This document shows positions 1-64,000 of a stretch of 64,000 bases of DNA, in pieces (positions within the stretch are counted from its first letter, which is position 1; each line of letters begins with the position of its first letter). The notes under the pieces were generated by a model. That model saw nothing but the letters and a program-made list of their open reading frames with translations. It did no database searches and had not been told where the DNA came from. This DNA comes from Trueperaceae bacterium (GTDB taxonomy: Bacteria; Deinococcota; Deinococci; Deinococcales; Trueperaceae). The translations under genes were made by a program, and so were the position numbers. The DNA lies in the NCBI GenBank assembly GCA_034521815.1, contig JAXHLW010000012.1, forward strand, positions 32,001 to 96,000, written 5' to 3'.

Positions 1-35
1 GGGTCGCTCGCGGGCGTCGCCGCCGCCGGCTCGGA

Positions 36-800
36 TCAGGCCAGGTCGGCGAGGATCTCTGCCGGCACCTGAGGGAGCGTTTCGAAGCCGGGCCGAGCGA
101 AGTAGTACCCCTGGAACAGGTGCACGCCCATCTCTCGCAGGGCGCGAGCCTCGTCGCGGGTTTCGACGCCTTCGGCGATCACGTCGATGCCCAGCGCCTT
201 GCAGGTGCCGAGCAGCCCGCCGACGATCGCTCGCTTGGTGGGGTCGGTGTCGATGTCGCGAACGAGGTGCATGTCGAGCTTGACCAGGTCGGGCTGAAAG
301 TCGGCGAGCAGGCTCAGCCCGGCGTAGCCGGCACCGAAGTCGTCGATCGCGGTGGTGAAGCCTTGGCGCTTGTACGACTCGATGATCGTGCGCAGGTGGT
401 CGCTGTCCGCTACCTTCTCGACCTCGGTGACTTCGAAGACGATGTCGTCGATCGGGAAGCCGGTTCGGCGTGCCGCCGCCAATGTCGTCTGGATGCACCG
501 TTCGGGCTCATAGACGGCGTTGGGGAGGAAGTTGATGCTCAAGCGGTTTCCAAGACCGAGCGTGCTCGCGAGTTCGATGGCTCGAACTCGGCTGGTCTGA
601 TCGAACGCGTACGGCTGGTCTCGGTCGACGCGCTCGAACACCCAGCCCGACGGCTCGCCGCTGGGGCCTCGAGCGAGCGCTTCGTACGCGTATACGGACC
701 GGTCGGAGATGTCGACGATCGGCTGGAACGCCATGGAGAAGACGAACCCGAGGTCGGCACCGTCTTGGCATGCGGCGCATCGATCAGAGTCGGTCGTCAT
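36..800 (-). CDS. Stand-alone EAL-domain c-di-GMP phosphodiesterase
   Basis: FQPIVD, YEALAR, SINF, FEVTE, AIDDFGAGY, VKLD, IAEGVET and FQGYYFARP motifs; N-terminal CAAC. Confidence 0.9.
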   Translation of the reverse strand: MTTDSDRCAACQDGADLGFVFSMAFQPIVDISDRSVYAYEALARGPSGEPSGWVFERVDRDQPYAFDQTSRVRAIELASTLGLGNRLSINFLPNAVYEPERCIQTTLAAARRTGFPIDDIVFEVTEVEKVADSDHLRTIIESYKRQGFTTAIDDFGAGYAGLSLLADFQPDLVKLDMHLVRDIDTDPTKRAIVGGLLGTCKALGIDVIAEGVETRDEARALREMGVHLFQGYYFARPGFETLPQVPAEILADLA

Positions 801-967
801 GCTGCACCCTTCCGTGCGGAATGCGGCGGAGGCGTACGTTCCTTGGGGGACGGGGACGCTCGAGCCGACGCTCGTCGCGGCCTCGGTGCGATTGAAACGT
901 CGAATCCAGGACCCGTCCGCTCGAAGACAACGAGACTACCCACTTCGGCGGCGAAGTGTCATGCACG

Positions 968-2164
968 CTACACTCTCGCGTCGCCACCGGGCAGCGATGC
1001 GACCGCTGCGCTCAGGCGCTCCAACGCTTCGCGAACGGTCGCTCGCGGGCAGCCGACCGTCATGCGCGCGAACCCCGCTCCCTCGCGTCCGAACCAGTAG
1101 CCCTGCGCCAGCGCGACGCCGACGTCCCTGGCCAGGAAGCGCTCGAGCTCCTTGGCGTCCAGGGCGAGGCCTCGGAAATCCAGCCACAGGAGGAAGGTGC
1201 CCTCCGGCTCGATCATCGACACGCCCAGATCGTGCGACGCGAGGTGGCTGCTCACCAGCTCGACGTTGCCGCGAACGTAGGCGAGCACCTCGTCGAGCCA
1301 CGCGCCGCCGTCGCGGTACGCCGCCTCGGTCGCCGCCACCGCGAGCACGTTGGTCTTGGCGATGCGGAAGCGCCGCGCGAACGCTCGGAACGCCTCTCGG
1401 TGGGGAGCGTGCGGGATCACGACCAGGGCGTCGACCATGCCGGCGACGTTGAACGTCTTCGCAGGCGAGAGGCAGGCGGCCGCGTGCGTCGTCGCCTCGT
1501 CCGAGAGGGTCAGGTAGGGAACGTAGCGCTTCGGCGGGAACGCGAAGTCGCCGTGGATCTCGTCGGCGATGACGAAGACGCCGTGCCGCTCGCAGATCTC
1601 CGCGACGCGTTCGAGCTCCGGCCGCGTCCAGACGCGTCCGACCGGGTTGTGCGGATTGCACAGAATGAGCACCTTGGTCGTGGGCGCGGACGCCTTGGCT
1701 TCCAGGTCGACGAAGTCCATCTCGTAGCGACCGTCCACGAGGGTCAGCGGGTTCTTGACGAGGGTGCGCTTGGTGCCTCGAATGGCGGCCTTGAAGTCGA
1801 AGAACACCGGCGGCTGGACCACCACGCCGTCCCCTTCGTTCGAGTGCTGCTCGATCAGGATCGAGATGGCGCTCAGGATCGATGGGCAGGCGAGCACATC
1901 GCGACGATCCAAGCCCCAGGCGTGGCGTCTTCGGTACCAGTCCTCGATCGCCCCGAAGTAGCTTTCCGGCTTGGTTCCGTAGCCGTAGATGCCGTGTGCG
2001 ACGCGCTGCGTCAAGCTCTGGACGACGGCGGGGGGCGAGCGCAGATCCATGTCGGCGATCGACATCGGGATCGCGTCCTGGTTGCCGAAGTGCTCGGAGA
2101 GGTAGGAACGACTCCACTTCAGCGTCGGAACGTCGTTGCGGTCGATCGGTTCGCCTACGTCCAT
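968..2164 (-). CDS. MalY/PatB family PLP-dependent C-S lyase (cystathionine beta-lyase-like)
   Basis: IADMD, GIYGY, LCNPHNPVG, ADEIH, SPAKTFNVAG and EGTFLLWLD motifs; alternative start at 2191. Confidence 0.88.
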   Translation of the reverse strand: MDVGEPIDRNDVPTLKWSRSYLSEHFGNQDAIPMSIADMDLRSPPAVVQSLTQRVAHGIYGYGTKPESYFGAIEDWYRRRHAWGLDRRDVLACPSILSAISILIEQHSNEGDGVVVQPPVFFDFKAAIRGTKRTLVKNPLTLVDGRYEMDFVDLEAKASAPTTKVLILCNPHNPVGRVWTRPELERVAEICERHGVFVIADEIHGDFAFPPKRYVPYLTLSDEATTHAAACLSPAKTFNVAGMVDALVVIPHAPHREAFRAFARRFRIAKTNVLAVAATEAAYRDGGAWLDEVLAYVRGNVELVSSHLASHDLGVSMIEPEGTFLLWLDFRGLALDAKELERFLARDVGVALAQGYWFGREGAGFARMTVGCPRATVREALERLSAAVASLPGGDARV

Positions 2165-2288
2165 GAGCTGGCCGTTCGACGTCCCGCCCAAGGTGGAGCG
2201 GACCGGCCGGGGACGCGAGGTGACAGGGTGTCGGGGAACGCCGGGGGACGCATGGCCGCACTGTACGGGATCGTGCAGATGCTACGCG

Positions 2289-2601
2289 ATGAAAGACGCT
2301 GTCCGACCCGAGCAGACGGCGGCTCCTGGACCTGCTCCGCGAGCGCGACGGGCGCTCGCTGGCCGAGCTGTCCGCCCGCTTCCCGGTCTCTCCCCAGGCC
2401 GTCCCCGGCGACCCGGCCGACCTCGATACCAGCCGCGTGACCTTCACGATCACCCTAGAGGGCGACGTCTGCCAGCTGCGCCTCGTGCACGACGAGATGG
2501 ACGCGCGCGACACGGCCGAAGGCTACGCCGCGGGCTGGGCGCGGATCCTGAGCGGCCTCAAGACCTGGCTGGAGACCGGGCGCCCGCTCGTCGCCGCGTA
2601 G
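2289..2601 (+). pseudogene. Internally deleted ArsR-HTH/SRPBCC fusion gene remnant
   Basis: Frame 1 reads KTLSDPSRRRLLDLLRERDGRSLAELSARFPVSPQAV (ArsR N-terminus), joined via PGDPADLDT to SRVTFTITLEGDVCQLRLVHDE...GWARILSGLKTWLETG (SRPBCC C-terminus). ATG 2289 is out of frame by one A. Confidence 0.7.
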
Positions 2602-2626
2602 CCGCGACGACGGGGCACGCCGGGCG

Positions 2627-3634
2627 TCAACCGCGCAGATGCCGCGTGAGCTGCGACAGGTCGGTGGTCGAGGCGCGGTCCCGGACCTCGCCCTGGTAGC
2701 GGTCGAACAGCGCCTTGCCCCGCTCGAGCTCGCGCGCGAACACGCTCCGTAGCTGGTCCTGGTCCAGTCGCCGTCCCTCGCCGTAGTACGCGTCGGCGAC
2801 CTTGCCGATGGCGTAGGTGGTCGCGAAGGTCGTCAGCGCGCCGGTCGCCGCCCGGCCGAGCTTGCCTGCGGTCTTGCCGGCCAGCTTGCGGACCGTGCCG
2901 CCGAAGAGCTTGCGTGCGTAGCCCTCGAGCACCTGCGAGGTGAGGCCCACGCCGGCGATGGCCAGCAGCTCGCGGACGCTTCCCTGGTCGAGCGCGTAGC
3001 CGTGGGCGCGGCCGATCTCGTGCACCAGCTTCATCTGCACCGGCACGATCGCCATGGTGGCCAGCGACTGCGGCAGCAGCTCGAGCCCGCCCGCCAGGAT
3101 GGCGCGGTTCAGGATGGTGCGGTCCAGGTCGGGCGCGCCCTGCGGGCCGGTCGTGCTCGCGGCCGCGGCGCGGTCGCCTGGCGCGGGGTCCGCGGCGGAG
3201 CCGCTGGCCGGCGCGGGCACCGGCACGAGCGGGGCGGTGCCGGCGTGAGGCGCGTCCGCGAGCGCCTCCGCCCGCTCACGCACCGCGTCGCGATCGGGGT
3301 CCGCCAGGCGAAGGGCGCGCGCCAGCCGGTCGAGGAACGCACGCTCGGCCGCGGTGGTGTGGCCGTCGGCGTCGCACACGCCGACCGCCATCTCGTAGGC
3401 GTAGTCGGGCAGGCCCGGCGTCATCAGCGCGGCGGCCGCCTCGTCCAGATCGACGCGACGTAGCAGTACGTCCTGGTACAGGCGGGCGGTATCCACCCCG
3501 CCGAGGGCCTCGAACACCTCGGCCAGGCGGCTGCGCTCGTCGTCGCGAAGGCCGTCCGCCTGGGCCGCCATCAGGCACAGGGCAGCGACGGCGTCGCGCT
3601 CGCGGTCGGTCATCAGGGTGTCGGTGCGGTCCAT
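2627..3634 (-). CDS. TerB-like N-terminal plus DUF697/YcjF-like C-terminal protein
   Basis: LMAAQADG...AYEMAVGVCDADG..ERAFL (TerB fold); ELLPQSLATMAIVPVQMKLVHEIG..YG and TYAIGKVA (DUF697). Confidence 0.7.
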   Translation of the reverse strand: MDRTDTLMTDRERDAVAALCLMAAQADGLRDDERSRLAEVFEALGGVDTARLYQDVLLRRVDLDEAAAALMTPGLPDYAYEMAVGVCDADGHTTAAERAFLDRLARALRLADPDRDAVRERAEALADAPHAGTAPLVPVPAPASGSAADPAPGDRAAAASTTGPQGAPDLDRTILNRAILAGGLELLPQSLATMAIVPVQMKLVHEIGRAHGYALDQGSVRELLAIAGVGLTSQVLEGYARKLFGGTVRKLAGKTAGKLGRAATGALTTFATTYAIGKVADAYYGEGRRLDQDQLRSVFARELERGKALFDRYQGEVRDRASTTDLSQLTRHLRG

Positions 3635-3739
3635 GCCTCAGCATGACCCGCGTGGGCGATGACGATGGCAGCCGAAGCGTCGGTTCGCACTTCGAGGCGA
3701 TGGTGGCTACCTCGGACCAGGCTCACGAGCGAAGAGAAC

Positions 3740-3768
3740 GCCGTGGCGGCACGGGTCGCCGCCACGGC
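3740..3768. terminator. GC hairpin downstream of the rhodopsin gene
   Basis: gccgtggcggc-N7-gccgccacggc, no U-tract. Confidence 0.4.
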
Positions 3769-3792
3769 ACGTCGCATCGATCGGGCGCGTCC

Positions 3793-4578
3793 TCAGGCCG
3801 TCGCGGCGGCCCCGCTCTCGACCGGGTCGTCACCGTCCGCGATCGTCTTCTCGCGGGCGATGGCGTAGATGAGCAGGCCGAATCCGGCCTTGGCCAGCAC
3901 GTCGGCGACCGTGTAGCCCAGCTGGATCGCGACGAGGGCGGAGGCGCCTTCGAACCCGAAGAACGGCGCCATGTAGGCGATCGGGTAGACGCCCCACGTG
4001 CCCAGCAGCAGCAGGCGCAGGTTCCTCACCAGGATGCGGACCTTGGGCGGCTGACGGTCCAGCGCCGTGCCCAGCTCGCCCCACAGCACCCAGAGGATGT
4101 ACACGAACGGCACGCTGCTGAGGAAGCCCCAGACGAAGCGCATGGTGCCGTCGTCGGTGATCTCGCCGGGGTAGCCGAGCGCGATCATCAATACGGCGGC
4201 GACCGAGAGACGGGCGATCATCGAGCCGGCCTTGGCTCGCGTCAACGCCAGGACCGCCACCACTTCGACCAGCAACAGCGGGACCGTCAGGAGCCAGTCG
4301 ATGTAGCGGTACGCGTCGTTGAACAGCTGGCCGCTGGGGGCGTAGCCGCCGTCGCCCAGGACGAAGGCGCCGGACCACGACTCGAACATGCGCAGGTAGT
4401 GGTACGCCGCGATGGCGACGACGACCGCCGAGATCAACAGGGCGGGGCGGTACTTGACGCCCACCTGGCTGCGCGCGGCCAGGAAGAAGATGAAGCCTGC
4501 GCCCATGGCGGCGACACCGAACGAGAGAGCGTTGTAGACCAGCTGGTACTGGCCGATGGACAGGAAAGGTAGTTCCAC
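3793..4578 (-). CDS. Xanthorhodopsin/Gloeobacter-rhodopsin-like light-driven H+ pump
   Basis: RYIDWLLTVPLLLVE (DTE motif), AAYHY His, LGYPGE, WGVYPIAY, DVLAK retinal Lys; RBS AAGAGGAGG precedes GTG 4578 (ATG 4584 possible). Confidence 0.95.
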   Translation of the reverse strand: MELPFLSIGQYQLVYNALSFGVAAMGAGFIFFLAARSQVGVKYRPALLISAVVVAIAAYHYLRMFESWSGAFVLGDGGYAPSGQLFNDAYRYIDWLLTVPLLLVEVVAVLALTRAKAGSMIARLSVAAVLMIALGYPGEITDDGTMRFVWGFLSSVPFVYILWVLWGELGTALDRQPPKVRILVRNLRLLLLGTWGVYPIAYMAPFFGFEGASALVAIQLGYTVADVLAKAGFGLLIYAIAREKTIADGDDPVESGAAATA

Positions 4579-4824
4579 GATCATCCTCCTCTTGGGTCTC
4601 GCCACGGCGCGGAACGACGTCGCGATGCCTCTTACGGCGCAGCATGGAGGCTTCCGCGGATCCAAACCGCGCCCGCGCCCGCAATCCCGGACCGAGGTTC
4701 GTGGGACAGGCCACCAAGAGGCCGGAAGAGCGTCACCGACGCTACACATCGTTCAAGGTCGCACCCCGGAATGGGCGAGATCGCCTACGGTCCGATGGAG
4801 TCTGGGCGCTGAACTTGCGAACGT

Positions 4825-5865
4825 ATGCGAGCGCGACGCCGTCCTCACCAGTGTGAACGTAGCGTCACCGCGACGGCCGAGGCCCGCCTGGCTCCGATGC
4901 TGCTGATCGCGGCGTGGGGCACCGTCTTCGTCGCGGTCACGGCAAAGGCCGCGGCGCCGTGGCTCGTGGACCGCTACGTGATGTGGCCGCTGCTGGTCGG
5001 GATCGTCGTTCTCGGGCTTCCCCACGGCGCTCTGGACGACCTGATCCCTGCCCGGATCGGCTTCGCGTGGGGGTGCCGGACCGCGCCCGTCGCGCTGTTC
5101 CTCGCGGCGTACGCAGGCTTGGTGGCCGCCTACCTCGGCGTTCGGCTCCTCGTGCCGGCGTGGGCGTTCGCGGGGTTCCTGCTGGCGACGATCTGGCACT
5201 GGGGACAGGGGGACCAACGGTTCCTCGAGATCTTCCTGGGCGCAGGCCGACGGCCAGGCGTCGCCGCCCTCGTGACGGTCCTGACGCGCGGATCCATGCC
5301 GATCCTGGTGCCGATCGCGGCCTTTCCCGCAGCCGCCCAGGATCTGTTCGTCCGCGCGACGTCCGGCCTCGGCCTCGAGGTCGCGGCGCTGGACCTGGGT
5401 GCGCCGTGGCTGCGCGTGCTGATCCTGGCCGTGCTCGCAGGCTTGTCGGTCAGCTACCTGCTGGTCGCGATCGACGCGGCCGCCACGCGCGTAGGCCTGC
5501 TGGTGGACGTGACCGAGGTCGCCCTGCTGGCCGGCTTCTTCGCCTTCGTGCCCGCGAACGCCGCGATCGGAATCTACTTCGTCGCCTGGCACTCGCTGCG
5601 CCACCTCGCGAGGCTGGCGTTGCTCAGGCGACCCGATGCCGAGGCGATCGGGCGAGGCGACCTCGTGGGACCCGTCCGGCGCCTGGCCGTGGACTTGATC
5701 CCCGTCACCGCTGCAGCGCTGGCGCTGCTGGCGTCGCTTACGATGTGGTCGCAGGCGAACCTGCAGACCGTCGACGACTTCGTCGCGGTGTACCTCGTCC
5801 TGATCAGCGCCCTCACCGTGCCGCACATGATCGTCGTCGCGATGATGGACGTCCGTCCCGCCTAG
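4825..5865 (+). CDS. blh: Brp/Blh family beta-carotene 15,15'-dioxygenase
   Basis: Four conserved His motifs GLPHGALD, HWGQGD, WHSLRH, LTVPH; multi-TM; divergent from rhodopsin; start may be 4897. Confidence 0.92.
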   Translation: MRARRRPHQCERSVTATAEARLAPMLLIAAWGTVFVAVTAKAAAPWLVDRYVMWPLLVGIVVLGLPHGALDDLIPARIGFAWGCRTAPVALFLAAYAGLVAAYLGVRLLVPAWAFAGFLLATIWHWGQGDQRFLEIFLGAGRRPGVAALVTVLTRGSMPILVPIAAFPAAAQDLFVRATSGLGLEVAALDLGAPWLRVLILAVLAGLSVSYLLVAIDAAATRVGLLVDVTEVALLAGFFAFVPANAAIGIYFVAWHSLRHLARLALLRRPDAEAIGRGDLVGPVRRLAVDLIPVTAAALALLASLTMWSQANLQTVDDFVAVYLVLISALTVPHMIVVAMMDVRPA

Positions 5866-5951
5866 ACGCTCTGCCGTTAGGGAATCTCGTGGCTCAGTCG
5901 GTAAGGGCCGCTGGACGCCTCGAGCCGGTGCGATCGTGCTACAACGTGCAC

Positions 5952-6401
5952 ATGTGCGCACGCAAGAGATCCGAAAGCTCGACCGCTCCGCGCGGCATTC
6001 GGTTGCCGACCGAACTCGCGCAGGCCATCCAGCACGAAGCGGACGCTCGAAACCGCTCCTGGTCGGCGATGACCGGCGAGCTTCTGGAAGAGGCGATCCG
6101 CATGCGCCGTGCGCCCGGCGTCGCGTTCGTCGACGGCGCCACGGGCCGGCGCGCCGTCGTCGCCGGCACCGGACTCGACGTCTGGGAGGTCGTCGCTACC
6201 TGGCGCAACGTCGAAGGGGACATCGGCCGGCTCGAGCGGAGCTATCCGTGGCTCTCGGAGATGCAGCTGCGCTCGGCGATCGGGTACTACCGGCTGTACC
6301 CGGACGAGATCGACGCGCGACTCGAACGCGAGGACGCCTGGACGCCGGAACGCGTGCGTCAGGAGCTCCCGTACGTGACGCCCACCGATCCGACCCGTTG
6401 A
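5952..6401 (+). CDS. RHH-like plus DUF433 antitoxin
   Basis: GIRLPTELAQAIQHEA (ribbon-helix-helix-like), then GRRAVVAGTGLDVWEVV...YPWLSEMQLRSAIGYY..YPDEID (DUF433). Confidence 0.8.
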   Translation: MCARKRSESSTAPRGIRLPTELAQAIQHEADARNRSWSAMTGELLEEAIRMRRAPGVAFVDGATGRRAVVAGTGLDVWEVVATWRNVEGDIGRLERSYPWLSEMQLRSAIGYYRLYPDEIDARLEREDAWTPERVRQELPYVTPTDPTR

Positions 6402-6417
6402 CGCCGGAGCGGACTGC

Positions 6418-6765
6418 ATGCGTTTCCTACTCGACGAGGACCTGCCGCCCAAAACGGCGGACGTCGGGCGTGGACTGGGGCTCGACGTGGTGAGCGTCCA
6501 CGAGCTCGCACGGACGGGTCTCAGCGACGAACACCAACTCGCGTTCGCCGCCTCCGAGCGGCGGATCCTGGTGACCTGCAACCGCGACGACTTCGTCGCC
6601 CTCACGCGCAGCTTCTACGCCACGGGCAGGCCACACGCCGGCATCGTGATGGTGTCGCGGGCGTGCCCGAACCATCGTCCCGCGACCATCGCACACGCCC
6701 TGGCGGCCTGGCGCGAGCGATACGCGCCCAACGGACCGGGGTCGGGCTTCCTCGACTTCTTGTGA
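6418..6765 (+). CDS. DUF5615 PIN-like toxin
   Basis: [32 protein letters not shown]; directly downstream of the DUF433 gene. Confidence 0.85.
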
Positions 6766-6780
6766 CGTCGGCTTCAGAGC

Positions 6781-6818
6781 GTCGCGGCGCCCGAACGCTA
6801 AGGTCCGGGCGCCGCGAC
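6781..6818. terminator. Hairpin between convergent PIN toxin and katG
   Basis: gtcgcggcgcccg ... cgggcgccgcgac 13-bp stem. Confidence 0.5.
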
Positions 6819-6859
6819 ACGATCCACCCGCCTCCGCGGGCGGCGTTGCGCGTTCCCTC

Positions 6860-9813
<2,954 letters not shown>

Positions 9814-9829
9814 GCCGAAGCTTCGCCGG

Positions 9830-11765
9830 TCAGCGGCGACACGTCGATTCCAGGGGCCTCGCGAGGCCCCTGGAATCGACGTGTCGCTTCGCTAACGGGC
9901 GCCCGAGCGCCCCTTGACCCCCGTCTCCGCCCAAGTCGACGACGCGCTTGATCGCCCAGCGCCCAACGATGGCATCGCCGCGAAGGTCGGGGCTGACGGA
10001 TCCATGGCCCCAGAAGTGATCGTTGATGCTGGACGCTCCCGAGCCGTACACGCCCACGACGCGGGCTGCGACGCCGGTGGGCTGAGTGTCGTCGGAGGCC
10101 TTCATCCACGCCGAGCGCACCCGCATGTCGTGGTCGACGAGATTACTGGCGAACTCGCGCGAGAAGTTGTCGCGGACGTAGGCGTTCGTGTGGAAGCCCA
10201 GGATCATGTGCAGTCCGTCGAACTCGTCTCGCCAGCGGTCGAAGTAGCTCAGGCCGCTCCAGTCGTCCCGCAGCACCTGGCACGAGTAGAGCGCAAGCCA
10301 CTCGAGATCGCCATCGCCCCAATCGCCGTCGGCGTCGGTGTGGGTGAGCGTGCCGTCGTCGTGCGAGCTGTCTTCGAACGTGAAGCCTCCCCGTAGCCGT
10401 GACCGACGTAGAAGGTGATGTCCGTGTTGTCGATGTACGCCGAGTCGCCGGGTGCCTTGAAATCCTGTTCCCAGGCGTTCGTGCCGGTCCAGCTGAAGCG
10501 TCGGGTGACGCCGTCCGCACTCATCTCGTCGCGGAAGCCCTGCTCGAGCGCACCGAACTCGTTCGTCACGGCGTTCTCGGTGCCGAAGTCTCGCACGCCC
10601 CCGACCTGCGGCCACAGGCCCGCACCGACGACCTGCGCGTCGACGTCGAACGTCTGGCGGGCTTGCACCTCGATGCCGTTGGCGTCGGTGACGGTCGCGA
10701 CGAGCGTGTCCTGCGTCGCCTCGGCACGGCTGGTGACGGTGTAGAGCGCCGACGTGCTCGTCGCTCCGTCAGCCTCCGCGAGATCGACGTGGGTGGAGCT
10801 CCACGAGACCGTGTAGGCGCGCGACCGCCGTCGATGCGCACGTCGGCGCGTACGTCGGCACCCTCGACCAGCACGTCGAGCTCCGCATTCGGAACGTAGT
10901 TGGCGTCCTCGACCGCGGGGAGCAGCTGCTGGAGCAGCGCGACCTGCTCCCCGTCCACCGTCGCCGTCCCGCTGCACTCCACGTGCGGCAGGAGGATCGC
11001 GACCGAGCCGAGCTCTAGCGGTGGCGCGTAGTAGACCATCCGGGTCGAGACGTTCACCTCTCCGAGCGTGCGTCCGAGCGCGTCGCTGCAGCGGCTCATC
11101 GCCTCGTCGTCCGACAGGACGGCGACGTCCTCGCCCGTCTCGACGCCACGGAACGCGTACCGGAGCGAGGTCGCGCCGTCGCCATCGAACGTCGCGTAGA
11201 CCGTCGCTCCCGGCCCCAGGAGCGGGAGCCGATCGTCGGTCAGGGTGAAGTCGTACGCGACCCTCGCGTCGAGCACGACGGAGCTCGAGGCGGTCGCCCC
11301 GCTCGCCTGCCACTCGAACACCGTCTCCTGGGTGACCTGCGTGGATCCGCCCTGCGGGAACAGCTCGGTCAGGCCGGCGGCGTCGAGGGCGCTGCCGAGC
11401 TGCCTGGCGGCCTCGTCCGTTGTCGGTATCTGCAGCGCATCGAGCGCCCCGAAGTCGATCGCCTCGTACGTGACGACGCCGCCTTCCTCCTCGTCGAAGC
11501 TCGACCCCACCTCGGTCGCACCGGTGGGGACGTAGGCGAACCGCTCAGGGGCGAAGAAGTCGACGATGGCGTTTTCGAACGTGACCGCCTCTCCCAGGCT
11601 CAGCTCGGATGCGAGCGCTGTGACCTGACTGGCGCTGGGACCCGTGCGGACGACCTCGTAGACCGGTAGGCGCTGTTCACCGTCGGCCGACTCCGTGGGT
11701 GTGCATCCCGCGACGACGACGAGTACGGACACGAGCATTCCGAAGTAGCGTGCGTGACGTTTCAT
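9830..11765 (-). CDS. Lipoprotein with C-terminal DUF6345-like domain (frameshifts near 10820 and 10390; true stop uncertain)
   Basis: Signal MKRHARYFGMLVSVLVVVAGC; DITFYVGHG, WGDGDLEWLALYSCQVL, FDGLHMILGF; three consecutive reading-frame pieces; RBS GGAGG. Confidence 0.72.
9836..9887. repeat. Perfect 52-bp palindrome with no spacer
   Basis: gcgacacgtcgattccaggggcctcg|cgaggcccctggaatcgacgtgtcgc. Confidence 0.95.
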
Positions 11766-12025
11766 GGACACCTCCGTGCGGCCCGACCCAAGGTAGGTGG
11801 CCGGTCCGCGACTCGGCTGGCGTGTCGTGCATGGTCGTCCGCGCGCGAGGCCTGCGTCCGGCGCGTCGGGCGATGCTGCCGTGGCTTTCGCCCCCTCTCT
11901 GCGCACGGTAGGCACGCGTCAGTCTATGGGCTGTACATTTTTCGGCATGTGCATCCGTGGGCCAGGCGACGGCGGGCCGGTGCGGCCCAGGCCGAAGACG
12001 AAGAGGGACCGCTACGCCACGTTGG

Positions 12026-12665
12026 CTAGGCTGCGTCGCCCCAAGCCTGCGTGAGCGCTCGCTCGAACACGTCGACCTCCTGCGCCCCAGACACCGCGAA
12101 AGCGCGGTCCAGGACGAAGAAGGGGACGCTCTGGATCCCGAACGCTCGGGCCTGGTCCTGATCCTCGCGGACCGAGGTGGCGTACGCCTCGCCCTCTAGC
12201 GCGGCCCGGACCTCGCCCTCGGCCAAGCCCAGCTCGGTAGCGAGGTCGATCAGCGTGTCGGGCTCGCCGATCGCGCGGCCTTGGGTCCAGTACGCCCGCA
12301 ACAGGCGCTCGTTCGCTTCGGTTCGCAGGCCGTGGTCGGCGGCCAGGTGGATCAGGCGATGCGCGTCGAAGGTGTTGCCCGGCTTGGCGAGGTCCAGGCG
12401 CACCTCGAGCCCTTCGCCCTCCGACATGGCGACGACGTTCGCGGTCATCTGGCGTGCCTGCTCGAGCGACACGCCGTACTTGGCGGCCAGCTGCTCGTCC
12501 ATCGTTCCGGGCGTGCGCCGTGGCGCAGCGGGATCGAGCTGGAAGGCGCGCCAGACGACCTCGACCTCGTCCGCGTGCGGGAACGCCGCCAGCGCACGCG
12601 TCGAAGCGGCGCTTTCCGACGTAGCAGAACGGGCAGACGATGTCGGACCAGATCTCGACCTTCAT
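12026..12665 (-). CDS. DsbA-family/FrnE-like thiol oxidoreductase (frameshift near 12598)
   Basis: MKVEIWSDIVCPFCYVGKRR, FQLDP, NTFDAHRL, GIQSVPFF, VSGAQ; ATGA overlap with the upstream gene. Confidence 0.88.
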
Positions 12666-13342
12666 GCGGAACGGCCTGCGGTCACGAAGCGCGAGACCTC
12701 CTCGAGCGGCCTCTTGTCGATGCGCGGCACGGTGGCGTCGCGGGCCGGGAGGCCGGCCACCACCAGCAGGAACGCCTGCTCGTTGGCGGGTCGCTCCAGG
12801 ATGTCGCGCAGGAAGCTCATCGGGCTGGGCGTGTGCGTCAGCGTCGCGAGTCCGGCGTGGTGCAGCGCCGCCAGCAGGAACCCGGTCGCGATGCCGACGG
12901 ACTCCTTGACGTAGTAGTGCTTCTCGGTCGAGCCGTCTTCGCGGAGGCCGTGCGTTCGCGCGAACACGGCGATCAGCCACGGCGCGGTCTCGAGGAACGG
13001 CTTGTTCGCGTCGGTGCCGAACGGCTGCAGCGCCTCGAGCCAGTCGGTCGGGGCGCGTCCGCCGTAGAAGGCACGCTCCTCGGCCTCGGCGGCCGCGCGA
13101 ATCTGGCGCTTCACGCCGGCGTCGGCGACCGCGACGAACGTCCACGGCTGCATGTTGGCCCCGTTGGGCGCCCGTCCTGCGGTTCGGATCGCGCTTTCGA
13201 TCACGGCGCGCGACACGGGCGTCTCGGCGAACTGCCGCACGGTCCGGCGGCTTCGCATCGTCGCCTCGAACGCCTCGATACGCCGCAGGCGCTCGGCGTC
13301 GTCGAGCTCCGGGTAGCCGGGCAGGGGATCGTGGATCGCCAT
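12662..13342 (-). CDS. Nitroreductase superfamily, iodotyrosine-deiodinase-like
   Basis: RRTVRQF, APNGANMQPW, EAEERAFY, GTDANKPFLETAP, YYVKESVGIA, LTHTP. Confidence 0.85.
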   Translation of the reverse strand: MAIHDPLPGYPELDDAERLRRIEAFEATMRSRRTVRQFAETPVSRAVIESAIRTAGRAPNGANMQPWTFVAVADAGVKRQIRAAAEAEERAFYGGRAPTDWLEALQPFGTDANKPFLETAPWLIAVFARTHGLREDGSTEKHYYVKESVGIATGFLLAALHHAGLATLTHTPSPMSFLRDILERPANEQAFLLVVAGLPARDATVPRIDKRPLEEVSRFVTAGRSA

Positions 13343-13401
13343 GGCGCATTCCATCACGGCGGCATGCCGGCCGCGGGACGGGCCGGCCGCGAAGCCGCGA
13401 C

Positions 13402-13947
13402 TCAGAGCAGCAGCGCGCCGATCGCCGCGTTCAGCACGAAGGAGGCCAGCGCGGCCAGCAACAGCACGCCCCACGTCTGTCCGCCGGGCGCCAGGTTCAT
13501 GCTGGACTGCGTCGCGAGGTACGCGAAGTACACGTTCAGGGCGATCCCCGCGATGGCGACGAGCGGGATCAGCAGCACGCCTATCAGGGTGAGGATCAGG
13601 ATCAGCGTGACGATGGAGATCAGGACCGAGAGCGGCGCCCAGAACAGCGCGAAGCTGTACGCCACCTCGTCCAGGGTGCCCGTGCCGCCACGGCGACTGC
13701 CGAGCCAGTGCACGATGTAGGTGAAGACCAGGAACCCCAGAATCGTGAACAGGATGTTGGCGATGAAGCCGCCGATGCCGTCGGTCAGGCCGAACAGGCC
13801 GGTGATGGCGCCGGCGAGCGCGACGTAGGCGATCGCGTCGCGAAGCGTGCCGGATTTCTCGTGTCGCTCGAACGCCGCGACGCTGCGGCTGGCGAGAACG
13901 TCGCGGCTTTGCGTGAACATGTCCGTGATCGAGCTGCTTGCTGCCAT
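13402..13947 (-). CDS. Yip1-domain membrane protein
   Basis: Five hydrophobic helices, GGTGT..EVAYSFALFWAP. Confidence 0.65.
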   Translation of the reverse strand: MAASSSITDMFTQSRDVLASRSVAAFERHEKSGTLRDAIAYVALAGAITGLFGLTDGIGGFIANILFTILGFLVFTYIVHWLGSRRGGTGTLDEVAYSFALFWAPLSVLISIVTLILILTLIGVLLIPLVAIAGIALNVYFAYLATQSSMNLAPGGQTWGVLLLAALASFVLNAAIGALLL

Positions 13948-14016
13948 GGTGACCCCCTCGAGTCGTGCTCGCACCACCCTAGCGTGCGGACGGGGGTGGC
14001 GGGTCCAGGGGGCTCG

Positions 14017-14643
14017 TCACGCACGCTCGGACCTGGCTGTCGTTCGGTCGGCCAGCTGCCGTAGCCCGGCGTCGGTCGCGTCGACGAGGACCGCGAACGA
14101 CGTTTCGCGGTCGATCGGCATGGCGAAGCCGCCTTCCTGCTCCAACGCGACGAACCCGTGCAGCGCGCTCCTGAGGTAGCGGGTCGCGTGCAGCGCGTCC
14201 TCGCCGTCGAGCCCGTAGCCGCGCAGAACGGCGAGGACGGTGTCGACGACGCGACGGGCCGCCGTGGCCAGCCGGTCGTCTTCGTACCGGCCGGCGAGGG
14301 TGAGGGCGTACAGGCCGGGCTGCTCGCGGCCGAACGCGCGGTACGCCTGGGCGACGGCTGCGAGCGCGTCGCGACCCGAGCGGCCGGTGGCGGCCCGTTG
14401 CAGGACGTCGCCGAGCCGCTCCACGCCGCGCAGCCGGACGGCACGGCGGAGTCCGTCGAGCCCGGCGACGTGGTGGTACAGCGACGGCGTGCGCACGCCG
14501 AGCTCCCGGGCGACGGCCGCGAGGCTCAGCCCGTCGGCACCCCGCTCGTCGAGCAGCGCGACGGCCGTATCGACCACGCGCTGGAGGGTGAGCCGGCCCG
14601 TCGTTCCGCCTTCGCGCGGCGGTCGATCGTCAGCGCGTGGCAC
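14017..14643 (-). CDS. TetR-family regulator with WHG-type C-terminal domain
   Basis: LSLAAVARELGVRTPSLYHHV HTH; AYRAF..PGLY; RSALHGFVALE. Confidence 0.88.
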   Translation of the reverse strand: MPRADDRPPREGGTTGRLTLQRVVDTAVALLDERGADGLSLAAVARELGVRTPSLYHHVAGLDGLRRAVRLRGVERLGDVLQRAATGRSGRDALAAVAQAYRAFGREQPGLYALTLAGRYEDDRLATAARRVVDTVLAVLRGYGLDGEDALHATRYLRSALHGFVALEQEGGFAMPIDRETSFAVLVDATDAGLRQLADRTTARSERA

Positions 14644-15552
14644 GGGACTCGGGGACGTGCACGTCGCTGACGTGAGGGTCGTTGACGTGAGGGTCGGTGA
14701 CGTGGGCGTCGGAGACGAAGCGCACGATCCGCGCTGCCGTGGCGTCGGGCAACTCGACGTGCGGGTAGTGGCCAGCGCCGTCGATCATGGCGATCTCGGC
14801 GGAGGACGCGCTGGTCAGGGCAGCGGCGATGTCGCGCGCCTCCTCGGCCGGGTCGGGAAAGTCGGGATCGGCGCTGCCCATCACGACGAGCGCGGGAGCG
14901 CGCACGGCTGGAAGTCGCGCCTCGATCGCGGCGTCGCTTCGGAACATCATGGCGCGCAGCGCCTCGAACCGGCCCGGCTCCGCGAGGTTGGTGAGGATCG
15001 CGCGGCGGTGCGCAGCGTGATCGGCGGGCTTCTCGGTCGGGTAGAGCGTGTCGTAGAACCAGCCCCAGGCGCGGACCTTCCACGGGCCGGTGCTCATCAG
15101 GCGCAACGTGGTGCGCATCAGCGGCGACATCGGGTGATCGCGGACGAACGGCCCGATCAGGACGAGCCCCGCCACCAGGTCGGGTCGTTCGGCGGCGGCC
15201 CATACGGCGGGAGCGGCGCCGAACGAGTTGCCGATCACGACCGCAGGACCGGCGTTCAACGTGTCCAGCAAGGCGACGAGGTCGTGGCCGGCGGCTTCGG
15301 AGCCGTAGTCGGGCCAGTCGGTGCTGGATCCCCGTGACCGCGCAGGTCGACCGTGACGGTTCGGTAGCCGGCGGCGAGAAGCTCGGGAGCGAGGAAGCGG
15401 TACTGCTGGCGCAGGTCGCCGAGCCCGGGAAGCATCACGACCGCGGGGCCCTCGCCGACGTCGTCGTACGCGAGTCGTCCGTCGGGTCGTTCCAGGTGGC
15501 GGGTCGTGACGGTCGAAGGTCGGGGGTGGGTGGCGGCCGGTACGGATGGCAT
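14630..15552 (-). CDS. Alpha/beta hydrolase (frameshift near 15328)
   Basis: VMLPGLGD, DLRGHG, GNSFGA nucleophile elbow, GAGHYPH; RBS AAGGAGG. Confidence 0.85.
14652..14711. repeat. 15-bp tandem repeat x4 encoding (S/T/N)DxHV units
   Basis: gggacgtgcacgtcg/ctgacgtgagggtcg/ttgacgtgagggtcg/gtgacgtgggcgtcg. Confidence 0.85.
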
Positions 15553-15567
15553 GGAATCCTCCTTGAA

Positions 15568-15601
15568 CTACGGATATTAGGCTATACCCTAAAGACCATA
15601 G
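15568..15601. promoter_or_regulatory. Two CTA-N7-TAG boxes, candidate TetR operators
   Basis: ctacggatattag 15568-15580 and ctaaagaccatag 15589-15601 in an AT-rich patch upstream of the hydrolase-tetR operon. Confidence 0.5.
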
Positions 15602-15789
15602 AATCAACCCTACGTCCGGCCCCAGCCTCTTCGCCCCATCGCCGCCACCGGACGTCCGTGCCATGGTGGGCCACGCCGCGCCCTCCCGCCACGGCAGCCC
15701 GGACATTCGTTCCTAGCGAGATCCCGCCTTCTTTGGTGCGATGGGTCGTCTGCCGCGGCAGCTCCCTTCGCCCGGCGGGAAGGGGCGAC

Positions 15790-16428
15790 ATGCCCGAAGA
15801 CCTCCAGGCCCTCATCGATCACCTCCAGCGGGACGCCGTCGAAGAAGGGCAGCGCCGCGCGCACGCCATCGTCGCCGAGGCCCAGGCGACGGCCGACGCC
15901 AAGCTGCGCGCCGCCGAGGCCGAGGCCGCCCGCATCGTGCGCGACGCCGAGCGCGACGCCGAGGTCTTCACCGAGCGAAGCACCGTCGCCCTGGAGCAGG
16001 CCGGCCGCGATCTGCTGATCACCGTCCGGCAGGCGATCGACGAGCTGCTCTCCGGGCTGATCGACGCCTCGCTGGACGAGGCGCTGCGGCCGGAGCTGCT
16101 GGCCGAGATGCTGGTCAAGATGGCGGACGCGTACACCTCGCACGGCGGACGGGAACGCCGCATGGCGGTGCTGCTGAACGAGGACGACCTCGGCGCGCTC
16201 ACGCGACTCTACGTGCAGCGCTACCGCGAGCGCATGGCGCAGGGCGTCGAGCTGCGGCTGGACGCCGACGTTCGCAAGGGGTTCCGAGTTCAGATGGTCG
16301 ACGAGCACGTGACGCACGACCTGACGATCGACGCGATCGCCGAGGAGCTGGGTCGCTACCTGCGGCCCCGCCTCGCCGAGATGCTGCCGCGGGCCGCCGT
16401 CACCCTGACGCGCGACGGGGACCGCTGA
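15790..16428 (+). CDS. V/A-type ATPase subunit E
   Basis: LQALIDHLQRDAVEEG..A coiled coil, LEQAGRDLLI, GFRV, YLRPRL; first gene of the operon. Confidence 0.85.
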   Translation: MPEDLQALIDHLQRDAVEEGQRRAHAIVAEAQATADAKLRAAEAEAARIVRDAERDAEVFTERSTVALEQAGRDLLITVRQAIDELLSGLIDASLDEALRPELLAEMLVKMADAYTSHGGRERRMAVLLNEDDLGALTRLYVQRYRERMAQGVELRLDADVRKGFRVQMVDEHVTHDLTIDAIAEELGRYLRPRLAEMLPRAAVTLTRDGDR

Positions 16429-17093
16429 TGCTGCCGTACCTTCTGGCCAGCGTTCCAGCGCCCCGCCTGGGCAAGCGGCCCGAGGTCGGCGTGGCCGACG
16501 TCGCGGCGACCTGCAGGCGCTTCCTGAGCGAGCCGCGTGCCCGCGAGCTGGCCGACGCGCTGGGAGCAGAAGGCGAGCCCGAGGAGCCGGACGATCGCTC
16601 CGGTGTTGGGGACCTGGGCGCCGTGGCGCGGGCCTGGGCCGACCTGTCCGCGCAGGTCGACGACGCGGTGGTCCGCGTCCGCTGCGCCCGCGACCATCGG
16701 GATCCAACCCCGCATCTCCAACATCCCGCCGGCTTCCGGGTCGACATCGTGACGGCCGTCGCAGCCGCGTTCGAGGCGCCCCACCCGAGCGCGCGCGAGC
16801 GTCGGCTGGACGATCTGCGCTGGCGCCTGGCCGACGAGCTGGCCGCGACGTCCCCCGCCGGGTTCGAGGCGCTGTACGCCCGCGCCGTGCAGCTGCGGCT
16901 GGCGTGGAGGCGGGAGGCCTGGGACGCCGACGCCGGCTGGCGCGTGCTCGAAGCGAGCCTGCGAACGGTCGAGGACGCGGCCAGCGGACCGTCCGCCGGC
17001 ACCGCCGACCCCAGCGCCGCGTCGGTCGCGGCCCCTGGTCCCCGTCGTGGCGCGACCCTCGGCGCCGCCGAAGGGGGCGACGGCGATGGCTGA
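16428..17093 (+). CDS. DUF2764-like V-ATPase subunit (C-like)
   Basis: YLLASVP, ERRLDDLRW, FEALYA..LRL; lies between E and A with a TGATG overlap. Confidence 0.75.
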   Translation: MLPYLLASVPAPRLGKRPEVGVADVAATCRRFLSEPRARELADALGAEGEPEEPDDRSGVGDLGAVARAWADLSAQVDDAVVRVRCARDHRDPTPHLQHPAGFRVDIVTAVAAAFEAPHPSARERRLDDLRWRLADELAATSPAGFEALYARAVQLRLAWRREAWDADAGWRVLEASLRTVEDAASGPSAGTADPSAASVAAPGPRRGATLGAAEGGDGDG

Positions 17094-18883
17094 CGCCGGG
17101 ACCGGCGGAGGGACCGGCGCGTCGGGGACCGACGCGGGGGCCAACGTCGGGCGCATCGTGGCGGTGAGCGGACCGCTGATCACCGCCGTGTTCGACAGGC
17201 CCGTGGTGCAGAACGAGGTGGGCTACGCCCTGATCGACGATCTGCGGCTCAAGGCCGAGCTGATCCGGGTCCGGGGCGTCTACGCCGACCTGCAGGTGTT
17301 CGAGGACACGACCGGGCTGTACGTCGGCGGGCAGGTGGCGTTCACCGGCGAGATGCTGTCCGCCGAGCTGGGTCCCGGCCTGCTGGGTCAGGTCGTCGAC
17401 GGCCTCCAGAACCCGCTGGTCGACCTGGCCGAGGCCAGCGGCTACTTCCTGCCGCGCGGCAGCTACCTGGCGCCGCTGGACCGGGAGCGCCGCTGGCCGT
17501 TCACGCCGCAGGTGCGGCCCGGCGACGAGGTGCGCGCCGGCGACACGCTGGGCACCGTTCCCGAGGGTCAGATCGCGCACCGCATCATGGTCCCGTTCGG
17601 CTGGGCCGGGCGCTGGAGCGTACGGGAGATCGCCGCGGAGGGCGACGGCGCGCCTGGACGAGCCGGTCGCCACGCTCGAGGACCGACGCGGCCACGCGCG
17701 CGAGGTGACGATGGTGCAGCGCTGGCCGGTCAAGGTGCCGATCCGCGCCTACGCCCAGCGGCTACGCCCCACCGAGCCGCTGGTCACCAAGATCCGGATC
17801 GTGGACACGCTCTTCCCGGTCGCGCGGGGCGGGACGTTCTGCGTTCCCGGGCCGTTCGGTGCCGGCAAGACGGTGCTGCAGCAGCTGATGAGCCGCCACG
17901 CCGAGGTGGACGTGGTGGTCGTCGCCGCCTGCGGCGAGCGGGCCGGCGAGGTGGTCGAGACGCTGCGCGAGTTTCCCGAGCTGATCGACCCCCGCACCGG
18001 ACGCAGCCTGATGGAGCGCACCGTGATCGTGTGCAACACCAGCTCCATGCCGGTCGCGGCGCGCGAGGCCAGCGTCTACACCGCCGTCACGGTCGCCGAG
18101 TACTACCGGCAGATGGGGCTGGACGTGCTGCTGCTGGCCGACTCGACCAGCCGCTGGGCGCAGGCGCTGCGCGAGGTGTCGGGACGCCTGGAGGAGATCC
18201 CCGGCGAGGAGGCGTTCCCGGCCTACCTCGAGTCGGTCGTCGCCGCGTTCTACGAAAGGGCCGGCCTGGTGCGGCTGGGCGACGGCTCGTCGGGCTCGGT
18301 CACGATCGGCGGCACCGTCAGCCCGGCCGGCGGCAACCTGGAGGAGCCGGTCACCCAAGCGACGCTCAAGGTCGCCGGCGCGTTCCACGGCCTCTCGCGC
18401 GAGCGTTCCGACGCCCGCCGCTACCCGGCCATCGACCCGCTCGAGAGCTGGAGCCACTACCCCGGCGTGGTGGACGAGCGCGACGTGATCTACGCCCGCG
18501 CGCTGCTGCACGAGGGCGCCGACGTGGCGCAGATGATGAAGGTCGTCGGCGAGGAGGGCACCACCCTGGACGACTTCGTCCGCTACCTCCAGGCGGAGTA
18601 CCTCGACGCCGCCTACCTTCAGCAGGACGCGTTCGATCCGGTCGACGCCGCCAGCGGCGCGGAGCGCCAAGCGACCGTGTTCGGCGAGCTGGTGACGCTG
18701 CTCCGCACCCCCCTGCGACTGTCCGGCAAGGACGCCGCCCGCCGCGTGTTCCAGCAGCTGGGCCAGGCGACGAAGGACTGGAACCGCTGCGCCTGGGGCA
18801 CGCCCGAGTTCGATGCCGGCCGCGACCGGCTGCGCGGCCTGCTCGAAGAGGTGCGGGCCGTGGAGGCGCGGGCCGATGCGTAA
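17086..18883 (+). CDS. V/A-type ATPase subunit A (extra G near 17648)
   Basis: [21 protein letters not shown] Walker [34 protein letters not shown]. Confidence 0.95.
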
Positions 18884-20174
18884 GGTCTACACCCGACTCG
18901 AGCGCATCGCCGGCCACGTCGTCGCCGTCGAGGCGGGCGACGCGACGTACCGGGAGCTGGCGCGCCTCGACTGGCCGGGCGGCACCTCGCTGGCGCAGGT
19001 GGTGCGCCTGGAGGGCGGTCGCGCCTTCCTGCAGGTGTTCGCCGGCACCCGCGGCCTGCCGACCGACGCCAGCGTGCGGTTCCTGGGCGGGCCCATGCAG
19101 GTCGCGGCGTCGGACGCGGTGCTGGGGCGGGTGTTCGACGGCGCTGGGCGTCCCCGCGACGGTGGTCCCGCCCTGGACGAGGAGGTCGTCGACCTGGCCG
19201 GCCCGTCGGTGAACCCGGCCAAGCGGATCATCCCGCGCACCATGGTCCGCACCGGCATCCCGATGATCGACGTGTTCAACACGCTGGTCGAGAGCCAGAA
19301 GCTGCCGATCTTCTCGGTGCCGGGCGAGCCGTACCTGCCGCTGCTGGCGCGCCTGGCGCTGCAAGCCGAGGTCGACGTGATCGTGCTGGGCGGGATGGGC
19401 CTCAAGCACGACGACTACCTCTACTTCCGCGACACCTTGGAGGACGCCGGCGCGCTGGCGCGGACCGTCGCGTTCATCCACACCGCGGCCGACCCCACCG
19501 TCGAGTGCCTGCTGGTCCCCGACATGACGCTGGCCGTGGCCGAGCGGTTCGCGCTGCAGGGGCGGCGGGTGCTGGTGCTGCTCTCCGACATGACGAACTT
19601 CGCCGACGCGCTCAAGGAGGTGGCCATCACGATGGAGCAGATCCCCTCCAACCGCGGCTACCCCGGCGACCTGTACAGCCAGCTCGCGGCGCGCTACGAG
19701 AAGGCGGTCGACTTCGACGACGCCGGATCGATCACGATCCTGGCGGTCACGACGATGCCGGGCGACGACGTGACGCACCCGGTGCCCGACAACACCGGCT
19801 ACATCACCGAGGGGCAGCTCTACCTGCGGGGCGGCCGGATCGATCCGTTCGGCAGCCTCAGCCGGCTCAAGCAGCTCGTGAACGGCTCGACCCGCGAGGA
19901 CCACCGGCCGCTGATGAACGCGATGATCCAGCTGTACGCCGACTACCGCGAGACGCTCGAGAAGCGCGCGATGGGCTTCCGCATGAGCGAGTGGGACGCG
20001 CAGCTGCTGCGCTACGGCCAGGGGTTCGAGGCGCGGCTGATGGACCTCGCCGTCGACATGCCGCTCGAGCAGGCGCTCGACGTCGGCTGGACGCTTCTCG
20101 CCGAGTGCTTCGAGCCCAGCCAGACCGGGCTCACCACCGACCTCCTGGCGCGCCGCTGGCCGGGGACGCCGTGA
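18876..20174 (+). CDS. V/A-type ATPase subunit B
   Basis: [55 protein letters not shown]. Confidence 0.95.
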
Positions 20175-20776
20175 GCCGGGTCTCGGCCAGCAAGCACGAG
20201 CTCAAGCGGCAACGCGACGCGCTGGCCCGGTACGAGCGGTACCTTCCGACGTTGCGTCTCAAGCAGCGGCAGCTGCAGGCCGAGCTGCGCCGCGCCGAGT
20301 CGGCCGTGAGCGAAGCCGCCGAGGAGGAGGCCCGACTCCGTCGCGACCTGAGCGCCTGGATCGAGCTGTGGACCGAGCCGCTGGACCTGGACGCGCACCT
20401 GACCCTGCAGGAGGTCCGCAGGGGCGAGACCAGCGTCGCGGGCGTGACCCTCCCGACGCTGGAGGGGGTGCGCTGGACGCGCAGGCCGCCGTCGCCGACG
20501 GACACCTCGCCGTGGGTCGACGACGCGGTGGCGGTGTTCGAGCGTCTCGCCGAGCTGCGCTTGCGGCGGGAGGTCCTGGCGGAGCAGCGCAGCCGCCTGG
20601 CCGACGAGCTGCGCTTCACCCGTCAACGCGTCAACCTGTTCGAGAAGGTCAAGATCCCTGAAGCCCAGGAGGCGCTCCGCTTCATCCGCATCGCGCTCGG
20701 CGACCAGCAGACGGCCGCCGTGGTGCGCGCCAAGATCGCCAAGGCGAAGAGCGTCGAGCGCGAGGCGTCGGCATGA
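20171..20776 (+). CDS. V/A-type ATPase subunit D
   Basis: [35 protein letters not shown] overlap. Confidence 0.92.
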
Positions 20777-22662
20777 TCGTGCCGATGAAGGAGGTCACGA
20801 TCGTCGCGCCGCGCAGCGACCAGAACGAGACGCTGAAGCGGCTGCTGGACGCGGGCGTGGTCCACGTCGCCGAGACCAAGGCGCCCCAGGACGGCCCGGC
20901 CGGCGAGCTTCGCCACCGCATCGACGTCGCTCGGCACGCCGCGAGCGTGCTGGATCACGCGCGCGACGACGCGCCACGCGGGCCTCGGGAGCCCCCTCGC
21001 GCCGGCACGCCCACGGCTCCCGAGGCGGCACGCCGTCACCCCCCGGCCGCCGAGGTCGTCGCCGAGGTCGAGCGGCTGGCCGCGCAGCTCGACGACCTGC
21101 ACGCCACCCGGACCGAGCTGGCGCACGACCTGGAGCGGCTCGAGCCGTTCGGGGCGTTCGACCCGGGCGCCGTGCGGCGGCTGCGCGACCAGGGCGTCGG
21201 CGTGCGCCTCGCACGGCCTCCGGTCGCGCGAGACCTGCCCGACGTCGAGGGCGCCCGCTGGATCACCCTGCGAAGCGACCGCAGCCGCCGCGCCGTGGCG
21301 CTGGTCGGCGAGCTGGGCGCGGTCGACGCGGCCGAGGTGCACGGCGAGGTCCAGCTGCCCAGCGAGGCGCCGCAGCGGCTGGAGGAGCGGATCGGCGAGG
21401 TGACGGACGCCCTGGAGCGGACGCGAGCGAGGCTGTCCGCGCTGGCCGAGGAACGCAGCGAGCTCCAGCGCTGGCTGGTGCGGAGCGAGGAGGCGCTGCG
21501 CACGGAGCAGGTGCGAGCGAGCATGGCGAACGTCGGCGCGGTGGCGGTGCTGCGCGGGTTCGTTCCCGAGGACGAGGTCCAGCGGGTCCGCGACCTGGCG
21601 GTCCGTCACGGCTGGGGCGTGTGGACGTCCGACGTGGCCGACCCCGACGAGGCGCCCACGCTGATCCGCAATCCGCGCTGGGTGCGTCCGATCGAGCCGC
21701 TGTTCTCGTTCCTGGGCGTGGTGCCGGCGTACGGGCACGTCGACGTGAGCGTGCCGTTCCTGGTGTTCTTCAGCCTGTTCTTCGCCATGATCGTCGGCGA
21801 CGCCGGCTACGGCCTGGTGTTCCTGGCGCTCACCGAGACGTTCGCGCGCCGGTCGGAGCGGATGCCGAAGCGCGTGATCGCGCTGTTGAGGCTTCTGTCG
21901 GTCGGCACGATCGTGTGGGGGCTGGCGACCGGCAACGTGTTCGGCATGGCGGCGCTGCCCTCGCTGCTGGCCTGGGGTCGCCTCGACTGGCTGACCGTCG
22001 AGCGGAACGTGATCGGGCTGAGCTTCGCGATCGGGGCGGTGCACCTCACCGTGGCGCACGTCTGGAACGCGCTGCGCTACCTGAACAGCGTGCGTGCGCT
22101 GGCCGAGGTCGGCTGGGTGGCGACGACCTGGACGATGTACTTCCTGGCCAGGCAGCTGGTGTTGGGCGATCCGTTCCCGCAGGCCGGCTGGATCGCGTTC
22201 GCCGTGGGACTGACGCTGATCGTGCTGTTCTCGACGCCGTGGAAGCAGCTGCGGCGCGACTGGTTCCAGCACGCGCTGTTGCCGCTCACGCTGGTGAACA
22301 ACTTCGTGGACGTCGTGTCGTACGTGCGGCTGTTCGCGGTGGGGGCGGCGACGTTCGCCGTCGCCTCGGCGTTCAACGACCTGGCGGGCGACATCGGCCT
22401 GAGCGGGCCGGTCGGAAACGTGATCGGCGGGGTGCTCGCCGCCCTGGTGCTGTTCTTCGGCCACACCCTGAACGTGCTGCTGGCCGCGATGGGCGTGCTG
22501 GTGCACGGCGTGCGGCTGAACATGCTGGAGTTCGCCGGCCACATGGGCGTCCCGTGGACGGGGCATCCGTACAGGCCGTTCGCGCACGCCGGCCCTGGTG
22601 GACGAGCGACGAATGGACAAGCGACGAACCGACAAGCAACGAGTGGGGAAGGAGACCCCTGA
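20773..22662 (+). CDS. V/A-type ATPase subunit I (a)
   Basis: MIVPMK, APTLIRN, FFAMIVGDAGYG, DVVSYVRLFAVG (essential Arg), VHGVRLNMLEF. Confidence 0.93.
   Translation: MIVPMKEVTIVAPRSDQNETLKRLLDAGVVHVAETKAPQDGPAGELRHRIDVARHAASVLDHARDDAPRGPREPPRAGTPTAPEAARRHPPAAEVVAEVERLAAQLDDLHATRTELAHDLERLEPFGAFDPGAVRRLRDQGVGVRLARPPVARDLPDVEGARWITLRSDRSRRAVALVGELGAVDAAEVHGEVQLPSEAPQRLEERIGEVTDALERTRARLSALAEERSELQRWLVRSEEALRTEQVRASMANVGAVAVLRGFVPEDEVQRVRDLAVRHGWGVWTSDVADPDEAPTLIRNPRWVRPIEPLFSFLGVVPAYGHVDVSVPFLVFFSLFFAMIVGDAGYGLVFLALTETFARRSERMPKRVIALLRLLSVGTIVWGLATGNVFGMAALPSLLAWGRLDWLTVERNVIGLSFAIGAVHLTVAHVWNALRYLNSVRALAEVGWVATTWTMYFLARQLVLGDPFPQAGWIAFAVGLTLIVLFSTPWKQLRRDWFQHALLPLTLVNNFVDVVSYVRLFAVGAATFAVASAFNDLAGDIGLSGPVGNVIGGVLAALVLFFGHTLNVLLAAMGVLVHGVRLNMLEFAGHMGVPWTGHPYRPFAHAGPGGRATNGQATNRQATSGEGDP
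22599..22643. repeat. 15-bp tandem repeat x3 at the 3' end of subunit I
   Basis: tggacgagcgacgaa/tggacaagcgacgaa/ccgacaagcaacgag. Confidence 0.8.
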
Positions 22663-23129
22663 TGGATCCCGAACTGACGCTCGCGCTCGCCAAGGTCGGA
22701 GCGGCGGCGGTGCTGGGCCTGGCCGCGGTCGGCTCCGCGATCGGGACGGGCAGCGCCGGCCTGGCGGTGGTCGGCGCCTGGAAGCGCTGCTACGCGCAGG
22801 ACAAGCCGGTCCCGTTCATCCTGGTCACCTTCGTGGGCGCGCCGCTCTCCCAGACGATCTACGGCATGATCCTGATGAACGTGATGGTCCGGGCCGCGTC
22901 CGAGCAGGCCGCCGGCGCCGGAGCGGTCGCCTGGCCCGCGGCGATCGCGGTCGGCGTGTTCGGTGGCGGCGCCATGGCCGCCTCGGCCTGGCTGCAAGGC
23001 CGGGTGGGCGCCGCGGCGGCCGACGCCCTGGGCGAGACCGGGCAGGGGTTCGGGAACTACCTGATGGCGATCGGCGTGGTCGAGACCGTCGCGCTGTTCG
23101 TGCTGGTGTTCATCCAGGCGGCGCTGTAG
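22662..23129 (+). CDS. V/A-type ATPase subunit K (4-TM c), Na+-binding signature
   Basis: GAPLSQTIYG, SAWLQG, GVVETVALF; RBS AAGGAG. Confidence 0.92.
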   Translation: MDPELTLALAKVGAAAVLGLAAVGSAIGTGSAGLAVVGAWKRCYAQDKPVPFILVTFVGAPLSQTIYGMILMNVMVRAASEQAAGAGAVAWPAAIAVGVFGGGAMAASAWLQGRVGAAAADALGETGQGFGNYLMAIGVVETVALFVLVFIQAAL

Positions 23130-23133
23130 CGTC

Positions 23134-23907
23134 CTAGCCCTCGCGACCCCGAATGCGGTCTCCGACCACCTCGCTCAGGGGCGTCGAGTGCTCGGCGTCG
23201 ATCTCGCCCTTCTCCGGGTCGTAGTGCGTGAAGCCGGGAAACATCTGGATCTCCTTTCCCAGCCAGAAGAAGCGGCCCGTCGGACCGTGCTCGTCCAGGT
23301 TCAAGAGCCACTCGACGGTTCCGTGGCAGGCGCTCGGGGGCAGCGTCCCCGGGTACATCTCGGTCGCGGCCGCGCCGGGCGCGGTGAGGTTGATCTTGAC
23401 GTTCCGGTCCCGGTTCTCGATGGCGGCGGCGACGGTGTAGCCGTTGGAGGCCATGATCGCGCCGTACTGGATGGACCAGCCGCCCGCCGGCACCAGCGTG
23501 GCGGAGCCCGAGAACACCACGAAGCGACCGAAGTCGTGCTCGCGCATGGCGGGCACCAGCTCGCGCAGCAGGATCGCGTGGGCCAGCGCGTCGACGCGCC
23601 AGCCGTAGGCGAGCTCCTCGTTGCTGGCCTCGAGCAGCCGTTTGGTGTTCCAGGCCCCGGCGCAGCTGATCGCGTACGGCACGACGCCGTGCTCGGCGAC
23701 GAGTCCGCGGGCGAACGTCGTCAGCTCGTCGGGGTCGGAGACGTCGAGGCGTACGGGCGTGACGTTCGCCAGGTGCGCGTACGTCTCGCGCATGCGGTCG
23801 ACGCGGCGGGCCGCGGCGATGATCTCGTCGTACTCGCTCGCGAAGCGGTGGACCAGCGAGGCGCCGATGCCGCTGCTGGCGCCGGTGATGAGCAGGACGC
23901 GTCTCAT
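23134..23907 (-). CDS. SDR-family oxidoreductase (atypical active site)
   Basis: ITGASSGIG, LDVSD, PAM..GR, GPTGRFF; YGAIM instead of YxxxK. Confidence 0.8.
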   Translation of the reverse strand: MRRVLLITGASSGIGASLVHRFASEYDEIIAAARRVDRMRETYAHLANVTPVRLDVSDPDELTTFARGLVAEHGVVPYAISCAGAWNTKRLLEASNEELAYGWRVDALAHAILLRELVPAMREHDFGRFVVFSGSATLVPAGGWSIQYGAIMASNGYTVAAAIENRDRNVKINLTAPGAAATEMYPGTLPPSACHGTVEWLLNLDEHGPTGRFFWLGKEIQMFPGFTHYDPEKGEIDAEHSTPLSEVVGDRIRGREG

Positions 23908-24016
23908 GGGGTCTCCTGTCCAAGGTGCGAGGCGTACGGGGCGCTGCGGTCGCGCAGGTGGGGTCCAGTCGACGTTTCGGGACACGGCCATCATGACCCG
24001 CGCTACCGTGGAGGGC

Positions 24017-25843
24017 ATGAACGCCGTCGACGATACTCGTCGTACGCTTCCGTTCGAGCGCTTCGCCGCCGTCCGGCGGATCGGCGAGGCGGCCTATGCC
24101 CCCGACGGCCGCACGTTCGCGTACCTCGCGCCCACCTCGGGGCGCGACCAGCTGTGGCTGCAGCCCAGCGGTGGCGGGTTCGCCGTGCAGGCGACCGAGC
24201 TGCCGGGACGCCGCGTCACGGCGTTCGTGTGGGCACCGGAAGGCGACGCGATCGTCTTTCTCGCCGACCGGGACGGCGACGAGATGCACCAGGTGTTCGT
24301 GCTGGAGCTGACCGACGGTCGACCGGGCTGGCCGCGCCAGGTCACCGACGCGCCGGACGTGCAGCATCATCTGGGCGAGACGTTGCCCGGAGGGCGCGTG
24401 TTGCTCACGGCGAACGACCGCGAGCCGACCGAGATGGACGCGCAGATCCTCGACCTGGCGACCGGACGACGGGATCGGCTCACGGAACGCGGTCAGATGT
24501 ACGCCGCCACCGCCTCGCCCGACGGGGGCCGCGCGCTGATTGTCGAGGTGCGCGGCAACATGGACCAGGATCTGCACGTGATCGACCTGGCGACGCGCCA
24601 GCGGCGTCTGGTCACGCCGCACGAGGGCGAGGCCCAGTGCTGGCCGGGGCCGTGGACGCCGGACGGGCGCAGCGTCTACTTCCGCACCGATCTCGGTCGC
24701 GAGTTCCTGGGACTGGCGCGCTACGACCTGGACCAGGACGGATGGACGTACCTGCACGCGCCCGACCGTGAGGTCGAGGAGGTGGCGCTGTCACGCGACG
24801 GACGGACCCGCCTGACCGTCGAGAACGCGGACGGGGCCAGCGTGGTGCGGGCGCACGACGTCGCTCGCGACGAGCCGCTTCCGGACCCCAGCGTTCCGTT
24901 CGGCGTGATCGAGCACGCCTCGCTCCACCCCAGCGAGCGCCGAGCGCTGTTGACGTTGAGCACGCCGGCGCACGCCGAGAACCTGTTCGAGCTGGACCTG
25001 TCGACCGGCGTGTTGGAGGCGCGCGAGCAGTCGATGCTGGGCGGTCTCGATCCGCGCGGGATGCCTGTGCCCCAGCCGGTGCGCTTCCCGAGCTTCGATC
25101 GCGAGGTGCCTGCGTGGCTGTACCGGCCGGCCGGTGACGGCCCGTTCCCCGTGCTGCTCTCGGTCCACGGCGGACCCGAGGCGCAGGAGCGGCCCGAGTA
25201 CCGCTACGGCGGCCTGTACGCCTACCTGGTGAGTCGCGGCGTGGCGGTGCTCGCCCCGAACATTCGGGGCTCGACCGGCTACGGCAAGGCGTGGCAGAAG
25301 GCGATCCACCGCGACTGGGGCGGCGACGAGCTGCGCGATATCGAGGCGGCCGCCGACTGGCTGGCGGACCGGCCGTGGTGCGACGCGACGCGCATCGGCG
25401 TGTTCGGCGGGTCGTTCGGCGGGTTCGCGACGCTGTCGGCCGTGAGCCGGCTTCCGGACCGCTGGGCCGTGGGCGTCGACATCGTGGGTCCGTCCAACCT
25501 GGCGACCTTCGCGGCCAGCGTCCCGCCGCACTGGCGGCCGCTGATGGCCGCATTGGTCGGCGATCCCGACGATCCCGACGATCGCGAGATGCTGCTGGCG
25601 CGCTCGCCGATCAGGTACGTCGATCGGATCCGCGTCCCCATGCTGATCTTCCAAGGCGCCAACGATCCGCGCGTGGTGCAGGCCGAGAGCGACCAGATGG
25701 TCGCTGCGCTGCGCGACCGCGGCCTCGAGGTCGAGTACGTCGTGGACGAGCACAGTGGGCACGGCCCCGCCGACCGCGAGACGGCGCTGACCTGGTACGG
25801 GACCGTCGCGAGGTTCCTCGTGCGGCACCTCGAGCCCGGCTGA
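24017..25843 (+). CDS. S9 prolyl-oligopeptidase-family peptidase (beta-propeller plus catalytic domain)
   Basis: VHGGPE, PNIRGSTGYG, GGSFGG, QGANDPRV, GHG. Confidence 0.92.
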   Translation: MNAVDDTRRTLPFERFAAVRRIGEAAYAPDGRTFAYLAPTSGRDQLWLQPSGGGFAVQATELPGRRVTAFVWAPEGDAIVFLADRDGDEMHQVFVLELTDGRPGWPRQVTDAPDVQHHLGETLPGGRVLLTANDREPTEMDAQILDLATGRRDRLTERGQMYAATASPDGGRALIVEVRGNMDQDLHVIDLATRQRRLVTPHEGEAQCWPGPWTPDGRSVYFRTDLGREFLGLARYDLDQDGWTYLHAPDREVEEVALSRDGRTRLTVENADGASVVRAHDVARDEPLPDPSVPFGVIEHASLHPSERRALLTLSTPAHAENLFELDLSTGVLEAREQSMLGGLDPRGMPVPQPVRFPSFDREVPAWLYRPAGDGPFPVLLSVHGGPEAQERPEYRYGGLYAYLVSRGVAVLAPNIRGSTGYGKAWQKAIHRDWGGDELRDIEAAADWLADRPWCDATRIGVFGGSFGGFATLSAVSRLPDRWAVGVDIVGPSNLATFAASVPPHWRPLMAALVGDPDDPDDREMLLARSPIRYVDRIRVPMLIFQGANDPRVVQAESDQMVAALRDRGLEVEYVVDEHSGHGPADRETALTWYGTVARFLVRHLEPG

Positions 25844-25903
25844 GATCCCGTCCCACCCGAACCCGAGGAGGCGTACGCGGAATCGACTACGCCGAATCGA
25901 CGC

Positions 25904-27211
25904 TCAGTCGCCGCGCGCGCGGCGCACGACGGCGTGCCAGACGAGGCCGGCGACCAGCAGCGCCATCCCCGCCGCCAGCACGGTCGGATCGACGAAGAGC
26001 GCCAGCGTCAGGCAGGAGGTCAGGCCGGCGACCGACACCCAGCGGGGGAAGCGGCGGGCCTCGGGCGGGAGCCGTAGCGCGGCGAGGTTGGTGATCGCGT
26101 AGTACACCAGCACGGTGAAGGCGCTGAACGACCAGGTGGTCCGGACGTCGCCGAGAAGCGCCAGGCCTGCGATCAGGATGCCGACCGCGACGACGGCGGG
26201 GACGGGGGTGGTGCCGGACGTGTTCACGCGGGCGAACAGGGCGGGCACGTCGCGCCGCCGCCCCATGGCCAGGAGGACGCGGGAGAGGCCGAGGATCAGG
26301 TTCAGCAGGACGCCCACCATGGCGGTGACCGCTCCGATCGCCAGGACGTGGGGTGCGAACGGCACGCCGAAGCTGGCGGCGGCGGTTTCGAGGGGGGCGG
26401 TGCGGGCGCTCACGGCGGACAGCGCGTCGCTGCCGGCCGTGCCGACGCCGACGGTCGCGACGGCGGCGTAGAGGAGCATCACCACGACCAGTGCCGTCAC
26501 GACCGCTCGGGGGATGGTGCGCGCGGGGTCGCGGACCTCTTCGCCGAGGGTGGCGATGCGGCCGTAGCCGGTGTACGCGACGAACATGAGGGCGGAGGCG
26601 TAGAGAAGCGCGGGCAGGTCGCCGCGGCCCGGCTCGGGGTCGAAGAACGGCGAGAAGGCTGCGCCGCCTCGCTCGATCAGGGTGGGCGTCCCGGCCACCA
26701 CGAAGAACGCCAGGCTGGCGAGGGTGATGGCGACGATGGCGACGTTGGTGACGTTGGAGCGGCGGATGCCGGCGAGGACGACGCCGGTGAGGACGGCGAC
26801 GAGCAGCACGGCCAGCGGCACCAGCGGTGCCTGCGCTTCGATCCCGAACGCGCCCAGCGTGTAGCCGGCGAACCCCAGCGCGGCGGTGGCGGCCGACGCG
26901 CTCTTGGCCAGGAGGAAGGTCCAGCCGGCGGTGAAGCCCAGGCGGGGCGTGAGGTAGCGGTAGCCGTACTCGTAGGTGCCGCCGGAGACGGGGTGGGCGG
27001 CGGCGAGCTGGGCGCTGGAGAGACCGTTGAAGGTGGCGACGGCGGCTCCGATGGCGATGGCCAGGACGACGGACGGTCCGGTGATGCCGGCGGCGACGCC
27101 GATCGAGACGAACACGCCGGTGCCGACGATGCTGCCGAGGCCCATCATCACGGCGCCGAACGTGCCCAGCTCGCGGCGCAGGCGGCCCGAGCGTGCGGAG
27201 TCTTCAGCCAT
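25904..27211 (-). CDS. APC-family amino acid permease
   Basis: LRRELG, GSIVGTGVF, HPVSGGTYEY, FVAYTGY, GEEVRDP..TIP; ATG 27211 preceded by GAGG. Confidence 0.9.
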   Translation of the reverse strand: MAEDSARSGRLRRELGTFGAVMMGLGSIVGTGVFVSIGVAAGITGPSVVLAIAIGAAVATFNGLSSAQLAAAHPVSGGTYEYGYRYLTPRLGFTAGWTFLLAKSASAATAALGFAGYTLGAFGIEAQAPLVPLAVLLVAVLTGVVLAGIRRSNVTNVAIVAITLASLAFFVVAGTPTLIERGGAAFSPFFDPEPGRGDLPALLYASALMFVAYTGYGRIATLGEEVRDPARTIPRAVVTALVVVMLLYAAVATVGVGTAGSDALSAVSARTAPLETAAASFGVPFAPHVLAIGAVTAMVGVLLNLILGLSRVLLAMGRRRDVPALFARVNTSGTTPVPAVVAVGILIAGLALLGDVRTTWSFSAFTVLVYYAITNLAALRLPPEARRFPRWVSVAGLTSCLTLALFVDPTVLAAGMALLVAGLVWHAVVRRARGD

Positions 27212-28348
27212 CCTCGTCCAATTCTTCCGCGTCGCGGATCGTGGCGGGCCCCGCACCGTGCAGCACCTCGTCGGCCAGCTCGCGCAGCAAGGCGCCGGCT
27301 TCGTCGAGGTCTTGTGGCGAACCTCGAGGATCGCGATCTTGGTGGAGTGGTTGAACGGTGCGGGGTCGACGACGGGCTCGGTCCGGCGGGTGGACGGGTA
27401 GCCGGTGACGTCGCCTGGCACGTCGATCGTCCGCTCGATCGTCATCCAGCCGCCGGTGCACAGCCCCTCGAGCTCCGCCATGAACGCCGCGCCCGACACG
27501 AACAGCGAGTTGTTCACGAGGGCCAGCCTGCCTCCGCTACGGATCAGCGGCCGGACCTTGTTGACCAGACGGGCGACGTTCCGCTCCAGGTCCACCGTGC
27601 CGCCCGGCGTGCTCGAAAAGAACGGCGGGTCGAGGATCGCCAAGTCGTAGCGGGCGTCCTGAAGCTTCTGGCCGCGCACGAACGAGAAGAAGTCGCGCGC
27701 TTGGAAGTCCTTGCGCTCGATTCCGAAGCCGTTGAGCGTGTACGACCTCTTCGCCACGTTCAAGAAGCGACGGTTCAAGTCGGTGTGCAGCACCCGTGCG
27801 GCCCCTCCGGCGCGGGCCGCCACGCCCAGGCTGCCGGTGTAGGCGAACGTGTTCAGCACGGTCGCCCCCTCGGCGTGGTCGATCAGCCAGCGACGCAGCT
27901 CGCGCGTGTCCAGGTAGAAGCTCGCGTCCTGGTTCATGCGCAGGTCCACGGCGTAGCGGACGCCGTGCTCGTGCACGTCGCTGGCCACCCCTGGCCCGTC
28001 CGGATCCTCGAACGCGACGCGCCCCTGGCGCTCCAGGTCGGTCGTCCCGTCGCGCTCCTTCACGACGATCGCCTGCAGCCAGGGGAGCTGGGTACGGAGC
28101 CTGTCGATCAGCGCGCCCACGTCCGAAGCGGCGTTCACGGTGGAGGCGGGGGCGTCGGCGTCCGACGGGGACGGGGACGGGCGATGGAACACCACGGCCG
28201 TCGTCGCGTACACGTCCACGACGTAGCGCGCGTCGCCCTCGAGGTGTCCGTTGAACGCCCGGAAGGCGGTCCGGTGCGACGGCTCGATCAGGGGCGATCG
28301 CGCATCGATGGCGCTGGCTAGAAGGTCGGGCTGCGTCGGGGATGGCAC
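27204..28348 (-). CDS. RlmI/RlmK-like class I SAM methyltransferase (frameshift near 27310)
   Basis: FYLDTRELR, VLNTFAYTGS, ILDPPFFS; corrected frame ends at TGA 27204, overlapping the permease ATG. Confidence 0.8.
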
Positions 28349-28406
28349 GCCGCGATTGTGCCACCGATCGACGGTTCACGAGTTGGGCCCGTGTCGCCGC
28401 GGGGCG

Positions 28407-28758
28407 CTACGACTCGCGGAAGGTGGCGTTCGCCTTGCGCATGATCGCCATCACGTCGTCCGCTTTCTCGTCGGACGCTTCCACCGCCAGCAGGACGCTG
28501 TCGTCCCCCGAGCGCTTCCTCGTAGAACGCGGCTTCCTCCTGGTCGACGCCCAAGCGCGTCAGCTCGTTCGAGACGCCGCCCGCGCCGAACCCCACCGCG
28601 CGGAACAGCGATCCCAGGACGCCCTGCCCGTCCGACGCGTGCTGCTGGCGACGGATGGGGTGCAGGTCGCCCTGCTCGACGCCGGTCTCGACCAGCTGGC
28701 TGATGGCCCGTTGCGCGTCCTCGCCGGACTCGAAGATGCCGATGGTGATCGTGCTCAT
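28407..28758 (-). CDS. General-stress-protein-like small protein (frameshift in a G run near 28507)
   Basis: TIGIFESGEDAQRAISQL..G, LTRLGVDQEEAAFYEEAL..VLLAVEA; RBS GGAGG. Confidence 0.65.
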
Positions 28759-28952
28759 GCCGACCTCCCGTTGGTACGTGCTGGCGCTCGTGCTGGCTGG
28801 GCGAATGGAACGGAGCCGATTTTGCGGTCCGTGGTTCGCCCGTTCCGCACTGGTCTGGGCGCTCCTCCGTTCACCGTAGCGCCCAGGCGCGCCGGGGGCT
28901 GTGACCGCGTCGAACGAGACCCGATCTCGGCGATGGCTTGACGCATTGACGT

Positions 28953-28968
28953 TCAAATGATCTATTGA
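28953..28968. promoter_or_regulatory. TCAA-N8-TTGA inverted repeat, candidate ArsR operator
   Basis: tcaaatgatctattga immediately before ATG 28973; TTGACG at 28938 and 28946. Confidence 0.55.
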
Positions 28969-28972
28969 CGAT

Positions 28973-29656
28973 ATGAACGAGCCGAACCGCTCCTCGCCCA
29001 AGCAGGCGGTGTACGAACGGCTGGCGCAGGTGCCGCAGGCCCTCTCCAGCGGCCCGCGGCTGGAGCTGTTGGACCTTCTCGCCCAGGGCGAGAAGACGGT
29101 CGCGACCCTGGCGCGCCAGGCGGACCTCAGCGTCGCGAACGCCAGCCAGCACCTCCAGGTGTTGCGGCGGGCCGGTCTGGCGGCCGTGCGCCGCGACGGC
29201 CGCCAGGCGTTCTACAGCTTGGCGGGAGACGACGTGCAGCGGCTCGTGCAGGCGGTCCGCGCCGTCGGGGAGACACGCCTCGCCGAGATGGATCGCCTGC
29301 TGGACGCCCTGCACGCCGGTAGCGGCGAGGCGGTGACGACCGTCGAGCTGCGCGAGCGGCTTTCCGCCGGCGACACGATCCTCCTGGACGTGCGACCGGC
29401 CGACCAGTTCGGAGCGGGCCACCTGCCCGGCGCCTGGTCGATCCCGATCGGCGAGCTCGAAGCGCGCCTCGAGGAGCTGCCGCCAGACGTCGACGTCGTG
29501 GCGTACTGTCGAGGGCCGCACTGCGCGACTCTCGGACCGCGCGGTTCAGCTGTTGACGACAGCGGACGGACGGCCCGCCGCCTGCGCGAAGGCGTTGCCG
29601 ACTGGCGCTCGGAAGGGCTTCCGGTCGAAACGGCTTCCGTCGCTGGAGACGGGTGA
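28973..29656 (+). CDS. ArsR/SmtB HTH fused to a rhodanese domain
   Basis: ALSSGPRLELLDLLAQGE..ANASQHLQVL; LLDVRP, GHLPGA, YCRGPHC. Confidence 0.9.
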   Translation: MNEPNRSSPKQAVYERLAQVPQALSSGPRLELLDLLAQGEKTVATLARQADLSVANASQHLQVLRRAGLAAVRRDGRQAFYSLAGDDVQRLVQAVRAVGETRLAEMDRLLDALHAGSGEAVTTVELRERLSAGDTILLDVRPADQFGAGHLPGAWSIPIGELEARLEELPPDVDVVAYCRGPHCATLGPRGSAVDDSGRTARRLREGVADWRSEGLPVETASVAGDG

Positions 29657-29672
29657 AGGACGCGCCACGGCG

Positions 29673-30920
29673 ATGAGGGACAGGGTCGGCGCGGCGCGCG
29701 ACGCCGGGAGAACGAACGCCGCGGGGCACGCGAGGCCGCGTCCCCTCAGGGTTCGGACCGGCTTCTGGCTGCTCGCCCTGATCAACCTGTTCGTGGGCTC
29801 GATGGTGGGTCTCGAGCGGACGGCGCTGCCGCTGGTGGCCCAGCAGGACTTCGCTCTCCGCAGCGGCGCGGCGGTCGGCGGTTTCGTCGTCGCGTTCGCG
29901 GCCGCGAAGGCCGTCATGAACCTGCTGGCGGGCGCGACCGCGGACCGCCTTGGACGCAAGCGCGTCTTGGTGCTGGGATGGCTCGTATCGCTACCGGTCG
30001 CTCCGCTGCTGGCGTGGGCGCCGTCATGGGACGTGGTGATCGCGGCGAACGTGCTCCTGGGGGCGGGCCAGGCGCTGACCTGGTCGATGACCGCGAACAT
30101 GATGGTGGACCTGATGCCGTCCAGCCGACGCGGGTTCGCCGCCGGGATGAACGAGTTCGCAGGCTACCTGGGCGTCGCCGCGACGGCGTTCCTGACCGGT
30201 CTGATCGCCTCGCAGGCGGGCCTCAGGCCGTGGCCGTTCGTGCTGGGCGTCGCGCTGACCGCGATCGGCCTGGCGCTGTCGCTGGCCGCGCCCGAAACTG
30301 CGCCGACCGGCCGCGCGCCGCCGCTCCGTTGGGGTGCGGGCGTCGGCGTTCCGAGCGCGCTGGGTCTCGCCACGAACCTCAAGGACGGCCGGGTGGGGCT
30401 GTCGCTGCCGTTGCTGCTGGAGGGGCGCGGCTTCGGTGCTGCCACCAGATCGGGCTGGTGGCCGGCCTGTACCCGCTGGTCTGGGCCGCCGGCCAGCCGC
30501 TGTTCGGGCCGCTGTCCGACCGGATCGGACGGCGCGGACCGGTGGCGGTCGGGATGGCGCTGCAAGGCGCCGGCTTGGGGCTGCTGGCGGTCGCCACCAC
30601 GCTTCCCGCGGCGCTGACGGCCGCGACGATTTTGGGCCTCGGCACGGGCATGGCGTACCCGGTGCTGATCGCGCTGGTCGCCGACCGCGTCGCGCCGGCG
30701 GAGCGCGCCACCGCGCTGGGCATCTACCGCTTCTTTCGAGACGGAGGCTACGCCGTGGGCGCGCTGGTGGCGGGCGTCGGCTTGGCGCAGCTAGGAGCCG
30801 CGACCGCCTGGACCGGGGTCGCGTTCGTGCCGCTGGCGATCCTCGCCTGGCGGAACGGGGCCGGGACCGACCCGGCGGACGCATCGGTGAGTCGGCGAGC
30901 GAAGCTCGCGGAGGAGGTCC
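29673..30920 (+). CDS. MFS transporter (frameshifted near 30440; 3' end uncertain)
   Basis: FVGSMVGLERT, ADRLGRKR, NEFAGY, SDRIGRR, GIYRFFRDGGY. Confidence 0.8.
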
Positions 30921-30922
30921 CC

Positions 30923-31287
30923 GTGACCGTGCTGATCATCCTGGAACCACCCGCCCTACGGAACGGAGCGGTCGGTACAACGGGCTGCGGCTGGCCCGCC
31001 GAGCTCGAGCAAGAACGCGACGACGTGCGCCTGCGGCTGTTCCTGATGGCGCGACGCGCGTCGGTTGCGGCAAGGACGGCCAGAGCACGCCGAACGGCTA
31101 CTGCAACGTGGCGCGGATGGTCCGCTCGGGTCGCCCGCAAGGGCGCCGAGGCGGGCGCCGGCCGGCACCTGCATGGACGGGCGCGGCCTGAGCGACGACC
31201 AGAGCTGCTGGACGGGCGCGCACCGCAGCACGATGGACGAGCTGGGCGCCTGGACGGTGGAGGCGGACAAGGTGATCGCGCTTCTGA
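30923..31287 (+). CDS. DsrE/YchN-family protein (several frameshifts)
   Basis: Pieces VLIIL, PPYGTER, YNGLRLA, LFLM, GQSTPNGY, GTCMDGRG, STMDELGAWTVEADKVI; RBS GGAGGAGG. Confidence 0.75.
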
Positions 31288-31600
31288 GCAGCCGTCTTGG
31301 TTGTCCGGGCGGAGATCGGTCGTGGCTCGTAGCTGCGGCCGGCCTTCACGATGGCGTTGAGGATGAGGAGGAGCTTCGCGCACGCAGCGGTCAGGGCGAC
31401 CTTCGCGAGCTTCCCGGCGCGTTCGAGGTCCGCCTGATCGCCAACCGCCGGGTCGCCACGCGAGACGTCGAGATCGCCGGGCACCGCATCGGCCGGGCGA
31501 CCGCGTCCGCATCGTATGGCCGTTCGGCGAACCGCGGCGACGAGCGTGTGGCTTTCGCACGCGCCGTTCCGCTGCGAATGAGCCGCGGGCCAGGCCACGC
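31287..31600 (-). mobile_element. IS110-family transposase 3' remnant with a probable right end
   Basis: RAGKLAKVALTAACAKLLLILNAIVKAGRSYEP resembles the IS110 C-terminal motif; followed by GACAACCAAGACGGCTGCT; no DEDD domain. Confidence 0.6.
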
Positions 31601-31604
31601 GGCG

Positions 31605-31967
31605 TCAGATCGACGACCAGCCCAGCTGTTCGCGTCCAGCTGGAAGGATGCGATCCGGGGTCCACGGCGGATCCCAGACCAGCTGGACGTCGACGATGCC
31701 GACGCCTGGGATCGCGCCCAGGCGCTGCTCCACGTCGTGTCGGATCACGCCGTGCAGGGGGCAGCCGGGCGTGGTGAGCGTCATCATGACGGTGGCCGTG
31801 TCGCCCACGAGGTGCACCTCGTACACCAGGCCCAGGCTGATCACGTCCAGCCCGAGCTCCGGATCGATCACCGCCTGCAGGCCGTCCAGGACGGCCTCCG
31901 CGTCGGCGGCTGCTGCGTCGTCCAAGACGAGCACGCCTCGGCGCGTCGTCGCTGCGGGGTCGGTCAT
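31605..31967 (-). CDS. DUF59 / SufT-PaaD-like metal-sulfur cluster assembly factor
   Basis: VIDPELGLDVISLGLVY, MTLTTPGCP, LVWDPPWTP. Confidence 0.9.
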   Translation of the reverse strand: MTDPAATTRRGVLVLDDAAAADAEAVLDGLQAVIDPELGLDVISLGLVYEVHLVGDTATVMMTLTTPGCPLHGVIRHDVEQRLGAIPGVGIVDVQLVWDPPWTPDRILPAGREQLGWSSI

Positions 31968-33358
31968 GCGCGATGTCCTTTCCAGCCCGGCGGGGCGGCC
32001 GGGGTGACGAGGTCGTCGGCCCGCGTCTGCGCGGTCCGGGGCCGGTGCCGGCCGGCCACGATCCACGCCAGGTGGGCCACCAGGCTCCAGCCGCCGATCG
32101 AGCCCACCGTCGCTGCGAGGCGCGCGAGTCCGAGAAGCTCCGGCGGCGGCGGCGCGGCGGCGTCGCCGTGGGCCAGCCGGACGCCGGCCAGGAGCAGCGA
32201 CGCGGCCAGCAAGCAGCCGGCCGTGATCCATCCCAGCGCGGGGACCGTCATGTCGGCCAGCATCGGGATCGTGGTCGTGCGCGACGGATCGCGTCCCACG
32301 AGCGGTGCGTAGCGGTGCTGCCAAGCGAGGAAGCCCACGATCTTGACCATCATTCCGCCGATGGCGAGCGCCAGACCGCCGGTCAGCAGCAACGCGATCG
32401 CATCGGCCGGCCGTCCGAACGCCAGGAGCGTCCAGGCCGGCACGAACATGAGCACGCCGATCAGGAAGGTCGTCACGCCAACGTCGGTCCGCTTTCGCAT
32501 CCGACGCGTCAGGATGGCGCGAACGTCGATGATCAACGCCGCCAACGCCACGCCCAGCGCGACGGTCACGCCGCGTGCGAGCCAGTCCGTCCCGCCGGCG
32601 CCCGCGAACGACGTGGCCCGCCACGAGCCGGGCGTCCACGCCCCGATCGCCGCCAGCAGCACCGCCGCCCCGACCGCTCCAGAGACCCAGCGGAGCGGAC
32701 GATCCGAGGCGCCGTGCGAGAGCACGAACATCGACAGCAGCTTGTGGCCCGCCCCCGCGATCGCCAGCACGAACGCGCCGATCAGCCCCAAGGTGAGGTG
32801 CAGCGGGCGGACCGGACCCAGCGCCATGGCGACCCACGGAACGATCCGGCCCAGCGCGATCGCGGCGCCCAGCGCAACGGTGCCCCACAGCGCCGCTGCG
32901 GAGGCGAGCACGGCTCCGGCGACCGCGTCCACGCGGCGGGCGGTCCGCACGGTCGCGACGAGATTGACCAGCAGGATCGTCGCGCCGATCAGCACCAGCG
33001 TGCCGCCGATCGCCAGCCATGCCGGCCGCGAGCCGGTCGCGAACCCGATGACGATCGCGAGCGAGCCTGCGCTGGACGTGGCCCACGTCGCGGCGCCCCA
33101 GCCCGGGGCGCACAACCGCGTGATCAGCAGCACCGGAACGAGCTGGTGCAACGCGCCGATCAGCACGCTGGCACCGAAGCCCAGCGTGAACACGTGAACG
33201 ATCGCCAGCACGCCCGGCACCGCGGGGTGGGCGAGGAGCAGTTCAGGTCGCAGCGCCAGCCCGGTCCAGAACGCCGCCAGGGACAGGGCGCCGACCGTCA
33301 TGAACCGTGCGGGAACGCTGAACGGAACGGCGTTGTCGCCACCCATCGCCCCCGTCAC
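31964..33358 (-). CDS. Polytopic His-containing membrane protein (heme-copper-oxidase-subunit-I/NnrS-like, uncharacterised)
   Basis: About 12 TM; HVFTLGF..GALHQLVPV, HLTLGLIG..GAGHKLLSMF, GMMVKIVGFLAWQHRY. Confidence 0.7.
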   Translation of the reverse strand: MTGAMGGDNAVPFSVPARFMTVGALSLAAFWTGLALRPELLLAHPAVPGVLAIVHVFTLGFGASVLIGALHQLVPVLLITRLCAPGWGAATWATSSAGSLAIVIGFATGSRPAWLAIGGTLVLIGATILLVNLVATVRTARRVDAVAGAVLASAAALWGTVALGAAIALGRIVPWVAMALGPVRPLHLTLGLIGAFVLAIAGAGHKLLSMFVLSHGASDRPLRWVSGAVGAAVLLAAIGAWTPGSWRATSFAGAGGTDWLARGVTVALGVALAALIIDVRAILTRRMRKRTDVGVTTFLIGVLMFVPAWTLLAFGRPADAIALLLTGGLALAIGGMMVKIVGFLAWQHRYAPLVGRDPSRTTTIPMLADMTVPALGWITAGCLLAASLLLAGVRLAHGDAAAPPPPELLGLARLAATVGSIGGWSLVAHLAWIVAGRHRPRTAQTRADDLVTPAAPPGWKGHRA

Positions 33359-33651
33359 GGCGCTTCGGACTCGGGGTCCCCGGCGTCCGCCTGGGCGCGC
33401 CGAATCGTCACGACGGCGTCGCCGTCCGGGCGTTCGTCGATCTCGAAGGTGGCGCCGCGAGCCTCGAGCTGGGGCAGCAGGTAGACCGGCACGCGGTCGT
33501 TGTGGATGGTCAGCCGCTGACCGGGCTCCAGCCGCTCGAACGCCTCGAGGGTGCGCACCATCGGGAGGGGCGGCTCGAGCCCGCGATTGTCGAGGAATAC
33601 CGTGGCGTCGCCGGTGTCGTCGCGAGGCCCGTGACCTGCATCGGACGTCAT
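33355..33651 (-). CDS. DUF2249 (TusA-like) protein
   Basis: LDNRGLEPPLPMVRTL, IHNDRVPVYLLPQL. Confidence 0.85.
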   Translation of the reverse strand: MTSDAGHGPRDDTGDATVFLDNRGLEPPLPMVRTLEAFERLEPGQRLTIHNDRVPVYLLPQLEARGATFEIDERPDGDAVVTIRRAQADAGDPESEAP

Positions 33652-33682
33652 GCGCCGAGGGTAGTCGCGGCGCGAATCCTGA

Positions 33683-33702
33683 GCCATGACCTCGGTCATG
33701 GC
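33683..33702. promoter_or_regulatory. CRP/FNR-like palindromic box, copy 1 (between divergent genes)
   Basis: gccatgacctcggtcatggc; centre -41.5 to ATG 33651 and -43.5 to ATG 33736. Confidence 0.75.
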
Positions 33703-33735
33703 GCCCGCGCGGTGGCCGCCGCCATCCTCGGGCTC

Positions 33736-34037
33736 ATGACGGCTGCCGACCTCGACCGCTACGACGACGTCCGCGTCTCCGAGCTCCTCGAGGCTTCGCC
33801 CGAGGTGCTTCCGCTGCTGGTACGGCACGGCTTCGCGCCGCTTGGGAACGCGGCGATGCGCGCCGCGCTGGCGCCCACGGTGACGCTGGCGCAGGCCGTG
33901 CGCCTGCGCGGCCTGTCGGCGTCGGCGGCGCACCAGCTTCGGCGCGAGCTCGTCGAGCGTTCTGGCGCTCGACCTGCGCGGACGGCGCGTCGAACGAAAA
34001 CGCCACCGGGCATGCAGAGGTGGACGCGTGCCACTGA
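33736..34037 (+). CDS. DUF1858-like protein (3' end probably frameshifted)
   Basis: VSELLEASPEVLPLLVRHGFAPLGN..MR...TVTLAQAVRLRG. Confidence 0.7.
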
Positions 34038-34352
34038 TCCGCACCGCCGAGCGGGCCCGGTTCCTCGACGCCGGTCCGTTCCCGCAGGCGCTGCAGGTCG
34101 GCGAGCGCCAAGCCGTGATGCTGCTCTGCCTGCAAGGCGCGCAGGAGCTCGTCGCGCCCAGCGACCGACCGGGCCGAGACGACCTTCGTCGTCCTGGACG
34201 GCGACGGCTTCGTGGTCGAGGGCGAGCGCCGGCACGCCGTCGAGGCGGGCGACGTGGTGCACGTCGCCGCCGGCATTCAGAAGGCGCTCGTCGCCGGCGC
34301 CGGGACGTTCACCGTCCTCGGCGTACGCTCCCTCTCCGCAGGCACGGACTGA
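34028..34352 (+). CDS. Cupin-domain protein (frameshift near 34170)
   Basis: LLCLQGAQEL..TFVVLDGDG..HAVEAGDVVHVAAG. Confidence 0.7.
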
Positions 34353-34376
34353 AGTCCGGCCCGAAAGGACGTCCCC

Positions 34377-34613
34377 ATGTCCGACACCACCCTAGAGAGC
34401 ATCGACGTTCGTACCATCGCCCCACGCGACCGTCATCCGCTGCTGTTCCAGCGCTTCGACGCCCTCGCGTCCGGCCAGGCGTACGAGCTCGTGAACGACC
34501 ACGACCCGAAGCCGCTGTACTACCAGTTCCAGGCGGAGCGTCCCGGCGAGCTCGATTGGACCTACCTCGAGGAGGGACCCGAGGTGTGGCGCGTGCGTAT
34601 CGGCAAGCTCTGA
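34377..34613 (+). CDS. DUF2249 protein
   Basis: IDVRTIAPRDRHPLLF..LVNDHDPKPLYYQF..YLEEGPEVWRVRI; RBS AAAGGA. Confidence 0.9.
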   Translation: MSDTTLESIDVRTIAPRDRHPLLFQRFDALASGQAYELVNDHDPKPLYYQFQAERPGELDWTYLEEGPEVWRVRIGKL

Positions 34614-34631
34614 ACGGATGACCCGTACGAC

Positions 34632-34661
34632 GCGGCGCCGGCGAGATCTCGCCGGCGCCGC
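34632..34661. terminator. Perfect 30-bp palindrome after the DUF2249 gene
   Basis: gcggcgccggcgaga|tctcgccggcgccgc. Confidence 0.6.
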
Positions 34662-34728
34662 CGTCTCGAATCGGGCGTTCCTCGACGGTGCTACGATACG
34701 GACCGAGAGGACGTGGCACGCGACATTC

Positions 34729-35736
34729 ATGCCCATCCCGGCTCGATCGACCAGGACATGGCGGAAGAGGCTGAGAGGCGCGTTCGGCATCGTGGCTGCG
34801 GTCGTGGCCGTTGCCGTCGTGACGGGCTCGATCTTGCACGCGACGCTGTTCCGAGACGCATGGAAGCAGATCGAGCCGTACGGCCAGCTCGTCGACGTCG
34901 AAGACGGACGAATGCACGTCTATCGGATGGGAAACGGCGCCCGGACGATCGTCTTGTTGCCAGGTTTGGGTGTCGGGCTTCCGTCGGCCGACTTCGGGCC
35001 GCTGATGCGAAGGCTCAGCGAGACGTACACCGTCGCGACGGTCGAGTACTTCGGCGTGGGCTTCAGCAGCGAGACGTCGAGGCCGCGCACCGCCCGGAAC
35101 TATGTCGAAGAAACGAGAGTCGCGCTCCAGCGAGCGGGCCTCGGTCCCCCGTACGTGCTGATGCCTCACTCGATATCGAGCGTCTACAGCGAGTACTTCG
35201 CCGCGAGCTATCCGGAGGAGGTGGAAGCCGTCGTCTCGCTCGACGGTACGACGACCGCCCACTACGAAGAGATGCCGGCCATCGTGAAAGCCCTGCTTCC
35301 GGTCGCGAAGATTCAGCAAGCGATCGGTGCGACCTCGCTCATCGCGCCTCTGGTCATCGACAGGGCGAAGCTGCTCGCGAACGGCTATACGGAAAAGGAG
35401 ATCAGCGACATGATCGCGTTCGCGGGGTTCGCCCTGAACGACACGGTCTTGGAGCAGATTTCGAACTCGGCCGAGTTCATCGAACAGACGATGGACATGC
35501 CGTTTCCCGATTCGATCCCCTACTTCAAGGTCATCTCGAGGCAGAGCTATGAAACGTCGAACGCACAACTCGAGAACGCGAACATGACGCCGCAAGAATA
35601 CCATCAGCAGCATCTCGAGCGGATCGGCGAACACGCACAGTTCGAGGTGTTGGACGGGACGCATTTCATCTACCTCGGCAACGTCGGCCGGATTGCCGAG
35701 ATCACCGCTGAGCTCCTGCTCGAGGTGAAGCGCTAG
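34729..35736 (+). CDS. Membrane-anchored alpha/beta hydrolase
   Basis: N-terminal TM, IVLLPGLG, EYFGVGFS, MPHSIS, LDGTHFIY; visibly lower GC. Confidence 0.85.
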   Translation: MPIPARSTRTWRKRLRGAFGIVAAVVAVAVVTGSILHATLFRDAWKQIEPYGQLVDVEDGRMHVYRMGNGARTIVLLPGLGVGLPSADFGPLMRRLSETYTVATVEYFGVGFSSETSRPRTARNYVEETRVALQRAGLGPPYVLMPHSISSVYSEYFAASYPEEVEAVVSLDGTTTAHYEEMPAIVKALLPVAKIQQAIGATSLIAPLVIDRAKLLANGYTEKEISDMIAFAGFALNDTVLEQISNSAEFIEQTMDMPFPDSIPYFKVISRQSYETSNAQLENANMTPQEYHQQHLERIGEHAQFEVLDGTHFIYLGNVGRIAEITAELLLEVKR

Positions 35737-35750
35737 CAGCGTGTGCGGGC

Positions 35751-35782
35751 GCCTGACAAAATGGTGCCTGACAAAATGGTGC
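35751..35782. repeat. Perfect intergenic 15-bp tandem duplication
   Basis: gcctgacaaaatggt x2 plus gc. Confidence 0.9.
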
Positions 35783-35798
35783 GTGGCTCGTGGAGCGC

Positions 35799-36197
35799 TT
35801 AGCTGCGCATCGGCCGCCTTGGCCGGAACAGGACCTCGACCCCGAGAGCCACGAAGCCCACGTTGGCCAGCCACGCCAGCCCACCCCAGGTCGCGAACCA
35901 GACCGGCCCCAGCCGGAATCCCCAGCCCAGCGTCATGCCGGTGACGGCGACGACGGTCGCGATCACCTGGATCAGGGCGAGCCCGGGACGACGGAACGGC
36001 ACGCCCCGGAACCGCGGGAGGGCGTGGTAGGCGACCCCTTGGATCATCAGCGTCACGAACCCCAGTGATTGCAGATGCGCGTGCGCCGGCCGCCATAGCG
36101 GCGTGAGCCAGCCGACGCCCATCGCCAGGCCCAACGTGGACCCGGTAAGGAACGCGACCAGCGCCGCGGCGATCGCGACGCGGCTGGCCGCGATCAC
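35799..36197 (-). CDS. Small 4-TM His-containing membrane protein resembling one repeat of 31964-33358
   Basis: PAHAHLQSLGFVTLMIQGVAYHALPRF; GTGA overlap. Confidence 0.7.
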   Translation of the reverse strand: MIAASRVAIAAALVAFLTGSTLGLAMGVGWLTPLWRPAHAHLQSLGFVTLMIQGVAYHALPRFRGVPFRRPGLALIQVIATVVAVTGMTLGWGFRLGPVWFATWGGLAWLANVGFVALGVEVLFRPRRPMRS

Positions 36198-36517
36198 GCC
36201 GCTGCGGGTCCCGGCGTGATGATGCCGAGCACCAGGAAGCGTCCGTCGCCCGCCTGCGCGCCGTGGGGCGTGCCTGCGTCGCACGCGATCAGGGTGCCGG
36301 CCTGGGCTTGGAGCCGTCGGTCGCCGGCCCAGAGCTCGCCCTCGCCGTCCAGCGCCAGCAGGTGGACGCGCGGCTCGCCCCGCCCCGACACCTTCTGGCC
36401 CGCCTGCAGCGAGAACAGGACCAGCCGCGCCTCCGCGGTATCGCTCAGGATGCGGGTGCCGCGGCGCTCGCCGTACTCGGCCAGCGCGAGCAGGTCGACG
36501 CCTTCGAGCGGCGTCAT
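36194..36517 (-). CDS. Cupin-domain protein
   Basis: LFSLQAGQ..LDGEGEL..AGTLIACDAGTPHG. Confidence 0.75.
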   Translation of the reverse strand: MTPLEGVDLLALAEYGERRGTRILSDTAEARLVLFSLQAGQKVSGRGEPRVHLLALDGEGELWAGDRRLQAQAGTLIACDAGTPHGAQAGDGRFLVLGIITPGPAAA

Positions 36518-36741
36518 GCGTGCTCGCGCGGAAGCGCGCGCAGCTCGTCCAGCAGGGCGGCCACGTCCAGATCGGCGTCGTCGCACGCTTCGGCCAGCGT
36601 GGCGCTGCCGCCGCAGCAGGTGTCGATGCCGCGCTCCAGCAACAGGCCCGAGGCCTCGGGGACGAGGCGGAGAACGTCGTTCACGGTCGTGGTCGGCTCG
36701 AGGGCCGTCGAAGGCGTGGTGTCGATGCGTGGGGTGTCCAT
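36514..36741 (-). CDS. Stand-alone DUF542 / ScdA_N (RIC N-terminal-like) protein
   Basis: TVNDV..P..LLERGIDTCCGG..TLAEAC. Confidence 0.82.
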   Translation of the reverse strand: MDTPRIDTTPSTALEPTTTVNDVLRLVPEASGLLLERGIDTCCGGSATLAEACDDADLDVAALLDELRALPREHA

Positions 36742-36772
36742 GCGTGCAGCCTCGCCCGGATCGGGGTGGCTG

Positions 36773-36792
36773 GCCATGACCTCGGTCATGGG
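36773..36792. promoter_or_regulatory. CRP/FNR-like palindromic box, copy 2
   Basis: gccatgacctcggtcatgg, 19 bp identical to copy 1; centre -41.5 to ATG 36741. Confidence 0.75.
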
Positions 36793-36853
36793 CCGCGCCT
36801 GCCGCCCCGAGCGATCCGCTCCGCGGCACAGGTGGGAGGCGGCCGCTGGCAAA

Positions 36854-36890
36854 CATTGACAAGCATCGATGAATCGACTATCTTCGGTCT
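36854..36890 (+). promoter_or_regulatory. Sigma70 leaderless promoter with an ArsR-like inverted repeat
   Basis: TTGACA 36856, 17 nt, TATCTT 36879, 6 nt, ATG; CATTGA-N6-TCGATG overlaps the -35. Confidence 0.7.
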
Positions 36891-38114
36891 ATGAGCGACG
36901 AGCCACGCCCGACCCACCCCGTTCCCGACGTCGACGGCGAGCAGCTTCGCGCCGCCGTCCGTCGCCACTACGCCGCCCGCCTGAAGCAGGGCACGTGCTG
37001 CGGCACGGACACGCCGACATCGGACATGTTCGGCGTGCCGCTCGGTCTGGACGCTCCACCGGACGTCCCCACCTTCGGGTGCGGCGATCCGAACGCAGCG
37101 GCCTCGCTGCGCGAGGGCGAGACGGTGCTCGACCTGGGCAGCGGCGCGGGGTTCGACGCCTTCCGCGCGGCCGAGGCGGTCGGTCCTAGCGGCGAGGTGC
37201 TAGGTGTGGACATGACGCCGGCGATGCTGGCGCGGGCCAGGGACGGCGCCGCCCGGCTCGGCTATTCGCAGGTCCGCTTCCTGGAGGGCACGATCGAGCG
37301 GTTGCCGCTATCGGACGAAAGCGTGGACGTGGTGATCTCGAACTGCGTCGTGAACCTCTCAAGCGACGTTCCGCGCGTGCTGGACGAGGCTGCCCGGGTG
37401 CTCAGGCCCGGAGGACGGCTGCGGATCAGCGACACGTTCCGGGCGGGCTCGGTCCGGGCGATGCCCGATCATGAGACGTGGTGCACGTGCGAGGCGGGAG
37501 CGCACGATCCCGACCAGCTCGCCACCTTGGCGCGCGCCGCCGGGTTCGTCGACGTGTCGGTCGACGCGCCCCCGGCCGGAACCGAGGAGGGCGCCCTCTA
37601 CGGCGCGGTGCTCCACGGAACGAAGCCGACGATCGCGCCCTTGCGGGACGTCGACGCCGAGGTGGCGGCCCGGCTGCTGGCCGCATCCGGCCTGCCCCTC
37701 GCCGGCTGGTCCGCGCCGAACGTGGATCGCTGGGGAGCGTTCGACGGCCGCGCAGACGTCGACGACGGCGCAGAAGGTGGCCGCCTCGTCGGACTCGTCG
37801 CCCTCGAGACGCACGGCCGCCACGGGCTGCTTCGGTCGCTGACGGTCGTTCCCGAGGCGCGTGGACGGGGGCTGGCCACGTCGCTGGTCGCTCGCGCCCG
37901 TCGCGAAGCTCGGCGACGGAATCTCGAGACGTTGACGGGTCTGACGGAAACGATCCCCGACCTGCTCGTGCAGTGGGGATTTCACGAGGTGACGCGAGCG
38001 GACCTGCCGGACGCCCTGCGAGCGTCGCCTGAGCTGCAGGACGCCTGCCCCCAGAGCGCACGGGTGTTCACGGTCGACGCGCTGGCGCGGGACGAGACCC
38101 CGCTCGAGCGCTAG
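36891..38114 (+). CDS. ArsM-like As(III) methyltransferase fused to an ArsN2-like GNAT
   Basis: TCCG, FGCGDP, VLDLGSGAGFD, GVDMTPAM, ISNCVVNL, WCTC; then GLLRSLTV..RGRGLA..L, CPQSA. Confidence 0.82.
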   Translation: MSDEPRPTHPVPDVDGEQLRAAVRRHYAARLKQGTCCGTDTPTSDMFGVPLGLDAPPDVPTFGCGDPNAAASLREGETVLDLGSGAGFDAFRAAEAVGPSGEVLGVDMTPAMLARARDGAARLGYSQVRFLEGTIERLPLSDESVDVVISNCVVNLSSDVPRVLDEAARVLRPGGRLRISDTFRAGSVRAMPDHETWCTCEAGAHDPDQLATLARAAGFVDVSVDAPPAGTEEGALYGAVLHGTKPTIAPLRDVDAEVAARLLAASGLPLAGWSAPNVDRWGAFDGRADVDDGAEGGRLVGLVALETHGRHGLLRSLTVVPEARGRGLATSLVARARREARRRNLETLTGLTETIPDLLVQWGFHEVTRADLPDALRASPELQDACPQSARVFTVDALARDETPLER

Positions 38115-38217
38115 CTCGCGCCGGACGTGAGGCACGCCCCGCGGTCGAAGCCTACCGGGGCCCATCCGAACCGTACTGTCGGCGGCTGCGGCGTCGCGGA
38201 ACGGCTACCATGCCCCC

Positions 38218-38628
38218 ATGAACGACGAGGACCTTCGTCGCGCGGTCGGGGCCGGCGTGCGCGCGGCCTTGCCGGGCGTGCGCTGGCTCGCGTTGTTCGG
38301 CTCGCGGGCTCGCGGCGATGCGCGGCACGACAGCGATGTCGACGTCGCCGTCCTCGCCTGCGAGCCGATCGCTGAGGAGCGGTTGCGAGCCGTTAGGGGC
38401 GATCTCGAGATCGCCGTCGGACGCGACGTGCATCTGATCGACCTGCGGCGCGTGTCGACGGTGCTTCGCAGCCAGGTCGTGGCGGACGCCGACGTGCTGT
38501 TCGCGGCCGGTGACGCCGACAGCGAACAGTTCCTGGATTTCGTCCTATCGGACTACGCGCGGCTCAACGAGGAGCGCCGAGACATTCTGCGCGACGTTCA
38601 CGAACGGGGGAGCGTCCTTGGTGGATGA
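38218..38628 (+). CDS. MntA-type minimal nucleotidyltransferase antitoxin
   Basis: GS-X10-DVD; YARLNEER. Confidence 0.88.
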   Translation: MNDEDLRRAVGAGVRAALPGVRWLALFGSRARGDARHDSDVDVAVLACEPIAEERLRAVRGDLEIAVGRDVHLIDLRRVSTVLRSQVVADADVLFAAGDADSEQFLDFVLSDYARLNEERRDILRDVHERGSVLGG

Positions 38629-39031
38629 CGTCGCCTTGAACAAGTGCGCGACGATCGAGCTCTGTCTCGCCAGGGTGCGTGAGGAGTACGGCGACGGAAC
38701 CGAGCTCGAGTCGGATCAGCGACGCCAGGACGCTCTGGTACTGAACCTGCTCAGGGCGTGCGAAACGGCGATCGACCTTGCGATGCACGCTGTTCGGAAG
38801 GCGTCGTTGGGCGTGCCGCAAAGCAGCCGGGACGCGTTCGGCTTGCTGGCGGAGGGCGGCCGCATCGCGCCGGATCTCGCCGAGGAGCTCAAGCGCATGG
38901 TGGGATTTCGGAACATCGCCGTCCATCGTTACCAGGACCTGGATCTCGACGTCTTACACGCCATCGTGCGGGAGAAGCTGCACGTGTTCGAGACGTTCGT
39001 GCGGACCCTGCTCCAGCCGCCGCGGCCGTGA
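38621..39031 (+). CDS. HepT-type HEPN (DUF86) toxin
   Basis: RNIAVHRY (RX4HXY); overlaps mntA. Confidence 0.88.
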   Translation: MDDVALNKCATIELCLARVREEYGDGTELESDQRRQDALVLNLLRACETAIDLAMHAVRKASLGVPQSSRDAFGLLAEGGRIAPDLAEELKRMVGFRNIAVHRYQDLDLDVLHAIVREKLHVFETFVRTLLQPPRP

Positions 39032-39083
39032 GGCGAATACGCGTGGAGGCTGCACGCGTCCGTCCCCGACCCCAGCGGATCGC

Positions 39084-39527
39084 TCAGCCCGCCCCGGCTC
39101 GACCGAGGCCGAGCCTCTTGTGCACCGCCAGCATGCAGGCGTCCTGGACCACGTCGATCCCGGCCTCGGCGAGCTGGCGTGCGACTTCGGCGTGACGGAT
39201 CCCCTGCTGCAGCCAGACCACCTTCGGAAGCGGCCGCATAGCCAGAATCTCCTCAGCGTGCGCGGGAAGGTTTTCGCTACGGCGGAAAACGTCGACGACG
39301 TCGATCGGCTCGTCGAGGTCGGTCACCTTGCCGCGTGGCGTCTCGCCGAACAGCTGCTGGTCGGTGTAGCGGGGGTTCACCGGCACGATCCGGTAGCCGT
39401 GCTCGCGTAGGTAGCGCGGCACGTAGTGGGCCGGTTTGCCGGGGTCGGGATGGGCGCCCAGCACGGCGACCGTGTGGGCGGTCTGGAGCACGGTCCGGAG
39501 CGCTTCGTCGCTGGTGAGCAAGGGCAT
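39084..39527 (-). CDS. CoA-binding (YccU-like) protein
   Basis: VAVLGA, GYRIVPVNP, IDVVDVFRR, WLQQGI, VVQDACM; RBS AAGGAG. Confidence 0.9.
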   Translation of the reverse strand: MPLLTSDEALRTVLQTAHTVAVLGAHPDPGKPAHYVPRYLREHGYRIVPVNPRYTDQQLFGETPRGKVTDLDEPIDVVDVFRRSENLPAHAEEILAMRPLPKVVWLQQGIRHAEVARQLAEAGIDVVQDACMLAVHKRLGLGRAGAG

Positions 39528-39726
39528 CGCGTCTCCTTCCTTTCGCCAACGGGCCACGTCGGTCTGAACGCCGAGGTGGGCGTCCTCGGGCGGAGGCACC
39601 TGCACGATCCCTTCGAATTGACGCCAAATTCACGCCACGACGTTCATCCTTACGTGTCCTGCCGCGCAGGTTCGCGGCGGCGGAGACGACGACCCGACCC
39701 TACCGCGTCACCGAAAGGAACCCCTC

Positions 39727-41107
39727 ATGCTCCATCCTTTCCGTTCCCTGCGTTTCGGCGCCTTCGTCCTCGCATCGTTGGCCATGCTGGTTGTGCTCGC
39801 AGCCTGTCAAGAGATAGGTGCGAGCCCCGGTGGTGACGGAGAAACCGTCTCCGTCACGATCGCGCCGCAGCTGGCGCAGTCTGGACTCACGGCCCAAGGG
39901 ATCGTGTCGGATCTGGTCATCTCCGATGTATTGGTTTTCGTGCGCGATGCGTCGACCGGTGATCCCACCAGCGACCCGGAAACGGAACCGGACTGTCTGG
40001 TGTTCGCCAGCGACGGGACCGTAGACGATACCGTCATCGATCCGACCACCGACGAGTGCGCGTTCTCGATCTGGGACGGAACCTCCGTGCTCCCCCGGAC
40101 GCTGCAGCTGCCGCCGCGAGACGGCGCAGGTGATCCGATTCCGTACGACTTCGGCCTGAACGTGCGAAGTCCTGTCGACGAAGGCCTCGGCCTCGTGATT
40201 ACCGCCGCCTTCGCGTCCGAGTCGATTTCCGAGCTCACGACGGCCACGACGCTGCCCTTCGCGAACCTGCAATCGTTCCTCGGCGCTGCGTTCTTTCGTA
40301 CCTACGCCCCGAACGACACGGCGGTGTGCCCCCCGTTCGACCTCGAGGTCGAACGGGGTGAGATCGTCCCGCTCTTCCTGTTTCCGTTCGGGTACGCAAC
40401 GGGGGGCGAGATCTGTTTCGGGGGCACGGCCTCGTCTACGCGGTCGCTCATACCTTTCGACGATTTCGGCGTCGGGCCCACCAACGTCACGCTCGACGGC
40501 GACCCTGCACCCTCGCTTCTTCTCGACGACTCGAAGCGGGGCGTACTCCTGGAGGTGCCATCCTCCGCAGCGCCGGGACAGACGATCGACGTATCGGTCC
40601 CCGTCAACGGTGTTCAAGGCCATCTTCGCTGCGGACTCGGACCAGAATCCTGACGCCGCGTTGGTGGACGGAACCCAGTTCGCTGGTGAGACCGCCTCGA
40701 TCGAGCTGCAAGTGGTCGAGCCCCCGATAGGCGCCGGCATCGCATCCGACCTGGTGGCGCCGGTGATCGAGTCGGTTTTGACGTCGGCTGCGGTCGACAC
40801 CGTGACCCTGGTGATCGGACCGACGACCGACCCGGCCGACGTGACGGACGTCGTCGCCTTTCTCGGGGTTCAGCAGGTCGCGCTCGAAGTGATCAACAAG
40901 ACTACGCAAACGGGCGCCGACGGCATGGTCTACAGCGCCCGCATCTGCAGCGACTTCGGACGCTTCACCGCTGGGACCAACCTCGAGCTGACGTTCTACG
41001 CGAGCGATCCCAGTAGCAACCAGAGCGCCGCTTTCGTACATCCGATCACCATCAACTCCGTCTATCCCGGTCCCCTCGACAGCTGCAGTTCGACCTCGGA
41101 ACTGTAG
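39727..41107 (+). CDS. Hypothetical lipoprotein (frameshift near 40615)
   Basis: Lipobox VLAAC after a hydrophobic signal; acidic, beta-rich, several Cys; two ORF pieces; RBS AAAGGA. Confidence 0.65.
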
Positions 41108-41124
41108 CTCCACGGAAGAACCTG

Positions 41125-41156
41125 CGTCGCGCCCCCGGTGTGCCGGGGGCGCGGCG
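41125..41156. terminator. Hairpin between convergent genes
   Basis: cgtcgcgcccccgg-tgtg-ccgggggcgcggcg. Confidence 0.55.
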
Positions 41157-41187
41157 TCGAGCATGGTGGGCGTGGACGGCCGAGGCA

Positions 41188-41876
41188 TCAGGCGGCGACG
41201 CCGAACAGGAAGCCCACCCCGGCCGTGATGGCCATGGCGAGCGCGCCCCAGAACGCCACGCGGGTCGTGGCGCGGCCGACCGGCGCGCCGCCGACGGCGC
41301 CGGCGAGCGCGCCGAGCGCCGCGAGCAACGCCAGCGAGCCGAGCGCGACCCCCACGAGACGAGACCGGCGGGGAGGAGCAGGGCGAGGAACAGCGGCAGC
41401 GCGGCGCCCACCGCGAAGGTGCCGGCCGAGGCGAACGCGGCCTGGATCGGCCGGGCGGTGTGGACCGCGGTGATCCCGAGCTCTTCGCGGGCATGGGCGC
41501 CGAGCGCGTCGTGCTCCATGAGCTTCGTCGCGACCTCGTCGGCGAGAGCCGAGTCGAGGCCGCGCTCACGGTAGAGCTCTGCCAGCTCGCGGTGCTCCGC
41601 CTCGGGCAGGCCGGCGAGCTCGCGACGCTCGCGCTCCAGGTCGGCGCTCTCGGTGTCCGCCTGGGAGCTGACCGAGACGTACTCGCCGGCGGCCATCGAC
41701 ATGGCGCCCGCGACCAGGCCGGCGACCCCGGCGACCAGAATGCCCGACCTGCCGGTCCCGGCGGCGGCCACGCCGAGCACGAGGCTGGCGGTGGACACGA
41801 TCCCGTCGTTGGCGCCGAGCACGGCGGCGCGGAGCCACCCGACGCGCTGCATGAAATGGCGTTCGGGATGTTTCAT
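41188..41876 (-). CDS. VIT1/CCC1 family Fe/Mn transporter (frameshift near 41350)
   Basis: WLRAAVLGANDGIVS, GAMSMAAGEYVSVSSQ, AHAREELG. Confidence 0.92.
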
Positions 41877-42017
41877 GAGGGCACTCCTTCGAGCGAGTCG
41901 GCGCATCGCGACCGCGGAACCGTCCGCACGAGCATACGGCGCCGTGTGAGGGATGCCGATGACCGGACGCACGGGTCGCACCGGGCCGCGATGTGATCGG
42001 GACCGGGCCGTCCGGAC

Positions 42018-42347
42018 CTATCCGCGCGGTGCGTACATCATCACGACGACGCCCGCCAACGCCAGCGCGGCGCCGATCAGGTCGAACCGGTCCGGACGTA
42101 CGTCGTCCACCAGCCAGCCCCACGCCAACGCCATCGCGATGAAGATGCCGCCGTATGCCGCGTATACGCGACCGAAGTTCGCCGGCTGGAAGGTGGCTAC
42201 GACGCCGTAGAGCATCAGCAGCGCACCGCCCACGACGCCGGGCACCACGCCCGCGTCCGCTCGTAGTGCGCGCCACACCAGGTAGCCGCCCCCGATCTCG
42301 CACAGTCCGGCGACGAAGAACAGCAGTAGCGACCGCCCGATATCCAC
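42018..42347 (-). CDS. YnfA/UPF0060 small membrane protein
   Basis: AGLCEIGGGYLVW, FGRVYAAYGGIF, PDRFD; TAGGCT-N7-GTG. Confidence 0.9.
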   Translation of the reverse strand: MDIGRSLLLFFVAGLCEIGGGYLVWRALRADAGVVPGVVGGALLMLYGVVATFQPANFGRVYAAYGGIFIAMALAWGWLVDDVRPDRFDLIGAALALAGVVVMMYAPRG

Positions 42348-42391
42348 GGAACCGAGCCTACCGCTCGGCGCCGTGCCAGGCTGTGCCCACG

Positions 42392-42570
42392 TCAGGCATC
42401 GCGCAGCCGGGCCCTTGCCTCGTGCCACGCCAGTCCCGCGGCGAGCGACACCAGCCCGACCCCCCAGATCACCGGCTCGACGAAGAACGCCAAACCCAGG
42501 CACGACGCCGGGCCGCAGGCGGACACCCAGCGCGGCCAGCGGCGCGCCTCCGCCGGGAGACGACCGGCGC
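42392..42570 (-). pseudogene. 3' remnant of an APC permease paralog
   Basis: RLPAEARRWPRWVSACG.ASCLGLAFFVEP..AGLAWH aligns with the C-terminus of the 25904-27211 permease. Confidence 0.65.
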
Positions 42571-42593
42571 TGCGGCCGACCGCGCGACACGCC

Positions 42594-43079
42594 ATGGCGT
42601 CGTACCACGCGTCGTACCCTGCCGGCGTGGACGAAGCTCGGATCGAAGCGTTTCTGCATCGGCACCTGCCGCTGGCCCGCGCCATGGAGGTGCGGGTGGT
42701 CCGCGTCGACGAAGATGGCGCGCGACTGACCGCGCCGCTGGCGCACAACCACAACCATCACGGCACGGCGTTCGGAGGGAGCCTGTCGGCGCTCGCCATG
42801 CTGGCGGGGTGGGCGTTCGTCCACGCCGCCCTGGAGCGCGCCGGGATCGAGGGCGCCGAGGTGGTGATCCACGAGGTGCGCTTCGCGTTCACGAAACCGG
42901 CGCGCGGCGACCTCGAGGCCTGGGTGGCCGCGCCGGAGGACGCCGCATGGGACGTCTTCGCTCGGGCGCTCGCTCGGCGTGGGCGGGCCCGTCTGGATCT
43001 CGGCTGCGAGCTTCGCAGCGAGGATGCCCAGGTCGCCCGCGCCGAGGGGCGCTACGTCGCGGTTCGTGGCGGGAGCTGA
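42594..43079 (+). CDS. YiiD-C-like hotdog thioesterase
   Basis: PLARAM, APLAHNHNHHGTAFGGS, GRYVA. Confidence 0.85.
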   Translation: MASYHASYPAGVDEARIEAFLHRHLPLARAMEVRVVRVDEDGARLTAPLAHNHNHHGTAFGGSLSALAMLAGWAFVHAALERAGIEGAEVVIHEVRFAFTKPARGDLEAWVAAPEDAAWDVFARALARRGRARLDLGCELRSEDAQVARAEGRYVAVRGGS

Positions 43080-43291
43080 GCAAGCCGCATCGCCCGGCGG
43101 CCGCGGCTCGTGATCGGACGCGCGCTCGCTACGCGCGACCTGCGCGCGACCTGCGCGCGCCGATGACCTGGATGGCGGCGCACACCGACGTACCATGGTG
43201 GATCACGGCACCCGGACGCTAGAGGCGGACCGTGTCGCCGGCGACCAGACACTCGCGGCTCGTCACGCGAGGTCGGCGCTCGAGGAGGACG

Positions 43292-44817
43292 ATGGACGAA
43301 TACAACGGCGCCATGCTTCAGGACTTCCATTGGTACACGGAGGCGGACGGATCGCTCTGGGCGCGGCTGGCGGCCGACGCGCCGGCGCTGGCCGAGGCGG
43401 GGTTCACCTCGGTGTGGCTCCCGCCGGCGTACAAGGGCGCCGCCGGCGGCCTGGACACCGGCTACGGCGTGTACGACCTGTTCGACCTCGGCGAATTCGA
43501 TCAGAAAGGCTCGACCCGCACCAAGTACGGCACCCGCGAGGAGTATCTCGCGGCGATCCGCGCCGCGCAGGACGCCGGGATCCGGGTGTACGCCGACATC
43601 GTGTTCAACCACCGGATGGGCGGCGATCACCGCGAGCGGGTCACCGCCACCCCGTTCCACCCCGAGAACCGCCGCGAGGCGATCGGCGAGCCCCGTGATA
43701 TCGAGGCGTGGACTCACTTCGACTTTCCGGGGCGCGGGGGGCGCTACTCGACGCTCCAGTGGCACTGGTGGCACTTCAACGCCGTCGACGCCAGCACCAC
43801 CGACGCCCACGAGGACGTCGAAGGTGACGCCGTGTACCTGTTCGAGGGCAAGTCGTTCGCCGACGACGTCGACCTCGAGAAGGGCAACTACGACTACCTG
43901 ATGGGCTGCAACCTGGACGTCGCGAACCCCGACGTCCACACCGAGCTGGTCCATTGGGGCGAGTGGTACCTGGACACGACGGGTGTCGACGGCCTCCGGT
44001 TCGACGCGGTCAAGCACGTCCCGGCCGAGTTCTTCCTGGCCTGGCTGGATCACGTCCGGCGGCACGCCGGCCGCGACCTGTTCGCGGTCGGCGAGTACTG
44101 GTCGGGCCAGGGCGCAGCCCTCGATCACTTCATCGAGCGGACCGGCCGCCAGGTCCTGCTGTTCGACACCGGGCTGCAGCACGCGTTCGCCCAGGCGTCG
44201 CAGGCGGGCGGTGCGTACGACCTGCGACGGATCTTCGACGCAAGCCTCGTCGCGCGCGACCCCGCCATGGCGGTGACCCTCGTCGCCAACCACGACACGC
44301 AGCCGCTGCAGGCTCTCGAGTCGGTGGTCGAGCCGTGGTTCAAGCCTCTGGCCTACGCGGCGATCCTGCTCCGGCGGGGCGGGTACCCGTGCGTCTTCGC
44401 GGCGGACTACTTCGGCGCCTCCTACCGCGACGTGGGCCGCGACGGCCAGGAGTACGACGTGCACATGGCCAGCCACCGCTGGATGATCGACCGTTTCCTG
44501 GACGTTCGGCGCCGCAACGCCTACGGCGAGCAGTACGACTACTTCAATGAACCGAACCTGGTCGGCTGGACACGTCTGGGCGACGAGGACCATCCCGGCG
44601 GCCTGGCCGTGGTGCTCAGCAACGCTGGCGGCGGGAGCAAGTGGATGGAGACCGGCGCGCCGAACACCACCTACCACGACCACACCGACCACGTGCAGAC
44701 GCCGGTCGTCACCGACGAGCACGGCTGGGGCATGTTCTCTGCGAGCCGGGGTCGGTGTCGTTGTGGGCGCCCGAGGGTGGCGACCGGGGCGGGCACATCC
44801 GGAACGGGACCTCGTAA
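43292..44817 (+). CDS. GH13 (subfamily 5-like) cytoplasmic alpha-amylase (1-nt deletion near 44738)
   Basis: WLPPAYK, GYGVYDLFDLGEFDQKG, DIVFNH, GLRFDAVKH, VGEYW, VANHDTQP; RBS GAGGAGG; corrected stop TAA 44817. Confidence 0.93.
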
Positions 44818-44848
44818 GCGTCGCCTTTCGTGTCGACCACCGTGGCCC

Positions 44849-45550
44849 TCACGCGCCGCTCGCTCGAGCCTCGAGCCCGGCGCGGTCGAGGATGGTGATG
44901 CGGTGGCGCTCGACGGCGATCAGCCCCTCGGCGGTCAGCGTGCGGAGCGTGCGCTGCAGCACGTCCTCGACCGTGCCCAGGCGCGCCGCGAGTTCGGCCT
45001 GCGTTTCCCACGTGCGCCGCGTCAGCACGGCGCCCTCAGCGTGGTGCAGCAGGTACTTGGCGGTGCGGGCCTCGAGCGGCAGGAGGGAAAGGTCCTCGAC
45101 GATCTGAACGACCTCGATCAGCCGTCGAGCGAGGTGTCGTGTGATCGGCCACAGCAAGTGGGGACGCTCGTCGACCAGCGCCTGCAGCGCGCGCAACGGG
45201 ACGCGCCAGAGGTGGGACGGTTCGAGCGCGACGAGGGTCGCGGAGTTGGGGACGTTCAGCAGCCAACCGACCTGGTTCACCACGTCGCCCGCCCCGAAGT
45301 AGTGGAGGACCTGCTCGCGTCCGGTCGGGGCCAGCTTGCTGCCCTTCAGCCAGCCGTGGTCGACGACGAAAAGGCCGTCCGGTGGGTCGCCTTCGAGAAA
45401 CACGGTGACGCCGGGTCCGACCGCGATCGCGGTCGCCTCGCGCGCTAGACGTTCCACCGCCTCGGGATCCAAGCTGGCGAGGAACGGAACGGCAGCGAGC
45501 ACTACGTGGGCGGATCGGGGTCGATGGTCATCACCGTTGGTGCCGCTCAC
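44849..45550 (-). CDS. Crp/Fnr-family transcriptional regulator
   Basis: VFLEGD..LFVV..G, GREQVL, LEARTAKYLL, TQAELAARLGTV HTH; TATACT-N6-GTG. Confidence 0.9.
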   Translation of the reverse strand: MSGTNGDDHRPRSAHVVLAAVPFLASLDPEAVERLAREATAIAVGPGVTVFLEGDPPDGLFVVDHGWLKGSKLAPTGREQVLHYFGAGDVVNQVGWLLNVPNSATLVALEPSHLWRVPLRALQALVDERPHLLWPITRHLARRLIEVVQIVEDLSLLPLEARTAKYLLHHAEGAVLTRRTWETQAELAARLGTVEDVLQRTLRTLTAEGLIAVERHRITILDRAGLEARASGA

Positions 45551-45678
45551 GCCCGCAGTATAGGAACTCGGCCCGCGCGCCGCCAACGCCATGGCGCGCG
45601 GGCCGAGTTCGCCCCATTATGTCGGGGAACTGGGCCGGTCCGCACTCGCGCGGGCGCTGGCGGGCGTCGTGATCAGGC

Positions 45679-45716
45679 GGGACGCGACGCTGGTCGACGG
45701 ACCGGCGTCGCGTCCC
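45679..45716. terminator. 17-bp stem hairpin downstream of the 45729-46136 gene
   Basis: gggacgcgacgctggtc-gacg-gaccggcgtcgcgtccc. Confidence 0.6.
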
Positions 45717-45728
45717 TCACGCCGGTCG

Positions 45729-46136
45729 TCACGGTGCCGGCAGCACCTCCGCAAGGGCGGCGAGGTGGATTTCGACCAGCCACACGGCGACGCGGTTCCC
45801 GGCTCGCAGCTCGGGCAGGGTCGCGTCGCCGTACTCGCCGGTGCAGGTCTCTCGCTCCAGCCCTTCGATCTCCGCAGGCTGCATACCGGTGGACTCCATC
45901 ACGATCGGGATCGCGGTGGCGAGGGTACCGGTGTCGGTGAGGATTTCCGCCGCGAAGCCGACGTCACGGCAGAGGCTCTCGCGCACCTCGATGATCGTCG
46001 CCCGGAGCACCTCGGGCGTGGGGTCGGCGGGCATGGGGTCGGGGAGTGGGAGGGTTTGCGCTTGCGCCGAAGCCAAGGCGAGCAGCAGGCTGGCGGTGGC
46101 CATCCAACGGAGGTGGGAGGTCAGGATTCTTCGCAT
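45729..46136 (-). CDS. Hypothetical secreted protein
   Basis: Signal peptide ending ASAQA; two Cys; RBS GAGGAG. Confidence 0.6.
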   Translation of the reverse strand: MRRILTSHLRWMATASLLLALASAQAQTLPLPDPMPADPTPEVLRATIIEVRESLCRDVGFAAEILTDTGTLATAIPIVMESTGMQPAEIEGLERETCTGEYGDATLPELRAGNRVAVWLVEIHLAALAEVLPAP

Positions 46137-46354
46137 CGTGGGGTCTCCTCGTGGTTCTCGTGGTTCGCGGACGGGAGCGAGCGCCGGCGCCGCGCGCGGC
46201 GCGCCTCATGACCGCGGCGGGGCGAACCGAGCTTCCGACCGGCGGCGTGTTTCGAGGGTAGGCGTCGAGGGCGGCGCGCGTCTCCGACATAGGTCGGGTC
46301 GGTCCGGCCATCGCGCGCCTCGACCTCGCACGCTCAGAAGTCCATGCGCAGCGA

Positions 46355-46556
46355 CAACCACAGGATGGGCGGCGATCACTGCGAGCGCGTCACCGCGACC
46401 CCGTTCCACCCCGAGAACCGCCGCGACGCGATCGGCGAGCCGCGCGAAATCGAGGCGCCCGTCGTCACCGATGAGCACCGCTGGGGCACGTTTTCCTGCG
46501 AACCGGGGTCGGTCTCGCTGTGGGTGCCCGAGGGCGGCGACCAGGGCGGGCGCTGA
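46355..46556 (+). pseudogene. Internally deleted paralog of the alpha-amylase
   Basis: 46355-46457 matches 43606-43708 and 46458-46551 matches about 44702-44795. Confidence 0.88.
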
Positions 46557-46560
46557 GACG

Positions 46561-48782
46561 CTACGCCTCGGCGACCGCGATTCCCTGGCGCTTCGCCTCG
46601 TACATGGCCTGGTCGGCCTGGCTCAGCAGCGCGTCGGCGCTCATGTCCCCGCCGGAACGGCGCACCGCCATGCCGATCGAGGCGCCGATGCGCACGCCCT
46701 GGATCTCGACCTCCTGCACGGCGCGGCTGAAGCGTCGCGCCGCTGCCAGGGCTCCGGGCGCGTCGGTGTCGGGAAGGATCATGGCGAACTCGTCCCCGCC
46801 CCAGCGGTACAGCCGGTCGCTGTCGCGCGCCACCGAGCGCAGCGCGTCCGCGACGCAGACGAGCGCTTCGTCGCCGGTAGCGTGGCCGAGGCGGTCGTTC
46901 ACCGCTTTGAAGCCGGTCAGGTCGGCGATCAACAAGGCGGTCGGCGTTTCGCTCCGATCCGCCCGTGCCAGCTCCTTCGCGAGCCCTTCGTCGAAGGCGC
47001 GGCGGTTCTCCAGCCCGGTCAGGGCGTCTCAGGGTCGAGGCGAGGTGCAGGTCGCGGCGGTGCCGCGCCTCCCTCAGCACGAAGGCGATGGCGGGCGCGA
47101 ACGCTTTGGCGACCTTGGTGTCCTCGTCCTGGAAAGCGTTCGCGTCGCTGAACGCGTCGAGGTTGACGACCGCGATCACGTCGCCGCGGTGCACGATCGG
47201 CATGCACAGATTGGCGACGATGTCGCGCAGGCTCGGCTGACCCTCGGTGCGGCCGTCGCTCGCCACGACGGAGGCGCGCTCCATCCCTTCCGGATCCCGA
47301 GCGATGCGGGCCGCGCCGACGATCCAGGCGTCGGGATCGCCGTGCCAGGCTCGCAGGTGCTCCTTGCCGAGGGTCACGTCCGCCAGGGAGACTGGGTCGA
47401 ACCCGACCACGCCGGCGTAGTGGAACCGATCGTCCTGTCCAACCAACAGGCTGCCGGCCTCGGCCCCGGGTACCAGATCGACCAGCTCGGCCAAGAGGTC
47501 CTGCGTGGCTTCGTCGAAGCCGAGCTCCAGCAGGCGGTGCTCCACCGCGAGCATGCGCTCCATCACGCGCGCCTCGCGGTCACGTTTTAGCCACAGCCGC
47601 AACGCTCGGGCGAAGTCCGCGACGAGGGCCCGGTCGTCAGCGGTCCATTGCCGGGGGGCGTCGTGGAAGAGGAGCAGATGCGTTTCGCGTAGCTCCGCAG
47701 CGGCATCGGACGGACCGCGGCCGCACGGACCCCGGCGTCGACGAAGGGCGGTGCGGCGAGGGGATCCTCGGCGTAGGCGGCGACGAAGCGTGCCACGCCC
47801 GCCCGGTAGGCCTCGTGGATCAGGCCGGTGCCCAGCGGCCACGTGCGGTGCAACAGGTCGTCGAGCTCCGGCCAGTCGTCCGTAACGACGGTTCTGGCTC
47901 TGAACACGCCACCTCCGTAGTGGACCACGGCGACGGCCCGGATGCCCAGCTCCTCGCGCAGTGTCGCCAGCGCGGCCTCGAGCGCCGCTTCCTGCGGCAG
48001 GTCGGCCACCAGGATCTCTCCGAGGCGGGAGCGCGCCAGCGCACGCCGACGGACGCGCAGGATCGCCTCGGCCCGCCCCGCCGCAGCGACGACGCCGACG
48101 ATCGCTTCGCGTTCGGCGGGCAGGAACGGGCGGGAACGGCGCACCTCGACGACGGCGGTGAGCGTGTCCTCGGAATGGATCGGCACCGCCATCGCTCGCT
48201 CGGAGGGCGCATGGGTCGCCATGCCGTGCGTCTGCGCTCGCAGCACGAACGCCTCCGGCGCGTCGCCCTCCGGCGCGTCGCCCTTCGGCGCGTCGCTTCC
48301 CGGCGCGTCCACGACGAGTCCGTCGCCGGGCACGATGCGCCACGTCGTCACGCGGTCCGGATCGAACCTTCCCAGAAGACGCGGCAGCTCGTGCAAGACG
48401 TCGAACGTGGCGCCGCTGCCCTCGACCTCTTCGAGATGGTCCAGCACCGTTTCTAGATGCGCGCTCGGCGTGGGAGGCGCGCCGAAGAACCGTCGGCGCA
48501 CACCTTTCGGCAGCGCTTGGGGAGGAACACCGCGGCGGCAGCCAGGGCCATGCCTGCGGCCCCGGCCAGAGAGACGATCGTCGCTTCGGCCACGACCGCG
48601 GCCGCCACCAGGACCAAGGAGGCGATGCGCGGCCTAGGTCCCGCGCTGCGCGCGGCGGTCCATGCGATCAGGGCGACCGCTGCTCCACGTGGCGCGGCGC
48701 CCAGCGGTGCTACCAGGGACGTGGCGTACACGAACGCGCCGAGAAGAATCGGACCGAGCGGATGCGTGCGAAGCTCAGGCAC
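46561..48782 (-). CDS. TM plus multi-GAF plus GGDEF diguanylate cyclase (several frameshifts; start uncertain)
   Basis: N-terminal TMs, GAF-like segments (PLGTGLI, CMPIVHRGDVIAVVNLD), DL.GFKAVND.LGH..GD, RWGGDEF, ADQAMYEAK. Confidence 0.8.
48256..48309. repeat. 15-bp tandem repeat x3.6 (xxDAP units)
   Basis: cggcgcgtcgccctc/cggcgcgtcgccctt/cggcgcgtcgcttcc/cggcgcgtc. Confidence 0.85.
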
Positions 48783-49045
48783 GGGTACGCGCCCATCCTC
48801 TCGCCGGCTCGGGCCACACGTGAACGGCTCGCGGCGCGTTCGCGCCGCCACGGCGTGTCGGCCGGTCGCTCGTCGTTCGCCCCCGCATCGTACGGTCGCC
48901 CTTTCCCGCCGCGTCGCACCGTTCCGTTGGACGGTCGCGTGTCGTCGACGATTCGCGCAAAGGCTACCACCCGCCCAGCGTCGATTCGTGGGCCCACCGC
49001 GCGCCAGCGGCCGTCGCGACAGGGCGGGATCGCTCAGAACGGCGA

Positions 49046-49065
49046 GCCATGACCCGGGTCATGGC
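49046..49065. promoter_or_regulatory. CRP/FNR-like palindromic box, copy 3 (perfect palindrome)
   Basis: gccatgacccgggtcatggc; centre -42.5 to ATG 49098. Confidence 0.75.
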
Positions 49066-49097
49066 GGGCGGAGGCGAGAACCGCCATGCTCGGCGTC

Positions 49098-49718
49098 ATG
49101 ACGGTCGATGCAGATCCCCTCGCGCAGAGTGTCGTCGTCGCCTACGGAAGCACCTTCGGCACGACGGAGGAGACCGCCCGGCAGATCGCCGAAGCCCTCG
49201 CGGCGCGCACCGGCCGGCGGCCGACGCTGGCCGACGTGGCCTGGACCGGCATGGCGGAGATCGTCCGGCACGACGTCCTGATCCTGGGCTCCTCCACCTG
49301 GGACGAGGGGGAGCTGCAGCCCGCCTGGAACGTCGCACTGAGCGCATTGTCCGCCAGCGACTTGCGGGGCCGCCGCGTCGCGGTGTTCGGTTGCGGCGAC
49401 CGCGCCGGCTATCCGGATACGTTCGGAGACGCGCTCGGCATCCTCCTGAGGCACGCTCGCGGCGCCGGCGCCGAGTCGATCGGCGCGTTCCCCATGGAGC
49501 GGCTCGGGTATGACCCGGGTACGTTCGAAGCGGAAGAGGTCCGCGACGGCGACGACCTCGTCGGCTTGATCCTGGACGACGAGGAGGACGACGAGGCCCG
49601 GGTCGCGCAGGTCGCGTGGTGGTGCGATCAGCTGGCGAGCGAACTGGGCCAAGGGCTCGGCGACGCCACCCAGCGGTCGGTCGTAGCGCTGCATCGCGGC
49701 GAGATCCCGGCGCGATAG
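49098..49718 (+). CDS. Long-chain flavodoxin
   Basis: YGSTFGTTE, LGSSTWDEGELQ, VAVFGCGD..YPDTF, VGLILD; alternative ATG 49086. Confidence 0.9.
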   Translation: MTVDADPLAQSVVVAYGSTFGTTEETARQIAEALAARTGRRPTLADVAWTGMAEIVRHDVLILGSSTWDEGELQPAWNVALSALSASDLRGRRVAVFGCGDRAGYPDTFGDALGILLRHARGAGAESIGAFPMERLGYDPGTFEAEEVRDGDDLVGLILDDEEDDEARVAQVAWWCDQLASELGQGLGDATQRSVVALHRGEIPAR

Positions 49719-50231
49719 CCGGCCGACGAGCTTATCCATCATCTCGACCGAGGCGTGCGCCTCGGGAATGAACAGCCCCCGAGCCGCATCATCACCGTGT
49801 AGACGTCAGCGCACCCTCCAAGAATCCACGTGCCCCGGCAGGAGCAGCGCCACCAGCGGCACCAGCCGGTTGCCGACCGGCGTCAGGACCAGCACCGAAC
49901 TCACCAGCGCGAAGGTGTACGCGATCGCGATCGCGATCGTGGTCGGCCTGGTCGCCGATCCCTGGCCTTGCCATGTCGAGGGTGGTCGAGCCGATCGGCC
50001 GTTTTTGCAGGCCGACCATCGGTATGGCGCAACGGCCGAGAAGTCCGCCGCGACCGTGTCGAACGCTCCGATGGTACGGCGTTGACGACCCCTGCCCCAT
50101 CATCCGGAGCAAGGCGCTCAGGCGCGGAAAGGGGGGCGGAGCCAGCAGACGCTAGCCGGTGCACGTCGCGCATTGCTGCCGCGAACCGAACGCCATCGAT
50201 CAGCCACGCAGAAGCACCAAGGAGGAGCCAC

Positions 50232-50888
50232 ATGAACCGCGTTACGACACGAATCGCCACCGCCGTGGTGACCCTGACTCTGGGAGCCCTCGCCTTCAGC
50301 CATAGCCACGGCGACGTCCGGCGCATTGCCGTGCCATTCGACCGGGTCTCGATGGACGTACCGTCGTCCGCCGGGCAGAGCGCGGCCGACGCCTGCTCGA
50401 AGGCGATCGCCATGGATCCGTACGCTCAGCCGTTCGACTGGCCCAGGCCCGGGCCACGTTGAGGCTGGACCGAAGATACGAGCTCGACCGAGGTCACGGT
50501 CCACCTCGCGTGTCCGGCCTCATACGTTTTTCGGCGTGGCTGCACCATCAAGGTGCGGCGGCCAGCGGTGGCGTTCCGCTCGCGCCGACGAGCGGCGTGG
50601 CAGCCCTGCTCGGACGTGAGCTCCGTGCCGGGAGCCCTAGCGGCGCGAGCCGGCGACGGCAACCCCGAACTCGGCAACCCCGAACTCGGCAACGACTTCT
50701 GGTCCGACGCGAACGGCGACGCGACACTCCGGACGCGCCTGGCGTTCCCCCGCGTCGACGGGATCGGCGGCGCCGACGAAGCCACACGCTTCACGGTACG
50801 GATCGCGTCCCATTGCGCGGACCTTCCTGGACGCGCGGCCGCATCCGGTTCGGAGCAACCTTCGTTCGAATGGCACTTCGCGCCATGA
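50232..50888 (+). pseudogene. Fragmented secreted-protein gene
   Basis: RBS AAGGAGG and signal peptide MNRVTTRIATAVVTLTLGALAFS; first frame stops at 50462; protein-like pieces continue in other frames (FSAWL..VPLAPTS; NDFWSDANGDA..FTVRIASHC) to TGA 50888. Confidence 0.45.
50657..50693. repeat. Perfect 15-bp tandem repeat x2.5
   Basis: cggcaaccccgaact x2 plus cggcaac. Confidence 0.9.
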
Positions 50889-51099
50889 CGGTCCAGGTCG
50901 TCGAACGAACGACCTCCGGCTCCGACCGAGTGCCGTCCTCACCCACCGACACTGACGCTCTGATGGCCGCGCCGAGGGCCCGCCAGTCCGGGCCCTCGGC
51001 GCAGCCAGTCCTAGGCGTCGAACGTACAGCGAAGCCGGGCTGCCGCCGGAACCTGTGGTCTCTACCGACCCTGCTTGCCGTCCAATGCGAACGAGAGCG

Positions 51100-54000
51100 C
51101 ATCCGCAAGCGAGCCCCTTCGCGCCCTGAACGCTCGCCAGGGCCAGCCAGCACGTCCAAGACGCGCTTCGCGTGCCTACCGAGCCACGAGGGGCTAGCCG
51201 CGTGTGCGGCCACGACGGTGAAGAGCTCGGCCGCTTCGCCCTGGTTCCTCTGACGCTTCCGCAGCTCGGCGAGCGCCGCCAGCGCCTCGAGGGCGGCAGG
51301 GATCCGCTTCCGCGCGCGGGCGCGCGACAGCGCGTCCAGCAGGTGCGTCTCGGCCCGGTCGAGCTCGCCCTCGAGCGTACGCGCCTCGCCCAAGCGAACG
51401 AGACACGCCAGGTCGATCGCGGCCGGTCGGAAGAGCATGCCGTGCACGGCGTGCCGGCGCAGCAGCGTCAGCGCTTCCTCGGCGTGTGCTCGCGCCTGTT
51501 CGGTGCGCCCCTCGGCCGAGCGCGATCCGTGCGAGCCCGTCCAAGCTCATGCCCGCCGCCCACACGGTCGTCTCGTTGCGACCTTCCTGCCGCAACAGAG
51601 CGAGGGCTTGGCGGTAGCGGGCGGTGGCACGGTCGGACGCGCCCTGCAGCCGGCCTACGTGCCGAGCAAGGTATACGCTCCGCCCCGAACCATGACCTCC
51701 GCATCGCCCTGAAACGCCGTGCACATCGCCAGCGCGCGGTCGCCCGCCCCTCGGCGGCGGCCACGTCGCCCCGTGCGAGGTGGATGTCGCCGAGCGTGAG
51801 CAGCGTGTGGGCCAAGTGGAAATCGAAGCCCGCCACCTCGTGGCAGGCGACGCCCTCCTCGGCGGCGGCGCGTGCGGCGTCGTACTCGCCCGGCAATACG
51901 CGAGGAGCTTCGGCGAGGATCGCCGAGGTTCATGGCGATGGCGATCGTCTCGCCGCTGGCGCGCGCGACTCGAGCCCCTTGCGGACCATCGAGAGCGTGA
52001 CTTCCAGATCGTCCAGCTCGTAGGCGAGATTGGCGAGCATCAACGCCTCTCCCCGGCGTCGCCCAGCTCGCGGTAGAGCGCGAGCGAACGGCGGTACGCG
52101 TCCACGACGCCCGCCTTGTCCGGCGGATCGAAGCGGAGCTGCGCATGAACCCCGCGAGCCTGAGCGCGTGGGCCAGCTCTGGCCGGGCGTCCCTCCGCTC
52201 GCCGAGGCGTATCGCCCGCTGAATGCAGTCCATCGCCTCGGGCAGGCGGCCCAGCTCCTTGAGGGACTCGCCGCGCCAGAGGAGCTGCCGGAGGGCGAGC
52301 AGCGATTTCGCATCCGCGCTCGGGGTGGCGTCGTTCCAGGCGAGCCCCTGCTGGGCCGCTCCCGCAGCAGGAAGTACCAGCCCAGCGGCTCCACGGAGTT
52401 CTCGAGCCATTCGCGTCGTCCCTGCCGGGCCGCCCACCTCCACGCGGCGAGGATGTTGGCGAGGTCCGCCTCGATCACCGCCGTCATCCGACCCCGCGTC
52501 CCGGTAGCCGGTCGCGTCCCGCCCCTGGCCGAGCGCGAGGATCGTGCCGTCGCAGCGTCTCCGGCAGTTCCAGGTAGCCCGTCCGCTCGAGCACGTCTGC
52601 CGCCCGTGCCGGATCGAGCTGCGCCTTCTCCTCCAGAAAGCGCTGCAGCAGCGGATGCAGGTGGTAACGGCCCGCACCGTCCCAGGACAGAAGCGAGCGA
52701 TCGACCAACGAGGCCAGCTGCGCCAGCGACGCGCCCGCCAGGCTCGATGCGGCCGCCCTCCCGAACCCGCCGCGAAACGCGCTCATGGCCGTCGCCACTT
52801 GTTGGTCATCCCGTGAAAGCAGCCGCCAGGACTGCTCGAACGCGCCGCGCATGCTCCTGCTGCCGCTCCGGGCGGTCGCGGTTCTGGCTCTCGAGCAGGT
52901 CGGAGCCCTGCTCCAGCTCGTCGGCGATGTCGGCGCAGCTCATCACGCGTAGCCAGGCCGACGCCATCTCCAAGGCCAACGGCACGCCGCCCACCGCCGC
53001 GCAGATTCGCACCACGGCGTCGAGGTCGTGTTCGTCGGGCGCGAAGTCCGCACGGGCCCGGCGGGCGCGTTGCACGAACAGCCGAACCGCGTCGTACGCC
53101 AGCGCCGCCTGGATCCGTTCGTCCGCCGGCTCGCTCGCGCCGGAGCCCGGAAACGGCAGGCCCTCGAGCACGACCGCGCGCTCCTCGGCGAGATTCAAGC
53201 GCGCCCTCGAGGTGACCACGAGGTGCAATCGCGGGCAGGCCCGGACAAGCTCCGAGAGGAGGGGGCCGGCAGGAAGGAGGTGCTCGAAGTTGTCGAGCAC
53301 GATGAGGCGCGGCCGATCTCCGATCGCTGTCCGAAGCTGGTGGAGCGTGGCCTCGGGGTCGCCCCCTTCGGGCAGGTCGAGCCCCAGGACGCTGCCGATG
53401 GCCGCGGCGACCTGATCCGCGTCCCGCAGCGTCTCGAGAGGGACGAAGTGCACGCCACTCCAGCCTCCCGCCCGGGCCTGCTCCGTCGCGAGATGAAGAG
53501 CGAGTCGCGTCTTCCCGGTGCCGGCGGCACCCACGATCGAGAGCAGCCGCGTGTGGCGGTGCTCACCAGACCCGCGAGTCGGACGAGCTCCTCTCGGCGG
53601 CCCACGAACGAGGTGGTACGTGACGGCAGAGCCGAGTGCGAGACCACTCCGGTGGACGCGTGCGGCGGCGCCACGAGCGAGCGACGCGCGGCGTCCCTCG
53701 ACGGCGCCAGCGTCAGGCCCAGCGCCTCTCCCTCCTCACGCATGGCACGGGACCGGTCGTTCCGCTGGCCAGGAGCAACCCGTAGGTGCGCGCGAGGTCG
53801 TCGGGGTCGGGAGACGCCGTGGCGTCGAGCGCTCTCGCACGCTCGGCCCATCTGCCGGCACGGTCGAAGTTCGCCTCTTTGGCTGCCGCCTCCGCCAGCG
53901 CCAGAAACGCCCGGCGGACGCTGTGCGCCAGCACCTACGCGTGCCGTAGATCCACTCCTCGAGCTCGATCCCCTGTCCAACGCCTTCGAACCCTTGCAGG

Positions 54001-54320
54001 AAGGGACCGCGGTAGAGCTCGATCGCTGCGAGCCAATCTCCGTTCCTCGATCGCACGCAGCAGGAGCGCGGCGTCCGACGTCACTTCGCTCCATACCCGC
54101 ACGTCGTCCGAATCGATGGCGCCCGGCACGCCCTTGCGTAGCTGCGACAGGGCCATGCTCGAGGCTGCGTAGCGCGTCGCGGCCTCCATCCAGAACAGCT
54201 CGGCTAGGTGGCGGCGTTCGGCGTGGCCTTCCAGGGCGAGGTACGCCAGCAGGAGAAGGGGCTTCGGACGACGGAAGCCGGCTCCCTGAGCGACAAGCCG
54301 CCCAGGGTGCGCAGGATCAT
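51100..54320 (-). pseudogene. Heavily frameshifted SARP/BTAD-STAND NTPase-TPR regulator (3' end approximate)
   Basis: MILRTLG, RPKPLLLLAYLALEG, LYRGPFL, SFVGR, GAAGTGKTRLA, VLDNFEHL, VTSR, PLALEMA, FRGGF, TPR pieces across many frames. Confidence 0.75.
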
Positions 54321-54494
54321 GCACCGGTATAAGGACGCCCGGCGCCGCAACTGTCGCGTTCGCTTGGCCCGCGTCGTCGTGCCCGGTCCAAACCGGCACC
54401 GGGCCCCTCGTCGCCCGGTGGGAGCGCAGCGTCGCGTACGACACCAGGCGGAAGCGGCGGAAGCAGCGGAAAAGGCGGTCAGGCGGTCGAGCGG

Positions 54495-55390
54495 CTACGG
54501 CGGCCGTCTGGCGCGCCCGGTACCACGCTCACGGTCCGTGCCAAGCCTTCCTGCAGCGTCGTCGCTGTCAGGCCCAGCTCGCGTTCGATCCGACCCGAGT
54601 CGACCTCGAACGGCGCCATGAACTGGTACATCATCTCGACCGAGGCGCGCGCCTCGGGATGAACAGACCGCCGATCCGCATCATCAGCGTGCCCATGCCC
54701 TTCGCCTTCGGCTCGACCCCGGCCGCCTCGGCCGCCATCGCGACCATCTGGCGGGCGGTGCGGGCCGGCGCGTGCGGGGCGATCCAGACGCGACCCAGCG
54801 CCTCGTCGCGCACGGCCAGCTCGGCCGCCGCACGGCCCACGTCCTCGATGTACGCGACGGCGTGGGGAGCGTCCAGCACGCCGGTCACCTGCGCGGGCTT
54901 TCCCTCGACGAGCGGCTCGAACACGCGCGAGCCCCAGGCCGAGTCCGTCACGCCCGGCCCGTAGTAGTCGCTGGAGCGAAGCGACGTCGCGCGCACCGCG
55001 CCCCGCGCGTGGGCGGCCGTCACCTCCTCGGCCATCCGTTGCCGAAGGGCGCCCTTGCGCGATGTCGGAGCGATGCGAGCGCCTTCGTGGATCGGGGCCG
55101 ACGCGTCGTACATGTACAGGGTCTCGATCGAGACGAACCGCGCTCCCGCCGTCTCGGCGGCCGCCAACGCGCCCGCCTGGAGCGCGGGAAACAGCTCGAC
55201 CCAGCGATGGTACGGCGGATTCAGTGCCTGGATCACCACGGCGGCGTCCCGGGCGGCCTCGGTCGCCCGAGCCACGTCCGCCACGTCCGCGGACGACCTC
55301 GACCTCGGCGGGCATCAGCTCGGCCGCTGACCGCTGCGGTTCACGGCGCGTACCTTCCGCCCTGAACGATCAGCGCGCTGCCGTCCAGCA
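54495..55390 (-). pseudogene. NAD-dependent epimerase/dehydratase-like gene, frameshifted, N-terminal GxxG not found
   Basis: ALNPPY, ETLYMY, SRKG..R, RSSDYYGP, YIEDVGR, EMMYQF; boundaries approximate. Confidence 0.6.
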
Positions 55391-55526
55391 CCCACCGGGC
55401 CGGTTCCGAAGATGACGTGCACGGGTTCGCATGTGGAGCCTCCGCGTAGTAGAGCCGTGAGCTCGCGGTCAAGGGACGAGCGACGCGGGTCGCGTCCTGC
55501 GCAGGCGTCTGCCGTACGCTGGGCGC

Positions 55527-56486
55527 GTGCATCTCCTTACCGACGCCCCCGACGACGTTCAGGCGCTCGCTCCAGCCGGCGTGGCCCTGGAGCGCACGTC
55601 GCCTCGCGATCTTCCGCCGCCCGAGCGGCGCCTCTGGTCCGCGCTCGCAGCGAGCTCCGAGCCATGGCTCGGCGAGCTGCCGGCCGGTCTCGTCGGCCTG
55701 CCGGGACCGGTCGTCGTGGTCCATGACGCGCCGCGCTCGCAGCTGGACGTCCTGGACGAGCTGTCGGCAGCCGACGCTGGGGTGCCGGATGGCACGACGT
55801 GCGTCGCCTTGGCGGGATCACGGTTCCGCGGGCAGCGCGGTCGCAGCTGGTCGACGTCGCGCGGGAACCTGCACGCCAGCGTGCACCTCGCCTTCGACGT
55901 GGACGCCGCAGGGAGTCAGGCCGCGCTGGCCGTTCTGCCGGCCGTCGCGGCTGCCGAGGCGATCGAGGAGATCGCCGAGGGCCGCGTCCGGCCGCGCCTC
56001 AAGTGGGTGAACGACCTGCTCTTGGAGGGGCGCAAGGTCGGTGGCGTGCTGACCAGCACGCAGGTGCAGTCCGGCCGCGTGCGCGACGTGCGGGTCGGCA
56101 TCGGCATGAACCTGACGTACGCTCCCGAGATCGCCCCAGCCGGAGGCACGTTGCCGGCCGGACGTCTGGCCGACGCCGACGGCGTGTTCGCGACGCCAGA
56201 CGCGTGGGCCGTCCTGCTTCCTGCGCTCACGCGCCACCTGGCGCACGGCCGGGACGCTGTCGCCAGCGGGAACGGCGCGCTGCTGGTCGACCGGTACCGG
56301 GAGCGCGCCGCCTTCCTGGGTCGTCACGTGACGATCTGGCCGGTCGGCGACGAGAGCGATCGGCACCAGCCAGCGCAGACGCCGATCGCGCAGGGGCGTG
56401 TGCTGGAGCTCCGGTCCGATCTGTCGTTGATCCTGGAGGGCGTGGGCCAGCCGATCCGCACCGGCCGCATGACGATCGACGGGTGA
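55527..56486 (+). CDS. Biotin-protein ligase (BirA-like, no HTH)
   Basis: GQRGRSW..GNL, LKWVNDL, RKVGGVL, VGIGMNL; upstream of a biotinylated decarboxylase. Confidence 0.85.
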   Translation: MHLLTDAPDDVQALAPAGVALERTSPRDLPPPERRLWSALAASSEPWLGELPAGLVGLPGPVVVVHDAPRSQLDVLDELSAADAGVPDGTTCVALAGSRFRGQRGRSWSTSRGNLHASVHLAFDVDAAGSQAALAVLPAVAAAEAIEEIAEGRVRPRLKWVNDLLLEGRKVGGVLTSTQVQSGRVRDVRVGIGMNLTYAPEIAPAGGTLPAGRLADADGVFATPDAWAVLLPALTRHLAHGRDAVASGNGALLVDRYRERAAFLGRHVTIWPVGDESDRHQPAQTPIAQGRVLELRSDLSLILEGVGQPIRTGRMTIDG

Positions 56487-56673
56487 GGACGACGGTTCGA
56501 GCAACGACGTCGTATCGAGCAAGGACGTCGGTCCCCTGCGCTCCGGCGCCGATCGGGCGTACGATTCCAAGGTCGGCCGTTCGCGCGAAGGCGTCCACGC
56601 GGCCACGGCCGAGCAGGAGACCCTCTGGACGCCGGCTTCGACTCCGCTTCGGCGGAGCGCGTGGAAGGCGATC

Positions 56674-56931
56674 ATGACCGAACCCGCACTCTGGACGCTG
56701 TCGCTACAGGCGTTCTCCGCCGTGATCGTCGTGCTGGCGCTTTTGGCCGGCGCCGTTCGCCTGTTGACGCTCGTGTTCCCGGCGCCCCGCGTGGTCCCCG
56801 GAGAGGATCAGGTCCCCGCGCACGCGACCGACGCGGGCGCGCCCGACGCGTTCGTTCTGGCTGCCATCCACGCCGCGGTTCAGCGTGCCCACCCCGGGGC
56901 GCGCGTCACCCGCGTCGACGAAGTGAAGTGA
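56674..56931 (+). CDS. Na+-translocating decarboxylase gamma subunit (OadG-like)
   Basis: One N-terminal TM, Pro/Ala linker, VLAAIHAAV; position before alpha and beta. Confidence 0.72.
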   Translation: MTEPALWTLSLQAFSAVIVVLALLAGAVRLLTLVFPAPRVVPGEDQVPAHATDAGAPDAFVLAAIHAAVQRAHPGARVTRVDEVK

Positions 56932-56958
56932 GGTCCGACGTCCGATGAGAGGCCCGCG

Positions 56959-58908
56959 ATGATCCACACCAGCAGCCCCAAGAAGATCCGCGTCATGCTC
57001 ACCGCGTTCCGTGACGGACTGCAGAGCGTGTTCGGCGGCAAGGTGCGCACCGACGACATCCTCCCCGCCATGGAGATCGCGGCGAACGCGGGCGTACGCC
57101 ACTTCGAGTTCGGTGGAGGCGCTCGTTTCCAGGCCCCCATCTTCTACGTGGGCGAGAACCCGTTCGAGTCGATGGACCGCATGCGCGCGGTCGTCGGTCC
57201 CGACGTGGACCTGCAGATCCTGACGCGGAGCGTGTCGGGCGTGACGCTCACCGGGCAGGGCATCGAGGCGCTCGCGTTGCAGGCGCGCCTGATGCACCGG
57301 CACGGCACCACCGTGGACCGCAACTTCGACTTCATGAACGACGTCGACAACCTGATCCGGACGGGCCGTCCGATCGTCGAGGCGGGCATGCACCACCAGG
57401 TCACCGTGGCGACCATGGGCCTTCCCTACGCCTCGGAGGATGTGCACACGCCGGCGTTCTACATCGACGTGGCGCGGCGGATCATGGACGGCGACGTGCG
57501 CGTCGACTCGCTCTGCATCAAGGACGCGTCCGGCACGACCGACCCGACCACCGTGTACGAGACGGCGAAGGGCATCAAGAAGCTCCTGGGGGACGAGATC
57601 CCGCTCTGGTTCCACACGCACGACACCGCCTCGATGGCGGTCGCGTGCAACATGGCGGCGATCGAGGGCGGCGTCGACGGGATCGACCTCTCGGTCCGCC
57701 CGCTGGCGTCGGGGACCTCGCAGCCGGACGTCCGCTCGATGTGGCACGCCCTCAAGAACACCGGCTACGAGCTGGATCTGGACGTGAGCCGCATCGGCGA
57801 GGTGGAAACGGCCCTGACCGAAGGGCTCGAGGCGTACGCGTTCAACCCGATCACCCTGGCCGCCGACGCCCGGGTCGTGAACTTCCCGATGCCGGGTGGC
57901 GCGATCGGACCCAACGTCCACATGATGGCGGGCGCGGGCATCCTGGACCGCTACGGCGAGGTGCTGGCGGAGTTCCCCGTCGTCGTCAAGGCGGGCGGCG
58001 CCTGGACCAGCGTCACGCCCGGCAGCCAGCAGTACTGGCTGCAGGCGTTCAACAACGTCCTCTACGGCCGCTGGGAGAAGATCGACGGCGGCTTCGGTCG
58101 GTCCGTGCTGGGCTACTTCGGTCGCCCGCCCGAGCCGCCCGACCCCGAGGTCGTCCGGATCGCCGCGGACCAGCTGGGGCTCGAGCCGTACGAGGGCGAT
58201 CCGCTGGAGCGGGCCCCCGACAGTCTCGGTCCGGCCGAGGCCGCGCTGAAGGAGCACGGCCTGCCCGTGACGGAGGAGAACGTGTTCCTGGTCGCCGCGG
58301 CGATCGTGCCCGGCAAGAGCATGGACCTGAACGAGGGGCTGCGGCTGCTCAGCGGCAAGGCGCGCGTGCGGCTGCCCCTCAAGGAGACGGCCCAGGCCGC
58401 CCCGAGCGCGGCCGCGCCGACGGCAGCCGCCCCTCCTGCCGCCGCTCCCCCGGCTGCCGCTCCGGACGGAGCGTCCGGCGCCGCACCCGCCTGGACCGCG
58501 CCGGTGCGAACCACCTGCACCGTGTCGGAGAACGGCGTGACGCGCACGTTCGACGTCACGCTGTCCCCGCCCGCCGCGGACGGGGCCTCGGCCGCGCAGC
58601 GGTCGTCCACCACCGCGGCCGGGGCACCGTCGACGCCAGCCGCACCGGCGTCGCCCGGCGCATCCGCGCCCGCGCAGGTCGCCGAGCCGACCGCGGTCCA
58701 CTCGCCGTTCGGCGGCAAGGTCGAGGTGCTCACCGTGCACGTGAAGGTCGGCGACACGGTCGAGGCCGGTCAGGTCGTCGCGACGGTCGAGGCGATGAAG
58801 GCCGAGCACGACGTGCGCTCGCCGGTCGCGGGCACCGTGGTCACGGTTCCCGTCCGCCCTGGCGACGAGGTCGGCGCCGACACGCCCATCGTCACGATCG
58901 GAGCGTGA
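56959..58908 (+). CDS. oadA: Biotin-dependent carboxyltransferase plus biotin carrier (OadA/PycB-like)
   Basis: RDGLQS, EFGGGARFQ, KDASG, FHTH, PMPGG, SVTPGSQ, Ala/Pro linker, EAMKAE. Confidence 0.82.
   Translation: MIHTSSPKKIRVMLTAFRDGLQSVFGGKVRTDDILPAMEIAANAGVRHFEFGGGARFQAPIFYVGENPFESMDRMRAVVGPDVDLQILTRSVSGVTLTGQGIEALALQARLMHRHGTTVDRNFDFMNDVDNLIRTGRPIVEAGMHHQVTVATMGLPYASEDVHTPAFYIDVARRIMDGDVRVDSLCIKDASGTTDPTTVYETAKGIKKLLGDEIPLWFHTHDTASMAVACNMAAIEGGVDGIDLSVRPLASGTSQPDVRSMWHALKNTGYELDLDVSRIGEVETALTEGLEAYAFNPITLAADARVVNFPMPGGAIGPNVHMMAGAGILDRYGEVLAEFPVVVKAGGAWTSVTPGSQQYWLQAFNNVLYGRWEKIDGGFGRSVLGYFGRPPEPPDPEVVRIAADQLGLEPYEGDPLERAPDSLGPAEAALKEHGLPVTEENVFLVAAAIVPGKSMDLNEGLRLLSGKARVRLPLKETAQAAPSAAAPTAAAPPAAAPPAAAPDGASGAAPAWTAPVRTTCTVSENGVTRTFDVTLSPPAADGASAAQRSSTTAAGAPSTPAAPASPGASAPAQVAEPTAVHSPFGGKVEVLTVHVKVGDTVEAGQVVATVEAMKAEHDVRSPVAGTVVTVPVRPGDEVGADTPIVTIGA
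58396..58470. repeat. 15-bp-period repeat x5 (AAPxA linker)
   Basis: gccgccccgagcgcg/gccgcgccgacggca/gccgcccctcctgcc/gccgctcccccggct/gccgctccggacgga. Confidence 0.7.
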
Positions 58909-58909
58909 G

Positions 58910-60064
58910 GTGGACGGCTGGACCGCGCTGCTGCAGGGGAGCGGCTTCGCGGCCCTGACCTGGCAGAACCTGGTGATGTTCCTCATTGCGGGCGTGCTGA
59001 TCTACCTCGCCGTGACGCGAAACTACGAGCCGCTGCTGCTGATCCCGATCGGCTTCGGCGCGGCGCTGGCGAACCTGCCCGGCGCCAACCTGATGGCCTC
59101 CAGCACGTTCGTCGCGGACCCCGGCGCGCACACCCCGCTGCTGCAGCTGATCTACGACGCGGGCATCAAGACGGAGCTGCTGCCGCCGCTGATCTTCCTC
59201 GGCGTCGGCGCGCTCACCGACTTCCGGCCGCTGCTGGCGCGTCCCGTGATGCTGATCCTGGGCGCGGCGGCGCAGGTGGGGATCTTCGTCGCCGCGTTGG
59301 GCGCGCACTACCTGTTCGGCTTCGACCTGCGCGAGGCGGCGTCGATCGGCATCATCGGCGGCGCGGACGGTCCCACCTCGATCTTCCTGACCGCGATCCT
59401 CGCGCCCGAGCTGCTGGGCGCCGTGGCGGTGGCCGCGTACAGCTACATGGCGCTGGTTCCCGTGCTTCAGCCGCCCGTGCTGCGCGCCTTGACGACCCGG
59501 GCGGAACGGGAGATCCCCGTGCCCGAAGAGCGGACCGTGTCGAGGACGGCCGTGATCCTGTTCCCGATTACGATCACCGTGCTCGTGTCGCTGGCCGTCC
59601 CGCCCGCCGCGCCGCTGATCGGACTGCTCATGTTCGGCAACCTGCTGCGCGAGTCGGGCGTCACCGATCGGCTGGCCAAGACGGCGTCGGGGCCGATGAT
59701 CAACATCGTCACGATCCTGCTGGGACTGGTCGTGGGCGCCACCATGGACGGCGCCAGCTTCCTTCGGCCCGAGACGCTGTTCATCCTGCTGCTCGGCGCG
59801 GTCGCGTTCGTGGCCAGCACCGCCGGCGGGATTTTGCTGGCGAAGGGCATGAACCTGCTGCTTCCCAGCGACAAGCGGATCAACCCTTGCATCGGCGCGG
59901 CTGGCGTGTCGGCGGTCCCGATGTCGGCGCGCGTGGTGCAGAACTTCGTCGCCAAGCACACCGACGGGCGGGTCAACCCGCTGATGGCGGCGATGGGGCC
60001 CAACGTCGCCGGCGTGATCGGCTCGGCCGTGGCGGCGGGCGTGTTCCTGGCGATCCTGCGCTGA
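58910..60064 (+). CDS. oadB: Na+-translocating decarboxylase beta subunit
   Basis: YEPLLLIPIGFG, GALTDF, AASIGIIGGADGPT, AAYSYMALVP, GVSAVPMSARV, MGPNVAGVIGS. Confidence 0.92.
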   Translation: MDGWTALLQGSGFAALTWQNLVMFLIAGVLIYLAVTRNYEPLLLIPIGFGAALANLPGANLMASSTFVADPGAHTPLLQLIYDAGIKTELLPPLIFLGVGALTDFRPLLARPVMLILGAAAQVGIFVAALGAHYLFGFDLREAASIGIIGGADGPTSIFLTAILAPELLGAVAVAAYSYMALVPVLQPPVLRALTTRAEREIPVPEERTVSRTAVILFPITITVLVSLAVPPAAPLIGLLMFGNLLRESGVTDRLAKTASGPMINIVTILLGLVVGATMDGASFLRPETLFILLLGAVAFVASTAGGILLAKGMNLLLPSDKRINPCIGAAGVSAVPMSARVVQNFVAKHTDGRVNPLMAAMGPNVAGVIGSAVAAGVFLAILR

Positions 60065-60090
60065 GCGCGGATGCCCCGGCGTCGCCGCGA

Positions 60091-63085
60091 CTACGGGGCC
60101 TCGTCCGCCGAGCGAGCCCCCACCGGCTCGAGCAGCGCACCGATCGATCCTCGCGCGGCCTCGGCCAAGCGCCGTTCGAGCCGGTCGGCCGGCAGAGCGT
60201 CGCGAAGTGCCGCGCGAGCGGCGCGTAGCCGCTCTGCGGTCTCGGGCTCGAACGGGCCCAGGCCGCCTGCGAGCCCGACGAGGTGCGCGGCGCGCTCCGG
60301 CTCGCCCGCCGCCAGGTGCAGCTCCGCCAGGCCCACCAAGCAGGCGGCGCAGGTGTCGACCCGCGAGCGCGGCCAGGCGATCTGGAGCGCCCGGAGGTAG
60401 TCTGCGCGGGCCGCGTCGGGCCGCCCGAGCGCAGCGGCGGCGTCCGCCAGGCCGACGCGGATCGCCGCCACGAGCCCCGGGTCGCCGTGAGGATCGAGCA
60501 CGGCGAGAGCCTGCTCGTTCAGCTCCAGCGCGCGCGCGTGCATGCCGCGTGCGTACGCCGCGTGGCCGAGGTACGAGAGGAGCGTCGGCACGAGGGCGCC
60601 GAACCCGATCGCGCGCGCCAGCTCGAGCCCCTCGCCCAGCGCCGTCTCGGCCGCCTCCGGATCGCCGCCACGGAGCGCGTTGGTGCCCAGGTTGATCAGG
60701 TTCCGCACCATCGAGCGACGATTGCCGCGATTGCGGTTGATCGCGAGCGCCTCGCGAAACAGCGCCTCGGCGCCGGCGACGTCGCCCAGGCGCGACCGGA
60801 CGCTGCCGAGGTTGTGCGACGCGATCGCGATCTGCGGCTCGTGCCCGCGCCTTCGAGCGAGCGCGAGGACCTCCTCGAACCGTGCGGCGGCCCCCTGCCG
60901 CTCGCCGCGGGCGCTCGCGACGTTCCCGAGGGTGTTCAGGGTGCTGGCCAGGGCCCGGTCGAGCGTCGGATCGGGCGGATCTGCAGCGGCGAGCGGCCCC
61001 AGCCGTGCCAGCGCCACGCCGGCCAGCGCCTCGCTCCGGTCCAGGTCCCCCAGCCGGTAGACGAACCACGCCTCCGCCGCCCGCAGCCGACCCGTCACCG
61101 CCTTCGCCGACGGGTCGGACCTCTCGAGCGCCTCGGCCGCCTCGCCGAACGCCGAGGCGGCGTCGTCCCAGCGGCCGCCGCGCTGGATGTAGAAGATCTG
61201 CAGCGCCCGGCAGGCACGCCACAGGGCGGCGCGGTCGCCCGTCCGGGCTGCCTGGCGCCAGGCAGCCCGGACGTTCTCGAGATCCTCGCCGACCGCGGCC
61301 ACCGCACGCTCCTGATCGCCGCCCGCGAGGTCGTCCTCCCAGCTCGCGAGCAGCGCCAGGTAGGCGCGAGCGTGCCTGCGCCGGGTGTCGGCCCGCTCCG
61401 ATTCGTGCCGAGAAGCCTTGAGGCGCGCCAGCTCCAGGAGGAGCGGATGCGCGCCGTAGCGGCCCAGGCCGTCAGTCCGCAGCAGCGAGCGGTCGATCAG
61501 CCCGGCCAGGTCGGTCAGGGTCGCGCCCGCGATCTCGGCCGCGGCGTCGCGCCGAAAGCCGCCACGGCAGACCGACAGGCGGCGCAACAGCTCGCGATCG
61601 CGCGGCCCGGCCAGGGCCCAGGCGTGCTCGAACGCGCCCAGCAGGCTCCGGTGTCGCTCGGGCACGTCCTGCGCTCCGGTCGCGAGCAGCTCCAGGCGCT
61701 CGTCGAGCTCCGCCGCGATCTCGCGCGGGGTGAGCGCCCGGACCCAGGCGGCGGCCAGCTCCAAAGCCAGCGGCAGGCCCTCGACGCGCCGGCAGATCGC
61801 GAGTACCGCGGGCAGATTCTCCTCGGTCGCGACGAACCCGGGGGTGGTCCGTTCTGCCCGCCGCACGAACAGGTCGACGGCGCCGAACGCCGAGGCGTCC
61901 TCCAGCGTCACGTCGTCGTCTTCCGGGTACCGAAGGCCGGTCACCCGATAGACGCGCTCCGCTTCCAGCCCGAGCCGCACCCGCGAGGTGACCAGGAAGC
62001 TCGCGTCACGGACGCCGGCGACCAAGCGGGCGAACGCTTGGCCGTCGTCCGCGAGGTGCTCGGCGTTGTCCAGCACGACGAGCGCCTCCTTGCCCGCCAG
62101 CAGCGCGGCGATGCGGTCCAGCGCGGCCGCGTCGCTCGGCGCGTCGTCGCCGAGGGACGCGGCGATCGCGCTGGCCAGCGCGTCGGGCGTGTCGATCGCG
62201 CCGAGGTCGACGAAATGGACGCCGTCGGGAAAGGCGCCGAGCGCCTGCTGCTCGCGCGCGATCTCGACGGCCAGGCGGGTCTTGCCGACCCCGGGCGGGC
62301 CCAGCAGCGTCGTCAGCGCCGGCCCGGGCCGGTGAAGCAGCGCAGCGACCTCGGCGCGCTCCGGGTCACGCCCGACGAAGGCGGTGTCGCGATGCGGCAG
62401 GTCGCTGCCGGTGGCGAGCCCGTCCGCCTCCCCGAGCCCGCCAGCCGTCGCCGCGCGGCCTCGGGATCGGCCGCCAGCTCGAGTCCGAGATCTTCCCCTC
62501 GCGCCGGACCACGTCGGCCCGTGCGCGACCGTCCGCCGCGAGCAGGGTGTGCAGTCGCACGAGGTCGTCGGGCTGCGGCACCGCCCAGCGCAGGCGCGAC
62601 GCTCGCTCGGCGAGGTCGGCAGATGCGCCGAACCGCCCGCGGGTCGCTTGGGACTCCGCCTCGTCGAGGTGCGCCCGCAGGGCCACGTCGGCGAGGTGCT
62701 CGCGCTGGGCGTGCAGCCACTCCTCGAGCTCCGTGGTCCACGACGGCAGGTGCAGACCGTCCAGGAACGGTCCGCGGTACAGGTCGCGTGCCGCTCTGCG
62801 CTCGCCCCGATCGATGTGCGCGAGGAACGCGTGAACGTCGCACCGCACCTCGGTCGCGGCGTGCCTTCGGTCCGCGGCGACGCTGCCGGGCGCCCCCTGG
62901 CGGAGCCGCGTCAGAGCGACCGAGAGGCTGCGCATCGGATCCGCCGCGTCGGGCCAGAACAGCTCCGCCAAGTGTCGCCGAGGGCGCGACCCTTCGAGCG
63001 CGAGGTACGTGAGGAGGAGAAGCGGCTTGGGACGAGTGAAGTCGATCTCGTCGATCCGCACGCTCCCCAACGTGCGCAACAGCAT
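60091..63085 (-). CDS. SARP/BTAD-STAND NTPase-TPR regulator (two frameshifts in G runs near 62495 and 62430)
   Basis: MLLRTLG, RPKPLLLL, LYRGPFL, AFVGR, GPPGVGKT, VLDNAEHL, GLPLALELAA, TPRs (LNTLGNV, HNLG, NLINLG). Confidence 0.85.
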
Positions 63086-63192
63086 GATCCTCTCACCCTA
63101 GCGCGCGTCTCCGCGTCCGGTCGTACCGCGGTAACGGTCCGGTAGTGCCCCTCCCGGCAAGGTGAAGCCGAGAGAGAAGGGAGGAGTCCGTC

Positions 63193-63759
63193 ATGAACGA
63201 CACCGCTACCGAGCATCGCAACGGGGTCGACGTCGGTCGTCTGAAGGAGACGATCGCGCACGTCCAAGGCGATCCGAGCCTGGCACGGTTCCGCTTCCGG
63301 GCCGCGACCACCTGGGAGGAGGGAGCGAAGTCCCGCACCAAGATCCAGGGATTCTACGGCGCCGGCCGCGAGGACGACTCGCGTGAGAGGCCGCTGGAGC
63401 TCGTCGGCGACGAGCCGCCGGTCCTGCTGGGCGACAACGCCGGGCCGAACGCGGTGGAGGCGGTGTTGCACGCGCTGACGTCGTGCCTGACCGTCGGCTT
63501 CGTGTACAACGCCGCCGCGCAGGGGATCGAGGTCCGAGCGCTCGATTTCGACGTGGAAGGGGAGCTCGACCTGCGAGCGTTCCTCGGCGTCAGCGACGAT
63601 GCGCGACCGGGCTACCAGACGATCCGCGTCCGCTACCGGGTCGATGCCGACGCCCCTCGCGCGGCCCTCGAGGACCTGTGCGCCTACGTGCAGCGGACGT
63701 CGCCCGTCCTGGACATGCTGACCAAGCCGGTCGACGTGCACGTCGCGCTGGAGGGGTGA
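63193..63759 (+). CDS. OsmC-family protein
   Basis: NGVDV, GDEPPVLLG, PNAVE..ALTSCL, EGELDLR.FLG, RPGY, SPV; RBS GGAGGAG. Confidence 0.88.
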   Translation: MNDTATEHRNGVDVGRLKETIAHVQGDPSLARFRFRAATTWEEGAKSRTKIQGFYGAGREDDSRERPLELVGDEPPVLLGDNAGPNAVEAVLHALTSCLTVGFVYNAAAQGIEVRALDFDVEGELDLRAFLGVSDDARPGYQTIRVRYRVDADAPRAALEDLCAYVQRTSPVLDMLTKPVDVHVALEG

Positions 63760-63763
63760 CGCC

Positions 63764-64000
63764 GTGAGCAGCGACGCGGCGATCCGCAGCGGCATCGACG
63801 GTCCAGAGACGACCAGCCCGCAGGTCGACGTCGAGGAGCTTCGCGACAAGGTCCGTGACGTCTACCGTCAGGTCGCCGACGCGCCCGACGGCGAGTTCCA
63901 CTTCGAGATGGGCCGCGAGCTGGCCGAGAAGCTCGGCTACGCCCCCGAGGCCCTCGAGCTGCTGCCGGTCGAGGCGGTCGAATCGTTCGCGGGCGTCGGT
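63764..64000 (+). CDS. SAM methyltransferase (ArsM-like), truncated by the window end
   Basis: VDVEELRDKVRDVY..VA..P..EFHFEMGRELAEKLGY..AVESFAGVG. Confidence 0.75.
   Translation, partial: MSSDAAIRSGIDGPETTSPQVDVEELRDKVRDVYRQVADAPDGEFHFEMGRELAEKLGYAPEALELLPVEAVESFAGVG

Follow-up and report, generated by a model that had tools for sequence, protein, structure and literature searches.

The palindrome GCCATGACC-NN-GGTCATGG, present in three copies in the window (the whole stretch of DNA analysed, 64 kb long), is the denitrification promoter box of Thermus in a new relative, and the type of regulon it marks is already known. The box is probably used by a DnrT-like Crp/Fnr protein acting as a class II activator of four operons. 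The sites lie about 42 bases upstream of start codons, the target genes include Thermus orthologs, and both box and spacing are conserved in Thermus. The evidence covers 64 kb of the genome, the rest of which may encode an Rrf2 protein or a further Crp paralog.

Exact searching of the window returns the palindrome where the initial annotation had placed it (33683, 36773 and 49046), against 0.00-0.01 copies expected by chance. The exact matches to ATGAC-N4-GTCAT are located at 33686-33699, 36776-36789 and 49049-49062, a number (n=3 in 64 kb) that none of 100 shuffles reached (mean 0.01). All six half-sites read ATGAC, and all three sites fit WTGACC-NN-GGTCAW with GG following TCAT. When one mismatch to WTGAC-N4-GTCAW is allowed, the count is unremarkable (5 matches vs 2.06 expected), and the window yields no additional site-like copy, the extra matches being only those at 4232 and 52474. 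The sites are arranged as follows:

33683..33701: palindrome 1, GCCATGACCTCGGTCATGG; centre 41.5 from ATG 33651 (- strand) and 43.5 from ATG 33736 (+ strand)
36773..36791: palindrome 2, identical to palindrome 1 over the 19-mer; centre 41.5 from ATG 36741 (- strand)
49046..49064: palindrome 3, GCCATGACCCGGGTCATGG, a perfect palindrome; centre 42.5 from ATG 49098 (+ strand)

Recomputation gives the same four distances as the initial annotation, single-base values being not fully reliable because several window genes look frameshifted. All three palindromes occupy intergenic regions of divergent genes. Palindrome 1 is a single site common to two divergent promoters, and palindrome 2 separates an nsrS-like gene (- strand) from a methyltransferase-GNAT gene (+ strand). 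Proteins of the CRP/FNR family typically recognise a 5-4-5 repeat whose centre is near -42. These observations support the view that the palindromes are non-random and placed like class II activator sites, and they make a CRP-type class II reading of the box plausible.

Inspection of the sequence also bears out the four -10-like hexamers, each 6-7 nt upstream of a start and with no ribosome-binding site:

33658..33663, - strand: TACCCT, 6 nt before ATG 33651 and 22 nt past the 14-bp core
33723..33728, + strand: CATCCT, 7 nt before ATG 33736
36748..36753, - strand: GAGGCT, 6 nt before ATG 36741
49085..49090, + strand: CATGCT, 7 nt before ATG 49098

Since the hexamers are only 6-7 nt from the ATGs, there is no room for a Shine-Dalgarno sequence, and the four transcripts are probably leaderless, starting at or next to the ATG. 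Apart from box, -10 hexamer and start codon, the four promoters show no likeness to one another. In the window the hexamers start 22-23 nt past the box core, as in Thermus Pnrc.

The gene families that had been assigned (DUF2249, DUF1858, cupin, ScdA_N/DUF542, flavodoxin and Crp/Fnr) are all present. The genes concerned are:

31605..31967, - strand: DUF59/SufT-like metal-sulfur cluster assembly protein, 52% identical to its Thermus ortholog
31964..33358, - strand: membrane protein, 464 aa, without a Pfam family, 32% identical to a Thermus 383-aa hypothetical protein (hyp383)
33355..33651, - strand: 98-aa DUF2249 protein, with 42% identity to the DUF2249 domain at the C-terminus of Thermus DrpB
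33736..33975, + strand: DUF1858 protein, end uncertain
34025..34352, + strand: Cupin_2 protein, NsrT paralog, in two frames with an apparent frameshift near 34170-34190
34377..34613, + strand: DUF2249 protein, 75% identical to Thermus DrpA over 69 aa
34618..35736, + strand: alpha/beta hydrolase, starting 5 nt past the DrpA-like stop, of lower G+C
35799..36197, - strand: small membrane protein, 55-56% identical to a Thermus hypothetical protein encoded downstream of nsrT
36194..36517, - strand: cupin protein, 107 aa, 63-65% identical to Thermus NsrT
36514..36741, - strand: ScdA_N/DUF542 protein, 75 aa, 49% identical to Thermus NsrS
44849..45550, - strand: Crp/Fnr-family regulator, 233 aa, with cNMP_binding and HTH_Crp_2 domains; candidate box binder
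49098..49718, + strand: long-chain flavodoxin, 206 aa

The 464-aa membrane protein has a fold resembling cytochrome oxidase subunit I / NnrS, and hyp383 likewise precedes a DUF59 gene. Some relatives of this membrane protein carry a DUF2249 fusion. The small membrane protein gives a weak COX1-like signal. The DUF1858 frame runs on without a stop to 34395 but seems non-coding beyond roughly residue 80, which leaves the end of the protein uncertain; three frames are needed to read the DUF1858-cupin stretch (33736-34352). Further conserved genes of the window also look frameshifted, and the sequence may carry indel errors. The alpha/beta hydrolase gene, which has no counterpart in the Thermus cluster, is possibly co-transcribed with the DrpA-like gene. 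The relatives of the window proteins indicate a host from Trueperaceae (phylum Deinococcota). Downstream of the sites lie orthologs of denitrification-linked Thermus genes, namely those for DrpA, DrpB (C-terminus), NsrS, NsrT, hyp383, DUF59 and the small membrane protein, and the assignment of the targets to a nitrogen-oxide / low-oxygen response is supported. The respiratory reductases are missing from the window, with no nar, nir or nor genes in its 64 kb.

The box had been presented as undescribed, but CTTGACCNNGGTCATGG is already published for the T. thermophilus nirJ, norC, nrc, nsrR and nsrS promoters (PMC5748679, sections 3.5 and 4). A further study gives the DnrT footprint on Pnrc as CCTTCACCTTACTCCTTGACCCCGGTCAT, which contains CTTGACCNNGGTCATGG, and describes DnrT as a cysteine-free activator of the CRP family that recruits RNA polymerase from a binding position at about -43 relative to the transcription start (PMC7694296). 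The same study states that Pnrc requires DnrT only and, quoting Cava et al. 2007, names this CRP-family protein as the master activator for the nitrate-respiration element (PMC7694296). Pdrp, according to another report, depends on DnrT and not on DnrS (PMC6282519).

The exact string CCTTCACCTTACTCCTTGACCCCGGTCAT is found on the Thermus plasmid pTHTHE1601, where 49.5 kb, scanned in two pieces with a 2 kb overlap, contains WTGACC-NN-GGTCAW at 7 distinct places vs 0.00 expected. Six of the seven boxes lie upstream of nsrS, nsrR/norC, nirJ, drpA, the hyp383-DUF59 operon and an nrcD-like ferredoxin gene; Pdrp carries the box. A Thermus megaplasmid has the box upstream of the same operons, and at the same spacing, as the window. 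In the nsrS promoter the distance from the box centre to the first base of GAGGCT is 29.5 bases in the window and Thermus alike, and the hexamer of Thermus Pnrc, CACCCT, has the 22-nt spacing of the window TACCCT. In Thermus, GCCATGACCCAGGTCATGG precedes the hyp383 operon with its centre 41.5 from the GTG, the distance also found for the DUF2249 operon of the window.

The only Crp/Fnr gene of the window, 44849-45550, encodes a full-length Crp/Fnr fold. In a search of 72,556 plasmid records its best 19 matches are Thermus DnrT proteins (36-37% identity), and Thermus DnrT searched against the window matches this protein alone. The sequence comparison points to a DnrT homolog, with ortholog and paralog both fitting. 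The recognition helix reads D--QR in the window protein vs E--SR in DnrT. An identity as an FNR-type oxygen sensor is ruled out, since the protein has zero cysteines and hence no ligands for a [4Fe-4S] cluster; for this reason it cannot sense oxygen through such a cluster, and its activity would depend on how much of it is present or on a partner. The gene is 3.5-11 kb away from the three sites, and no palindrome was found upstream of it. A DnrS homolog was detected neither in the window (tblastn, E<=0.001) nor adjoining the Crp/Fnr gene, and the gene upstream, 45729-46205, is without family assignment.

In the proposed mechanism, the box would be the host version of (C)(T/A)TGACC-NN-GGTCAT(GG) and would take the place of the -35 element. 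A dimeric activator bound to it, some 42 bases upstream of the start, would recruit RNA polymerase in class II fashion and switch on four operons with 10-11 genes: NsrS/NsrT-like proteins with the small membrane protein; the DUF2249 protein with the oxidase/NnrS-like membrane protein and DUF59; DUF1858-cupin-DrpA-like; and the flavodoxin. The best candidate for this activator is the DnrT-like 44849-45550 protein, and the inducing signal, by analogy with Thermus, may be anoxia together with nitrate, nitrite or NO.

A less probable explanation, though the best placed of the alternatives, is that an Rrf2 Fe-S regulator of the NsrR-Th type, its gene lying beyond the window, uses the box as its operator and mediates NO-responsive activation or repression, as published for the nic promoters of Thermus, with the DnrT-like protein playing no direct or only an additional part. 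The 5-4-5 repeat near -42 argues for the CRP/FNR family instead. The window also lacks an Rrf2 homolog, both by tblastn with NsrR-Th (E<=0.001) and by Pfam among the 92 ORF translations scanned, and the position upstream of nsrS that holds the Rrf2 gene in Thermus is taken by the divergent methyltransferase-GNAT gene. In Thermus, NsrR-Th shifted PnirS, PnirJ and PnorC in gel shift assays, whereas purified DnrT did not shift them and NsrS and NsrT shifted nothing either (PMC5748679). PnorC fragments without the palindrome gave no NsrR-Th shift, although the published deletion took out a region and not single bases (PMC5748679). The same authors propose that NsrR-Th also controls PnsrS, the promoter of the operon orthologous to the window 36741 operon, and that NsrS/NsrT repair the NsrR cluster (PMC5748679). 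Against this, the DnrT footprint on Pnrc covers the same sequence, and this promoter needs DnrT alone (PMC7694296). Because the palindrome has been assigned to NsrR-Th and DnrT gave no shift of the nic promoters, the CRP/FNR assignment is unsettled even in Thermus. The CRP/FNR-type reading of the initial annotation keeps its class II-like position and gains the DnrT footprint on the homologous Thermus box (PMC7694296), but its regulator is not of the FNR type, having no cysteine, and for most of these Thermus promoters the published assignment is to an Rrf2 and not a CRP protein (PMC5748679).

It is quite unlikely that the box is read by a different Crp/Fnr paralog elsewhere in the genome, for instance a haem- or Fe-S-based sensor of the DNR/NnrR/FNR type, with 44849-45550 unrelated. 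The gene adjoins no site, has no site itself and encodes a recognition helix unlike that of DnrT, and bacteria usually have several Crp/Fnr paralogs; however, it is the only Crp/Fnr gene of the window, its best plasmid-borne relatives are DnrT, and the box agrees with the DnrT footprint and not with TTGAT-N4-ATCAA. That the palindromes have no regulatory role and arose by chance, form terminator hairpins or belong to a small repeat element is disfavoured and very improbable: the exact 18-mer does occur in many unrelated phyla in a scan of public genomes, apparently by chance, and one match examined is coding sequence for MTEVM, but the copies far exceed expectation, no T-run follows them, their position between divergently transcribed genes excludes terminators, the promoters resemble each other in box, hexamer and start codon alone, and box and spacing are kept upstream of orthologous Thermus operons.

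Within the preferred reading, activation by the DnrT-like protein, a more specific proposal is offered tentatively. In a Trueperaceae-like host the Thermus-type box may have become fully symmetric (ATGACC / GGTCAT) and be read by a diverged DnrT-like protein (D--QR in place of E--SR) without NsrR. The box would drive, as leaderless transcripts, an accessory module for nitric-oxide / Fe-S repair that is self-contained and uncoupled from respiratory reductase genes (NsrS-NsrT, DrpA/B-like proteins, the oxidase/NnrS-like membrane protein, DUF59 and flavodoxin), with one site firing two divergent promoters that start 85 bp from each other. If true, this would argue that a CRP-type and not an Rrf2 protein is the ancestral reader of the box, and would define a core regulon common to Deinococcota.

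Class II boxes of FNR, DNR and NnrR in proteobacteria are TTGAT-N4-ATCAA and variants. They share with the window sites the 5-4-5 inverted repeat, the TGA-N6-TCA core, a centre near -41.5 and targets in the response to nitrogen oxides, but the window half-site is ATGAC and its regulator lacks the FNR cysteines. In haloarchaea, DUF2249 genes are likewise co-induced with denitrification through a common promoter motif, CGAAYATDKTYG, located upstream of them (PMC11218638); its sequence is unrelated, the promoter archaeal and the regulator of another class. The NsrR-Th operator is the same palindrome, CTTGACCNNGGTCATGG, except that its first T is A in the window, and the nsrS-nsrT target is common to both. 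By contrast, the Rrf2 gene is found neither in the window nor next to nsrS, and the -42 position, without overlap of the -10 hexamer, fits activation only. In the DnrT system of T. thermophilus, five of the six promoter sites have TTGACC distally, whereas the window sites are symmetric; dnrS, encoding a GAF-SARP oxygen sensor, is co-transcribed upstream of dnrT, which is not the case in the window; norC, nrcD and nsrS have short leaders with ribosome-binding sites, whereas the window starts look leaderless; the electron-carrier target is a ferredoxin in place of the flavodoxin; and the window regulator, with its D--QR helix, is 37% identical to DnrT, with no nar, nir or nor genes within the 64 kb. 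Nevertheless, both hosts share the core TGACC-NN-GGTCA with ATGG on the promoter side, its placement some 42-43 bases upstream, a Crp/Fnr regulator that is homologous and cysteine-free, and the orthologous targets drpA, nsrS-nsrT and hyp383-DUF59.

The window contains exactly three copies of the palindrome ATGAC-N4-GTCAT (33686-33699, 36776-36789 and 49049-49062), against a mean of 0.01 in shuffled sequence, and the form WTGACC-NN-GGTCAW likewise has three matches (0.00 expected). Sites one and two share the 19-mer GCCATGACCTCGGTCATGG without a difference, and site three forms a perfect palindrome of 18/19 bases. Allowing one mismatch in WTGAC-N4-GTCAW adds two unremarkable matches (5 versus 2.06 expected, not significant), and a search across the window for the 16-mer with up to three mismatches finds no extra copy in a promoter-like position. 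All three sites are flanked by divergently oriented genes. Their centres lie 41.5 bases from the ATG at 33651 (minus strand), 43.5 from 33736 (plus), 41.5 from 36741 (minus) and 42.5 from 49098 (plus), so that both the occurrence and the placement near -42 described in the initial annotation are confirmed. Hexamers of the form nAnnnT (TACCCT, CATCCT, GAGGCT and CATGCT, respectively) stand 6-7 nt ahead of each start codon, and the four promoters, when aligned, resemble one another at box, hexamer and start codon only. Readings of the palindromes as terminators, hairpins or repeat elements were considered and rejected.

Transcription units behind the palindromes (Pfam and NCBIfam searches with frame-by-frame translation)
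From 33651, minus strand: DUF2249 protein, 464-aa membrane protein without a family, DUF59/SufT-like protein
From 33736, plus strand: DUF1858, cupin, DUF2249 protein, possibly an alpha/beta hydrolase
From 36741, minus strand: ScdA_N/DUF542, cupin, small membrane protein
From 49098, plus strand: long-chain flavodoxin

In its predicted fold the 464-aa membrane protein is close to NnrS proteins and to subunit I of cytochrome oxidase; a fused DUF2249 or DUF1858 is present in some of its structural neighbours, which is a lead only. Three of the four regulated genes start with TCATGACG or GCATGACG (33730-33740 and 49092-49102), so that the half-site CATGAC recurs at their start codons; this may be just the common Met-Thr N-terminus of a high-G+C genome. 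A canonical TTGACA-17-TATCTT promoter at 36855-36893 ends 6 nt before the ATG of the methyltransferase-GNAT gene, which is transcribed divergently from the nsrS-like (DUF542) operon; as far as its sequence indicates, this is an independent case of a leaderless-type start in the same organism.

The initial annotation had called the regulon undescribed, and this does not hold: the same palindrome is in print for Thermus promoters, where it was assigned to the Rrf2 protein NsrR-Th (Alvarez et al., PMC5748679). The 2017 Thermus paper is also the sole match of a full-text literature search for the motif string, and among the matches listed for the CRP-family regulator DnrT, the papers that deal with the regulator are three on Thermus thermophilus; in the literature searched, the box is therefore described for Thermus only. 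The palindromes of the window are the local form of this known promoter box.

The scan of Thermus DNA covered two stretches of plasmid pTHTHE1601 (L121 and L122, 49.5 kb together with a 2 kb overlap), in which WTGACC-NN-GGTCAW occurs at seven distinct places (0.00 expected). Six of them precede nsrS, nsrR/norC (one shared box), nirJ, an nrcD-like ferredoxin gene, drpA, and the operon of DUF59 and the 383-aa hypothetical protein preceding it (hyp383), the boxes of these last two being at L122 13779-13792 and 16122-16135. Spacing is conserved along with the box. In the nsrS promoter, GAGGCT begins 29.5 bases from the box centre in window and Thermus alike; ahead of the Thermus hyp383 operon, GCCATGACCCAGGTCATGG is centred 41.5 from the GTG, the interval containing a hexamer plus five bases, which is the layout of the window's DUF2249 operon; the nirJ box lies 42.5 from its ATG; and in Pnrc, CACCCT stands 22 nt past the core, as does TACCCT in the window. 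The Pnrc string CCTTCACCTTACTCCTTGACCCCGGTCAT given in PMC7694296 is found exactly on pTHTHE1601. The seventh Thermus box, a perfect ATGACCACGGTCAT at L121 17168-17181 (L122 32332-32345), lies across the start codon of a Phd/YefM antitoxin gene and is the sole copy in the 49.5 kb outside denitrification-linked promoters; it may be either a chance match in coding sequence (MTTV...) or a site of repression. The exact 18-mer CCATGACCNNGGTCATGG occurs in public genomes in at least 120 stretches from many phyla (80 with up to 2 kb of flank per side, 40 with about 300 bases per side). No homologs of the target genes are found near it by tblastn of 13 window proteins against the 120 stretches listed; the single match there is that of the window Crp protein to one stretch (L038), in which the motif lies within a coding frame for MTEVM.

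The genes behind the boxes are likewise shared with Thermus. Against plasmids, window 31600-36900 matches Thermus thermophilus megaplasmids by blastn (68% identity over 35964-36435), and the matching locus of pTHTHE1601 is an operon of DUF542, cupin, small membrane protein and YwiC-like genes, with an Rrf2 gene ahead of it and norC-norB-norH-nirS-nirJ-nirM divergent from it. The plasmid also carries narCGHJI, drpA-drpB, hyp383 followed by the DUF59 gene, and dnrS-dnrT (a GAF protein and a Crp/Fnr protein).

Identity of Thermus proteins to their window counterparts (tblastn, both directions)
DrpA (DUF2249 type), ortholog: 75%
NsrT (cupin), ortholog: 63-65%
Small membrane protein, ortholog: 55-56%
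DUF59 protein, ortholog: 52%
NsrS (DUF542 protein), ortholog: 49%
DrpB, C-terminal domain, ortholog: 42%
DnrT, with the window Crp protein: 37%
hyp383, ortholog: 32%

NsrR, DnrS, NorB, NorC, NirS, NarC and NarK have no match in the 64 kb at E<=0.001 (tblastn). Searched against plasmids, the NsrT-like cupin matches Thermus records exclusively (21/21), and the DrpA-like protein matches 326 records, chiefly from proteobacterial and haloarchaeal denitrifiers; neither set of plasmid matches supplies a third Deinococcota lineage for comparison. Megablast of window 28000-52000 against plasmids gives just three short unrelated matches, so the window corresponds to no known plasmid.

Other features of the window
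3796-5862: bacteriorhodopsin-like gene beside a divergent beta-carotene 15,15'-dioxygenase (Blh) gene, a complete retinal-rhodopsin pair
17264-20171: V/A-type ATPase subunits A and B
28964-29653, plus strand: ArsR-type HTH domain fused to a rhodanese domain, adjoined by an MFS transporter
38134-39028, plus strand: toxin-antitoxin module of an MNT-like nucleotidyltransferase and a HepT-like ribonuclease, between the regulated operons and the Crp gene
58799-60061: Na+-transporting oxaloacetate decarboxylase beta subunit

The decarboxylase subunit and the V/A-type ATPase are a hint of an energy economy based on sodium. Apparent frameshifts interrupt several conserved genes; either the assembly is prone to indels or the genes are decaying.

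Genes with apparent frameshifts
6863-9663, minus strand: KatG, split between two overlapping frames
17264-18880, plus strand: V/A-ATPase subunit A, 575-aa homologs matching just about 75% of the ORF, N-terminal domains missing from the frame
33736-34352, plus strand: DUF1858 and cupin genes, the stretch reading in three frames
46564-48633, minus strand: GGDEF/GAF gene, GGDEF from residue 1 of the ORF, GAF part in another frame

The boxes are positioned like class II activator sites before orthologs of Thermus denitrification accessory genes, and their binder is probably the DnrT-like Crp protein encoded at 44849-45550. This protein carries cNMP-binding and HTH_Crp_2 domains, can be aligned end to end with solved Crp/Fnr proteins and has no cysteine in its sequence. 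Among 72,556 plasmid records its top 19 matches are all Thermus DnrT genes; its closest named relatives are proteins of Truepera/Trueperaceae MAGs (50-58% identity), as are those of V/A-ATPase subunit A (84%). Together with the Thermus-like gene cluster, these relatives assign the window to Deinococcota, but not to Thermus. An actinobacterial origin, suggested at first by high G+C and leaderless starts, was rejected in view of the Thermus matches and the Trueperaceae names. DnrT itself is described in a 2020 review as a member of the CRP family that lacks an iron-sulfur cluster, acts in a concentration-dependent manner, recruits RNA polymerase and binds near -43 relative to the start in the promoters under its control, CCTTCACCTTACTCCTTGACCCCGGTCAT being the Pnrc example (PMC7694296). 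The DrpA/DrpB paper shows that expression of drpAB needs DnrT and not DnrS; its main text makes no mention of the box ahead of drpA or of the hyp383-DUF59 operon ("TTGAC", "binding site" and "footprint" have 0 occurrences; PMC6282519).

When the window protein, DnrT and 12 database relatives are aligned, their recognition helices follow GTV(P/E)DVL(Q/N/H/S)R, with D--QR in the window protein versus E--SR in DnrT. FNR recognises TTGAT through E--SR, in which the serine faces the first T. The half-sites of the window begin with A, not T, and the window protein has Q at the serine position; drawn from two organisms and the FNR pattern, this pairing of A-for-T with Q-for-S is suggestive.

The main rival, that an NsrR-type Rrf2 protein encoded elsewhere reads the box, draws on the Thermus gel shifts, in which NsrR-Th shifted three nic promoters, PnorC fragments without the palindrome were no longer shifted, and DnrT, NsrS and NsrT gave no shift (PMC5748679). 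The same authors report that the palindrome overlaps the DnrT footprint on Pnrc (PMC5748679), and in the window the box is accompanied by a DnrT homolog, without an Rrf2 gene within the 64 kb; an Rrf2 reader is considered rather unlikely. With the DnrT-like protein as the preferred reader, the initial proposal of a CRP/FNR-type regulon stands as to geometry and as a reasonable guess of family, and falls as to novelty.

These observations bear on a disagreement in Thermus, where gel shifts ascribe the palindrome to an Rrf2 protein and a footprint ascribes it to the CRP-family DnrT, and for specialists they are a useful comparative data point rather than a surprise. The box, studied experimentally but narrowly known from Thermus thermophilus, now extends to a second, distant Deinococcota lineage, and is conserved there together with the distance from box to -10 hexamer and with the small accessory proteins NsrS, NsrT, the DrpA/B-type DUF2249 proteins, DUF59 and the oxidase/NnrS-like membrane protein.
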